The notes beneath the pieces are model-generated. The model made no database searches. It worked only from the letters and a program-made list of their open reading frames with translations, and was not told the DNA's origin. DNA of 32,000 nucleotides from Acaryochloris marina MBIC11017 (lineage in GTDB: Bacteria; Cyanobacteriota; Cyanobacteriia; Thermosynechococcales; Thermosynechococcaceae), in NCBI RefSeq assembly GCF_000018105.1, contig NC_009925.1, positions 3,150,001 through 3,182,000 on the forward strand, written 5' to 3'. The position numbers and the translations under genes were made by a program. Positions 1 to 32,000 of the stretch are shown piece after piece. Positions within the stretch are counted from its first letter, which is position 1. Every line of letters starts with the position of its first letter.

Positions 1-1
1 T

Positions 2-328
2 AAGCCAGAAGAACAAGAACCCATGCGGGTCCAAGTGGCTGAATCCTTGGTGGCGGTGATTGCCCAATCTCTCGTACGAACCACCGATGGCAAACGAGCG
101 GCGATTCATGAAATCATGATTAACACCGATGCCATTAAGGACTACATCCTACGCGGTGATGTAGAAGAAGTCGAGGCGATGATTCCACAATGTAGTTATG
201 ACGGCATGATTACGATGAATCAGTGTCTGCATAATCTCTACGAGGAAGGCCGCATTGATGAAGAAACGGCTCTGGAAATGTCTCCCAAGCCGAATGAAAT
301 GGCTCAAATCCTAAGAGGACGTATCTAG
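2..328 (+). CDS. pilT: Type IV pilus retraction ATPase PilT/PilU, C-terminal fragment (gene starts upstream of the window)
   Basis: The reading frame is open from the window edge. The translated tail (AQSLVRTTDGKRAAIHEIMINTDAIKDYILRG...YDGMITMNQCL..LYEEGRI) matches the conserved C-terminal region of PilT-family ATPases. Confidence 0.8.
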   Translation, partial: KPEEQEPMRVQVAESLVAVIAQSLVRTTDGKRAAIHEIMINTDAIKDYILRGDVEEVEAMIPQCSYDGMITMNQCLHNLYEEGRIDEETALEMSPKPNEMAQILRGRI

Positions 329-390
329 CCAGCATTGGAGAGGTTTGTTATAAGGTATCTGATAGGTCTCTGGTCTAACATGGACTGCTT

Positions 391-1209
391 GTGACTACTT
401 TGCGATCGCAACCTCTCCCCTTTCTATATAAAGGTCTCGCCCTGTTTACACCGGGGGGAGACCTCATTTATTGTGTCGATCCCAGCAAACAAGGCCATTG
501 GCATTTCCAGCTTTGTCAGGCCTTGCAAACGTTGCTGCATTTGCCAGAACCGCCCCTCTTTCTTGTTCCCTGCTATACGGCAACCTTAGATCGGTGGTTA
601 CATCCTCATACTCAACAGCTGCAAGTTTCAGCTGAAGCCTATCCTCTTGTGTGGCGATATCGCAGTTTGCTTAATGTGCTCTTTGGGTTGTCGGCAGAGC
701 ATTGGCATATGATATCGACCCCAGTGGAAACCTGTGATGCAGCCGTTCTCAATAGCTATAAACAGCAGTTTCCACAGCTGTGGAAAAATCATAATTTAGT
801 GATTCGGTTAGATCAGGTTTCAATGAGTGCTAGTCCTAACGTTGATGCTCTGGATCCTGAACAGATAGATCCAGTTAAACCAATGAATCCTGTGGAGACT
901 TTACAGGTTAGCGCATCGGAGGCGGATGTGTCTCAAGGCTATGTTTTGCGCCTATTTGTCGCTAGCCAGAATACCCGCACGAAAAGTATTTTAGAAAATC
1001 TACATCAGCTCCTCGATCAAGTGTTAGATGTCCCCTATACCTTGAAAGTGATTGATGTAGTGAAACACCCTGAGCGCGCAGAAGCGGATCAAATTTCAGC
1101 GACTCCCACTTTGGTTAAAGTTTGGCCACAGCCAGTACGAAGACTGGTGGGTGATCAATTAGAAACGGATAATGTGTTGCAATTGCTGGATGCTATAGAA
1201 ACCCGCTAG
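391..1209 (+). CDS. KaiB-domain protein with a ~180-aa N-terminal extension of unknown function
   Basis: The C-terminal ~90 aa (nt ~937-1206) read YVLRLFVASQNTRTKSILENLHQLL..YTLKVIDVVKHPERAEADQISATPTLVKVWPQPVRRLVGD. This aligns nearly residue for residue with the canonical KaiB thioredoxin-like fold. I do not recognise the N-terminal 182 aa. GTG start, 62 nt after the pilT stop. Confidence 0.75.
   Translation: MTTLRSQPLPFLYKGLALFTPGGDLIYCVDPSKQGHWHFQLCQALQTLLHLPEPPLFLVPCYTATLDRWLHPHTQQLQVSAEAYPLVWRYRSLLNVLFGLSAEHWHMISTPVETCDAAVLNSYKQQFPQLWKNHNLVIRLDQVSMSASPNVDALDPEQIDPVKPMNPVETLQVSASEADVSQGYVLRLFVASQNTRTKSILENLHQLLDQVLDVPYTLKVIDVVKHPERAEADQISATPTLVKVWPQPVRRLVGDQLETDNVLQLLDAIETR
402..409. repeat. 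HIP1 octamer GCGATCGC (representative copy)
   Basis: Exact copies found by eye start at 402, 1608, 3005, 5435, 7719, 7929, 10120, 10476, 11400, 11991, 12131, 14880, 15931, 16426, 16834 and 27391. Confidence 0.9.
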
Positions 1210-1272
1210 AAAAACTGATTTGTGGATGGTGTTTCAAGAAGATTAAATCCCTGAAATCTAGAGATAAGTCAT

Positions 1273-1295
1273 TCCCTACAAATATAGGGATTTTT
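1273..1295 (+). terminator. Putative rho-independent terminator after the KaiB-domain gene
   Basis: tcccta-caaata-taggga stem-loop followed by ttttt. The stem is short and AT-rich, so this is a weak call. Confidence 0.4.
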
Positions 1296-1405
1296 GAAGA
1301 ATTCAAATTTGTAGATTTATTGGATTCAAATAGTCTACAAATACGCTTTATTCACAATGGGTCTTCTGATACACTGGCTCGGCAGGGATAGGGATTCGCG
1401 CAGCT

Positions 1406-2134
1406 GTGACCTTGGATTGGATCTTTTTTGATTGCTTTAATACCCTCATTGATGATTTTGATCAAACGGGGGAAGAACTAGCCCTTCTTCCTGTCTATTC
1501 GCTGCCTGCTGAGGTCGGCTTATATACGTCTGCAGCTGAATTTCGACAACATTATCATGCTTGGCGAAATCGCCAATGGCAGTCTGAACATCGTGAAATC
1601 GAGATGGGCGATCGCTACCAGGCTGTACTACAAGAAAAAGTACCATCCATGTCTTTGGCAGAGCTGGGAAAAATAACGACAGAAATGGTTGCTCGGTTTC
1701 AAGCTTGTTATCAACAGTCGTTGCGTTTACCAGATGGTGTTAAAGACATGCTGGAATTTTGGCATGGGCGGGTACGGCTGGGTGTGGTTTCCAACTTTTA
1801 TATTCAAGGTTGGCCCACGGAGCTGCTAGAGAGTTTTGGATTACGGTCTTATTTCGATTTTGTGGTGGATAGTGCAGCCTGTGGTTGGCGTAAACCGGGA
1901 CCCCATATCTATGAACTGGCCTGCGATGTCGCAAAAGTCTCTCCAGTGGATCGCCACAAGATTTTGTTTGTAGGTGATCATCTCTTGAATGATGTGTTGG
2001 CGCCTCAAGAGTTAGGAATGCAGGGTCTCTTTTTTGATCGTTCCCAGGTCCGCCCTACCTATGCGCCTTCGAAAGAAGGCGTGAACTGTATTACTGAGTG
2101 GAATCAATTTCGGGCTGATTTCTGCATAAATTAA
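1406..2134 (+). CDS. HAD-superfamily hydrolase
   Basis: Motif I is FFDCFNTL (nucleophile Asp). A conserved Lys sits in WRKPGP. Motif IV is VGDHLLNDV. GTG start. Confidence 0.8.
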   Translation: MTLDWIFFDCFNTLIDDFDQTGEELALLPVYSLPAEVGLYTSAAEFRQHYHAWRNRQWQSEHREIEMGDRYQAVLQEKVPSMSLAELGKITTEMVARFQACYQQSLRLPDGVKDMLEFWHGRVRLGVVSNFYIQGWPTELLESFGLRSYFDFVVDSAACGWRKPGPHIYELACDVAKVSPVDRHKILFVGDHLLNDVLAPQELGMQGLFFDRSQVRPTYAPSKEGVNCITEWNQFRADFCIN

Positions 2135-2151
2135 GAAAGTTAGATTTGAGT

Positions 2152-4512
2152 CTAGTTGAAGAATTCTTCTAATTTTGTTAAGTCAGCTTTAGCTTTGTCC
2201 GGATGCCCCATATCGAAGTAAATCTCTGCTCGTGATTCATAGGCCCATGCATTGTTTGGATCGATGGAAAGGACTAAGTTTAAGTCTTTAAGTGCTTCTG
2301 GGTAACGTTCTTGCTGCTGGTATAGCAGCGCTCTCTTCATTAAAGTGTCAGTATTCTGAGGCTTGATTTTTAAAGCTGTGTTGTAGTCCTGAAGTGCACC
2401 ATTGTGGTCACCCATATTTTGTTTTGCGTTGCTTCTTCTCATCAAAGCTTCAATATTTTCTGGATTTTGCTTGATTTCTTGCGTGGCTTTAGCAATTTTG
2501 GGCAACCACCGTATCTCGTTTCCTTTTTGGCGATCTGCTTTAGCTTGATTGAGGTTTCCCGCTAATTGATGAGCTTGGCTGCGAAGATAGTATGACTCAA
2601 AGGTGTTAGGGAATTGATTTATAACCAAGTTTGCATCCGCAATACTGCCCTCTATGTCTTGGAGAGCTAATCTTGCGTACCCTCGCCTCAGATAAGCTGT
2701 TGAATCATGTGGATTGTTCTGAATTTTTTGGGTTTCTGTCTTGATTTCCTGACGCAAGGATGCTTTATTTTGCTGAGATGCATATTGTTTGAAGTTTTCT
2801 ACAGACCGGCGAAATTGGGCTTCGCGTTTCTGAGATTCTGATTTTCCTAGGTCTTGAACAATCGCTTCAAGTTGACGTGGCGAGAATAATGAGTAAATTC
2901 CTCCACCAATTCCGACCACTAAACACAAAAGATAAATGATCGATAATCCTATGCGTGATAGCCAAGGTGCAGTCTCAGTCCGCTGCAGTTCAAGGATGCC
3001 AGATGCGATCGCTTTTTTCTGAGCATAGGAAAGTTCGGGTGTGTCCTTCAATTTGGTAAAAATAAGCTGGGCTGCAGCTGCTTCATCTGGCTCAGGTATC
3101 TTTCGTAAGTCTTGTCGTAATTCAGACCTCCAGCGAGCTATCTTAAAACTTGCTGGAATAGATGCTGCAATGACGATACTGAAGATCAACATCAGTGGAT
3201 TTGATAATCCCAGTAAACAGAGCACTAATGCGCCAAAGCTTTTGTACATGCAACCCAGATAAGGATTGCGTGAAAAGACCAATAAGTCTGCAATTTGACC
3301 ACCATCTAAGGGATAAATAGGCAAGAGATTAAATAGATTTAAAATAATTAATATAATGCTTGTTTCTTTCCAAATACTTTCATTCCAATTGCTGAAAAAA
3401 CTGGTAGATTCCTGACTAAAATTACCGACGATCGCGATACCGAGTCCTAGAATAAGTCCTGGTAATGGACCTGCTAGAGAAATCCAAAACTTTTCTGTGA
3501 GCGAAGCATTCTCTTTGCGGGCTGTAGCTAATGCCCCTAAGAAAGGGATAAATAAAACGGAGGGTGCGCTATAACCAAATAGCAGCATTGCTAGTAGGTG
3601 CCCTCCCTCATGTAGGATAATTGCACCAATAAAAATAAGTAACGCTATGGGTTCAAATTGAGTTGCAAAACTTGCTGTAAATGCAGCGAGCGATGCAAGA
3701 ACTATCCATTTTGATTGACCTTTAGTCTCAGCTGTTTTTGATGCTCTTGACTCTAGAAATGTCTGGACTTCATACTCAACCTGAGTATTTTGATTAATTG
3801 TAGGAGTCGTTCTGTTATCTTTTGGTGAAAACCAATTTTCCAATACAATTTTTATGGCAAGTCGGACAGCATTTTTAAAAGAGTGACGATAGGTCTTTCC
3901 TTCTTCTATCCAATGGAAGTTGCCACTATTCACACAAAAGGTGATATGAGCTTTGTAGTGTTCCATTAGCTTGGTATGAAAAGCGTCAGGTTCTAAAGCT
4001 ATGGGAGAAACGGTACTCTTACTAAGCTGAGAATTGTGAGCCTGAAATAAATCATTTATGGAAGCATGGACCAGATTTTGCTTTATTTCACTGGGAAAAG
4101 GCTTAAAAGAACCATAGTTTTTGGCATTAGTTGTAAATAAAGCAGTACTATCCTGTAAGAAAGTAACCATCTCAACAATGCTAGTTTGTTGCATCTCACA
4201 AAAAGGTTGCAGGGCAAATAAACTGCAATATTTTGAAGAAGTTGGGTCTTGAAAGCGTAATTCCCATGCAGGTGGTTCGTTTTGGGTTATAAAAATATGA
4301 TAGTAACTAATAAGTTTGAAATTTAAGCTCTGCAACTCCTGTATGTAATCCTGGAGTGCCTCACGAATGATTGGAGGTAATTCTTCTGGATCTGCAAGCT
4401 CAAATTGTGGGCATGTTTGAATGCTCTGTGTGCCTTTATAGCTGGCATAAGCGATCCAAGCTAGAAAAAAGATCAAGCCAACAAATAGTGCTAAGGCTAT
4501 ATCGGACAGCAT
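2152..4512 (-). CDS. M50-family (site-2 protease-like) membrane zinc metallopeptidase fused to C-terminal TPR repeats
   Basis: The HExxH motif is present (ILHEGGHLLAM), as is the second M50 signature NLLPIYPLDGG, inside a multi-TM core. The C-terminal ~230 aa show repeated TPR-like A..Y..RA......G....A..D patterns. The N-terminal ~280 aa are unassigned. ATG start at 4512. Confidence 0.8.
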   Translation of the reverse strand: MLSDIALALFVGLIFFLAWIAYASYKGTQSIQTCPQFELADPEELPPIIREALQDYIQELQSLNFKLISYYHIFITQNEPPAWELRFQDPTSSKYCSLFALQPFCEMQQTSIVEMVTFLQDSTALFTTNAKNYGSFKPFPSEIKQNLVHASINDLFQAHNSQLSKSTVSPIALEPDAFHTKLMEHYKAHITFCVNSGNFHWIEEGKTYRHSFKNAVRLAIKIVLENWFSPKDNRTTPTINQNTQVEYEVQTFLESRASKTAETKGQSKWIVLASLAAFTASFATQFEPIALLIFIGAIILHEGGHLLAMLLFGYSAPSVLFIPFLGALATARKENASLTEKFWISLAGPLPGLILGLGIAIVGNFSQESTSFFSNWNESIWKETSIILIILNLFNLLPIYPLDGGQIADLLVFSRNPYLGCMYKSFGALVLCLLGLSNPLMLIFSIVIAASIPASFKIARWRSELRQDLRKIPEPDEAAAAQLIFTKLKDTPELSYAQKKAIASGILELQRTETAPWLSRIGLSIIYLLCLVVGIGGGIYSLFSPRQLEAIVQDLGKSESQKREAQFRRSVENFKQYASQQNKASLRQEIKTETQKIQNNPHDSTAYLRRGYARLALQDIEGSIADANLVINQFPNTFESYYLRSQAHQLAGNLNQAKADRQKGNEIRWLPKIAKATQEIKQNPENIEALMRRSNAKQNMGDHNGALQDYNTALKIKPQNTDTLMKRALLYQQQERYPEALKDLNLVLSIDPNNAWAYESRAEIYFDMGHPDKAKADLTKLEEFFN

Positions 4513-4917
4513 ATCAATAACAGAAAAAAGTGAGGAAGGATAAAATTCTCTAGAGAGACCTAACTTAGTTTTCCCAGCTATTCTTTTTAGAAAGCATTTA
4601 TAGATGCTTTTTATAACTCATACTAGATTGATGGTTATCGATGTTAATATTTGTCAGATTTTTTTGATCGAATGCTGATAGACTTTTGAAGTTTTATAGA
4701 TCTTCTGTTATTTATTGATCCACATTATTATGTGGTGAGTCTTACTATTCTGGCTTGAGTAGTTGGTATTTGAAAAGGCTTAAGAATGAGATCTGATGAT
4801 CTAAATCAATAGTTTGTTATCAGCATTGTTCTGGTGGGGGAAAGGTAGAGTTGGAAGGTCTCTGATCACTAAGGTCTTTATCCTAGATTTATAAGTGGTT
4901 GTGATAGTCTATCTGGA

Positions 4918-6000
4918 TTGACGTGTGCCTGGGAGTTAACTGTGGAGAAATTGCGAGTCGGTTTAGTGTTTGGGGGATGTTCGGGAGAGCATGAAGTATC
5001 CATTACCTCAGCGAAAGCCGTTTGCGGTGCACTTCAAACTGCGCCTAATCCCGATAAGTATGAGGTGATTCCCTTTTACATCCATAAAAATGGGTGTTGG
5101 CAAGCGGGGGAAGTGGCGAATCAAGTTTTAGAAATGGGGAAACCTCAAGATCAAGCGGAAGAAGGCAGTCGATGGCATTTTCCTGAGGCGGCAGCTTCTA
5201 TCGATGTCTGGTTTCCGATCTTGCATGGCCCCAATGGGGAAGATGGCACGATTCAGGGGCTATTGCAATTGATGCAAGTGCCTTATGTGGGTTCTGGCGT
5301 GTTGGGTTCGGCAGCGGGCATGGATAAGATTGCCATGAAAACCGTGTTTGCAGCGGCGGGATTGCCTCAGGTGAAGTATGAGTCTGTGACTCGGGAGCAG
5401 GTCTGGTCTGATCCTTGTGTGTTTAAGCAAGTGTGCGATCGCATCGATGAAACCATTGGCTATCCCAACTTCGTTAAGCCCGCCAACCTCGGATCGTCCG
5501 TGGGCATTTCTAAGGTTCGATCTCGGCTGGAACTAGAAGCGGCTCTAGATAGTGCTGCTTCCTTTGATCGCCGCATTGTTGTAGAAGCAGGCGTAGTGGC
5601 TCGGGAAGTAGAATGTGCGGTTTTAGGGAATGGCCGACCTCGGGCATCGGTAGTGGGAGAAATTAGCTTTGATAGTGATTTCTACGACTACGAAACGAAA
5701 TATACGGAAGGACGAGCGAGTCTGCAAATTCCAGCCCCATTGCCCGCGGATATCACCGAAAAAATTCAAGAGATGGCAATCAACGCTTTTATTGCAGTCG
5801 ATGCGGCGGGCCTATCGCGGGTAGATTTCTTTTATGTGGAATCTACTGGGGAGGTGTTGATCAATGAAATCAATACCTTGCCTGGGTTTACATCAACCAG
5901 CATGTATCCCATGCTCTGGAGCGTTTCAGGCGTCGATTTTCCCAAATTAGTGGATCGACTGATTCAATTGGCTGTGGAATATCATGCTCCTGCCGATTAG
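4918..6000 (+). CDS. ddl: D-alanine--D-alanine ligase
   Basis: The N-terminus [24 protein letters not shown] and the ATP-grasp body ([26 protein letters not shown]..., [11 protein letters not shown]) are typical of Ddl. The true start may be the GTG at 4942 (VEKLRVG...). Confidence 0.95.
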
Positions 6001-6089
6001 CCCGGTCTGTAAGAAAAACGGTTTTTGGGTGGTGGATGATGATTTGGGATTGATCCGTCAACTGCTTGCTGTCGATTAATTAGATTTTT

Positions 6090-6578
6090 TTGAAAAGCAG
6101 TTTGGGAATAATAGGTATGAAGTCCCAGATTTGCAAACATCTACATACACTCCATCAGATGACTTTTATCAATAATCTTATGACTCTGATTTTTGTTGGA
6201 GTACCCGTTGTAGTGATGGTTTGGATATATTCCTGGGTGTCGAGGGCAGATGTTGTTGAAGGGCAAATCGTTGGGTTCGAGGTGACGACTAACGATGAAG
6301 GTGGCAATCGATTTAAGCCCAAAGTAGTTTACGAAATTGATGGCGAAACCCGAGAATTTACGTCTTCTTGGTCAGCTAATTTTACTGGATTTAGGGTAGG
6401 TGAAACCGTCAAAGTTTTCGTCAGCCGCAATCGTAAACTCACAGTGATTGCGGCTTATATGGAGCTTTATGGCGTACCGATATTCAGTATTGTACTTTTC
6501 CTCTTCCTCCGTTTAGGAGGCTTCATCTATCAATATTCAGATGCGATTTTTTACTTTTTGCATCCTCAATTGGTCTAA
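6090..6578 (+). CDS. DUF3592-like small membrane protein (paralogue 1)
   Basis: Architecture is an N-terminal TM, a beta-rich segment (VVEGQIVGFEV...KPKVVYEIDGETREF...FRVGETVKVFVSRN) and a C-terminal TM. The likely real start is an internal ATG at 6117 or 6159. Confidence 0.6.
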   Translation: MKSSLGIIGMKSQICKHLHTLHQMTFINNLMTLIFVGVPVVVMVWIYSWVSRADVVEGQIVGFEVTTNDEGGNRFKPKVVYEIDGETREFTSSWSANFTGFRVGETVKVFVSRNRKLTVIAAYMELYGVPIFSIVLFLFLRLGGFIYQYSDAIFYFLHPQLV

Positions 6579-6616
6579 TGAATGGACCTTAATTTACATT
6601 CAATAGGTATTTCAGT

Positions 6617-7054
6617 ATGCGGCGTTGGCAAACTCAGACTATTATTGCAGCGTGTATTCTCTTAATGATTGGATCAGGCATCTTTGCCCTGTGGACTTTC
6701 GCTTGGGTTTCATTTGCTACCGTTGTGGATGGTCAAGTGGTGGAGATCATCACTCGCAGAGGTGAAGGTGGAAGATCTTATACTCCTAGGGTGACCTATA
6801 CTCTGGATAATCAAGTACATGACTTTGTTTCCATTATTGGGTCGGCTTATCCGCCTCAATTTGAAGTTGGTGAGTCTGTGAAAGTGGCCGTTAGTCGTAA
6901 CCGTGAACGGGAAGCCATTGGCTCTTTCCTACAATTATATGGAGTACCCACCATTTTGTTTCTGATTGGGCTGCTGCTAGCAGTAGAAATGGCGATTATC
7001 CAGGCTGGTGATCAGCTGCTGTACTTCTTGCATCCCACATTGAAAGACGAGTAG
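6617..7054 (+). CDS. DUF3592-like small membrane protein (paralogue 2)
   Basis: Same architecture as the preceding ORF and alignable to it (VVDGQVVEII...TPRVTYTLDNQVHDF...FEVGESVKVAVSRN...LQLYGVP...LYFLHP). Confidence 0.65.
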   Translation: MRRWQTQTIIAACILLMIGSGIFALWTFAWVSFATVVDGQVVEIITRRGEGGRSYTPRVTYTLDNQVHDFVSIIGSAYPPQFEVGESVKVAVSRNREREAIGSFLQLYGVPTILFLIGLLLAVEMAIIQAGDQLLYFLHPTLKDE

Positions 7055-7081
7055 TTAACTGTGGCATACTTTGCTGCTGAC

Positions 7082-8395
7082 TCAATTGGAGAGCACTATT
7101 TTGCTAGTAGTCGTCAGATTTTGTCGTGTAGGATTAGCCGTGATCAGATCAAAAGTCTTGTTGGTAGTTCCCCAGGACTGCATTAAGTTCTGAAGTAAAG
7201 TTTCTTGTTGAGCTCTGAACTGGTCCACATTACCTTCACCGTTAATGACTGCGAACCAGATGACCCCTTGATTTTTGGTGGGCAAGGCTCCAGCAATGGA
7301 ACTGACACGATTCAAAGTGCCCGACTTCATCACGAATTTTTGGGGGAGAGGGCGTTCGTTATGAACCCCTGGATCAGTGCCGATGACAGCAAAAATATCT
7401 GCAATCGTCATTTCTTGAAGGTGCAATAGGTGAGCAATGGCCTGAAACATGCCGCAGGCTGCTCGGGGTGAGATACGATTGTCGACCCCTAAACCTGAAC
7501 CATTGATTAATTGAATTTCTTGAGACGGAACTCCGGCTTCTTGGGCTGCCATTTGAGCTACCTGGGTAGCACCACCCACATATTCCGCTAGCATTTCGGA
7601 CATGGCGTTGTTGCTGTACTGATTCATTTTTTTAAGCAGCTCAGCTACAGGGAGAGAGCGATGCTGAATCAATGGTTTGACTTGATCAGGGCGTGAGGCT
7701 GCAGTTTGGATGTTGCCTGCGATCGCAACCTCAGGTTTAGCCGTATCAGCTGGCAAGGTTTGGTACTGCGTTTGGGCTTCTGCAGGCCAGCGGGTGTGAT
7801 CGAGTCCCTGCTGTAACAACGTTCCAGACGTAACGGGGTCGGGTTCATAGTTCATGTAAAACGGACCAACCACAATCAAATTGCCGCTAACGTTGCGAAT
7901 CCCGTTTTGATTGAGGAGGTTACCGAGTGCGATCGCATCTTCCCACACAAAAAACGGATCAGCGCCTCCCTCAATCACCAAATCCCCGTTTAGTTCTCCA
8001 TTCTGAAGGGTGCCGATATAGCCAATTTTGGTTTCAAATCGGTGATCGGGGCCTAACTTCTTCAATACGGCTAAGGAGGTAGCGACTTTAGTGATGGAGG
8101 CAGCCGGTAAGGGAATCGTGCCTTGATGGTTGGCGAGTAAGGTGTCTTGAGTTTGAATCCAGACTCCTTGACTCACTGTTGGTGCGCCTAACTGGGATAG
8201 GTATGTTTCGATCTGAGAATTAGCAACGGTTTCAGGATCAGCTAGCCCTAGCTGGAGCGGTGGTGGGGGTTCAGGAACGCTAGAAGTTGGCTCGGGTGAA
8301 GGAGAAGAAGAGGGCTGAATATCTGAGTTAGAGCAACCACTGATGATCAGGCTGAGGGCGATGAATATACAAGCAAGACGTGGGGGGCAGATCAT
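7082..8395 (-). CDS. dacB: D-alanyl-D-alanine carboxypeptidase/endopeptidase, PBP4 (S13) family lipoprotein
   Basis: Lipobox LIISGC. All three serine-PBP motifs are present: SxxK (ASITKV), SxN (YSNNAM) and K(T/S)G (KSGTL). Confidence 0.85.
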   Translation of the reverse strand: MICPPRLACIFIALSLIISGCSNSDIQPSSSPSPEPTSSVPEPPPPLQLGLADPETVANSQIETYLSQLGAPTVSQGVWIQTQDTLLANHQGTIPLPAASITKVATSLAVLKKLGPDHRFETKIGYIGTLQNGELNGDLVIEGGADPFFVWEDAIALGNLLNQNGIRNVSGNLIVVGPFYMNYEPDPVTSGTLLQQGLDHTRWPAEAQTQYQTLPADTAKPEVAIAGNIQTAASRPDQVKPLIQHRSLPVAELLKKMNQYSNNAMSEMLAEYVGGATQVAQMAAQEAGVPSQEIQLINGSGLGVDNRISPRAACGMFQAIAHLLHLQEMTIADIFAVIGTDPGVHNERPLPQKFVMKSGTLNRVSSIAGALPTKNQGVIWFAVINGEGNVDQFRAQQETLLQNLMQSWGTTNKTFDLITANPTRQNLTTTSKIVLSN

Positions 8396-8572
8396 AACGA
8401 GACAAAACTAGCAGTCGGCAATATTCCACATCTTATGATCTGGTTATCTCTTTCAGATTGAATGGATCAATCTATATTGGGGCTGATACGGCTTTGCGGA
8501 ATGCAGCAGGAAACGGTTATCGCTACTCATTGAGTTTGGCGACCTATCCAACACTCAATATGGAGGCCTTTA

Positions 8573-9214
8573 ATGGACCAAGCTTTAGTCTTTGGCAATA
8601 CCTATAGGATTCTTGTGAAGGAACTGTTTGGTACCGAGCTAACCTCAGACTATGGTTTTCTGGATGGAGAAATTGCGATTATAGAGCAATGTTTGCGAGC
8701 AAAATTACCTTTAGCGCTTCGAGAGTACTATCAAGTCCTTGGGCGATTTGATCGGTTGAATACTGCTCACAATCACCTACTGACGTTGGATGAGATGTCG
8801 TTTTCAGGGTCAATGCTGCGGTTTATGGATGAGAATCAATCCGTCTGTACATGGGCCATACATCAAGCAGATTTAAATAAGCCCAATCCTCCTGTTTATC
8901 AAGGAAATCCTATTAGTCATCCTCGCTGGTACGATGAGAAGCTTCAGCTTTCAGAGTTCCTGACTCTCATGATTTACCAACAAGCTGTATGGGGTGGTCT
9001 TGAATTTATTGGCGACCACTGCAATTCATCACGACTCCTGCCTAATCTTGACTCTTCTTGGGTAAAAGTTTTTGACCATGCTGGACTCAGAATATGGAGA
9101 CATGAAGGAATGCTGATATCGAATTTACGAGATGATGATTGTTGCATCTGTGCCACTGAGCATCCATCAAGCTTTGAATACCTTTTACAAGAGTTAGGTT
9201 TTGAGCCGCAATAG
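8573..9214 (+). CDS. SMI1/KNR4 (SUKH-superfamily)-like protein
   Basis: The N-terminal pattern EIAIIEQCLRAKLPLALREYYQVLG resembles the SUKH/SMI1_KNR4 signature. A GGAGG sits 7 nt upstream of the ATG. The family call is from memory only. Confidence 0.5.
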   Translation: MDQALVFGNTYRILVKELFGTELTSDYGFLDGEIAIIEQCLRAKLPLALREYYQVLGRFDRLNTAHNHLLTLDEMSFSGSMLRFMDENQSVCTWAIHQADLNKPNPPVYQGNPISHPRWYDEKLQLSEFLTLMIYQQAVWGGLEFIGDHCNSSRLLPNLDSSWVKVFDHAGLRIWRHEGMLISNLRDDDCCICATEHPSSFEYLLQELGFEPQ

Positions 9215-9405
9215 AGGGGGTCACTTCAAGTGCGGTCCATCAAGATCAGAATTTAAAAATTGCAACTTTGAGAGCCATCATGAAAGTGGCTCAATTGTCT
9301 GAAGACGACCTGCATTAAGGTTGAACGGATAGACCACAAGTTTAATACTCAAGACTGTAAGGCTTGTGATGGCAGAAGTGTGATCCAAGACGGACAAGGT
9401 AATAG

Positions 9406-10155
9406 TTGTACATATCATCTGAGCAACTAAAACAAGATCTGATAAATGTCGGTGTCTGTGCTGGCGATACGCTTATGGTCCATGCTTCACTTCGCGCCCT
9501 TGGACCCATCGACGGCAGAGCTGAAGCATTGGTAAGGACTGTGCTTTCAGTCTTGGGAAATCAAGGGACACTCGTCGCTTATGTCGATTTTGAACCGACG
9601 CCCGATATTCCTTACTTCGATCCGCAAAGGTCGCCAGCTAGTCAAGAATTTGGTGTCTTAGTTGAAGTGGTTCGGACTTGGCCGGGAGCGGTTCGTTCTC
9701 TTAATCCTGGTGCCTCCATGGTGGCGATTGGCGCTCAGGCTGAGTGGCTATGTCACGGTCATCCTCTGAACTATGGCTATGGTCCTGGTTCTCCCTTATC
9801 TAAGCTGGTGGAAATTGGTGGAAAAATTCTATTGCTGGGCTCGGATTTGAACAATGTGACGATTCTCCATTACGCCGAACATTGTGCTCGGTTGCCCAAT
9901 AAGCGCGTGATTCAGCGGACCGATCGAATGCTTGTCGATGAGACTGTTGTGGATGTTGGCATCGAAGAATTCGATACGAGTGCATTGGTGATTGATGCAA
10001 TGCCGACGGATTACTTTGCGCAGATTACCCAGGAATTTGTAGACGCTAGATATGCTCACACGGGCAGGGTAGGCAATGCACCCTCAATTCTTCTTCCAGC
10101 GCCAGAATTTGTATCCTTTGCGATCGCAAAAATGGAACGAGAATTTGGTGGGTGA
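9406..10155 (+). CDS. AAC(3)-family (Antibiotic_NAT) N-acetyltransferase
   Basis: L..VGVCAGDTLMVHASLRALGPIDGRAEALVRTVLSVLGNQGTLV is the characteristic N-terminal block of aminoglycoside 3-N-acetyltransferases. TTG start. Substrate unknown. Confidence 0.75.
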   Translation: MYISSEQLKQDLINVGVCAGDTLMVHASLRALGPIDGRAEALVRTVLSVLGNQGTLVAYVDFEPTPDIPYFDPQRSPASQEFGVLVEVVRTWPGAVRSLNPGASMVAIGAQAEWLCHGHPLNYGYGPGSPLSKLVEIGGKILLLGSDLNNVTILHYAEHCARLPNKRVIQRTDRMLVDETVVDVGIEEFDTSALVIDAMPTDYFAQITQEFVDARYAHTGRVGNAPSILLPAPEFVSFAIAKMEREFGG

Positions 10156-10248
10156 GTGGTTCAATCAGTACTGGTCATTCTTCAACCCTTTGTAGGGATA
10201 AATTTTTAGAACAATACGATTTCGTTAAAAAGTAGTCGCTGGATAGGC

Positions 10249-10294
10249 CAACCCCGAAGAGAGAAGTAGACTGCCACTTCTCTCTTCGGGGTTG
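10249..10294. terminator. Perfect 19-bp-stem hairpin between convergent genes (candidate bidirectional terminator or REP-like element)
   Basis: caaccccgaagagagaagt / 8-nt loop / acttctctcttcggggttg, verified base by base. There is no U-tract on either side. Confidence 0.55.
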
Positions 10295-10306
10295 CAGAAT
10301 CAACGA

Positions 10307-10900
10307 TTAGCGATGGAGTAGTTCCCTGCGATGCTTCAACAGCGTATCTATCGCAACTATGCTACTTGCACCTGTTACAGGCACGCCAAAGAGCGGAATT
10401 AGAACAATGGGAAACGTGGCAATGTTCTCCATTAGGGGGACTTGTAGCACCGTAAAGGTCAATCCTGTCCCAACTGCGATCGCAAAATCGATCTGACCCA
10501 ATAGATGAAATACGAGATATTTCTGAAGACTGGGCTGGCCGATCAAAATCAGTGGAACCAATAAACCAACTGCCAAATCGCCATATCCCGCATTGATTAC
10601 AAATTGTCGGGGAAGCAAGGCTTGACTGCCGTAATACAGGAAAGTGATACCCGCTCCAATCCGCCATAGGTGAAATAGGATCAGGTGGCGAGGATTAAGA
10701 GAGGCCAGGTAGGTATAAATGGCTGGAATTGTGTAATACAGAAGCAGTAGCATAGCCAAACTAACGACTACCAGAATAGATAGGCTAGGCAACGGTAGAA
10801 GGGTAAACCAATTGAGGGAACCCGCGATGGCGACAGTACTGCCCCAAATCCCTAGTCCAATTAGGATGTGTTGTTCTGTTGGCTTGATGGTGTTCAACAT
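10307..10900 (-). CDS. Hypothetical polytopic membrane protein (about 6 TM)
   Basis: Hydrophobic throughout. I prefer the internal ATG at 10898-10900 because a GGAG lies ~8 nt upstream. It is last in a TetR-SDR-membrane gene string. Confidence 0.6.
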   Translation of the reverse strand: MLNTIKPTEQHILIGLGIWGSTVAIAGSLNWFTLLPLPSLSILVVVSLAMLLLLYYTIPAIYTYLASLNPRHLILFHLWRIGAGITFLYYGSQALLPRQFVINAGYGDLAVGLLVPLILIGQPSLQKYLVFHLLGQIDFAIAVGTGLTFTVLQVPLMENIATFPIVLIPLFGVPVTGASSIVAIDTLLKHRRELLHR

Positions 10901-10957
10901 AAAAATCTCCAGTAATGTTGAGGGGCCAGCCAGTTTCAACTGACTGGCTGCAAAGAC

Positions 10958-11701
10958 TTATTCTTCGGTCATCGTGACTTCGACAACGTTTGTCGCAAAG
11001 CTTTGATAAGCGCCACCAATTTGTTGAGCCATCGTGTCTGGAAAGACATGAAATTCCCCGGTTTTGAGCGCTGCAATGATGCCATCGGCCACTATAGTGG
11101 GAGATTCGGCAATGTCTCCCAGGCCAGCCGCACTGCTCATATCCGTTGCAATTGGACCTGGATGAATGCTGAGTACCCTCGTGCCTTGCTCGCTGAGTAG
11201 CTCACGCAACGCTTGAGTCATCGCATATGAAGCTGCTTTGGACGCAGAATAGGTGGCAAAGTTGGCAAAGGTCTTAATGGAGACAACGGAATTGAGTTGG
11301 ACAAAGGCTCCTCCACCGTTGGCTTTGAGAGTCGGGGCAAAAGCTTGGGCCATTCGAATGAGGCCATACACGTTGATATCCATTTCCAGTTGCAAAGATG
11401 CGATCGCATCTTCAGCCAAAGGTGTGGTGCCTTGGAAAGCCCCGGCATTGTTCACCACCATCTGCACATCGGATGCAATTTGAGCAGCGGCAGTAATGGA
11501 ATCAACGTCGCCTAAATTAATTTGAATTGGGACAATTTTGTCGCCATAGGTTTCCACCAGGGCAGTGGCGCTATCCAGATTGCGAACGGCGGCATAGACT
11601 TTGGCTGCACCCTGTTCTATCAAAGAGGTCACTAAGGTTTTGCCAATGCCGCGATTAGCACCTGTAACCAAAATGGTTTTGTTAGCAATATCGAACGTCA
11701 T
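10958..11701 (-). CDS. Short-chain dehydrogenase/reductase (SDR)
   Basis: TGANRGIGK (TGxxxGxG), NNAG and the YSASK catalytic YxxxK are present. I prefer the ATG at 11699-11701, which is preceded by GGAGA. Confidence 0.9.
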   Translation of the reverse strand: MTFDIANKTILVTGANRGIGKTLVTSLIEQGAAKVYAAVRNLDSATALVETYGDKIVPIQINLGDVDSITAAAQIASDVQMVVNNAGAFQGTTPLAEDAIASLQLEMDINVYGLIRMAQAFAPTLKANGGGAFVQLNSVVSIKTFANFATYSASKAASYAMTQALRELLSEQGTRVLSIHPGPIATDMSSAAGLGDIAESPTIVADGIIAALKTGEFHVFPDTMAQQIGGAYQSFATNVVEVTMTEE

Positions 11702-11764
11702 GGGATTGTCTCCTGTAGGTAAGATTAAACTTTGAACGATTGGTCTAAGTTGAGCCAAAAAAAA

Positions 11765-12355
11765 TTAACTGCTCTCCAGCAAGGACATTGCCGCTTCCAC
11801 CGTTCCGTCTAGTAAGGTGTCATCTTCCATAACGCGGCCTAGCAAGGCCATCCCCTGGGTTGTACAGAGCAGTAGCTGAGCCAGGTGACGAGGATGAACG
11901 GTAGAACTGATTTCTCCCTGGTCTTGGGCATGGGTTAATGCGGTAGTGAACACATCTTCTAGTTGGCGTAAATAGGTCCGCATCACTTTTGCGATCGCTT
12001 CGTCGTGGGTATTAAAGTCAGCAATATTCGTGCCGAGCATACAGCCACAACTCCCCGATTGACTGTGCATGATCTGCCAGTCTTTCAGTAAGTGCTTGAG
12101 GTTGCCCAGAGGTGACCCTTCTGCATTCAGGCGATCGCGTATATCCCTTAGGGTGGTTCGAGCGTAGTAATCAAGTGCCTTTAGAAAGAGCGATTGCTTA
12201 TTGCCAAAGGTGTCATACAGACTTTTCTTACCAATCCCCATATTTTTCAGCAATTCTGAGAGGCTAGCGGCTTCATAACCGTGCGCCCAAAATACTTCCA
12301 TCGCCTTACTAAGGGCGACTTCAGTATCGAATTGCTTATCGGGACCCCGTGTCAT
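11765..12355 (-). CDS. TetR/AcrR-family transcriptional regulator
   Basis: The N-terminal HTH (ALSKAMEVFWAHGYEAASLSELLKNMGIGKKSLYDTFGNKQSLF) is classic TetR_N. I prefer the ATG at 12353-12355. Confidence 0.9.
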   Translation of the reverse strand: MTRGPDKQFDTEVALSKAMEVFWAHGYEAASLSELLKNMGIGKKSLYDTFGNKQSLFLKALDYYARTTLRDIRDRLNAEGSPLGNLKHLLKDWQIMHSQSGSCGCMLGTNIADFNTHDEAIAKVMRTYLRQLEDVFTTALTHAQDQGEISSTVHPRHLAQLLLCTTQGMALLGRVMEDDTLLDGTVEAAMSLLESS

Positions 12356-12395
12356 TGCGAACCTATGGGTGACTTGACCATGTATCAAAACTAAC

Positions 12396-12423
12396 ATAAC
12401 TTAAACCAATTGGTCAAGGTTAT
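12396..12423. promoter_or_regulatory. Imperfect 28-bp palindrome upstream of the TetR gene (candidate operator)
   Basis: ATAACttaAACCAATTGGTcaaGGTTAT. 11 of 14 positions pair and the central 10 bp are perfect. It lies 41-68 nt upstream of the preferred TetR ATG. Confidence 0.3.
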
Positions 12424-12459
12424 TTTTAAAGTCATAACTTCGATATGTTATTAATTTTT

Positions 12460-12488
12460 TTTTGAGAATAAAAATGTTATTCTCAAAA
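12460..12488. promoter_or_regulatory. Perfect 12-bp inverted repeat with a 5-nt spacer in the divergent TetR / YHS intergenic region
   Basis: ttttgagaataa-aaatg-ttattctcaaaa, checked base by base. It could be an operator or a hairpin. Confidence 0.3.
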
Positions 12489-12576
12489 GCGGTCTAGAAT
12501 AATCACGCAAATACTCTTGTGATGTTTAGGGTTGACGTTACGCTTCTCTCTTTAGCCCATCTTTTCTCAATAGCTT

Positions 12577-13095
12577 ATGAAGCCTAAACCGAACCTGCTC
12601 TCGCTTTTTGCAAATACAACTGTGCTGATGATGGCACTTTGTGGGACAGCCTCGCTCATGATTCCTGAGTGGACGAGATTAGCCGCAGCGAATCCCGATA
12701 CTCGTTCGACGGCTTCCTCAACTCCTATTTTTGTGGACAATGGTGCGGCCATTCGAGGCACAGATCCAGTGGCATATTTTACAGAAGGCGAACCAGTACA
12801 AGGACTCCGAGAGTTTGCTTATGAGTGGGAAGGGGCAACTTGGCTATTTGCCAGTGCTGAGCATCGAGACCGATTTGCCGATAATCCACGAGCTTATGCA
12901 CCTCAATATGGAGGGTTCTGTGCGTATGGCTTGAGTTATGGTGCGTTGGTGTCGACGATGCCAGATGCTTGGTCTATTGTCGATGGCAAGCTGTATTTGA
13001 ATTACAGTATCGCTATTCAAAATCAGTGGAAAGAAGACACCACCGGTAATATTGACCGAGCCAATCTAAATTGGCTGGATTTAAGTTCTAAATAG
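12577..13095 (+). CDS. Secreted YHS-domain protein
   Basis: Signal peptide present (KPKPNLLSLFANTTVLMMALCGTASLM). Body motifs are G.DPVAYF..G.PV.G, FASAEHRDRFADNPRAYAPQYGGFCAYG and DGKLYLNYS. Confidence 0.7.
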   Translation: MKPKPNLLSLFANTTVLMMALCGTASLMIPEWTRLAAANPDTRSTASSTPIFVDNGAAIRGTDPVAYFTEGEPVQGLREFAYEWEGATWLFASAEHRDRFADNPRAYAPQYGGFCAYGLSYGALVSTMPDAWSIVDGKLYLNYSIAIQNQWKEDTTGNIDRANLNWLDLSSK

Positions 13096-14023
13096 TTTTA
13101 TAAGCTGGAGTGAGACCTGTTTTGGCCATTTCGTAAATTGCTTGCTCGTACCTTGTTAGCAAGTCTAATTGCTTTAATAACTGCATCAGTCGCTGCGAGA
13201 GTTCAGCATGATTGATACAGGTACACAGTATCTCAACCGCTTCGTCAAGATTAGTGACATCATAGGTTTTCTGCTCATCGTCCAAAGCTTCGATTGCATC
13301 AAATAATTGTTCAAGCCGCTGGGTTGATTCTTGAGTCTTACCCAGTTTTGCAGCACAGAGGGCTAATTGCTCATCTCGTTTGAGCTTTCGCCATAACCAT
13401 GTAGGGTGTTGTGACAAGAGGCTGTCCATATCAACGGCGAGATAGGACTGATAAGCCGATTGCCAAACACCAAGGTCATGATAGCAATGGGCTTGATATA
13501 GAATTGCCATCTGATGATCGGGTTGTAGAGCATGGGCATGCTCAAAGCAACTTAAAGCTTTCCTTTGGTATGGAGATTGAGGCTCATGCCTAGCAGGATG
13601 GTTGTAGTACAGTAGCCCTTGCCTGAAGAAAATGTCTGCATCATCAGGGGCTATTGCTGCTGCCCGGTTCAAAGCATATTCTGCATCAAGTGCAATCTGA
13701 AGCCGTGTTTGATAATTGGGAGTGTGCCATTCTTCAATCCAATCCAAGGCAGATACGGCTAAGGATATCAAGACCTCGATGTTGTTAGGATCTGCTTTTT
13801 CAGCAGCGGTATAAATTCGTTTTAATCCTGACCAGCCATCTTCAAACCTCTCGTGTTCAAGAGAGATTGCTAGACGTCGGAGTAATTCGGACTGATCAGG
13901 AGCCAGATCTTCAGCTGTGGAAATAAATTGGGCAATTTTATTGTTTGTGACCCTAATAAGCGATGCGTTTTCCGTAAAGGCTTCAACTAATTCGGAAGGA
14001 AGAGGCAACAAGTCCATCAACAC
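13088..14023 (-). CDS. Hypothetical alpha-helical (TPR-like) repeat protein
   Basis: Long ORF with helical-repeat character and no catalytic motif that I recognise. An ATG at 14015-14017 is an alternative start. Its 3' end overlaps the convergent YHS gene by 8 nt. Confidence 0.5.
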   Translation of the reverse strand: MLMDLLPLPSELVEAFTENASLIRVTNNKIAQFISTAEDLAPDQSELLRRLAISLEHERFEDGWSGLKRIYTAAEKADPNNIEVLISLAVSALDWIEEWHTPNYQTRLQIALDAEYALNRAAAIAPDDADIFFRQGLLYYNHPARHEPQSPYQRKALSCFEHAHALQPDHQMAILYQAHCYHDLGVWQSAYQSYLAVDMDSLLSQHPTWLWRKLKRDEQLALCAAKLGKTQESTQRLEQLFDAIEALDDEQKTYDVTNLDEAVEILCTCINHAELSQRLMQLLKQLDLLTRYEQAIYEMAKTGLTPAYKTI

Positions 14024-14105
14024 GCAAGAATTTTCTGGAGTTTGATGCTCTCAGTGTAGTCAACAAACCGGAACATCAGCTGGTAACTGACATACAAGTT
14101 GGATT

Positions 14106-14726
14106 CTAGGTATCAAGGCGGATATCGTCCCATTCGTCACGACTATGCAGCCATTCAAAAGCATAATGACGTTGGACTAGTACGTCGTAGATTAAGTCGT
14201 CTGGAACCGTGTTGCTTTTGAACGCTTGCCGAGCGTAGCAGTGCAAATTGTAGACCCGATTATCTTCAACCCATAGGGCACTTGATGACCTTAGCTTGGC
14301 TGAAGCGATAAAGGTGGCAATCGGATCATCCAGTTTGGGCATGATGTCATCTACCAGGGTTGCTGTATTACAGGTTTGGGTAGGCAATCCCAGAGATTGA
14401 ACTTTAGAGATAGACCACAGCAAGGTCCATTCTGCTTCTATGCGCCAACCTAAACGCCTGCGTTCTTCATTGGTCATTTCCTTGGCGGTGAACCAAGTTT
14501 TTTCTAGGGGTGAGACATAATCCCATATCTGCTGATCTTTGAGCCAATCAACTAAACATTTGGAATCCACCCTGTATCCAACAGCTGCAACGGTATGCAG
14601 GATGATGGATCGAATTGCAATTTCTTCGACTGAACGTGGGCATGGCTCCCCTACCTGTTCCTTGAAGGGAACGGTTGCTTCGATGCATACGCCATGAGTT
14701 TGAGCCCATTCAATGGTGGTAGTCAT
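14106..14726 (-). CDS. Hypothetical protein, DUF4272-like
   Basis: EEIAIRSIILHTV...DWLKDQQIWDYVSPLEKTWF......W.IEAEWTLLWSI resembles the DUF4272 pattern as I remember it. Confidence 0.45.
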   Translation of the reverse strand: MTTTIEWAQTHGVCIEATVPFKEQVGEPCPRSVEEIAIRSIILHTVAAVGYRVDSKCLVDWLKDQQIWDYVSPLEKTWFTAKEMTNEERRRLGWRIEAEWTLLWSISKVQSLGLPTQTCNTATLVDDIMPKLDDPIATFIASAKLRSSSALWVEDNRVYNLHCYARQAFKSNTVPDDLIYDVLVQRHYAFEWLHSRDEWDDIRLDT

Positions 14727-14765
14727 GATGTGAATGATGGGGGTGGTTTACCTCTTGGTGAGTCC

Positions 14766-15236
14766 TTAACTGTCTTGATTGAGGTAAGGCCTGCCGTCTT
14801 TATGGGTGAATTGCCACCCTTCCTCAACCCATTGAGCCACTAAGTCATCATCGGGATATTCCACCCGATCATCAGAGGTGCGATCGCCAATTTCTAGATA
14901 AACTGCATCCGCATCAGACTCATTGCATAAATGGTGGCCATTCGCTTCTCCAGCAGGAAAACCAGCCGCCATCCCTGCTGTCAGATTTTCCTTGCCTGCA
15001 TTGATTTTCAGAACCAATTCACCTTCCACCACATAGATCAATTCGTCCTGTCGGCTATGCCAATGGCGAAGGGCAGAACAACTGCCCGGTGCTAACCGGA
15101 CTAGGTTGACGCCAAAGTTTTTGAGACCGGCTGCATCCCCAAGCCGCTGTTTACTGCGACCCGCCACTTGAGCCCTAAAAATCGAAGGGTAGTTGGAGCC
15201 AGTGTGGATGGGAATTTGAGAGAGATTGAGTCGCAT
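14766..15236 (-). CDS. Cupin-domain protein
   Basis: Cupin_2 core HWHSRQDELIYVVEGELVL...G...GFPAG..NGHHL. Confidence 0.8.
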   Translation of the reverse strand: MRLNLSQIPIHTGSNYPSIFRAQVAGRSKQRLGDAAGLKNFGVNLVRLAPGSCSALRHWHSRQDELIYVVEGELVLKINAGKENLTAGMAAGFPAGEANGHHLCNESDADAVYLEIGDRTSDDRVEYPDDDLVAQWVEEGWQFTHKDGRPYLNQDS

Positions 15237-15318
15237 GGGTGGTCCTAGTGAAGGAGGCTATGATTATTGTGGTGGGTTTCCTCGCCATGTAGAGATTTTG
15301 TGGTGAGGATTTTAAGGT

Positions 15319-15609
15319 ATGAAATGGGTTAGAGCCATTGGCGGTATTGCCGTAGCTGTGGGGCTGGTTGTGGGTTGGAAGTTTTATAACCGGTTCAGTA
15401 TGGCGGCAAACGTCAGACAGATATTTCTAGCAGCCTGTGCTGAAGAGAGTCAATGCACAGGTGCAGTTGACCAGCATTTTCAGTCTTGTTTTGATGCTAA
15501 CTATCATTGGGGGGGGCGTCGCCAAGCGGGTCATTTAAATGGGAATAAATTTACAGATTGTCTAAGGGAGAAGGCTGGCGCGCCTGTCCTCCCAGATCCA
15601 TCAAAATAG
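15319..15609 (+). CDS. Small hypothetical membrane-anchored, Cys-containing protein
   Basis: One N-terminal TM (AIGGIAVAVGLVVGW) followed by a soluble part with 4 Cys. No family recognised. Confidence 0.4.
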   Translation: MKWVRAIGGIAVAVGLVVGWKFYNRFSMAANVRQIFLAACAEESQCTGAVDQHFQSCFDANYHWGGRRQAGHLNGNKFTDCLREKAGAPVLPDPSK

Positions 15610-15693
15610 ACGGCTTGTCCTACCCTGTTTTCTTGTGGCTGTCTACAATGCTTATGGGCGGTCTTAAAGGACGGGCTCATCCCTTTTCAAGTT

Positions 15694-16221
15694 TTGAGGA
15701 ACATCCTAAAAAATATGCTGCATCGATTGACTGCCTTAGCTTGGGCAAGCTTGGTCTCTATTGTCCTTCTCATGAGCCCTTCGGCTTCTGCTGCGACCTT
15801 AGGGGCATTGCCTGGAGCTGCGAGCTTATTTGCTGGCAACGCTCCTGAGTTGGGTGTGCAGGAAGGACAGCTCTCCCCCTGTCCTGATTCGCCGAATTGT
15901 GTGGCCAGCCAAAACGCAGATGCAGATCATGCGATCGCACCCCTGTCTTACAGCAGTGATCGCGACACTGCCCGAGAAACGCTGTTAAAAGTATTAACCG
16001 TTGTGCCTCGAACCCGAGTGGTAGAGCAGACCAACGATTACATTCGGTTTGAATCCAGCAGTCGATTGTTGGGGTTTGTCGATGATGGTGAGTTTTATTT
16101 CCCTGCTGAAGACAACATTATTCAGATGCGTTCCGCCTCCCGAGTGGGAGAGTCCGATCTCAGCGTTAATCGCCGAAGAATGGAGCAAATTCGCCTCGCC
16201 CTCCAGGACTTAGGTGTGTAG
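15694..16221 (+). CDS. DUF1499-domain protein (secreted)
   Basis: Signal peptide plus the hallmark LSPCPDSPNCVASQ motif of DUF1499. An ATG a few codons downstream (MLHRL) is an alternative start. Confidence 0.7.
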   Translation: MRNILKNMLHRLTALAWASLVSIVLLMSPSASAATLGALPGAASLFAGNAPELGVQEGQLSPCPDSPNCVASQNADADHAIAPLSYSSDRDTARETLLKVLTVVPRTRVVEQTNDYIRFESSSRLLGFVDDGEFYFPAEDNIIQMRSASRVGESDLSVNRRRMEQIRLALQDLGV

Positions 16222-16223
16222 AC

Positions 16224-17381
16224 GTGACCAAATTACTGCGGTATTGCTTGCCGCTGTTGTGTTGTGTGCTGCTGTTGACGGGTTGTGATCTGCCCCAGGT
16301 AACGGCAGAAGCCCGCATCTTCCTCAATCTATCTGTGGATTATTTAGGCGGGTATCAACTCTATGAAACGGAGTTTGACGGGACACGCTTCGGTGGCATT
16401 TCTGCGATTACCTATGATCGAAATCGCGATCGCTTCTATGCCTTGTCTGATGACCGGGTGCAACCTCGCTTTTACACCTTGAACTTGCAATTGGATCAAA
16501 CGAAACCCAATCGTCCCCAGATTCAAACCCTGGAAATTGAAAATGTCACTTTCTTACAAAATGAAGACGCACAGCCTTATAAGACCGATCGAATTGATCC
16601 AGAAGGAATCGCCCTGACCCCTCAGGACAAGTTGTGGGTGAGCAGTGAAGGCGTCTCCCGTTTACAGAGTCCCCCTGCTCTAATCGAATTTGATCTGAAA
16701 GGTCAGTGGCAACAACAGCTCACCTTGCCCAAGCAATTTTTGCCGATTCCTGCCACTGACGAGAATCCTAACCCACCGCCCCACGGCATTGACGATAATC
16801 GCGGTTTTGAAGCGTTGACTCTGAATCCAGAAGGCGATCGCATCTTCGTAGCCATCGAAGCTCCCTTACAGCAAGATTACCCAGACGCCGAGGTGGAAGG
16901 AGAAACCCAGCATTACAACCGCTTTCTTCACTATTGGATTGGCGAACCTCAGCCCCAATTTTTAGCCAACTACCTTTATCCTCTCAAGTCGGCTGATCTA
17001 CTCAAAGGGCTAAACGGTCTGACAGAACTGTTGACCGTGGACAGTGCCGGACATTTCCTCAGCCTTGAGCGATCCTACAGTCCATTTACAGGGTTCAGTG
17101 CTGAAATCTTTCAAATGACGACTGCCCTTGCCCGAGATACCTCCAAAATTGATCCCTTACCCAGCGACCTCACCGGTATTACACCCATTCAAAAACAGCC
17201 CCTCCTGGATTTGAAGCAGCTCAAAATTCCCGGCAGCAATTTGGAAGGCATGATGTGGGGACCTCAGTTAGCCGATGGCAGCCAGTCTCTAGTTCTAGTC
17301 AGCGACAACAATTTTGAGCCGAATGAACCAACTCAGTTCTTGCTATTTCGCCTCCGCCAAGATAGTCAGCTCGTGTCTTAA
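16224..17381 (+). CDS. Phytase-like esterase family lipoprotein
   Basis: Lipobox LLLTGC. RFGGISAITYDRNRDRFYALSDD and NRGFEALT resemble the 'esterase-like activity of phytase' family. GTG start 2 nt after the DUF1499 stop. Confidence 0.7.
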   Translation: MTKLLRYCLPLLCCVLLLTGCDLPQVTAEARIFLNLSVDYLGGYQLYETEFDGTRFGGISAITYDRNRDRFYALSDDRVQPRFYTLNLQLDQTKPNRPQIQTLEIENVTFLQNEDAQPYKTDRIDPEGIALTPQDKLWVSSEGVSRLQSPPALIEFDLKGQWQQQLTLPKQFLPIPATDENPNPPPHGIDDNRGFEALTLNPEGDRIFVAIEAPLQQDYPDAEVEGETQHYNRFLHYWIGEPQPQFLANYLYPLKSADLLKGLNGLTELLTVDSAGHFLSLERSYSPFTGFSAEIFQMTTALARDTSKIDPLPSDLTGITPIQKQPLLDLKQLKIPGSNLEGMMWGPQLADGSQSLVLVSDNNFEPNEPTQFLLFRLRQDSQLVS

Positions 17382-17384
17382 TTC

Positions 17385-18059
17385 CTATTCGCCGATGGTC
17401 ACTTCCGCGGGCGGTAAAGTGCCAATGCGATCAAAGGGCAGAAAACGAAAGACAGCTCTTCCTACTAGATCGGCATGGGCAACTAATCCCCAACAGCGAC
17501 CATCATAGCTATTGCCTCGGTTATCGCCTAAAACAAGGTAATGCTTGTCTGGAATCGTTTGAGGCTTTTCTAAAAAGATAGGAACGGGCGGTTCAATGGG
17601 CTGGCTATCGACATCTGAAGTGACATAATTGTTACGGCAGTGGTCTTCGCTAGGTCCAACAGTGACGCCTTCAGCGGTGTAATTTTCTTTAATGGGCTGA
17701 TTGTTGACCCAAACCACCCCATTTTTGATTTCAACTTGATCACCGGGGACACCCACGACCCGTTTAATAAACGCTTCTTTAAAATTGGCTCGCTTTAAGG
17801 ATTCAGTAGGATTGAACACCACTACATCACCCCGTTCAGGATCCCGAAAGCGATAGGTGACTTTATCAATGATCAAACGATCATGAATTTGCAAAGTGGG
17901 TTCCATCGACCCGGATGGAATAAAGCGGGCTTCCGCGACAAAGGTGCGAATTCCAAATGCCAAAAGTAGACTTAACCCGACCGTCTTGGCTGCTTCCACC
18001 CACCAAGATTCTTCTGGTTGTTCCGTTGGTTTCAGATCAGGGGGTTGGGGTTGCGTCAT
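17385..18059 (-). CDS. lepB: Signal peptidase I (paralogue A)
   Basis: Catalytic Ser box IPSGSMEPTL, Lys box KRVVGVPGD, and GDNRGNSYDGRCWG. Confidence 0.9.
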   Translation of the reverse strand: MTQPQPPDLKPTEQPEESWWVEAAKTVGLSLLLAFGIRTFVAEARFIPSGSMEPTLQIHDRLIIDKVTYRFRDPERGDVVVFNPTESLKRANFKEAFIKRVVGVPGDQVEIKNGVVWVNNQPIKENYTAEGVTVGPSEDHCRNNYVTSDVDSQPIEPPVPIFLEKPQTIPDKHYLVLGDNRGNSYDGRCWGLVAHADLVGRAVFRFLPFDRIGTLPPAEVTIGE

Positions 18060-18179
18060 AAAGATAGGTACAGGCCTTGAAGGATAGGGATGGGTTACGT
18101 CTTACAAATCAGTTTTCCCAGTAAGTTGATTTATAACACAATCCTGTCTGGTCAGCGCTTGTGCTTGATCACAGCCGTC

Positions 18180-18788
18180 TTACTCTAAATTTCCAATTCG
18201 GTGAACTGGCCAATAGCGAAAGACTGCTCGACCCAATAAATCTGAACGAGATACTAATCCCCAACAGCGGCCATCGTAGCTGTTGAGACGATTATCACCC
18301 AGAACGAGATAGTGGTCTGCAGGTACCACTTGGGGTAATCCTAGAAAGGATTTAGATAGAGAGGGTGGACAGACTTGAACAGATGTTTTGGCCTTATGAG
18401 CCACATATTGTTCTCGAATCTTGACCTGATTGCGATAGACAGCGCCATCTTTAAGCTCTAATTGATCTCCCGGGATGCCAATCACACGTTTAATAATCGT
18501 GTCCATGGAGAGTGGAGCGTCCTGTCGATCGACATGCTGCCGTAAAGCCTGGGGCGGACGGAAGACGATAATATCCCCCCGTTGAGGGGAATTAAATTGG
18601 TAAGTGACTTTATCGATAATCAAGCGATCGTGAATTTGCAGCGTTGGCTCCATCGACCCTGAAGGGATGAAACGGGCCTCGGCGACAAAAGACCGAATAC
18701 CAAATGCCAACAACAAGCTGAGTCCCACCGTTTTGGTTGCTTCTCGCCATCCCACTTTTGTAGAGAAAAAAAATGACTTTTTCAGCAT
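18180..18788 (-). CDS. lepB: Signal peptidase I (paralogue B)
   Basis: [19 protein letters not shown] and [14 protein letters not shown] are all present. Confidence 0.9.
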   Translation of the reverse strand: [202 protein letters not shown]

Positions 18789-19033
18789 AGCTGGAAAGAA
18801 AGTGAATCTTGGCTGTATTGGGGTGTAGTGCTTGCCCTATCGGAATGAGAATAGATACGTCAGCACCCGTTGAGAAAAGCACCAGTGAGTTGCTGTTCAG
18901 ATTCCCACTCGGTCATCGATTCTGGGACAATAGACAGTTGAGTAAGGTCATTGGTTCCAACCTGAGTTCTGCTACTCACGGGTCGTAATCTTAGCCTTCT
19001 CTTGCTTTTGCGTCGTGAACAGAAAGAAGTCGT

Positions 19034-20719
19034 ATGTCTGACAATCGAAATAGCCAAGTCGTCACTCAAGGAGTTCAACGAGCCCCCAACCGGGCCATGC
19101 TAAGGGCTGTGGGCTTTGGAGATGATGATTTTACCAAGCCGATTGTTGGGTTAGCGAATGGTTTTAGTACGATTACCCCTTGTAATATGGGCATAGACTC
19201 TCTGGCTACACGGGCAGAGGCCAGTATCAGAACGGCTGGAGCCATGCCGCAAAAGTTTGGCACCATCACTATCAGTGACGGCATTTCCATGGGCACGGAA
19301 GGGATGAAATATTCCTTGGTGTCCCGGGAAGTGATTGCAGACTCCATCGAGACGGCCTGTATGGGCCAAAGTATGGATGGAGTACTCGCCATTGGCGGCT
19401 GTGATAAAAATATGCCGGGGGCTATGCTCGCCATGGCTCGGATGAATATTCCGGCCATCTTTGTTTACGGCGGCACGATCAAACCCGGACATCTAAATGG
19501 TGAAGACTTAACCGTGGTTAGTGCCTTTGAAGCTGTGGGTCAGCATAGTGCTGGACGGATTAGTGAAGCCGAGTTAACGGCAGTGGAGAAACATGCTTGT
19601 CCGGGTGCTGGATCCTGTGGCGGTATGTATACGGCCAACACCATGTCTTCTGCGTTTGAGGCAATGGGCATGAGCCTGATGTATTCTTCCACCATGGCAG
19701 CGGAAGATGAAGAAAAAGCCGTCAGTGCAGAACAGTCTGCCGCTGTTTTAGTGGAAGCGATCCACAAGCAAATTCTGCCCCGCGATATCTTGACCCGCAA
19801 AGCCTTTGAAAATGCCATTGCTGTGATTATGGCTGTAGGCGGATCCACCAATGCCGTTCTCCACCTGTTGGCCATTTCCCGCGCGGCTGGAGACTCCCTG
19901 ACCCTAGATGACTTCGAAACCATCCGGGCTCAAGTTCCAGTGATCTGCGATCTCAAACCATCAGGTCGCTATGTAGCCACAGATCTCCATAAAGCAGGTG
20001 GAATCCCATTGGTGATGAAAATGCTATTGGAACATGGTCTTCTCCATGGTGATGCTCTGACCATTACGGGTAAAACCATTGCTGAGCAGTTGGCTGATGT
20101 CCCATCAGAGCCTTCCCCCGATCAGGATGTAATTCGGCCTTGGGACAATCCCATGTATAAACAAGGCCACCTCGCCATCCTCCGGGGTAACTTGGCCACG
20201 GAAGGAGCGGTTGCCAAAATCACAGGCATTAAAAATCCCCAAATTACGGGTCCAGCTCGGGTATTTGAATCGGAAGAGGCTTGCTTGGAGGCGATTTTGG
20301 CAGGCAAGATTCAGCCTAATGATGTGATTGTGGTGCGGTATGAAGGCCCGAAGGGTGGGCCGGGAATGCGAGAGATGTTAGCTCCCACGTCCGCGATTAT
20401 TGGGGCAGGTTTGGGTGATTCAGTTGGATTGATTACGGATGGTCGCTTTTCTGGTGGAACTTACGGCATGGTGGTTGGGCATGTGGCCCCAGAAGCTGCG
20501 GTGGGTGGTACGATTGCCCTTGTGCAGGAAGGCGATCAGATTACAATTGATGCCCATGCTCGAAAGTTGGAGCTGCATGTGTCTGATCAGGAGTTAAAAG
20601 AGCGGAAGGAGAAGTGGGAGCAACCAAAACCTCTCTATAACAAAGGGGTTTTGGCAAAGTATGCCAAGTTAGTTTCTTCTAGTAGTGTTGGAGCTGTTAC
20701 TGATTTAGATCTATTTTGA
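19034..20719 (+). CDS. ilvD: Dihydroxy-acid dehydratase
   Basis: Full-length IlvD/Edd pattern, including [11 protein letters not shown], the [16 protein letters not shown] Fe-S ligand region and TDGRFSGGT. Confidence 0.97.
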
Positions 20720-20790
20720 TCATCGTATTCTCTATCACTTATGCCTCAGCCAACGTGAATTAAGCTTCTTGATCTTAGATGATAAAAGAT

Positions 20791-22143
20791 TTAGCTTTTT
20801 TCTTCATTAGGAGGAGCACCGGCATTCCGAACATTTAAAATCCGACCTAATAAGTCAAACCAGAATGGAGCTCCCATGGCAATTGCAATAGCAGTTACTA
20901 ACCAGCCAAGTGTGGCTTTAAATAAGCCACCTTGATGGTTGATTTGTTGTGTAATTTTGGTCCAAGTAATTTTTGGTTCATTTTGCTGTGAGTCAGAAGG
21001 CTGTTCTGATGAAGACGGCTGTTCAGTCTGGATAGTTTTCGAGTTCTGTTCCGCTTCAGATAGTGGTTTCTGCTGGTTTTCTTGAGTAGGCTCTTCTTCT
21101 TTAGTAGAAGGAGAAGCTTTGTCTATTACAGATATTTTCTGATCTTTCTTAGCTTGAGATGACGGATCTGATTTTTCTGGCGGTGTATAGTTCCAACCAA
21201 GAGGTAAAGGGCCTATGGACTCAAGGATAGGATTTATTTCAGAAACAAAGTTATCAATACAGTCTAGAGAAGGGGTGTCTTGAGTGTTTTGATTGCCCTC
21301 TGATTGTTTAGAGTCACAGCGAAACAACTCTGAATTTTCTTCAATAGCTGTAGAAAGCGAGGTTGTATATTTTGTAGGTGAATGGTTTAAGCTACGCAAG
21401 ATTTGAAAAGTATCAGCATTAGCAATAACCGCGACCATAAAACCTAAAAGGAAAGATACACCTCTAGCATTACGCTTGTATACCCCTGAAGATCTTTTCT
21501 GGACACTAACAAAGATTTTCTGAATTTGCTCACTAAAATCCGCCAACGTAGCATTGCTACTTTGGATTCTTAAGGCTTCTGTAATTCTTATTAGTGACGA
21601 TATTCCTGCAATTTTTGGTTCTAAATACTGTAGCTTGTTAGTGACAATATCAACAGTATCATCATTCTTTAGATATTGGGGAGAATCTAGTTGAGATAGT
21701 TCATCTTGCAATGTATCGATTAGTGCATTTGCAAAAGTCTCAGAAGAGTCAATATATGAAGGTCCTGTAGAAAATCTAAATTTTGTGCTACGATGATTTT
21801 CTAGAAAAATACTTAGAATAAACTGCCATAATCTTCTTACATAATTTTTGTATGTTCGTTGATTCAATGATGCTATTAATGGACTTTCATATAAAAGATT
21901 AGTAAGAGATTTCTTACTTTTTTTGCTATTTTTATTTCCATCATTCTCGTCATTTTCACTAGGCATATTGTAGGCATCAACTTTATCTTCACCAAACAAT
22001 ATAAAAAGTGATGTTTTTAATCGATTTGCTCTAAATTCAAGAATCGAAGAGATTGCTTCTTGAATCTCACTGACAATTAGAGACAAAAGCAAATAAATAA
22101 AAATCAGATAGATTACAATTTGAATTATTTGAGAAAAAGACAT
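20791..22143 (-). CDS. Hypothetical 3-TM membrane protein with a Ser/Gln/Glu/Lys-rich low-complexity linker
   Basis: TM1 is IIQIVIYLIFIYLLLSLIV, followed by SEIQEAISSILEFRANRL. TM2 is VSFLLGFMVAVIANA. The C-terminus ends in LGWLVTAIAIAMGAPFWFDLLGRILNVRNAG. These terminal motifs recur in uncharacterised bacterial membrane proteins as I remember them. Confidence 0.6.
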   Translation of the reverse strand: MSFSQIIQIVIYLIFIYLLLSLIVSEIQEAISSILEFRANRLKTSLFILFGEDKVDAYNMPSENDENDGNKNSKKSKKSLTNLLYESPLIASLNQRTYKNYVRRLWQFILSIFLENHRSTKFRFSTGPSYIDSSETFANALIDTLQDELSQLDSPQYLKNDDTVDIVTNKLQYLEPKIAGISSLIRITEALRIQSSNATLADFSEQIQKIFVSVQKRSSGVYKRNARGVSFLLGFMVAVIANADTFQILRSLNHSPTKYTTSLSTAIEENSELFRCDSKQSEGNQNTQDTPSLDCIDNFVSEINPILESIGPLPLGWNYTPPEKSDPSSQAKKDQKISVIDKASPSTKEEEPTQENQQKPLSEAEQNSKTIQTEQPSSSEQPSDSQQNEPKITWTKITQQINHQGGLFKATLGWLVTAIAIAMGAPFWFDLLGRILNVRNAGAPPNEEKS

Positions 22144-22297
22144 AAATAGTATAAACGATAGAATTTTATATGATTTATTAATAGCAATTATCTATCATAA
22201 TGATCTGCATTGAAATGTAAAATACTACAAAGATATCGCTATTCCTAAACAAAACTTTCATAAAATTAGATATATAGATTTTTCTAAAAATAAGTTT

Positions 22298-22323
22298 AAA
22301 AAGCAACATATATGTTGCTTTTT
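22298..22323. terminator. Rho-independent terminator downstream of the outer-membrane protein gene
   Basis: aaaaagcaacata/tatgttgcttttt is a perfect 26-bp palindrome with A and T runs on either side. It lies 24 nt after the stop at 22347. Confidence 0.6.
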
Positions 22324-22346
22324 AACTATCAGAAGATGCTTTTTAT

Positions 22347-23627
22347 CTAGAAAGTTAAGCCTAATCCAATTGACAATTCGTTAACGTTTTGGCCAGTAAG
22401 ATCTATATCTCCTACTCTATAATTAACTAATAAATTTGCATTACCAGTATCATCAAGCCGATAAGAAAGGGTGGAAGAAAATAGATGGCTTGTTTCACCA
22501 TCTCCGGCAATATTCTGCAAAAAACTATACTCAGCTTGCAATCCTAACCGACCGAAAAATTCTGCTTCACGGTTTGCTGGGAAAAACTCGATTTCAAGTT
22601 TTGGCCCTGCTCTAAAAAGCAAGTCACCATCTACTCTATCTGTAATATTGCCAGCATCTAATACAGTTGCCAATTGAGTTTCTAAAATTGCACGCCATCT
22701 GAAACGGAGGGCATCACCGAAAATCTCTTGGGCTTGACCTAATCCAATATGCCTATTTTTTGGCTCCCATTGAAGCTGAGCTCCAAATATAGAGCTATCA
22801 AAATTAGAATCAGTTTGATATAAAAAGTTACCTCGGAAATATTGACTTGGGAAAACACTGCTACCTTGGACTTCAAAATCTGTATTGAGTGCAAAAGTTA
22901 AGATATCTTCATCGTCAAAAGCATCAGCACTGTTTTCAACTCTATCTATTTCAATGCCTGGAGTTATTTGGTATCGAGTTAAAGTCAATTTATCTGGCTC
23001 TAAATCTTCTTCATTAATTTCGGTTAGTATTGGATAAAAAAGTCCACCACGCACAGTAAAAATTGTGTTGTCAGCTTCAAAATCTCTTGTAAAGTTTAGA
23101 ATGGCGGAATCAGCTTCTTGTATTGGGGCTAAAGAGTCAAGAATAGTTACATCTTCGATATCTCTTCGTAACCTTATACCAGAACCAGCAATTCCATCTT
23201 TCTCAATACTGGGTGGAGGACCAACTATTTTACTAATGTAATCATTTGCCACCTCTAGCGTTAATTGACCATCATTTTTTTGCCTTAAGCTATTTAATTC
23301 ATCATTCGCAATTTTTAATCTATTAATTTTGACATCATTATTATTTGGATCTGAAATTTCAATGTCATCATTATTAAATGCATTCTTTATCTCTTCAAGA
23401 GTGACTATACCATCTGCTGGATCAATATCTATCTCTAAAAATGACGGATTAATTAATTTCATAACAAGCTTTTGCTGCTCATTATTTTCTTCGGAATTAT
23501 CGACTAATTGATTCCCATTTGCATCAAAATCTTCTGCCTTAATCTGTGCTTTTACTAATGTAGAAAAATTACTAAATAGTAATGTCAAAATTACAACATA
23601 TATTCTTGATTTAATATTCATATCCAT
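22347..23627 (-). CDS. Putative outer-membrane beta-barrel protein with an Asp/Asn-rich EF-hand-like N-terminal domain
   Basis: Signal peptide ends ...FSTLVKA|Q. The acidic N-domain carries DFDANGNQLVD and DIDPADGIVTLEEIKNAF. The C-terminal two-thirds have alternating-hydrophobic strands and end in GLGLTF; a terminal Phe is the OMP/BAM signature. Confidence 0.6.
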   Translation of the reverse strand: MDMNIKSRIYVVILTLLFSNFSTLVKAQIKAEDFDANGNQLVDNSEENNEQQKLVMKLINPSFLEIDIDPADGIVTLEEIKNAFNNDDIEISDPNNNDVKINRLKIANDELNSLRQKNDGQLTLEVANDYISKIVGPPPSIEKDGIAGSGIRLRRDIEDVTILDSLAPIQEADSAILNFTRDFEADNTIFTVRGGLFYPILTEINEEDLEPDKLTLTRYQITPGIEIDRVENSADAFDDEDILTFALNTDFEVQGSSVFPSQYFRGNFLYQTDSNFDSSIFGAQLQWEPKNRHIGLGQAQEIFGDALRFRWRAILETQLATVLDAGNITDRVDGDLLFRAGPKLEIEFFPANREAEFFGRLGLQAEYSFLQNIAGDGETSHLFSSTLSYRLDDTGNANLLVNYRVGDIDLTGQNVNELSIGLGLTF

Positions 23628-24019
23628 TTTTTAAATCTACTTATATAGAAATCTGAGAGCTGATTTACAAGGCACATCTTGAAGCCTCTACATCCCTAGT
23701 TTAGTAATAACTAAAGCTATGAATTTGATAGGTTTATCTCATAAATTCTTGTCTTTAGAAGATTCCAGAAACATAACGAAACAGCTCTGAGTTCGGCACA
23801 ATCTGAAACCCAATCTTTATGTATGCATATTTCAAAATTTTGCTTAACTTAAGCTTCGAATTGAAGATATAAATGGTAGTTCATACTAATTTCATATAGG
23901 ATAAACCTAGATATTTTGAAGTGAATAATTTTGCAGTGCTTTAACTACTCAATGTAAATCATTATTCAATAAATATCTCCATTTAAAATCTTCTTGAAGT
24001 CTCTATAGAAACAAAACAG

Positions 24020-24298
24020 TTATATTTTGCCCCAAATAAGTGCTGCAACTTCCGCTACTAATTCACATGCTTGATACTTAGATGGTATGATTGCAACGCC
24101 ACCTATATCAGCAAAAGGAGCGCCATCTCGGACTGAATTGAATTCGGCTGATAGGCCACTTATTGCACCTTCATCCATCCCTAAATCTTCACGCAAACGT
24201 TGCAATAGAGAGTCAGCATCAAGATGTTCTTTAACTCTGTTGTTTACTTCTGATCTACTTAAAGTATGAGATGATCTTGAGACATTATTTGACGTCAT
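24020..24298 (-). CDS. Small hypothetical protein (92 aa from the internal ATG)
   Basis: ORF 24020-24370. I prefer the ATG at 24296-24298 (MTSNNVSRS...), which is preceded by GAGGA. No family recognised, so coding status is uncertain. Confidence 0.4.
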   Translation of the reverse strand: MTSNNVSRSSHTLSRSEVNNRVKEHLDADSLLQRLREDLGMDEGAISGLSAEFNSVRDGAPFADIGGVAIIPSKYQACELVAEVAALIWGKI

Positions 24299-24400
24299 AA
24301 TTTCGCAAATCCTCGAAAAACCACTAAATCTAGCTAATAATCTAAAAATATCCAATTTAAATATTCTCACTCTTAATCAGTAGAAAAAATTATTATATTT

Positions 24401-24431
24401 TGAATATTCAAATTCACTTTTGATATTCAAA
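24401..24431. promoter_or_regulatory. Two copies of a palindromic TGAATATTCAAA-like box spaced 20 bp apart in the divergent promoter region
   Basis: tgaatattcaaa lies at 24401-24412 (tgaatattca is self-complementary) and tgatattcaaa at 24421-24431. Confidence 0.25.
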
Positions 24432-24666
24432 AAAGACTTATACAAAAGATACAAAAGTAATATCTATAAGTCAGTGCTAAAAAGTGACTACTTGTATTAA
24501 GAAAGTTTTCAATAAAGTCTTTTAATAACACATCGTTGTTTTAAAAAGTTTGATTGATATCTTCAACTTTAGATTTTGTTTGCATAATCTACTAGCCCAG
24601 GCCTGACAAGTATTACAGAAAGATGTGATCTAAATTACATCGAGCTTTGTTGGAATACTCTACTGG

Positions 24667-26181
24667 GTGCAGATAATCACGATGACTATTGAGGATGCCT
24701 TAGCTTTAATTGATACAGCCCTTGATCCTTCTTGCTTCAAGAACCTCCACCAAGATATCTTTCGCTTATCCTGGGAAGGCAAATCCTACCAAGAAATAGC
24801 TGAAACCTGCGGCTATGACACTGATTACGTCAGACATGTTGGCTATCAACTTTGGCAAAACCTCTCTCAAGCCTTGGCACAAAAAGTGACTAAAAGGAAC
24901 TTGCAAGTTGTATTCCGCCGTTTAGAACAACAAAGCCAAATCTTAAGTAATGACGTAGAAGAGATTGCCAGTCTTGTTCCCAAACCTCAACAAGCTAAAA
25001 GCAATATCAACGCTTACGTCACTAAAGTTGAACTCGTCTCAGATCAAACAACTTACCCACTCCTATGGTCTGATTCACCCAACTATCTCTATACCAAACA
25101 TAGTCAGCATTTTGTAGGTCGCCAACAGGAACAGAAAAATCTGATTCAGTGGCTAACTCGTACAGGACAAGACCAAACGCTTCCTGTTCAACTCATTAGT
25201 CTTCTAGGCATGGCAGGAATTGGCAAAACCTCCCTAGTACAACAAGTGATTCATCAGATACAAGGTCACTTTCAAAAGGTTATTTGGTGCTCCCTTCGTA
25301 ATGCTCCAACCTTTAATGAAACCTTCGCCAACATAGTCAATACTGATGAGCAAGAAGCCCTACAATGGCCTACTTATATTGATGCTCAAATTGAAATTCT
25401 GATGCGCTATTTCTGCCAGCATCGGTGCTTATTGGTTTTAGATAACTTTGAAACCATCTTGCAACCTGGTCAAATGGGAGGACATTATCGCTCTAATCAT
25501 CAAGCCTATGGCCAACTCCTCAGGCATTTGATGGATTCCCCTCATCAAAGTTGTGTTCTACTCACCAGTCGAGAACAACCTATTGGCATTAACTTACGCA
25601 ATCAACCCACCGTGCAAACCCTTTACTTACACGGACTGTCACCTTCAGAAACCCACCTCCTCTTGAACCATCAGGAGGTCAAGACAACCCAAACCGACGC
25701 TGAAAACTTAAACGCTTATTATGGGGGCAATCCCTATGCACTTAAAGTCGCAGCGACCAATGTTACATCTTTATTTCACCGCCAAGTTGCTGAATGGATA
25801 AAACAAGGCAACTTTGTATTTGGAACCATTCAGCAACTCTTAAAACAACAGCTCCAACGACTAGCGCCTCCCGAGCAGGAGATCGTTAACTTTATTGCTG
25901 CAGAAACAGGCAACGTCACCCTAGATCGACTGCATACAGCATTAGTTCTCAAAGATCTCGTTTCAACTACCGATCTTTTACCTGCATTGCAATCTCTTCA
26001 GAGTCGTTCTTTACTCTGTAACCAAGAAGATGGTCTACAACTATTGCCGTATCTCCGTGAATATTTGCGTTGTTACCAGACCTCTATTGGTGCAAAGCAT
26101 AGAGCCAGTACACCCGAAGTATTGACGAGTTTTCAGCCTGCAGCGCTTCTCTCTACTTCTCTGCCCTTAGCTCATGGCTAG
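24667..26181 (+). CDS. STAND-class P-loop NTPase (NB-ARC/NACHT-like) with an N-terminal HTH-like module and no C-terminal sensor repeats
   Basis: The N-terminal block (EDALALIDTAL....L.....FRLSWEGKSYQEIAETCGYDTDYVRHVGYQLWQNLSQALAQKVTKRNLQVVFRR) is the module found at the N-terminus of many cyanobacterial NB-ARC/WD40 proteins. Walker A is GMAGIGKTS at nt 25207-25233. Walker B is LLVLDNFE at nt 25429-25452. The likely start is the ATG at 24682. The gene ends 15 nt inside the convergent thioesterase gene. Confidence 0.8.
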   Translation: MQIITMTIEDALALIDTALDPSCFKNLHQDIFRLSWEGKSYQEIAETCGYDTDYVRHVGYQLWQNLSQALAQKVTKRNLQVVFRRLEQQSQILSNDVEEIASLVPKPQQAKSNINAYVTKVELVSDQTTYPLLWSDSPNYLYTKHSQHFVGRQQEQKNLIQWLTRTGQDQTLPVQLISLLGMAGIGKTSLVQQVIHQIQGHFQKVIWCSLRNAPTFNETFANIVNTDEQEALQWPTYIDAQIEILMRYFCQHRCLLVLDNFETILQPGQMGGHYRSNHQAYGQLLRHLMDSPHQSCVLLTSREQPIGINLRNQPTVQTLYLHGLSPSETHLLLNHQEVKTTQTDAENLNAYYGGNPYALKVAATNVTSLFHRQVAEWIKQGNFVFGTIQQLLKQQLQRLAPPEQEIVNFIAAETGNVTLDRLHTALVLKDLVSTTDLLPALQSLQSRSLLCNQEDGLQLLPYLREYLRCYQTSIGAKHRASTPEVLTSFQPAALLSTSLPLAHG

Positions 26182-26580
26182 ACTCCATCGCTGAATCCAG
26201 GTCACCAATTCTTTTGGTAGGGGCTGGCGTTGCCGATTAATGGGATTAATACATACATGCCGAATCGTCGCCTTGGCAATCAGACGTTCCCCTTTATTCA
26301 CCGCTGTAATGTTGTAGCGAACTTCAAATTCATCTTCAGCGAGTTGGTGAGTACTCAGTTGAAGGGTTAACTGATCGCCACAAAAACTGGGCTTGAGAAA
26401 ATCAATATCGGCATGGATGATTGGCGTTGCCGTATCTGGGTTGCTAAAGAATGTACGAATATCAATCCCCGCTCCCATCAGAGAATCTTCAAAGGCTTCA
26501 TGACAGATATCAAGGGCGCTGGTGAAATAGACTACCCCCGCAGCATCAGTATCTTGGAGACGAACGGTACGTGTGTACAT
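26167..26580 (-). CDS. 4HBT-fold thioesterase, cyanobacterial 1,4-dihydroxy-2-naphthoyl-CoA hydrolase type (phylloquinone pathway)
   Basis: MYTRTVRLQDTDAAGVVYFTSALDICHEAFE... resembles the Synechocystis DHNA-CoA thioesterase family. I prefer the ATG at 26578-26580. The longer ORF to 26703 would overlap the upstream gene. Confidence 0.75.
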   Translation of the reverse strand: MYTRTVRLQDTDAAGVVYFTSALDICHEAFEDSLMGAGIDIRTFFSNPDTATPIIHADIDFLKPSFCGDQLTLQLSTHQLAEDEFEVRYNITAVNKGERLIAKATIRHVCINPINRQRQPLPKELVTWIQRWSLAMS

Positions 26581-26675
26581 GGGCCACTGTATAAAACTGA
26601 ATATTAAGAGGATAGACACAGATGGTCCCCTCTTGATCAGTGCATATTTTCTGGCAAAGAAAGAGAATTTAGATA

Positions 26676-27545
26676 TTAGCCTTCTTTCAGCAAATAGGCG
26701 CACCCTGCCCCCATCATCTCAGCCCCAACATTGATAAACCGATAAATCGCGACTGCTGTTAACAACAACCCAGGAGACAGATAGGGGTGCAAGATATCAA
26801 TAGCGGATGCTTCAAAGACACCCATACCTGCTGGAGTAGGTATCACTAAGCTCAGTAGCCAAGCCATGCTAAAACCACTCATCAATGGACTAAGTGCTGA
26901 CCAATTAATCGGTGTAAAGGCCAAGACAATCAGGATAAAAATTAGCCCTCGTAGCACCATAAACAAGATGGCTCCCAGTAGAACTCGCAGCGGATAGTAT
27001 TGCATCTTGACACTACTCACTTGCTTGCCCTTGAGCTTACGAACCTGCTGCCACAAAAAATTGAGAACTCGGGGATGGAGGATCAGCAAAATCACGCCGA
27101 GCAATGCGCTTAGCCAAAGGCCGTAGGACGTATTCCACAATGCCAGTCCGATGGCGGCCGCAATGACGAAGAGTGGCTCCAGTAAAACACTTAAGGTTGC
27201 TAACTCTAGCCCTAAACCTTTTTTCTGGGCAGCTTTGACCTGACCATATAAATGCCACACACTACCTGGAATATATTTAGCGGGAGTATGTCTTAAGAAG
27301 GTGATGATGGCCCATCGTTTAGGGAGTGGATGTTTAAAGGCGGCTAAAATCCAGCACCACAATATACCTAACCAGAGTTGTGCGAAGAGTGCGATCGCAA
27401 ATGCAGCACCCCCATATAACCAGGCCTGTTGCTGTAGTTCCAGGGCTTTGACATCCTGCCAATGATTGAGCAACGTCTTGATCAGGAAAATAAGGGTTGC
27501 ACCCAATATTCCCCAGCGAACAAAAAACTTGAAGTACCGATGCAT
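26676..27545 (-). CDS. Polytopic membrane protein, UPF0104 / LPG-synthase-TM (flippase-like) family candidate
   Basis: About 8 TM segments plus the KYIPGSVW motif. The family call is from memory and is moderate. Confidence 0.5.
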   Translation of the reverse strand: MHRYFKFFVRWGILGATLIFLIKTLLNHWQDVKALELQQQAWLYGGAAFAIALFAQLWLGILWCWILAAFKHPLPKRWAIITFLRHTPAKYIPGSVWHLYGQVKAAQKKGLGLELATLSVLLEPLFVIAAAIGLALWNTSYGLWLSALLGVILLILHPRVLNFLWQQVRKLKGKQVSSVKMQYYPLRVLLGAILFMVLRGLIFILIVLAFTPINWSALSPLMSGFSMAWLLSLVIPTPAGMGVFEASAIDILHPYLSPGLLLTAVAIYRFINVGAEMMGAGCAYLLKEG

Positions 27546-27751
27546 GAACCTAATTCCTAACTGCCCCCGGCTCTGCCCTTAACGTACCCAGGTCAACCAC
27601 AGGTCCATAATGCAGATAAAAGACTTAACCCTTGGAATGTGCCTATCATGCGCGATCTGTCTCTGTTGATGTTGTATGGTGGGTCACATGAGCATTTCAA
27701 GGAAAGGGTTGCACTCCACTGAAGTTTTTGCAGCAGCCCTAATCGAACTAT

Positions 27752-28192
27752 TTGCCTGCGAACATCATGAGAGATATCGGACTAACCCATATTGCCCTCC
27801 CGGTGGCAGACATTCATCGCAGTATTGAGTTTTATGCCACCTATGCTCAGATGCAGGTTGTTCACAAACGTCTCGATGGGGCATCCGGTATCCCCGTCGT
27901 GTGGTTATCGGATGGCATCCGACCTTTTGTGATTGTGTTGATTCAAAAAGAAGTGGTGCAACCTGTGTTAACCCCATTAGCCCACTTAGGAGTTGGGTGT
28001 CCCAGCCGGGAAGCATTGGATCGCCTCTGTGATCAAGCGAAACAACAGGGAATTCTGTTAGATGGGCCTCAAGATTCTGGCTATCCCGTTGGTTATTGGG
28101 CCTTTCTACGAGATCCAGATGGTCACACCTTAGAGTTATCCTATGGCCAAGAAGTGGGCCTGACTGTTGAGCAAGCTATCCAACAAGACTAA
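27752..28192 (+). CDS. VOC-family (glyoxalase/bleomycin-resistance/dioxygenase fold) protein
   Basis: GLTHIALPVADIHRSIEFY...FLRDPDGHTLELS. The likely start is the ATG at 27767. Confidence 0.8.
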   Translation: MPANIMRDIGLTHIALPVADIHRSIEFYATYAQMQVVHKRLDGASGIPVVWLSDGIRPFVIVLIQKEVVQPVLTPLAHLGVGCPSREALDRLCDQAKQQGILLDGPQDSGYPVGYWAFLRDPDGHTLELSYGQEVGLTVEQAIQQD

Positions 28193-28326
28193 ACATCTCT
28201 CACCCCAACATTTGACGAGCACAATCCACATCAGCCTTGGGCAATTGGCCGTCGCGACCCCACCATCCCTCAGCAAGATCGGTATACTGATAAACGGTTG
28301 AACAAGCATTAGGGCACAACTTCAAT

Positions 28327-29163
28327 ATGCAGGATAGTCGCAGTAATAGTTTGATCACAGTTTTCAGTGTTGCCTTAATTGTATTAGTGGTCGTCTTCAG
28401 TAGTTTTTTTGTGATTAACCCTGGTCAGGCAGGTGTCGTCAGCATCTTAGGAAAAGCCAGAGATACCCCATTCTTAGAAGGCATTCACCTCAAGCCCCCT
28501 GTGATTTCGGCTGTAGATGTCTATGACCTCACAGTGCAAAAGTTTGAAGTCCCCGCTCAAAGTTCGACCAAAGATCTCCAAGATCTCAATGCTCGCTTCG
28601 CCATTAACTTCCGACTTGACCCGATGCAAGTCGTAGAAATTCGCCGTACCCAGGGGACCCTAGCGAACATTGTCTCCAAAATTATTGCCCCTCAAACGCA
28701 AGAATCCTTTAAAATCGCTGCTGCAAGAAGGACAGTCGAAGAAGCTATTACCCAACGGGCAGAACTCAAGCAGGATTTTGATGATGTCTTAGAGAACCGT
28801 TTAGAGAAGTACGGTATCCTTGTCCTGGATACCAGCGTGATTGACTTAGAATTTTCGCCTGAGTTTGCTAAATCTGTAGAAGATAAACAAGTTGCAGAAC
28901 AACGGTCTAAACGCGCTGTTTTTGTTGCCCAAGAAGCTGAGCAACAAGCCCAAGCAGATATTAATCGTGCTAAAGGAAAAGCGGAAGCCCAAAGATTATT
29001 AGCAGAAACCCTCAAAGCCCAAGGCGGCAACTTAGTCTTGCAAAAAGAAGCCATCTCGGCTTGGCGCGAAGGGGGATCTCAAATGCCGGAAGTTCTAGTT
29101 ACCAGCGGCTCTGAACAAGCGAATGCTCCATTTCTGTTCAATTTCAATGACTTGCCGAAATAA
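28327..29163 (+). CDS. Prohibitin / SPFH (band 7) family protein
   Basis: N-terminal TM, then INPGQAGVVSILGK..., an SPFH body, and a C-terminal Ala/Glu/Gln coiled coil (AEQQAQADINRAKGKAEAQRLLAE). Confidence 0.9.
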   Translation: MQDSRSNSLITVFSVALIVLVVVFSSFFVINPGQAGVVSILGKARDTPFLEGIHLKPPVISAVDVYDLTVQKFEVPAQSSTKDLQDLNARFAINFRLDPMQVVEIRRTQGTLANIVSKIIAPQTQESFKIAAARRTVEEAITQRAELKQDFDDVLENRLEKYGILVLDTSVIDLEFSPEFAKSVEDKQVAEQRSKRAVFVAQEAEQQAQADINRAKGKAEAQRLLAETLKAQGGNLVLQKEAISAWREGGSQMPEVLVTSGSEQANAPFLFNFNDLPK

Positions 29164-29220
29164 GTGACTTTGATCGGTCGGTAGCTACCAGTATTCGGAA
29201 ACATCAGCCCAAGCGCCATC

Positions 29221-31200
29221 CTAGAAATTCTCGTTTCGGTAAGAAAATTGATGTTGATAGCATTGGCGTCTTAAAGTGCTAGATAACCCTCTAGGACCAC
29301 AATAGTAAACGTCGACGGGCTCCGTTGGATATTGCTTCTTTAATTGGGTAAAAATCGACTTCCAATCGGGCCTACCAGCCTGAATTTGGTTCTTTAAACC
29401 TGTAATTAAATCAACCTGATGCTCTTGATGGAGTAAGTCAAAGGCAGCATATGTAGTTAAAAACTGCAGATTACTCCCTGTGGGGGCACCCGTTAAATAC
29501 AAATTGAGATCAAATAAATCAAAATTATCTTCTGCTTCTAGTCTTTGTAGCATCTCCAATAACCATTCAAATGAGTCTTGGCTGCGATTAAACCAATAGA
29601 AATGGACTTTCTGAAGCTGCAGGAGAGTTGACTCAGCTTGACGCTGATGCAAAATACTTTGTAGTAATGAGGCATAGGGGGTTACGCCAATGCCTCCAGC
29701 AATTAAAACGGCATATGTGGATTGATAGATATGGCTACTGGGGCTGTGATAAGGACCATCTAAATACACTGGAATTTTAGGCAAAGCAGTCTGACCATTC
29801 CGTTTTTCTGTGAAGTCTCGAAATTGACTATAGAGAGTACCTGTCCAGCTCCCTAGTGCTCGTATATGTAAAGACAAAGTGTCCTCTCGTTCAGGGGGAC
29901 TGCTAATCGTAAAAGGATGCCATTCATAAGTGGCAATATGGGGGCATCGTAAATAAAGATAGTCAGACGCTTTGAATGTGAAGTCGTGGGGACGAGCAAT
30001 TTCTAATGCTAGGACATTGCTGGGTAAAACTTGGGCATTGACGATATGGGTTTGTTTTGTACTACGACGATATCGAACAACTTGCTCAATTAGAAAAGCG
30101 CCAATGGATACAGCCGCCCACTTATAAAAATGAGGACCATGTAAAAGCATGAGTCCGATCCAAGGGATATACGCTAAATGCATGGTGAAAAAGAGATTAA
30201 AATTCCCCTTCTCTCGAATAAAAGGTAGAGCAGTAAACCACATTAACAACAGCAAGAGCATCAGTAATAAGCCGGTCCATCCTGAGCCGTAAAGTAAGAA
30301 AAGACGCACAGGATAATCAATTTGAAAAGCTGCTGTTTCTGCAAGATGATTATTCAGATGAGCCACGGTATGGACAAGGCCTAACGAAAAAATCATTTGG
30401 CCAACCAGTTTATGGAATGCTAGATGCTCATCAATGGGTAAATAGTCATTCAGCTTGGTTTTTCTCAGCCATGTCATCCAACGCCGCAGGATGGGGACTA
30501 AAATCAATGCGCCATTAAAATTAAGGGCTAACCCACAGCCTCGAGCGATTCGATACCAAACAGTATGGAGCCTATACTGCGGTAAACGATAGGCGTAACA
30601 AAATAAAGCAATATTGATTCCAAAATACAGCGCTAGAAATAGAAGCTTAATCCAATTGTTTTGGACATAATGCCATCGCTGTAGCCAATATTCTGGCTGG
30701 CTCTGTTGATCTGAGCTGTCAGACCTTGGCTGCAACCATTGCGCTGGACTGACAGATAAAATGTCTTTCAATCGAGGAGATTGACTTAGTAGATCCTTAA
30801 ATTCTGATAAGGATATTTCTTTATTTTGATTAGTATCTGCTTTCTTAAATAGGATGTCTCTGACTTGCTGAAATTGTGCGGTTGAGAGATCAAAGTTTCC
30901 CTCTCTCAAGCTACTTCGAATAAATTTTGCGAGTTCTTGCTTATCAATACAGCCATCATCATTGCCATCATGGAGTTGAAAAGCAAATTCGAGTGGATTC
31001 TCTTGCGCTTGATGAATGCCGTTGTGAAACTCTTCAAAACTAATCCCTTTAGTTTGATCAGCATCAAAAATATGAAATAGACGTTCGCACAAATATTTGT
31101 TCGTCAACTCAAAAGCGATTTGGAATTCTTCAATCGTGAGCCTTAGATCATCGCCAGCATAGTCTTGAAACTTTTGTTCTAAGATTTCTAGATTATTCAT
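29221..31200 (-). CDS. EF-hand-containing NADPH oxidase (NOX5-like): ferric-reductase TM domain plus FAD/NADPH dehydrogenase domain
   Basis: EF-hand loops are DGNDDGCIDKQE (canonical), DTNQNKEISLSE and DADQTKGISFEE. Two bis-His heme pairs have NOX spacing: H-x13-H in FHKLVGQMIFSLGLVH and H-x12-H in HLAYIPWIGLMLLH. FAD motif HPFTISS, NADPH motif GGIGVTP, then ITGLK...GRPDW, CGP, and a C-terminal NENF as in animal NOX. Confidence 0.9.
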   Translation of the reverse strand: MNNLEILEQKFQDYAGDDLRLTIEEFQIAFELTNKYLCERLFHIFDADQTKGISFEEFHNGIHQAQENPLEFAFQLHDGNDDGCIDKQELAKFIRSSLREGNFDLSTAQFQQVRDILFKKADTNQNKEISLSEFKDLLSQSPRLKDILSVSPAQWLQPRSDSSDQQSQPEYWLQRWHYVQNNWIKLLFLALYFGINIALFCYAYRLPQYRLHTVWYRIARGCGLALNFNGALILVPILRRWMTWLRKTKLNDYLPIDEHLAFHKLVGQMIFSLGLVHTVAHLNNHLAETAAFQIDYPVRLFLLYGSGWTGLLLMLLLLLMWFTALPFIREKGNFNLFFTMHLAYIPWIGLMLLHGPHFYKWAAVSIGAFLIEQVVRYRRSTKQTHIVNAQVLPSNVLALEIARPHDFTFKASDYLYLRCPHIATYEWHPFTISSPPEREDTLSLHIRALGSWTGTLYSQFRDFTEKRNGQTALPKIPVYLDGPYHSPSSHIYQSTYAVLIAGGIGVTPYASLLQSILHQRQAESTLLQLQKVHFYWFNRSQDSFEWLLEMLQRLEAEDNFDLFDLNLYLTGAPTGSNLQFLTTYAAFDLLHQEHQVDLITGLKNQIQAGRPDWKSIFTQLKKQYPTEPVDVYYCGPRGLSSTLRRQCYQHQFSYRNENF

Positions 31201-31656
31201 GGGTGGGCTAAAGGATAAAGAAATTGTTCGAAGCCTCTAGTCTTTATATTAAAGCTAACCTTTTAAGGCTGACTTTTAAAAAATTAATGAGAGATATTTT
31301 TGATATTCTAAAGGTGGAAATAAAATCAGATTTAAGTGCAATTTAATTTGTGTCTTGCAAACATATTGATAAATGTTTATGCATAATACTTGACTGCGAT
31401 TTTGGATTTTTAGATAAAACCAAAAATTGGATAACTTGAAACTATATAATTTCCCATTAGGTTGGAAAGTGTAAAGCGTATAAAAATGATGATAGTCTAT
31501 AGTTATTGAAAGATGGTACTAGCAATATATACGTTTTTTCTACTAATTATTAATGATAAGAATATTTATATTATCTAAGCTGAAAATAATATGTTTATAT
31601 TCTTCTTGAGATGATATATGACCAATCGTTTGGTCATTGCTAACTACCATAGTTCA

Positions 31657-31808
31657 GAGGTTATTTATAAAGCAAACATTAGATGAGGTCTGAAATCCAT
31701 GATGTGCAATCAAACTAGCGTTTTTATCTCAGAAGTCATCATTCAAATCTCACAGCCTTTACTCAAAAGCGTTTAGCCTCATCTAATGTTTGCTTTATAA
31801 ATAACCTC
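31657..31808. repeat. Perfect 32-bp inverted repeat pair separated by 88 bp
   Basis: Left arm 31657-31688 is gaggttatttataaagcaaacattagatgagg. Right arm 31777-31808 is its exact reverse complement. Pairing stops abruptly at both the inner and outer edges. Confidence 0.9.
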
Positions 31809-32000
31809 CCAGTGGATATAGTAAGGCAATTTGTTCATGGGCCTTGCTATGCTTTCTCTGGCTATATAAGCTACCACTGCTGAACACCATGCCATTTTTG
31901 AGGTAACCAGCAGATGAGAAATTAGAGCTTGGTATGACAACTGTGATGATACTGGCTTACGGTAACCATTGCGGACTGATGCCAGAGCCAACGGAATACG
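31779..32000 (-). CDS. 3' end of an unidentified gene that continues beyond the window
   Basis: The frame is open to the window edge (RIP upstream of the listed TTG). G+C is normal until the last ~10 codons, which lie inside the right arm of the inverted repeat. Confidence 0.35.
   Translation of the reverse strand, partial: RIPLALASVRNGYRKPVSSQLSYQALISHLLVTSKMAWCSAVVAYIARESIARPMNKLPYYIHWEVIYKANIR

Follow-up and report, generated by a model that had tools for sequence, protein, structure and literature searches.

In Acaryochloris marina MBIC11017, the window analyzed (a stretch of 32,000 nucleotides) contains an AT-rich segment of 3.87 kb (20714..24579) enclosed between two core genes, ilvD on the left (19034..20719, plus strand; ILVD_EDD_N, 1.5e-126) and, on the right, the gene for a 499-aa HTH(VMAP-M9)-NB-ARC STAND NTPase (24682..26181, plus strand), the 3' end of which overlaps that of a thioesterase gene by 15 nt. 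The segment holds three minus-strand genes, for a 450-aa membrane protein with three transmembrane (TM) segments and a Ser/Gln/Glu linker (20791..22143), for a predicted 426-aa outer-membrane barrel with an EF-hand-type N-terminal domain (22347..23627), and for a 92-aa product, whose ORF lies directly 5' of the barrel gene (24020..24298). These three and the HTH plus NB-ARC STAND protein had been correctly described in a preliminary description of the DNA.

The segment 20714-24579 has a G+C content of 32.9%, compared to 45.3% for the rest of the window. In 500-nt bins, G+C values ranged from 0.26 to 0.39 over 21501-24500 and from 0.45 to 0.52 in the flanks, and tetranucleotide composition departed most from the window mean at 21001-24866. 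The abrupt fall in G+C directly after ilvD that had been noted earlier was confirmed, although its magnitudes (28% for coding lines, 17% for intergenic DNA, and 57% for ilvD) were not, the actual values being 34 to 40%, 21 to 35%, and 51%, respectively. The G+C and GC3 contents of the cargo genes were 0.35 and 0.25 (450 aa), 0.34 and 0.21 (426 aa), and 0.40 and 0.23 (92 aa), versus 0.51 and 0.49 for ilvD and 0.46 and 0.44 for the thioesterase gene. For its part, the STAND gene showed values of 0.43 and 0.38, and its orthologues have the same composition in every relative. The block had been thought to reach the end of the STAND gene at 26181, with a length of 5.4 kb, but it stops at about 24579 and measures 3.9 kb. 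It is also free of HIP1 sites, as had been pointed out; this is uninformative, however, given that 15 of the 16 copies in the window lie within 402-16841 and the remaining one at 27391, leaving a HIP1-free gap of 10.5 kb that reaches beyond the island and also spans both lepB genes, ilvD, the STAND gene, and the thioesterase gene. No tRNA, integrase, transposase, or flanking direct repeat was present at the MBIC11017 block, in agreement with the preliminary description, nor were inverted terminal repeats or a target duplication. The cargo yielded no Rfam matches, and no DNA related to the segment was found on plasmids.

Homology to five other Acaryochloris genomes ends in the final ilvD codons and restarts approximately 100 nt in front of the STAND gene. 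Compared with three complete genomes (L087, L089, and L091), to whose slots the MBIC11017 cargo showed no blastn or tblastx similarity, the breakpoints were sharp (20705-20713 and 24580-24603), and they coincided in all strains whatever the cargo. The left junction sits in the last codons of ilvD, so that the product ends in VTDLDLF with the MBIC11017 cassette type and in VTD in three other strains. The order ilvD-slot-STAND-thioesterase was kept across eight strains or contigs, in which STAND protein identity fell as low as 67%, while the AT-rich cargo differed in each of them, with slot lengths of 2.3 to 5.7 kb and a slot G+C content of 0.33 to 0.41. The 450-aa gene was the only MBIC11017 cargo gene common to other slots (those of L092 and L093). 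Four other strains have the slot filled by secreted Cys-containing proteins ("slot-B"; 27 to 45% identity), and trypsin-like, CpXC, and DUF1350 proteins and cytosolic-looking proteins of 223 and 206 aa were also found. Overall, barrel, 3-TM, or secreted Cys-containing proteins occurred in five of the eight slot versions, the remainder holding the trypsin-like, CpXC, DUF1350, and cytosolic-looking proteins. In all eight strains, every cargo gene except the IS transposases is co-oriented and divergent from the STAND gene, and each cassette carries its own 280 to 400 nt of non-homologous upstream DNA. In three strains, transposase genes of the IS256 or DDE type lie within the slot (an IS256-type gene in MBIC10699, a remnant of one in the Moss Beach strain, and a DDE transposase fragment adjoining the 450-aa orthologue in L093), and transposition may also contribute. 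The claim of a strain-specific block of foreign composition, made up of the three minus-strand genes and devoid of any housekeeping identity, was supported.

MBIC11017 and MBIC10699, whose genome-wide ANI is 98.0 (PMC9324425), have identical flanks and unrelated cargo. Their 200-nt bins were 100% identical over 15601-18400 and 26201-32000, and the phytase-like, lepB1, thioesterase, 289-aa, and Band_7 genes are identical in both strains. The only part of 15601-32000 in which they differ is the recombination tract 18401..26200, whose aligned parts form a mosaic of 79 to 98% identity with the non-homologous slot in mid-tract. The boundary genes showed dS values of 0.15 (lepB2), 0.22 (ilvD), and 0.23 (STAND), with dN/dS ratios of 0.22, 0.06, and 0.16, respectively. 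These values agree with the peaks of mostly synonymous change known from replacement flexible genomic islands (fGIs) (PMC4033161). Such a mosaic between identical flanks, with changes that are mostly synonymous, indicates replacement by homologous recombination. Thus, homologous recombination in the core genes on both sides exchanges the cargo, and the mode of acquisition, previously regarded as unclear, can be named as allelic replacement. Crossovers in lepB2 or ilvD on the left and in the STAND gene on the right swap the cargo with no integrase or transposon, and since they fall in the flanking core genes, STAND alleles hitchhike with it.

The 450-aa protein belongs to a large, uncharacterized, mainly cyanobacterial family (860 homologues) with no Pfam model. 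Invariant motifs of the family are SEIQE in TM1, GPSYI, SSGVYKRNA(K/R)G before TM2, and LPLGW, and TM3 carries MGAPFWFDLL..NVRNAG. A disordered Ser/Gln/Glu linker occupies residues ~300 to 405 (AF2 pLDDT of 60 for the protein and below 50 for the linker) and, by a positive-inside reading, would be periplasmic. Orthologues at the same position in two other strains share 84% and 80% of their amino acids, and the divergence of the gene among the three strains is only slightly above that of ilvD; at 86 to 89% nucleotide identity, a recent import is not required. No relatives of the family were found in the viral collection. The gene is normally solitary, with a barrel gene adjoining it in 1 of 80 loci.

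The 426-aa protein comprises a signal peptide, a putative degenerate EF-hand pair (residues ~33 to 80), a helical linker, and a barrel (~146 to 426). Its family contains 696 clusters; among 61 members, 30 matched EF-hand_1 and 7 OMP_b-brl, whereas no Pfam model, these two included, matched the window protein. Of its two putative EF-hand loops, the first (DANGNQLVDNSE) agrees with the ligand positions and the second contains one extra residue. The AF2 model (pLDDT, 86; pTM, 0.72) has strands over 146-424 and a predicted barrel of about 12 strands that ends in Phe (C terminus GLGLTF), with Foldseek matches to BrkA, invasin, NalP, KdgM, OmpG, and OMPLA; the model and the domains of the family support an outer-membrane protein. 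The 92-aa ORF, annotated as WP_148215744.1 and forming a singleton cluster, has a GC3 like that of its neighbors and a weak 96-aa counterpart at the same position in a Xenococcaceae triad (E value, 0.004; 10 of 5,000 shuffles reached the score), and is probably real. Neither gene has Acaryochloris relatives, the nearest ones being in the Xenococcaceae metagenome-assembled genome (MAG) and in a Hyphomicrobiales mobile element, where the homologue sits within an integrase/primase element. Downstream of the barrel gene, a perfect 15+15-nt palindrome (22296..22325, minus strand; 100% complementary) followed by a T-run looks like an intrinsic terminator, and a promoter-like site lies beyond it (22221-22194), both being consensus matches only. 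The palindrome would split the 92-aa/426-aa unit from the 450-aa gene, so that there are probably two transcription units, one with the 92-aa ORF and the EF-hand/barrel gene and another with the gene of the 3-TM inner-membrane protein.

The STAND protein matched NB-ARC at 1.5e-13, above the Pfam cutoff, as did NACHT and nSTAND1, and its Walker A (GMAGIGKT) and Walker B (LLVLD) motifs are readable in the translation; the NB-ARC domain of ZAR1 matched it at 1.3e-5. Among the Pfam domains found in the family are HTH_VMAP-M9 and nSTAND1. Orthologues show 93 to 66% protein identity, the next matches reaching 41% at most, and in all Acaryochloris genomes and contigs that were examined, the gene is syntenic with the thioesterase gene. 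It is a core gene under purifying selection (dN/dS, 0.16), a fixed neighbor outside the acquired block, and not, as had been proposed, a member of it. The homology restart defines a conserved region upstream of the gene (24580..24681, plus strand; starting with TTGCATAAT), in which the six-strain alignment revealed a palindrome, ATGTGAT-N4-ATTACAT (24624-24641), with conserved arms and a variable spacer, a candidate operator.

As to whether the four genes travel together, no STAND homologue was found within 10 kb in any of the 80 metagenomic loci with the 3-TM family, and the long plasmid homologues of the STAND protein have no consistent neighbors. Only the three cargo families recur, once, as a homologous triad in contig L097 of the Xenococcaceae MAG (30 to 31% identity; E values, 8e-48 and 9e-53), so that the suggested four-gene association does not hold. 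This contig has a G+C content of 0.35, and its triad lies beside ParA, HNH, and tyrosine-recombinase fragments. The closest relatives of the MBIC11017 cargo genes are low-G+C marine cyanobacterial sequences. PADLOC gave nothing significant in the locus and no match for the 426-aa or 92-aa proteins; weak matches were confined to the NTPase region of the STAND protein (DolB, 4.8e-5; PDC-S27, 6.6e-4) and to residues 206 to 391 of the 450-aa protein (PD-T4-6, 8.8e-4), including the low-complexity Ser/Gln/Glu linker.

Taken together, the AT-rich block is quite probably what this particular strain carries in a small slot, bounded by ilvD and the conserved STAND gene, whose content is swapped by recombination. 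A native, fast-evolving locus, AT-rich through weak selection or local mutation bias and with cargo diverging in place, would explain why all strains have an AT-rich slot, why the slot-B family is kept at such low identity, and why the 450-aa gene diverges little more than ilvD. It is nevertheless very unlikely: the cargo is mostly non-homologous between strains, two of its genes have no relatives in the genus, and the flank-identical MBIC11017/MBIC10699 pair, with its unrelated cargo, refutes the pure form. Hardly any more credible, and if anything slightly less so, is the insertion of a mobile element (transposon, IS-mediated, or site-specific) whose machinery has since been lost. The transposase genes of other slots, the recombinase fragments near the L097 triad, and the Hyphomicrobiales element point in that direction, but MBIC11017 shows none of the corresponding hallmarks, the junctions are identical in all strains despite the unrelated cargo, and the flanks bear the signature of recombination. 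Mobile elements may originally have delivered the cargo to the Acaryochloris gene pool, leaving the strain-to-strain swap unexplained.

Two further explanations concern the STAND protein. "Novel STAND" families have been defined in surveys of conflict systems, and the four genes had been interpreted as one horizontally acquired conflict or defense module, in which the STAND protein would sense invasion and trigger membrane or envelope effectors. The divergent arrangement beside membrane protein genes, the HTH_VMAP-M9 and nSTAND1 domains, and the cotransfer of STAND alleles with cargo in a tract spanning both would agree with it. However, the gene is core and syntenic genus-wide while its neighbors change, its composition is near native, no co-occurrence with the 3-TM family was seen and the long plasmid homologues have unrelated neighbors, the PADLOC matches are weak, and no relative of the 3-TM family turned up in the viral collection. 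Synteny and missing co-occurrence largely refute this module, the least probable of all the explanations. The conserved HTH-STAND protein could instead be a local transcriptional regulator of any cassette placed upstream, a fixed sensor-regulator with swappable outputs, which we regard as unlikely, although less so than the other alternatives. The intact NTPase with an N-terminal HTH, under purifying selection, is consistent with such a role, as are the shared orientation of the cargo genes, divergent from the STAND gene, and the upstream palindrome, which could equally be autoregulatory. On two Nostoc plasmids, long homologues lie divergently beside giant Ca-binding or Ig-domain proteins, but four other plasmid homologues have unrelated neighbors, and the co-orientation of the cargo in eight strains comes from only about six independent cassette types. 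Furthermore, the conserved block extends for just some 100 nt upstream of the STAND gene, and since the upstream DNA of the cassettes is non-homologous, no shared operator is evident before the cargo.

We regard the locus as a small replacement island of an ordinary kind and find no support for a STAND conflict system. All Acaryochloris genomes examined keep the ilvD-STAND slot, and each lineage loads it with different AT-rich genes. In the picture that we propose for this island, the cargo would alter the cell envelope, and the STAND gene would be an unrelated fixed neighbor. The EF-hand domain of the barrel should face the periplasm, where the linker of the inner-membrane 3-TM protein could pair with the barrel as a Ca-responsive channel or tether; such an envelope complex is pure conjecture. 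Slot variation might persist because exposed envelope proteins are phage or grazer targets.

Among known systems, the STAND protein resembles cyanobacterial HTH_VMAP-M9 plus NB-ARC (nSTAND1-like) STANDs, sharing their HTH and NB-ARC core (29 to 41% identity over 64 to 97% of the query). It differs from the ~1,200-aa NB-ARC-WD40 proteins of Nostoc and Synechocystis plasmids in its length of 499 aa, in having no WD40/TPR sensor, and in being encoded by a chromosomal core gene beside a DHNA-CoA-type thioesterase gene in Acaryochloris. As in STAND/NLR-like antiphage systems (Avs and related), a STAND NTPase lies beside variable genes in a flexible region; unlike in Avs-type systems, it has no fused or conserved effector and no sensor repeats, it is core, and it shows neither a significant PADLOC match nor co-occurrence with the cargo families. 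The 426-aa barrel is similar to 12-stranded outer-membrane barrels (autotransporter and intimin/invasin beta-domains, NalP, KdgM, and OMPLA; Foldseek E values of 6e-5 to 1e-3, probability of ~1.0), with which it shares the C-terminal Phe, OmpG having 14 strands. Identities were nonetheless only 8 to 13%, with low TM-scores of 0.25 to 0.32 when normalized to the query and 0.4 to 0.57 when normalized to the target, and the protein has a putative N-terminal EF-hand pair instead of a passenger domain.

The closest parallel is with the replacement fGIs of aquatic prokaryotes (Lopez-Perez, Martin-Cuadrado, and Rodriguez-Valera 2014; PMC4033161). These are typically larger than 10 kb, a size that is a convention for genomic islands and not a mechanistic criterion (PMC4033161), whereas the slot measures 2.3 to 5.7 kb, with two to four genes, and falls below that size. 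It also differs in containing no glycosyltransferase or O-chain type genes, in its functionally heterogeneous cargo, and in the IS elements of some versions. The alternative clusters of replacement fGIs have similar inferred functions, typically in exposed cell structures, and much of the slot cargo, in five of the eight versions, may be envelope-exposed or secreted. As in replacement fGIs, however, the slot occupies an equivalent position between the same flanking core genes in all strains, holds unrelated gene sets in different lineages, lacks any integrase hallmark in MBIC11017, and is bordered by genes with a sharp, mostly synonymous peak of change amid identical surroundings.

The limits of the island were determined by blastn comparison of positions 16001 to 29500 of the window with strains MBIC10699, S15 and Moss Beach; the relatives, other Acaryochloris strains represented by complete genomes or long contigs, were reached via orthologues of the HTH-NB-ARC STAND NTPase gene (24682-26181, forward strand). 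Two collinear blocks were observed with the three strains, one from 16001 to 20705-20713 and the other from 24580-24603 to 29500, with no match to any of them in between. The left junction falls in the last codons of ilvD, whose product ends in VTDLDLF in the MBIC11017 cassette type versus VTD in three other strains, and the right junction lies at TTGCATAAT, ∼100 nt upstream of the conserved STAND start codon. Thus, the breakpoints delimit a variable block of 3.87 kb with three genes, all on the reverse strand and encoding proteins of 450, 426 and 92 amino acids (aa), and not the longer island including the STAND gene that the preliminary description had proposed.

The G+C trough described there is real, with values of 0.26 to 0.39 in 500-nt bins over 21501-24500 compared to 0.45 to 0.52 on both sides, although the percentages given for individual lines of sequence, right in direction, overstated the contrast. 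The slot between ilvD and the STAND gene (20714-24579) has a G+C content of 32.9%, versus 45.3% for the remainder of the window; GC3 is 0.21 to 0.25 in its three genes and 0.42 to 0.52 in the flanking genes, and the tetranucleotide distance from the window mean reached its maximum over 21001-24866. The block is free of HIP1 (GCGATCGC), as had been claimed, but this is not informative. Fifteen of the 16 copies in the window lie in 402-16841 and the other one lies at 27391, so the HIP1-free gap is 10.5 kb long, reaching far beyond the block and also taking in both lepB genes, ilvD, the STAND gene and the thioesterase gene. The distribution of the motif is strongly one-sided (15 copies in the first 16.8 kb versus 1 in the last 15.2 kb), and the second half of the window is poor in HIP1 though it is mostly core DNA with normal G+C. 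Low G+C was also observed at 3001-5000 (0.36 to 0.40), inside a gene for a 786-aa protein with Peptidase_M50 and TPR domains (2152-4512, reverse strand), and at 31001-32000 (0.31 to 0.36), a stretch in which all ORFs are shorter than 80 aa and which is 100% identical in MBIC10699.

Eight versions of the slot were found among the Acaryochloris strains and loci, and in all of them the genes lie on the strand opposite to that of the STAND gene, IS transposases excepted. At the six loci with both ends known, the slot measured 2.3 to 5.7 kb and its G+C content ranged from 0.33 to 0.41. While the MBIC11017 slot holds the 450-, 426- and 92-aa proteins, locus L092 combines a 438-aa orthologue of the 450-aa protein (84% amino acid identity) with a 251-aa secreted protein, and locus L093 combines a 439-aa orthologue (80%) with a DDE transposase fragment. 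The slot of MBIC10699 contains an IS256-type transposase followed by ORFs of 67, 280, 47 and 106 aa; that of S15, ORFs of 131 and 244 aa; and that of Moss Beach, an IS remnant, a trypsin-like protein of 308 aa and an ORF of 223 aa. At the further loci L181 and L179, the slot is filled by a 563-aa CpXC protein followed by ORFs of 223, 56 and 72 aa and by DUF1350 (340 aa) and 206-aa proteins, respectively.

A single family with a signal peptide and Cys includes the 280-aa protein of MBIC10699 (locus L087, 7306-8148), the 244-aa protein of S15 (L089, 8442-9176), the 251-aa protein of L092 (344-1099) and the 223-aa protein of L181 (8041-8712), with identities of 27 to 45%. Its members have Pro/Ser/Thr-rich tails, and a homologous ORF of 47 or 54 aa lies beside the gene in two strains. 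Compared to the 83 to 94% nucleotide identity of the flanks, such low identity in four strains would fit either very fast evolution or ancient alleles under balancing selection. The two-transmembrane (two-TM) 131-aa protein of S15 was considered as a miniature member of the family of the 450-aa protein and rejected (hhalign probability, 4.8%), the likeness being confined to the C-terminal TM motif.

Among its relatives, MBIC11017 is closest to MBIC10699, at an ANI of 98.0 (PMC9324425). In 200-nt bins, the two strains were 100% identical over 15601-18400 and 26201-32000, while between 18400 and 26201 a mosaic of 79 to 98% identity surrounds the nonhomologous slot. No difference between the strains was seen in the phytase-like, lepB1, thioesterase, 289-aa and Band_7 genes, whereas lepB2, ilvD and the STAND gene showed dS values of 0.15, 0.22 and 0.23, respectively, and dN/dS values of 0.22, 0.06 and 0.16. 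Homologous recombination between clonal frames has been given as the cause of such a signature in boundary genes (PMC4033161). The window contains no tRNA, integrase, transposase or flanking repeat, as the preliminary description had stated, and no Rfam element. The mode of acquisition, which had been left as unclear, can nevertheless be named from the comparison with MBIC10699: divergent boundary genes between identical flanks, together with the lack of any mobile-element hallmark, identify it as allelic replacement, with crossovers in lepB2/ilvD and in the STAND gene. Since crossovers fall within the STAND gene, its alleles move with the cargo by linkage. A comparison of the island DNA with plasmids yielded a single 130-nt match at 72% and nothing more. 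The recombination tract begins within the second of two tandem signal peptidase I (Peptidase_S26) paralogues (17385-18059 and 18180-18788, reverse strand), which share patches of 72 to 81% nucleotide identity; the more distantly related L179 has a dCache-GGDEF-EAL gene inserted between the two copies.

The STAND gene, for its part, is a core gene. In every Acaryochloris relative examined, down to 67% protein identity, it has the slot on one side and the thioesterase gene on the other, and its G+C content (0.43) is the same as that of its orthologues; an origin by acquisition holds for the three slot genes, which are foreign, and not for this one. The next-best homologues of its product (ABW28142.1) share 41% identity or less, and no STAND gene was found beside ilvD at the other cyanobacterial ilvD loci examined. 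A 504-aa version with a GTG start was discarded, as gene callers place the start at the ATG at 24682 and six strains conserve this codon. The protein contains Pfam HTH_VMAP-M9 and NB-ARC/nSTAND1 domains with intact Walker motifs, is devoid of repeat sensors, and matches the NB-ARC domain of ZAR1 at 1.3e-5; PADLOC returned weak, generic NTPase matches only, and a literature search for "VMAP-M9" found nothing. Plasmid homologues of ∼1,200 aa have neighbors that include giant Ig/calcium-binding proteins, isochorismatase and GNAT acetyltransferases, with no consistent neighbor set. On pCC7120alpha of Nostoc PCC 7120 and pNPUN04 of N. punctiforme (loci L183 and L184), HTH-NB-ARC homologues of ∼1,190 aa lie in the same arrangement, ∼210 nt from a divergently encoded giant secreted protein that is annotated as Ig domain in one case and as calcium binding in the other. 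Downstream, the last 15 nt of the STAND gene (26167-26181) are shared with the 3′ end of the 4HBT_2 thioesterase gene, which is convergent with it, an overlap retained in MBIC10699, S15, Moss Beach and L179 and interrupted in L181 by two small ORFs (114 and 66 aa). Further on, a 659-aa protein with EF-hand, ferric-reductase TM, FAD and NAD domains, the architecture of a NOX5-like NADPH oxidase (29221-31200, reverse strand), is kept in all Acaryochloris relatives, as two ORFs in Moss Beach.

The preliminary description had joined the STAND gene and its three neighbors in one module. This reading finds no support, as the STAND gene is core and a homologue was present in none of 80 metagenomic loci with the family of the 450-aa protein; independent occurrences of the four-gene set are nil. 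A different role for the gene would be that of a fixed sensor-regulator of a hypervariable slot of swappable, divergently transcribed cassettes, with STAND alleles and cassettes exchanged jointly by recombination. All cargo is indeed co-oriented and divergent from it, and a palindrome, ATGTGAT-N4-ATTACAT, lies ∼40 nt upstream of its start (24624-24641) in a conserved upstream block; six Acaryochloris strains, including one at 67% STAND identity, conserve its arms but vary in the 4-nt spacer, so that it looks like a candidate protein-binding operator, possibly autoregulatory. However, every cassette carries its own unrelated upstream DNA, and we consider regulation of the slot improbable, keeping a small chance for it on account of the co-orientation and the candidate operator. 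If true, it would represent a "guarded slot" architecture for envelope/conflict genes, undescribed for prokaryotic STANDs.

No significant match to Pfam, NCBIfam or PADLOC was obtained with the three cargo proteins. The 450-aa protein has three hydrophobic helices (residues ∼5-25, 229-249 and 408-430) and a disordered Ser/Gln/Glu linker, and neither Foldseek with its AF2 model (pLDDT 60) nor a PDB profile search gave a usable fold match. Its three-TM family comprises at least 860 mainly cyanobacterial proteins in a word-filtered search, with no Pfam model and no viral relatives found, and shows strikingly conserved motifs (SEIQE, GPSYI, SSGVYKRNAKG and MGAPFWFDLL..NVRNAG). Hypothetical proteins encoded on plasmids of Agrobacterium, Paracoccus, Hymenobacter and Vitreoscilla match the C-terminal TM motif (MGAPFWFDLL..NVRN) at ∼50% identity over ∼40 residues, and the motif thus may be a module used outside cyanobacteria too.

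For the 426-aa protein, a word-indexed search yielded one homologue, compared to at least 696 clusters at 50% identity in an exhaustive profile search. EF-hands were detected by Pfam in 30 of 61 family members, and OMP_b-brl or Porin_4 in some; its own EF-hand loops are degenerate, with no Pfam match and an inserted residue in loop 2. The AF2 model built on the family alignment (pLDDT 86) shows N-terminal helices and a predicted barrel over residues 146 to 424 that matches 12-strand outer-membrane barrels (BrkA, invasin, NalP, KdgM and OMPLA). RefSeq annotates the 92-aa ORF, whose GC3 is that of the other cargo. At 22296-22325, 30 nt form a perfect palindrome with a T-run, and a promoter-like site comes next, a combination suggesting separate transcription units for the 92/426 pair and the 450-aa gene; the expression tables of published transcriptome papers contained no match to the accessions concerned.

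At the 80 metagenomic three-TM loci no general partner gene was observed, recurrent neighbors such as serine-recombinase-like and ArnT-like genes being clade-local. One contig of a Xenococcaceae MAG (L097; G+C, 35%) carries, in order, a 706-aa three-TM member, a 96-aa ORF and a 415-aa barrel homologue (31% identity to the 426-aa protein; E, 9e-53), corresponding by gene matches to QNJ60_09260, QNJ60_09265 and QNJ60_09270 and adjoining ParA, HNH and tyrosine-recombinase fragments. Similarity between the 92- and 96-aa ORFs is weak (E, 0.004; score reached in 10 of 5,000 shuffles), and each ORF lies directly 5′ of its barrel gene. Two nearer three-TM relatives sit among other neighbors. A second barrel homologue (Hyphomicrobiales MAG, JAAENI010000163.1; locus L094, 8467-11680) lies inside an integrase-excisionase-primase element, just after a 510-aa protein with a GDSGS serine-protease-like motif and before a small two-TM protein, neighbors with no homology to the 450- and 92-aa proteins; YcaO and a BTAD/TPR regulator are encoded downstream. 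For a three-gene envelope module there is thus one independent occurrence in support, which gives a single syntenic hint that the three-TM and EF-hand/barrel families can work together. The cargo would alter the envelope, possibly by pairing an inner-membrane protein with an EF-hand outer-membrane barrel, and slot diversity might be sustained by phage or grazer pressure.

These results mend the boundaries of the island, take away the STAND-effector reading, and bring to notice two sizeable families, three-TM and EF-hand/outer-membrane barrel, that lack a Pfam model or functional annotation. A literature search on Acaryochloris islands found nothing relevant, and the locus opens no long-standing question. 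It provides a clean case of recent island replacement, in which two A. marina strains with identical flanks differ solely over a recombination tract of 7.8 kb. As a small flexible genomic island of the replacement type, an already known kind of feature, the locus indicates that the replacement mechanism operates on very small slots too, here in a cyanobacterium.

What the first reader, a model, noticed from the sequence alone, without database searches (positions are those of the whole stretch)
24020..26181. Sensor-less HTH-NB-ARC STAND NTPase paired divergently with a small orphan ORF; the 3' end looks truncated
In cyanobacteria, proteins with this N-terminal module (FRLSWEGKSYQEIAE..GYD..YVR.VGY.LW) and an NB-ARC core normally continue into long WD40 or TPR arrays. 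This one stops at 504 aa. Its last ~30 residues (IGAKHRASTPEVLTSFQPAALLSTSLPLAHG) look unstructured. Its final 15 nt overlap the convergent thioesterase gene. Either it is a minimal switch that uses a separate partner, or it is a gene whose sensor repeats were lost at the island boundary. The 92-aa ORF 300 bp upstream on the other strand is the obvious candidate partner.
Basis: partly seen in the sequence, partly recalled or inferred. Interest (0 to 1): 0.62.

Follow-up and report, generated by a model that had tools for sequence, protein, structure and literature searches.

The report
Intact short HTH–NB-ARC switch protein
This Acaryochloris marina gene is not a broken sensor protein: it is an intact member of a widespread cyanobacterial family of short ATP-switch proteins with a DNA-binding head, and the small ORF upstream is strain-specific island cargo, not its partner.

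Summary
The ORF is real: 24667-26181 on the + strand, with the likely start at ATG 24682 (499 aa). It has an N-terminal sigma-r4/LuxR-like HTH (Pfam HTH_VMAP-M9), a disordered linker, a complete NB-ARC module (NBD-HD1-WHD) and a disordered 32-residue tail. Its last 15 nt overlap a convergent thioesterase gene.

The truncation idea is refuted.
- About 27 Acaryochloris-lineage orthologues (67-93% identity, 473-526 aa) end the same way.
- They sit at the same syntenic site, and dN/dS is 0.16.
- Dozens of more distant cyanobacterial homologues (430-530 aa) stop just after the winged helix.
- On a neighbour-joining tree, short forms make up deep clades of their own.

Long HTH-NB-ARC-WD40 forms (about 1200 aa) also exist, including two on A. 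marina plasmids.

The pairing idea also fails.
- The 92-aa ORF has only identical copies in the databases.
- It lies inside a hypervariable low-GC hotspot (20714-24579) whose cargo differs in all five lineages examined.
- It resembles a single repeat unit of phage-tail-fibre-like giant proteins.

Most likely function (inferred, not shown): a sensor-less STAND-class transcription regulator, analogous but not homologous to XssQ, that receives its signal from another molecule. No conserved neighbouring gene was found. This is an ordinary, uncharacterised member of a known architecture.

The parts
24682..26181 (+). CDS of the HTH-NB-ARC STAND protein (499 aa; an in-frame GTG at 24667 would give 504 aa)
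   Evidence: public gene calls and homologue N-termini start at MTIEDAL
24682..24945 (+). N-terminal helical HTH domain, residues 1-88 (Pfam HTH_VMAP-M9; sigma70 region 4 / LuxR-GerE-like fold)
   Evidence: PF26355 in the precomputed annotation. Weak Sigma70_r4_2 hit. AF2 pLDDT about 90. Top Foldseek matches are ECF sigma region 4, GerE, NarL and DesR, with prob 0.9-1.0 but E only 0.2-1
24946..25104 (+). Disordered, fast-evolving linker, residues 89-141
   Evidence: pLDDT 23-34; 75% pairwise identity against 89% in the folded domains
25105..26082 (+). NB-ARC module (NBD-HD1-WHD), residues 142-467
   Evidence: Pfam NB-ARC. Foldseek top hits are plant NLR resistosomes and Dark. Profile search of PDB sequences hits Sr35, ZAR1, NRC, PH0952 and AfsR
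25207..25230 (+).
   Evidence: G176, G179, G181 and K182 are invariant in 55 homologues
25423..25452 (+). Walker B region RCLLVLDNFE (D254, N255, E257)
   Evidence: D254 invariant; N255 and E257 conserved in at least 90%
26083..26181 (+). Disordered C-terminal tail, residues 468-499, plus the stop codon. It is specific to the Acaryochloris lineage and keeps a short motif [ST][TA]P..[LI]...QP
   Evidence: pLDDT about 30. A tail is present in all 27 lineage members, with 75% identity among the close ones. Homology to the long-form paralogue ends at residue 462
26167..26619 (-). Convergent 4HBT_2 / YbgC-like thioesterase gene, overlapping the NB-ARC 3' end by 15 nt
   Evidence: The convergent overlap is conserved in L003, L097, L098 (15 nt) and L085 (38 nt)
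24624..24639 (.). Conserved palindrome TGTGATCTAAATTACA, 43-58 nt before the ATG. It is a candidate operator; the protein that binds it is unknown
   Evidence: Invariant block in a five-lineage alignment. It occurs once upstream of every Acaryochloris-lineage orthologue and in none of 91 other loci
24580..24588 (+). Conserved TTGCATAAT block (possible -10-like element). It marks the first base of the conserved backbone to the right of the hotspot
20714..24579 (.). Context, not part of the gene: a hypervariable low-GC (33%) hotspot between ilvD and the NB-ARC gene. In this strain it holds ORFs of 450, 426 and 92 aa
24020..24298 (-). 92-aa orphan ORF. It is island cargo, not a partner, and resembles a single unit of a tail-fibre-like repeat

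Best explanation
The gene encodes an intact, vertically inherited member of a widespread cyanobacterial family of short (about 430-530 aa) HTH-NB-ARC proteins. The family has a sigma-r4/LuxR-like DNA-binding head, a flexible linker and a complete NBD-HD1-WHD nucleotide switch, and it ends right after the winged helix. Proposed mechanism (inferred): as in other STAND-class regulators (MalT, AfsR, GutR, XssQ), exchange of ADP for ATP in the NB-ARC module drives oligomerisation. Oligomerisation brings several HTH heads together on promoter DNA and so changes transcription. Because there is no built-in repeat sensor, the activating signal must reach the NB-ARC core, the linker or the tail from another molecule. 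Candidates are a protein such as a response regulator or a long-form WD40 paralogue, or a small ligand. The upstream 92-aa ORF is unrelated cargo of a neighbouring hypervariable hotspot.
For: Shown here:
- The NB-ARC motifs are complete and conserved: Walker A, Walker B DNxE, TSRE and GNPxALK.
- The predicted fold matches NB-ARC structures.
- The N-terminal fold matches sigma region 4, GerE and NarL DNA-binding domains.
- About 27 orthologues of 473-526 aa carry a comparable C-terminal tail.
- Genus-wide synteny is ilvD - hotspot - NB-ARC, then the convergent thioesterase.
- dN/dS is 0.16 against strain MBIC10699.
- Distant homologues end 5-20 residues after the WHD, and short-only clades are deep on the NJ tree.
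- Complete genomes also carry short forms: Gloeocapsa PCC 7428 (471 aa) and Gloeocapsopsis dulcis (459 aa).

Precedent from the literature: XssQ, an N-terminal-HTH STAND protein of Synechocystis, binds DNA in EMSA and activates xss genes downstream of the XssS/XssR two-component pair (PMC8205485). Sigma70_r4_2 + NB-ARC (+ WD40) architectures are catalogued in cyanobacteria (PMC11119718).

Suggestive contexts: two short homologues flank a response regulator / hybrid kinase cluster. Two independent clades sit next to polysaccharide gene clusters. A conserved palindrome lies upstream of the gene itself.
Against: - DNA binding and transcriptional output are not demonstrated for any member of this family.
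- Foldseek E-values for the HTH domain are weak (0.2-1.3), and the Pfam Sigma70_r4_2 hit is below threshold.
- The HTH domain family is named after VMAP proteins of vWA-MoxR conflict systems. There the variable middle regions were proposed to be invader sensors, not DNA binders (PMC7159879).
- No target genes or partner can be named. Neighbours are heterogeneous, and in Acaryochloris none of them relates to polysaccharide synthesis or two-component signalling.
- XssQ shares only P-loop-level similarity with this protein, so it is an analogy.
- The MHD histidine of classical NB-ARC proteins is absent.
Confidence: 0.55

Rival explanations
1. It is an NLR-like conflict or immunity STAND protein. 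The HTH_VMAP-M9 head would act as an adaptor, sensor or effector rather than a promoter-binding domain. The protein would work together with long-form WD40 paralogues (a helper/sensor arrangement) or with the adjacent variable cargo.
For: - The domain family is shared with VMAP proteins of vWA-MoxR conflict systems.
- The NB-ARC fold is closest to plant resistosome NLRs.
- The gene abuts a hypervariable hotspot, and its alleles diverge faster than ilvD or the thioesterase.
- The same species carries long HTH-NB-ARC-WD40 paralogues on conjugative plasmids.
Against: - PADLOC gives no meaningful defence-family hit.
- No vWA, MoxR, protease, nuclease or TIR effector is linked to it.
- The gene is single-copy, syntenic and under purifying selection rather than diversifying selection.
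- Its divergence is similar to that of other non-core neighbours, namely the signal peptidase and the NOX-like gene.
- The mismatch gradient on both sides of the hotspot fits hitch-hiking with recombination at the hotspot.
Confidence: 0.2
2. It is a 3'-truncated relic of a long HTH-NB-ARC-WD40 gene, whose repeats were lost when the neighbouring region was rearranged.
For: - Long ~1200-aa forms with the same head and core are common and exist in the same species.
- The tail is disordered and overlaps the next gene.
Against: - Orthologues down to 67% identity have the same length, a comparable tail and the same convergent overlap.
- dN/dS is 0.16.
- The sister lineages are also short.
- The variable boundary is upstream of the gene, not at its 3' end.
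- An ancient domain loss or gain at the root of the short clades cannot be polarised. Either way it would not make this gene a relic.
Confidence: 0.03
3. It forms a two-gene system with the divergently transcribed 92-aa ORF.
For: - The two are adjacent and divergently oriented, 369-384 bp apart.
- The ORF looks coding: GC1 > GC2 > GC3, and an ORF this long arises in only 1.75% of shuffles.
Against: - Only identical copies exist among 5.8 billion clusters and 1.84 billion representatives.
- The ORF is absent, by tblastn, from four orthologous loci that carry unrelated upstream ORFs.
- It lies inside the variable island, whereas the NB-ARC gene lies in the conserved backbone.
Confidence: 0.02

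Closest known systems
Cyanobacterial HTH(sigma r4-like)-NB-ARC-WD40 proteins of about 1200 aa, e.g. A. marina pREC3 WP_261892137.1 and Synechocystis pSYSX 'WD40 repeat domain-containing protein'
   Same: They have the same HTH_VMAP-M9 head, the same conserved linker motif before the P-loop, and the same NB-ARC core. Identity is 32% over residues 34-462.
   Different: They continue into an ~100-aa spacer and 12 or more WD40 repeats. The window protein stops after the WHD and has only a 32-residue disordered tail.
XssQ (slr5058) of Synechocystis sp. PCC 6803, the STAND transcription activator of synechan genes (PMC8205485)
   Same: It has an N-terminal HTH fused to a STAND NTPase in a cyanobacterium. 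It is an experimentally shown DNA-binding activator that is controlled from outside by a two-component pair.
   Different: XssQ is 783 aa, with an Xre-like HTH, a NACHT core and a C-terminal NCH2 helical domain. Only P-loop-level similarity to the window protein was found, E 3e-4 over 93 residues. It is an analogue, not an orthologue.
STAND-class bacterial transcription regulators: AfsR/SARP, MalT, GutR and the LAL family (own knowledge; AfsR structures 8k60 and 8jke were hit)
   Same: They combine a DNA-binding domain with an NB-ARC/NOD ATP switch, and ATP-dependent oligomerisation controls promoter binding.
   Different: They all carry a TPR/SUPR sensor domain. Their DNA-binding domains differ (OmpR-type wHTH plus BTAD in AfsR) or sit elsewhere (C-terminal LuxR in MalT).
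Plant NLR / Apaf-1 / Dark NB-ARC modules
   Same: These are the best structural and profile matches for residues 142-467. The Walker A, sensor-I-like TSRE and GxP motifs are conserved.
   Different: The window protein has no LRR or WD40 sensor, no CC, TIR or CARD effector, and no MHD histidine. Its Walker B is DNxE instead of DD/DE.
VMAP-M9 region of vWA-MoxR-associated proteins (Kaur et al. 2020, PMC7159879)
   Same: It shares the Pfam family PF26355 with the N-terminal domain.
   Different: No vWA, MoxR or VMAP-N/C components lie nearby. The architecture here is head + NB-ARC, not a VMAP.

Membership tests
NB-ARC / AP-ATPase clade of STAND NTPases | Walker A GxxGxGK[ST] | tested here: met
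   GMAGIGKT, residues 176-183; invariant in 55 homologues. Pfam NB-ARC E 1.5e-13.
NB-ARC / AP-ATPase clade of STAND NTPases | Walker B hhhhDD/DE followed by the RNBS-B / sensor-I arginine | tested here: met
   LLVLDNFE (D254 invariant; the second acidic residue is replaced by N, with E at +3) and TSRE with R297 conserved in at least 90%. The DN variant is family-wide, including the long forms (pattern used).
NB-ARC / AP-ATPase clade of STAND NTPases | HD1 GxP motif and a winged-helix domain following the NBD | tested here: met
   GGNPYALK with N350 and P351 invariant. The AF2 model has helices plus a beta hairpin at 429-473, and Foldseek aligns about 350 columns to resistosome NB-ARC at rmsd 4-5 A.
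NB-ARC / AP-ATPase clade of STAND NTPases | MHD motif histidine in the WHD | tested here: not met
   The equivalent stretch is LQLLPYLREY (family consensus FTQQPxIxEY), with no conserved His.
NB-ARC / AP-ATPase clade of STAND NTPases | C-terminal repeat sensor (WD40/TPR/LRR), typical of the clade but not strictly defining | tested here: not met
   No repeat domain by Pfam or NCBIfam. The protein ends 32 disordered residues after the WHD.
HTH_VMAP-M9 (PF26355) | Match to the Pfam model | tested here: met
   The precomputed hit is listed for this exact 499-aa protein and for nearly all homologues. The model is absent from the local Pfam copy, so no score could be recomputed.
Sigma70 region 4 / LuxR-GerE tetrahelical HTH (DNA-binding) | Fold and sequence similarity to solved DNA-binding domains | tested here: inconclusive
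   Nearly all of the top 50 Foldseek hits are sigma region 4, GerE, NarL, DesR, SdiA, VpsT or other HTH transcription regulators. TM is about 0.5 and prob up to 1.0, but E is 0.18-1.3. Pfam Sigma70_r4_2 scores E 0.004, 17 bits, below the 25.7-bit cutoff.
Sigma70 region 4 / LuxR-GerE tetrahelical HTH (DNA-binding) | Sequence-specific DNA binding | not testable with these tools
   This needs EMSA, DAP-seq or ChIP.
XssQ-type STAND activator | NACHT core plus NCH2 C-terminal domain plus Xre-like HTH, linked to XssR/XssS | tested here: not met
   BLASTP finds only the P-loop region, E 3e-4. XssQ's Pfam domains are NACHT and NCH2. No response regulator or histidine kinase lies next to the window gene.
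Known anti-phage STAND systems (Avs and others in PADLOC v2) | Match to a defence-system protein model and a linked effector | tested here: not met
   Only marginal hits: DolB E 5e-5 at 20.7 bits, and PDC-S27 E 6e-4 at 16.7 bits. No effector domain is present in the protein or its neighbours.
vWA-MoxR-VMAP ternary conflict system | Neighbouring vWA and MoxR genes | tested here: not met
   None in the window or in four orthologous loci.

The most novel reading that the evidence does not exclude
Short HTH-NB-ARC proteins may be a distinct class of sensor-less STAND switches that are activated by another protein. One route would be a phosphorylated response regulator, as XssR acts on XssQ. Another would be co-oligomerisation with long HTH-NB-ARC-WD40 paralogues encoded in the same genome. 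The second route would be a bacterial counterpart of plant sensor/helper NLR networks, but with transcription as the output. The genus-conserved motif in the disordered tail and the palindrome upstream of the gene would then be the docking site and the autoregulatory site.
Probability: 0.15. Interest if true: 0.6.

Novelty: new member of a known kind. Interest (0 to 1): 0.25.

Why it matters
The result removes a false lead: this is neither a truncation nor a two-gene system. It also shows that sensor-less HTH-NB-ARC proteins are a stable and widespread cyanobacterial architecture, not assembly or decay artefacts. If they are indeed transcription factors, they are a minimal model for asking how a STAND switch is triggered without a repeat sensor. 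None has been characterised. The adjacent ilvD/NB-ARC hotspot is a convenient marker of strain-level gene flux in Acaryochloris.

Tried and rejected
- Exact look-up of the 504-aa GTG-start product found nothing. The 499-aa ATG-start product is the one on record.
- The XssQ lead: I fetched slr5058 from pSYSM and compared it. It has only P-loop similarity and a different core (NACHT/NCH2), so I kept it as an analogue only.
- PADLOC scan of the NB-ARC protein, the island ORFs and the downstream neighbours: nothing meaningful.
- Rfam scan of 20000-27000 at E <= 0.1: no RNA family.
- Promoter/terminator scan of 23600-26800: fewer promoter-like sites than in shuffles, and no terminator between the convergent genes. 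Uninformative.
- Search for a conserved neighbour of short forms: I used eight Pfam-annotated contexts plus a Pfam scan of 33 neighbours from six GTDB loci. Only ubiquitous TPR/CHAT proteins recur. Polysaccharide clusters appear in two independent clades, which I treat as a lead and not a finding.
- Literature search for 'VMAP-M9' returned no paper. The VMAP-M0-28 definition came from Kaur et al. 2020.
I obtained orthologous loci through exact-protein look-ups instead.
Full report
**Observation**

The window is Acaryochloris marina. The 92-aa ORF product is recorded on a 6,503,724-bp contig and named as an A. marina protein, and the best NB-ARC hits are A. marina proteins.

The ORF 24667-26181 (+) exists, 504 aa from GTG. 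Public gene calls and the N-termini of homologues place the start at ATG 24682, giving 499 aa. I number from that start.

- Pfam finds NB-ARC at residues 153-341, E 1.5e-13, plus weaker NACHT and nSTAND1 hits.
- The precomputed annotation of this exact protein adds PF26355 HTH_VMAP-M9 at the N-terminus.
- The final 15 nt overlap the stop-proximal end of a convergent 4HBT_2 thioesterase gene...SLPLAHG* against ...WSLAMS*.
- The 92-aa ORF is 24020-24298 (-), 369-384 bp upstream of the NB-ARC start.

**Anatomy**

AlphaFold2 with a 55-sequence alignment gives mean pLDDT 77.7.
- A confident five-helix head covers residues 1-88.
- The linker (89-141) is disordered, pLDDT 23-34.
- The NBD-HD1-WHD core (142-467) is confident.
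- The tail (468-499) is disordered, pLDDT about 30.

The whole model matches plant NLR resistosomes (Sr35, NRC4, ZAR1, Roq1, RPP1) and Dark at Foldseek E about 1e-11. The alignment profile hits the same proteins in PDB sequences, plus PH0952 and AfsR.

A separate model of the head (pLDDT 83.5) matches ECF-sigma region 4, GerE, NarL, DesR, SdiA and VpsT. These hits have high probability but weak E-values, 0.18-1.3. A sub-threshold Pfam Sigma70_r4_2 hit agrees.

Conserved motifs across 55 homologues are Walker A GMAGIGKT (K182), Walker B LLVLDNxE, TSRE and GNPxALK. The classical MHD histidine is absent.

**Truncation is refuted**

- The protein search returned 235 homologues.
- The 27 closest (67-93% identity, Acaryochloris lineage) are 473-526 aa, and each carries a C-terminal tail after the WHD that aligns with this one.
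- The next tier (32-41% identity, many cyanobacterial orders) is mostly 430-530 aa. In the alignment these proteins end 5-20 residues after the conserved WHD stretch FTQQPxIxEY.
- Several short forms come from complete genomes, for example Gloeocapsa PCC 7428 (471 aa) and Gloeocapsopsis dulcis (459 aa).
- Long forms are also real. In GTDB representative genomes most hits with the same head are 1150-1260 aa.
- A. marina MBIC10699 plasmids pREC3 and pREC1 encode NB-ARC paralogues of 1215 and 1292 aa with 12 or more WD40 repeats. The pREC3 protein also aligns to part of the HTH head. Its homology to the window protein runs from residue 34 to residue 462, about nt 26067.
- On a rough neighbour-joining tree the Acaryochloris clade, its sisters (P0028-30, L023, L032) and several other large clades contain only short proteins. 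Long forms cluster elsewhere, with only a few short ones among them.

The short architecture is therefore old and stable.

**Synteny and selection**

Five Acaryochloris-lineage loci were compared: the window, MBIC10699 (L003), 'Moss Beach' (L097), L098 and L085. NB-ARC protein identity to the window falls to 67% across these loci. All five share the order signal peptidase - ilvD - [variable segment] - NB-ARC, followed by the convergent thioesterase.

Against MBIC10699, homology stops at 20713 and resumes at 24580. Against L085 it resumes at 24578. The island boundary is therefore about 100 bp upstream of the start codon, not at the 3' end.

The NB-ARC alleles of the two strains differ at 7.3% of nucleotides, with dN/dS 0.16. 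The four genes downstream are 100% identical. Mismatches decay with distance from the hotspot on both sides, and the last one is at 26026. This pattern fits recombination at the hotspot carrying flanking sequence with it. Over longer distances the gene evolves faster than ilvD or the thioesterase, but about as fast as the signal peptidase and the NOX-like gene.

The tail evolves like the linker (75% pairwise identity, against 89% for folded parts). It nevertheless keeps a short motif, [ST][TA]P..[LI]...QP, across the lineage. It is a conserved disordered extension, not read-through junk.

**The 92-aa ORF is not a partner**

- The word-indexed search found only an identical sequence.
- An exhaustive phmmer search of 1.84 billion representatives found only weak matches (E 2e-8 to 2e-4). 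These were to repeated units of four giant proteins (930-2256 aa), one of which has an Mtd_N tail-fibre N-terminus. The shared motif is G..AEFNS...DG.FA.
- The ORF lies in the 33%-GC variable segment 20714-24579.
- The orthologous segments in the other four lineages carry different genes. These include a transposase, a secreted 250-280-aa protein with a 47-52-aa companion, DUF1350, a trypsin-like protein and a CpXC protein. None matches the 92-aa ORF by tblastn.
- The ORF probably is, or was, coding. Only 1.75% of shuffles give an ORF this long, and GC1 > GC2 > GC3. It is still strain-specific cargo.

**What it most likely does**

No partner gene is conserved next to the short forms. Eight Pfam-annotated contexts and 33 neighbours from six further loci share nothing beyond ubiquitous TPR/CHAT proteins.

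Two leads are worth noting.
- One locus has two short HTH-NB-ARC genes flanking a GerE-type response regulator, a dCache hybrid kinase and another response regulator.
- Two independent clades sit beside polysaccharide gene clusters.

These echo XssQ, the Synechocystis N-terminal-HTH STAND protein. XssQ binds a defined motif in EMSA and activates synechan genes downstream of XssS/XssR (PMC8205485). However, XssQ has a NACHT core, an NCH2 domain and an Xre-like HTH. It shares only P-loop similarity with the window protein, so it is an analogue and not a relative.

Sigma70_r4_2 + NB-ARC (+ WD40) architectures have been catalogued among cyanobacterial sigma-like proteins (PMC11119718). The head's Pfam family derives from the variable middle regions of vWA-MoxR-associated proteins (PMC7159879). 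No vWA or MoxR genes are nearby, and PADLOC finds nothing.

I therefore favour an ATP-switched, oligomerising transcription regulator that receives its signal from another molecule (confidence 0.55). DNA binding, the signal and the targets are all inferred. An NLR-like conflict role remains possible (0.2).

**Also noticed**

A 16-nt palindrome, TGTGATCTAAATTACA (24624-24639), lies 43-58 nt before the ATG. It is invariant in its half-sites across all five lineages. It occurs once upstream of every orthologue and in none of 91 other fetched loci. Its TGTR-N8-TACA form resembles CRP/NtcA-family sites (my own knowledge). It is a candidate operator for this gene, and the binding protein is unknown.

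**Verdict**

The truncation and pairing interpretations are wrong. The 'minimal switch' reading is right about the architecture. The gene is an ordinary, annotated but uncharacterised member of a known domain architecture. Interest is low to moderate.

Noticed in passing
window 20714-24579 (and L003 3103-7898, L085 4410-6893, L097 2306-7900, L098 3429-7900): A hypervariable low-GC hotspot lies between ilvD and the NB-ARC gene. Five Acaryochloris-lineage genomes carry five different cargos, almost all on the minus strand. Two modules are shared between some lineages: a mutator-family transposase, and a secreted 250-280-aa protein with a 47-52-aa companion. Mismatches against strain MBIC10699 decay away from the hotspot on both sides, and the flanks beyond it are 100% identical.
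   Followed up: partly
window 24624-24639: The palindrome TGTGATCTAAATTACA lies 43-58 nt upstream of the NB-ARC start. It is conserved in every Acaryochloris-lineage orthologous locus and absent from 91 other loci. It resembles a CRP/NtcA-type site (TGTR-N8-TACA), and the binding protein is unknown. A second conserved block, TTGCATAAT (24580-24588), marks the start of the conserved backbone.
   Followed up: partly
window 24020-24298 (-): The 92-aa orphan ORF resembles a single unit of a repeat (G..AEFNS...DG.FA) found 4-6 times in giant proteins of 930-2256 aa. One of those proteins has a phage Mtd_N tail-fibre N-terminus. The ORF may be a relic or a domesticated fragment of such a protein.
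   Followed up: partly
window 20791-22143 (-) and 22347-23627 (-): Two island ORFs have no significant Pfam or NCBIfam match and at most a marginal PADLOC hit. The 450-aa protein has hydrophobic segments at both ends and a Ser/Gln/Pro-rich middle. The 426-aa protein has a signal-peptide-like N-terminus and ends in a C-terminal Phe, like an outer-membrane beta-barrel. Both have about 35% GC.
   Followed up: no
window 26083-26181 (protein residues 468-499): The disordered C-terminal tail keeps a short linear motif, [ST][TA]P..[LI]...QP, across the genus, down to orthologues of 67% identity. This suggests a docking or degradation signal.
   Followed up: partly
L095 60-7368: Two short HTH-NB-ARC paralogues (459 and 455 aa) flank a GerE-type response regulator, a dCache hybrid histidine kinase and a second response regulator. 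The arrangement recalls XssS/XssR/XssQ.
   Followed up: no
L089 4667-7001 (Gloeocapsa sp. PCC 7428): A 2.3-kb stretch with no called gene lies upstream of the short HTH-NB-ARC gene. The gene sits between murT/gatD and a glycosyltransferase-rich polysaccharide cluster, and the same synteny is seen in L094.
   Followed up: no
L099 3890-7537 and L100 3566-7444 (A. marina MBIC10699 plasmids pREC3 and pREC1): Long-form NB-ARC-WD40 paralogues of 1215 and 1292 aa lie on conjugative plasmids of the same species. The pREC3 protein also aligns to part of the HTH head. They coexist with the chromosomal short form.
   Followed up: partly

What the first reader, a model, noticed from the sequence alone, without database searches (positions are those of the whole stretch)
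29221..31200. Eukaryote-type, EF-hand-regulated NADPH oxidase (NOX5-like) in a bacterial genome
The whole NOX architecture is present. There are three readable EF-hand loops. The six-TM ferric-reductase domain has the H-x13-H and H-x12-H heme ligand spacing seen in animal NOX2. Also present are HPFTISS (FAD), GGIGVTP (NADPH), ITGLK..GRPDW, CGP and the terminal ...NENF. Cyanobacterial NOX5 homologues are known; the Cylindrospermum stagnale protein was used for NOX structural work. So this is rare rather than new, and the physiological role in cyanobacteria is unresolved. The gene has lower G+C than the core genes and no HIP1. It sits beside a 450-bp AT-rich spacer and an inverted-repeat element, which suggests accessory status.
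Basis: partly seen in the sequence, partly recalled or inferred. Interest (0 to 1): 0.58.

Follow-up and report, generated by a model that had tools for sequence, protein, structure and literature searches.

The report
Known cyanobacterial NOX5 gene (AM1_3152)
The gene is a real, intact, calcium-regulated NADPH oxidase of the NOX5 type, but it is AM1_3152 of Acaryochloris marina, which two papers have already described as a NOX5-like bacterial gene, so it is correct but not new.

Summary
A 659-aa ORF lies at 29221-31200 on the minus strand. It encodes an EF-hand domain, a six-helix di-haem ferric-reductase domain and an FAD/NADPH dehydrogenase domain.

The protein is identical to ABW28148.1 / UniProt B0CEP3. 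That is AM1_3152 on the 6.5-Mb chromosome of Acaryochloris marina MBIC11017. Zhang et al. 2013 name this gene, and Hajjar et al. 2017 name this species' NOX5-like sequences, as probable transfers from eukaryotes.

Every catalytic residue mapped in the Cylindrospermum stagnale NOX5 crystal structures is conserved. The predicted fold matches full-length human NOX5. The gene is under strong purifying selection (dN/dS about 0.09) in all three domains.

The "accessory" inference is weak:
- The gene sits in a chromosomal block collinear with a related strain.
- Its synonymous divergence matches that of its neighbours.
- Its G+C is only about 2 SD low.
- The absence of HIP1 is not significant.

It differs from animal NOX5 in lacking the CXXC zinc insertion and the phosphorylation insertion. 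Asn replaces one regulatory Asp, and Lys replaces Gly at position 6 of two EF loops.

As an aside, full-length NOX5-like genes are common in other bacteria, including Myxococcota and Burkholderiales. The physiological role remains untested.

The parts
29221..31200 (-). Complete coding sequence (659 aa plus stop) of the NOX5-type NADPH oxidase. It is identical to AM1_3152 / ABW28148.1 / UniProt B0CEP3 of Acaryochloris marina MBIC11017.
   Evidence: ORF list. Exact-sequence look-up (P0121 equals the window protein). Pfam architecture. PDB sequence matches.
30706..31200 (-). N-terminal calmodulin-like EF-hand regulatory domain plus linker (residues 1-165). The linker at 161-165 is predicted disordered.
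   Evidence: Pfam EF-hand_7/6/1. It aligns with the human NOX5 EF domain from residue 7. pLDDT is below 50 only at 161-165. dN/dS is 0.11-0.13.
31123..31158 (-). EF-hand 1 loop equivalent (residues 15-26, AGDDLRLTIEEF). It is degenerate, as in the whole family.
   Evidence: It aligns with human NOX5 AGEDGEISLQEF. The first loop position is Ala in 108 of 119 homologues.
31030..31065 (-). EF-hand 2 loop (residues 46-57, DADQTKGISFEE). Ligand positions 1, 3, 5 and 12 are intact. Position 6 is Lys instead of the usual Gly.
   Evidence: Pattern match. Column counts give Gly at position 6 in 97 of 119 homologues and Lys in 4.
30934..30969 (-). EF-hand 3 loop (residues 78-89, DGNDDGCIDKQE), fully canonical.
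30802..30837 (-). EF-hand 4 loop (residues 122-133, DTNQNKEISLSE). The ligand positions are intact, and position 6 is Lys instead of Gly.
   Evidence: Gly at position 6 in 101 of 119 homologues.
30064..30672 (-). Six-helix transmembrane ferric-reductase (di-haem) domain, residues 177-379.
   Evidence: It aligns with the csNOX5 membrane-domain crystal chain 5o0t over query residues 177-379. Foldseek gives TMt 0.87 to 5o0t.
30358..30414 (-). TM3 haem ligands His263 (inner haem) and His277 (outer haem), plus His281. His281 is the equivalent of csNOX5 His317 / human NOX2 His119 at the O2-reaction centre.
   Evidence: H-x13-H. H263 and H277 are invariant in 119 of 119 homologues, and H281 is His in 105 of 119. 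Residue roles come from PMC8129163 and PMC3591440.
30139..30180 (-). TM5 haem ligands His341 and His354, with Trp347 between the haems (csNOX5 Trp378 equivalent).
   Evidence: H-x12-H. Both His are invariant, and Trp is present in 89 of 119 homologues.
30541..30543 (-). Arg220 codon, equivalent to csNOX5 Arg256 of the O2-binding cavity.
   Evidence: RGCG at 220-223. Arg is present in 100 of 119 homologues.
30271..30276 (-). Thr309-Gly310 in TM4. This is the dipeptide that, together with the two His residues, separates NOX enzymes from ferric reductases.
   Evidence: Position. TG in 90 and SG in 29 of 119 homologues. The criterion comes from PMC3591440.
29224..30057 (-). Cytosolic dehydrogenase domain (residues 382-659), made of FAD-binding and NADPH-binding sub-domains.
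   Evidence: Pfam FAD_binding_8 at 384-487 and NAD_binding_6 at 496-647. E = 1e-104 to csNOX5 DH entry 5o0x. Foldseek TMt is 0.92-0.94.
29908..29919 (-). HPFT FAD-binding motif (residues 428-431).
   Evidence: H, P and F invariant in 119 of 119.
29677..29697 (-). GGIGVTP NADPH-binding glycine motif (residues 502-508).
29401..29472 (-). Region equivalent to the regulatory EF-hand-binding segment of csNOX5 (611-634), here residues 577-600. Asn577 replaces Asp611. Asp597 corresponds to Asp631.
   Evidence: Alignment and column counts. The D611H and D631A/R mutant data for csNOX5 are in PMC7317449.
29224..29301 (-). CGP motif (residues 634-636) through the C-terminal Phe659. Phe659 is the aromatic residue at the flavin, equivalent to csNOX5 Phe693.
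   Evidence: C, G and the terminal F invariant in 119 of 119.
31201..31656 (.). AT-rich (27% G+C) upstream intergenic region, presumably holding the promoter and 5' leader of the gene. It can be aligned with the equivalent region of a related strain.
   Evidence: G+C. The blastn block 24578-31629 is collinear with L002. Promoter-like matches are no more frequent than in shuffles. There is no Rfam hit.
28327..29163 (+). Convergent neighbour encoding an SPFH/Band-7 protein. It is conserved next to the NOX5 gene in L002; in L001 a minus-strand ORF occupies the same position and the DNA is collinear. No functional link is shown.
   Evidence: Pfam. Gene order in L002. ORF position and collinear DNA in L001.

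Best explanation
The gene encodes a self-contained, calcium-activated NADPH oxidase of the NOX5 type. It is AM1_3152 of Acaryochloris marina MBIC11017.

Inferred mechanism, by homology with the characterised C. stagnale and human enzymes:
1. Cytoplasmic NADPH binds the C-terminal dehydrogenase domain and gives a hydride to FAD.
2. Single electrons pass from FAD to the inner haem (His263/His341).
3. They cross the membrane to the outer haem (His277/His354), with Trp347 between the two haems.
4. They reduce O2 held in a small cavity formed by Arg220, His281 and a haem propionate.
5. Superoxide is released on the non-cytoplasmic face.

The N-terminal four-EF-hand domain is the switch. When Ca2+ fills EF-hands 2-4, the domain folds and docks on the dehydrogenase domain near residues 577-600, around the invariant Asp597. 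That permits hydride transfer from NADPH to FAD.

What is shown here: the gene's identity, its intact architecture, conservation of every mapped catalytic residue, the predicted fold, purifying selection, and long residence in the Acaryochloris chromosome.

What is inferred: cofactor loading, superoxide as the product, calcium dependence, which membrane holds the enzyme, and the physiological purpose. My best guess for the purpose is regulated export of reducing power as extracellular or periplasmic superoxide, serving signalling, photoacclimation or iron chemistry. That guess is untested.
For: Identity: the sequence is an exact match to ABW28148.1 / WP_012163573.1 / B0CEP3 (AM1_3152) on a 6,503,724-bp contig.

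Architecture: EF-hand pair, Ferric_reduct, FAD_binding_8 and NAD_binding_6 all score above the Pfam cut-offs.

Homology to solved and assayed enzymes:
- Human NOX5, E = 7e-122 over the full length.
- csNOX5 DH, E = 1e-104, and csNOX5 TM, E = 1e-53.

Residues:
- The four haem His, HPF, G503/I504/G505/T507, D597, C634/G635 and the terminal Phe are invariant in 119 homologues and present here.
- Arg220, His281, Trp347 and T309-G310 are present.
- Their roles come from PMC8129163 and PMC3591440.

Fold: the AlphaFold2 model has pLDDT 85.8. Foldseek gives TM-score 0.78/0.82 to human NOX5 entry 8u87, 0.92-0.94 (target-normalised) to csNOX5 DH and 0.87 to csNOX5 TM.

Selection: dN/dS is 0.09 overall, 0.11-0.13 in the EF domain, 0.08 in TM and 0.07-0.10 in DH, measured against two orthologues.

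Biochemistry of the nearest assayed relative: csNOX5 in E. coli membranes reduces cytochrome c about five-fold faster with 1 mM Ca2+. It loses this response without the EF domain or with D631A/R (PMC7317449).
Against: Nothing has been measured for this protein.

Asn577 sits where csNOX5 has Asp611, and the D611H mutant lost most of its calcium activation. However, that column varies across the family (D 72, G 14, N 13, H 13).

EF-hands 2 and 4 carry Lys instead of the usual Gly at loop position 6. This could lower calcium affinity.

The protein lacks the CXXC zinc motif that stabilises the human NOX5 dimer.

Identity to csNOX5-type Nostocales proteins is only about 48%. The Acaryochloris clade is the most divergent branch of the set.
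Confidence: 0.85

Rival explanations
1. The enzyme has the NOX5 catalytic core, but its calcium switch is altered. It might be constitutive, need much higher Ca2+, or respond to another signal. The Acaryochloris clade has changed one regulatory aspartate and two EF-loop glycines.
For: N577 is at the csNOX5 D611 position, where D611H cut calcium-stimulated activity from 0.0159 to 0.0036. All Acaryochloris-clade sequences shown have Asn there. Lys is at loop position 6 of EF2 and EF4, where 97 and 101 of 119 homologues have Gly.
Against: Ligand positions 1, 3, 5 and 12 are intact in EF2-4. The EF domain is under purifying selection (dN/dS 0.11-0.13), so it is in use. D597, the residue whose mutation abolished activation entirely, is invariant. 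The D611 column is naturally variable across the family.
Confidence: 0.1
2. The protein works chiefly as a transmembrane ferric (metal) reductase for iron uptake, like the FRE branch of the same superfamily, rather than as a dedicated oxygen reductase.
For: The membrane domain belongs to the ferric-reductase superfamily (Pfam PF01794). Marine cyanobacteria are often iron-limited. The product has not been measured.
Against: All four positions proposed to separate NOX from FRE enzymes (human NOX2 His101, His119, Thr178, Gly179; PMC3591440) are of the NOX type here: H263, H281, T309, G310. The O2-cavity residue Arg220 is present. The nearest assayed relative makes superoxide. The best matches are all NOX5, DUOX and NOX2, not FRE.
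Confidence: 0.04
3. The gene is a recently acquired accessory gene on a mobile or island-like segment of this strain.
For: G+C and GC3 are about 2 SD below the other ORFs. A 27% G+C spacer and a perfect 32-nt inverted repeat lie upstream. Synteny with L002 breaks just beyond the spacer. The neighbours differ in A. thomasi. The orthologue of strain 'Moss Beach' is split in two.
Against: Window 24578-31629 is collinear with L002 at 86% nucleotide identity, spacer included. NOX5 dS (0.59) lies within the range of flanking genes such as ilvD (0.66) and Band-7 (0.72). Orthologues are present in the named A. marina-clade records returned by the cluster look-up and form a 100%-supported clade. The HIP1 absence has P = 0.17-0.37. 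There are no integrase, transposase or tRNA features next to the gene. Any inter-domain transfer must be ancient.
Confidence: 0.05

Closest known systems
Cylindrospermum stagnale NOX5 (csNOX5, UniProt K9WT99; PDB 5o0t, 5o0x, 8cak-8cb0)
   Same: It has the same three-domain architecture and a similar length. All four haem histidines, Arg256/His317/Trp378, HPFT, the glycine NADPH motif, Asp631, CGP and the C-terminal Phe are conserved. Fold TM-scores are 0.87-0.94. In the tree it falls in the cyanobacterial group together with the Nostocales proteins (78-94% bootstrap).
   Different: Identity to the Nostocales-type proteins is only about 48%. The TM3-TM4 outer loop is five residues longer. Asn replaces Asp611. 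Lys replaces Gly at position 6 of EF2 and EF4. It has TG rather than SG in TM4. This protein has not been assayed.
Human NOX5 (PDB 8u7y, 8u85-8u87)
   Same: Full-length alignment with E = 7e-122 at about 35% identity. It has the same four-EF-hand, 6-TM and DH layout. The predicted fold matches 8u87 at TM-score 0.78/0.82.
   Different: It lacks the INS2 insertion with the CXXC zinc motif at the dimer interface. That motif is present in 15 of 15 animal sequences and 0 of 104 bacterial ones. It also lacks the long insertion between the FAD and NADPH sub-domains.
Streptococcus pneumoniae NOX (SpNOX) and the large group of EF-hand-less bacterial NOX/FRE 'long forms'
   Same: The TM + DH catalytic core and the bis-histidyl haem sites are the same. 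There is a Foldseek match.
   Different: SpNOX has no EF-hand domain, is constitutively active, and lacks the canonical O2-centre residues (PMC11564096). Identity is only about 16%, and TM-score is 0.39 (query-normalised).
DUOX1/2 and plant RBOH (other EF-hand-regulated NOX enzymes)
   Same: They are calcium-regulated through EF-hands placed N-terminal to the same catalytic core. DUOX1 matches at E = 1e-63.
   Different: There is no peroxidase-homology domain, no extra TM helix and no DUOXA partner. There is no RBOH-type N-terminal NADPH_Ox domain (PF08414); no such Pfam hit appears.

Membership tests
NOX5-type (EF-hand) NADPH oxidase | Transmembrane ferric-reductase domain with two bis-histidyl haem sites: H-x13-H in TM3 and H-x12-H in TM5 | tested here: met
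   H263/H277 and H341/H354. All four are invariant in 119 homologues. The domain aligns with csNOX5 TM entry 5o0t, with TMt 0.87.
NOX5-type (EF-hand) NADPH oxidase | NOX-versus-ferric-reductase signature (human NOX2 His101, His119, Thr178, Gly179) and the O2-cavity Arg (csNOX5 Arg256) | tested here: met
   H263, H281, T309-G310 and R220. The criteria come from PMC3591440 and PMC8129163.
NOX5-type (EF-hand) NADPH oxidase | C-terminal dehydrogenase domain with HPFT (FAD), GxGxxP (NADPH), CGP and a C-terminal aromatic residue | tested here: met
   HPFT 428-431, GGIGVTP 502-508, CGP 634-636 and F659. Pfam PF08022 and PF08030. E = 1e-104 to 5o0x.
NOX5-type (EF-hand) NADPH oxidase | N-terminal calmodulin-like domain with four EF-hands, the first non-canonical | tested here: met
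   Three canonical loops plus a degenerate EF1 that aligns with human EF1. Pfam EF-hand_7/6/1. Caveat: Lys replaces Gly at position 6 in EF2 and EF4.
NOX5-type (EF-hand) NADPH oxidase | Two aspartates in the EF-domain-binding segment of the DH domain (csNOX5 Asp611 and Asp631), needed for calcium activation | tested here: inconclusive
   The Asp631 equivalent, D597, is present and invariant. The Asp611 equivalent is Asn577. That column varies in the family (D 72, G 14, N 13, H 13 of 119).
NOX5-type (EF-hand) NADPH oxidase | Groups phylogenetically with recognised NOX5 proteins | tested here: met
   NJ tree: Acaryochloris clade 100%. It joins the Nostocales (csNOX5-type) group at 78%, and at 94% with P0045 included. 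The literature places this gene in or near the NOX5 branch.
NOX5-type (EF-hand) NADPH oxidase | Ca2+-dependent, NADPH-driven superoxide production with bound haem b and FAD | not testable with these tools
   This has been shown only for csNOX5 and human NOX5.
Animal NOX5 proper (metazoan orthologue group) | [quoted passage not shown] | tested here: not met
   The segment is 20 residues here with no Cys. Animals have 35-36 residues with CXXC. The motif is in 15 of 15 animal and 0 of 104 non-animal sequences. The protein is therefore a bacterial NOX5-type enzyme, not a member of the animal orthologue group.
SpNOX-type bacterial NOX | TM + DH core only, with no regulatory domain, and a clade separate from the eukaryotic NOX enzymes | tested here: not met
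   An EF-hand domain is present. Identity to SpNOX is 16% and TMq is 0.39.
DUOX / RBOH | Peroxidase-homology ectodomain (DUOX) or NADPH_Ox N-terminal domain PF08414 (RBOH) | tested here: not met
   Neither domain appears among the Pfam hits. The protein begins directly with the EF-hand domain.

The most novel reading that the evidence does not exclude
The literature view is that a very few cyanobacterial NOX5 genes were taken from a eukaryote. That view may be incomplete or even reversed.

Full-length EF-hand NOX5-type genes turn out to be widespread and deeply diverged in bacteria, including Cyanobacteriota, Myxococcota and Burkholderiales. They appear on many high-G+C metagenomic contigs of up to 1.4 Mb. 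All of them lack the animal-specific insertions.

The calcium-switched NOX could therefore be an old bacterial invention. It may have been exchanged among bacteria and passed to eukaryotes, rather than the other way round.

My trees cannot place the root. Animals join cyanobacteria with only 34% support, and a NOX2 outgroup attaches to the long Acaryochloris branch. The direction of transfer stays open.
Probability: 0.25. Interest if true: 0.55.

Novelty: already known. Interest (0 to 1): 0.27.

Why it matters
On its own merits the finding is a correct re-discovery. The gene, AM1_3152, is already cited in the NOX evolution literature, and a homologue from another cyanobacterium supplied the first NOX crystal structures.

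Two questions remain open:
1. What does a calcium-triggered superoxide generator do for a cyanobacterium, and which membrane does it sit in? The present data add useful groundwork. The gene is intact, under purifying selection in all three domains, chromosomal, and long resident in the A. marina clade. A knock-out or expression study is therefore worthwhile.
2. How far does the family extend in bacteria? It appears much broader than the papers I read state, which bears on where calcium-regulated NOX enzymes first arose.

Tried and rejected
- **Rfam scan of the whole window:** no family reached its threshold, so no known riboswitch or leader lies in the AT-rich spacer.
- **Promoter and terminator consensus scans of 29000-32000:** counts were no higher than in shuffled sequence.
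- **PADLOC on NOX5 and its Band-7 neighbour:** no hits, so nothing suggests a defence-system role.
- **Rooting the family tree with the human NOX2 dehydrogenase domain** (sequence transcribed from the alignment): the outgroup attached to the long Acaryochloris branch in the point estimate, and to some bacterial-only group in 55 of 60 bootstraps. I treat this as long-branch attraction and draw no conclusion on the direction of transfer.
- **HIP1 absence as evidence of foreign origin:** rejected on simple Poisson grounds.
- **Further copies of the 32-nt inverted-repeat arm:** none found in the window with up to 3 mismatches, or in the fetched loci. I cannot say whether it is a repeated mobile element.
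- **Genome-collection scan with the single protein:** it returned only one relative, L001, because the patterns were too strict. It is not a measure of distribution.
- **Magnani et al. 2017 (PNAS):** the paper is not held. Residue roles were taken from later open-access papers that restate them.
- **PHROGs and Pfam on the three ORFs of the low-G+C island:** no hits.
Full report

Yes. The only long ORF in 29221..31200 is on the minus strand. It starts with ATG at 31200 and encodes 659 residues.

All the quoted motifs are present:
- H-x13-H at residues 263-277 and H-x12-H at 341-354
- HPFT at 428-431 and GGIGVTP at 502-508
- ITGLK at 599-603 and GRPDW at 609-613
- CGP at 634-636 and the terminal NENF
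- Three EF-hand loops matching D-x-[DN]-x-[DNST]-x-x-I-x-x-x-E at 46-57, 78-89 and 122-133

Pfam finds EF-hand_7, EF-hand_6, EF-hand_1, Ferric_reduct, FAD_binding_8 and NAD_binding_6, each above its curated cut-off and in that order along the protein.

**2. What is it?**

Sequence comparison with solved structures is decisive:
- Human NOX5 aligns over the full length, E = 7e-122.
- The C. stagnale NOX5 dehydrogenase domain (5o0x, 8cak) aligns with residues 382-659, E = 1e-104.
- The C. stagnale membrane domain (5o0t) aligns with residues 177-379, E = 1e-53.
- DUOX1 and NOX2 follow at about 1e-63.

An exact-sequence look-up shows the protein is ABW28148.1 / WP_012163573.1 / UniProt B0CEP3. That is locus AM1_3152 of Acaryochloris marina MBIC11017, on a contig of 6,503,724 bp (identity re-checked; taxonomy). 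A replicon of that size, together with housekeeping genes throughout the window (ddl, ilvD, two signal peptidases, a KaiB-domain gene), means the gene is chromosomal.

Zhang et al. 2013 name this very gene: "AM1_3152 ... [quoted passage not shown] It was the only paper in the library holding either identifier. Hajjar et al. 2017 also cite the NOX5-like sequences of A. marina as probable transfers from eukaryotes (PMC5676040). The finding is therefore already known.

**3. Residue-level test**

I aligned the protein with 118 full-length homologues. I mapped the residues whose roles are described for csNOX5 (PMC8129163; PMC7317449) and the NOX-versus-FRE signature (PMC3591440).

| Feature | Residues here | Conservation |
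|---|---|---|
| Haem ligands | H263, H277, H341, H354 | 119 of 119 |
| O2-cavity residues | R220 (csR256), H281 (csH317 / hNOX2 H119) | present |
| Inter-haem Trp | W347 (csW378) | present |
| TM4 dipeptide | T309-G310 | present |
| Cofactor and C-terminal motifs | HPF, G503/I504/G505/T507, D597 (csD631), C634/G635, terminal F659 | invariant |

That criterion is not met.

**4. Fold**

An AlphaFold2 model built from a 60-sequence alignment has mean pLDDT 85.8 and pTM 0.75. Only the EF-to-TM linker (161-165) is disordered.

Foldseek against the PDB:
- Human NOX5 cryo-EM structures come first: 8u87 has TM-score 0.78 by query and 0.82 by target.
- csNOX5 DH scores 0.92-0.94 and csNOX5 TM scores 0.87 (target-normalised).
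- SpNOX is far behind, at 0.39 and 16% identity.

**5. Is the gene functional?**

Compared with the orthologues in L002 (89% amino-acid identity) and L001 (81%), dN/dS is 0.095 and 0.086. By domain it is 0.11-0.13 in the EF domain, 0.08 in the membrane domain and 0.07-0.10 in the dehydrogenase domain. All three parts, including the calcium sensor, are under purifying selection.

**6. How it most likely works**

The steps below are inferred from homologues.
1. NADPH in the cytoplasm reduces FAD in the DH domain.
2. Electrons pass one at a time through the inner and outer haems.
3. O2 is reduced to superoxide at the Arg220/His281 cavity on the outer face.
4. Calcium acts through the EF domain.

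Supporting data from the relatives:
- In csNOX5, activity in E. coli membranes rose about five-fold with 1 mM CaCl2. The response was lost on EF-domain deletion and in D631A/R.
- In human NOX5, Ca2+ moves the EF domain toward the membrane, remodels the NADPH pocket, and lets the nicotinamide reach FAD (PMC11088703).

Shown here are sequence, fold, conservation and selection. Not shown are cofactors, product, calcium response and membrane location.

**7. Differences worth recording**

(a) Asn577 occupies the position of csNOX5 Asp611, whose D611H mutant lost most of its activation. All Acaryochloris-clade sequences shown have Asn. The column varies family-wide: D 72, G 14, N 13, H 13.

(b) EF2 and EF4 have Lys at loop position 6, where 97 and 101 of 119 homologues have Gly. 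Their ligand positions 1, 3, 5 and 12 are intact.

(c) The CXXC zinc motif in insertion INS2, which is important for human NOX5 dimer stability, is absent. It is found in 15 of 15 animal sequences and 0 of 104 others. The long FAD-NADPH inter-subdomain insertion of animals is also absent.

(d) The TM3-TM4 outer loop is five residues longer than in Nostocales proteins.

**8. The "accessory" suggestion**

The gene's G+C (40.5%) and GC3 (36.2%) are about 2 SD below the other ORFs (47.0 +/- 3.0% and 44.4 +/- 4.6%). They are matched by ORF 2152-4512, and they are far from the truly aberrant ORFs at 20.8-24.4 kb, which have GC3 of 21-25%.

Having no HIP1 in 1980 bp has probability 0.17-0.37.

Synteny:
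- The window from 24578 to 31629 is one collinear blastn block (86% identity) with L002, a contig from an A. marina-clade strain. The block includes the AT-rich spacer.
- The gene order NOX5 / Band-7 / glyoxalase / 289-aa membrane protein / thioesterase / STAND NTPase is kept in L002.
- L001 is collinear with the window across the NOX5 gene and the adjacent downstream ORF.

Synonymous divergence of NOX5 between the window and L002 (dS 0.59) lies within the range of its neighbours: ilvD 0.66, Band-7 0.72, glyoxalase 0.58, membrane protein 0.48, thioesterase 0.53, STAND NTPase 0.35. The gene has therefore been inherited along with its surroundings.

Distribution within the genus:
- Orthologues occur in MBIC11017, CCMEE 5410, another A. 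marina record, NIES-2412 and 'Moss Beach'.
- They form a 100%-supported clade that also holds A. thomasi and several Acaryochloris MAGs.
- In A. thomasi the neighbours are different.
- In 'Moss Beach' the gene is annotated as two pieces, residues 1-457 and 473-659.

The gene is therefore long-resident in the genus. It is not fixed in position across the genus, and it may be dispensable in some lineages.

Synteny with L002 ends at 31629. L002 then carries about 5.6 kb with a VWD-domain gene and a 1253-aa NB-ARC/WD40 gene. The window instead has the 152-bp inverted-repeat element and resumes homology at 31957. The repeat marks an indel upstream of the gene. It does not bound the gene.

**9. Comparison with what is known, and distribution**

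My search returned 220 homologues with E <= 1e-10. Of the 119 full-length sequences analysed:
- 31 fall in the cyanobacterial group.
- 15 are animal.
- 73 are neither.

Source records name some of those 73 as Paraliomyxa miuraensis (Myxococcota), a Polyangiaceae MAG, a Burkholderiales MAG and an unclassified 'bacterium' MAG.

Three unnamed ones that I inspected lie on contigs of 0.43-1.39 Mb with 62-69% G+C. Their neighbours are typically bacterial: TetR, MarR, an ECF sigma factor and OsmC.

Mean identities are similar between the main groups:
- animals to cyanobacteria, 37-40%
- animals to the others, 38%
- cyanobacteria to the others, 37-43%

No held paper mentions NOX5 together with Myxococc*.

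The animal-plus-cyanobacteria grouping has only 34% support in my NJ tree. Rooting with NOX2 was unreliable. I record this as an aside: the family is broader in bacteria than the papers I read say, and the direction of transfer is not settled by my data.

**10. Verdict**

- Novelty: already known.
- The physiological role is still untested. No paper I found reports a knock-out or activity assay for any Acaryochloris NOX5. Work on extracellular superoxide as a photoacclimation strategy in phytoplankton (PMC12684733) offers a testable hypothesis but does not address this enzyme.

Noticed in passing
window 31657-31808: A perfect 32-nt inverted repeat has arms 88 nt apart. It folds as a long hairpin (-71 kcal/mol, z = -9.8). 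It sits exactly where collinearity with the related strain L002 breaks. L002 has about 5.6 kb there, with a VWD-domain gene and a 1253-aa NB-ARC/WD40 gene. There is no second copy in the window or in the fetched loci, so I cannot tell whether it is a miniature mobile element or a deletion scar.
   Followed up: partly
window 20791-24370: A low-G+C island (ORF G+C 34-37%, GC3 21-25%, intergenic 21-29%) holds three ORFs of 450, 426 and 116 aa. None has a Pfam or PHROG hit, and there is only one marginal PADLOC hit (PD-T4-6, E = 9e-4). It lies between ilvD and a STAND NTPase. In L002 it is replaced by different genes of 701 and 219 aa. It is the most plausible recently acquired segment in the window.
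   Followed up: partly
window 22347-23627 (-): The 426-aa island ORF has a signal-peptide-like N-terminus and ends in ...GLGLTF, like an outer-membrane beta-barrel. It also carries a loop, DANGNQLVDNSE, that fits the EF-hand ligand pattern D-x-N-x-N-x-x-x-D-x-x-E. This could be a second calcium-binding protein near the NOX5 gene, or it could be coincidence.
   Followed up: no
window 1-32000: HIP1 (GCGATCGC) is strongly enriched, with 16 sites against 0.27 expected, but very unevenly spread. Fifteen sites lie in the first 17 kb, none lie between 16842 and 27390, and one lies at 27391.
   Followed up: partly
window 24667-26181 (+): This 504-aa STAND-type NTPase (NB-ARC/NACHT/nSTAND1) borders the low-G+C island. 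It has the highest dN/dS (0.19) of the genes compared with L002. L002 carries a further 1253-aa NB-ARC/WD40 gene next to its NOX5 gene.
   Followed up: partly
loci L004, L005, L006; proteins P0031, P0084, P0107: Full-length EF-hand NOX5-type genes occur on large, high-G+C, clearly bacterial contigs and in Myxococcota and Burkholderiales records. This is far more than the 'very few cyanobacterial' cases described in the papers I read. In L004 an OsmC-family gene lies 43 bp upstream on the same strand.
   Followed up: partly
proteins P0128 and P0129 (Acaryochloris sp. 'Moss Beach'): The orthologue of the NOX5 gene is annotated as two proteins covering residues 1-457 and 473-659. The break lies between the FAD and NADPH sub-domains. 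This is either a pseudogene or a sequencing error.
   Followed up: partly
window 17385-18059 and 18180-18788 (-): Two adjacent signal peptidase I (Peptidase_S26) paralogues lie in tandem.
   Followed up: no
window 391-1209 (+): This 272-aa ORF has a KaiB domain only at its C-terminus (residues 187-267). It is longer than a standard KaiB.
   Followed up: no
window 9406-10155 (+): This ORF is a full-length match to the aminoglycoside 3-N-acetyltransferase family (Antibiotic_NAT, E = 8e-60), in a chromosomal setting.
   Followed up: no
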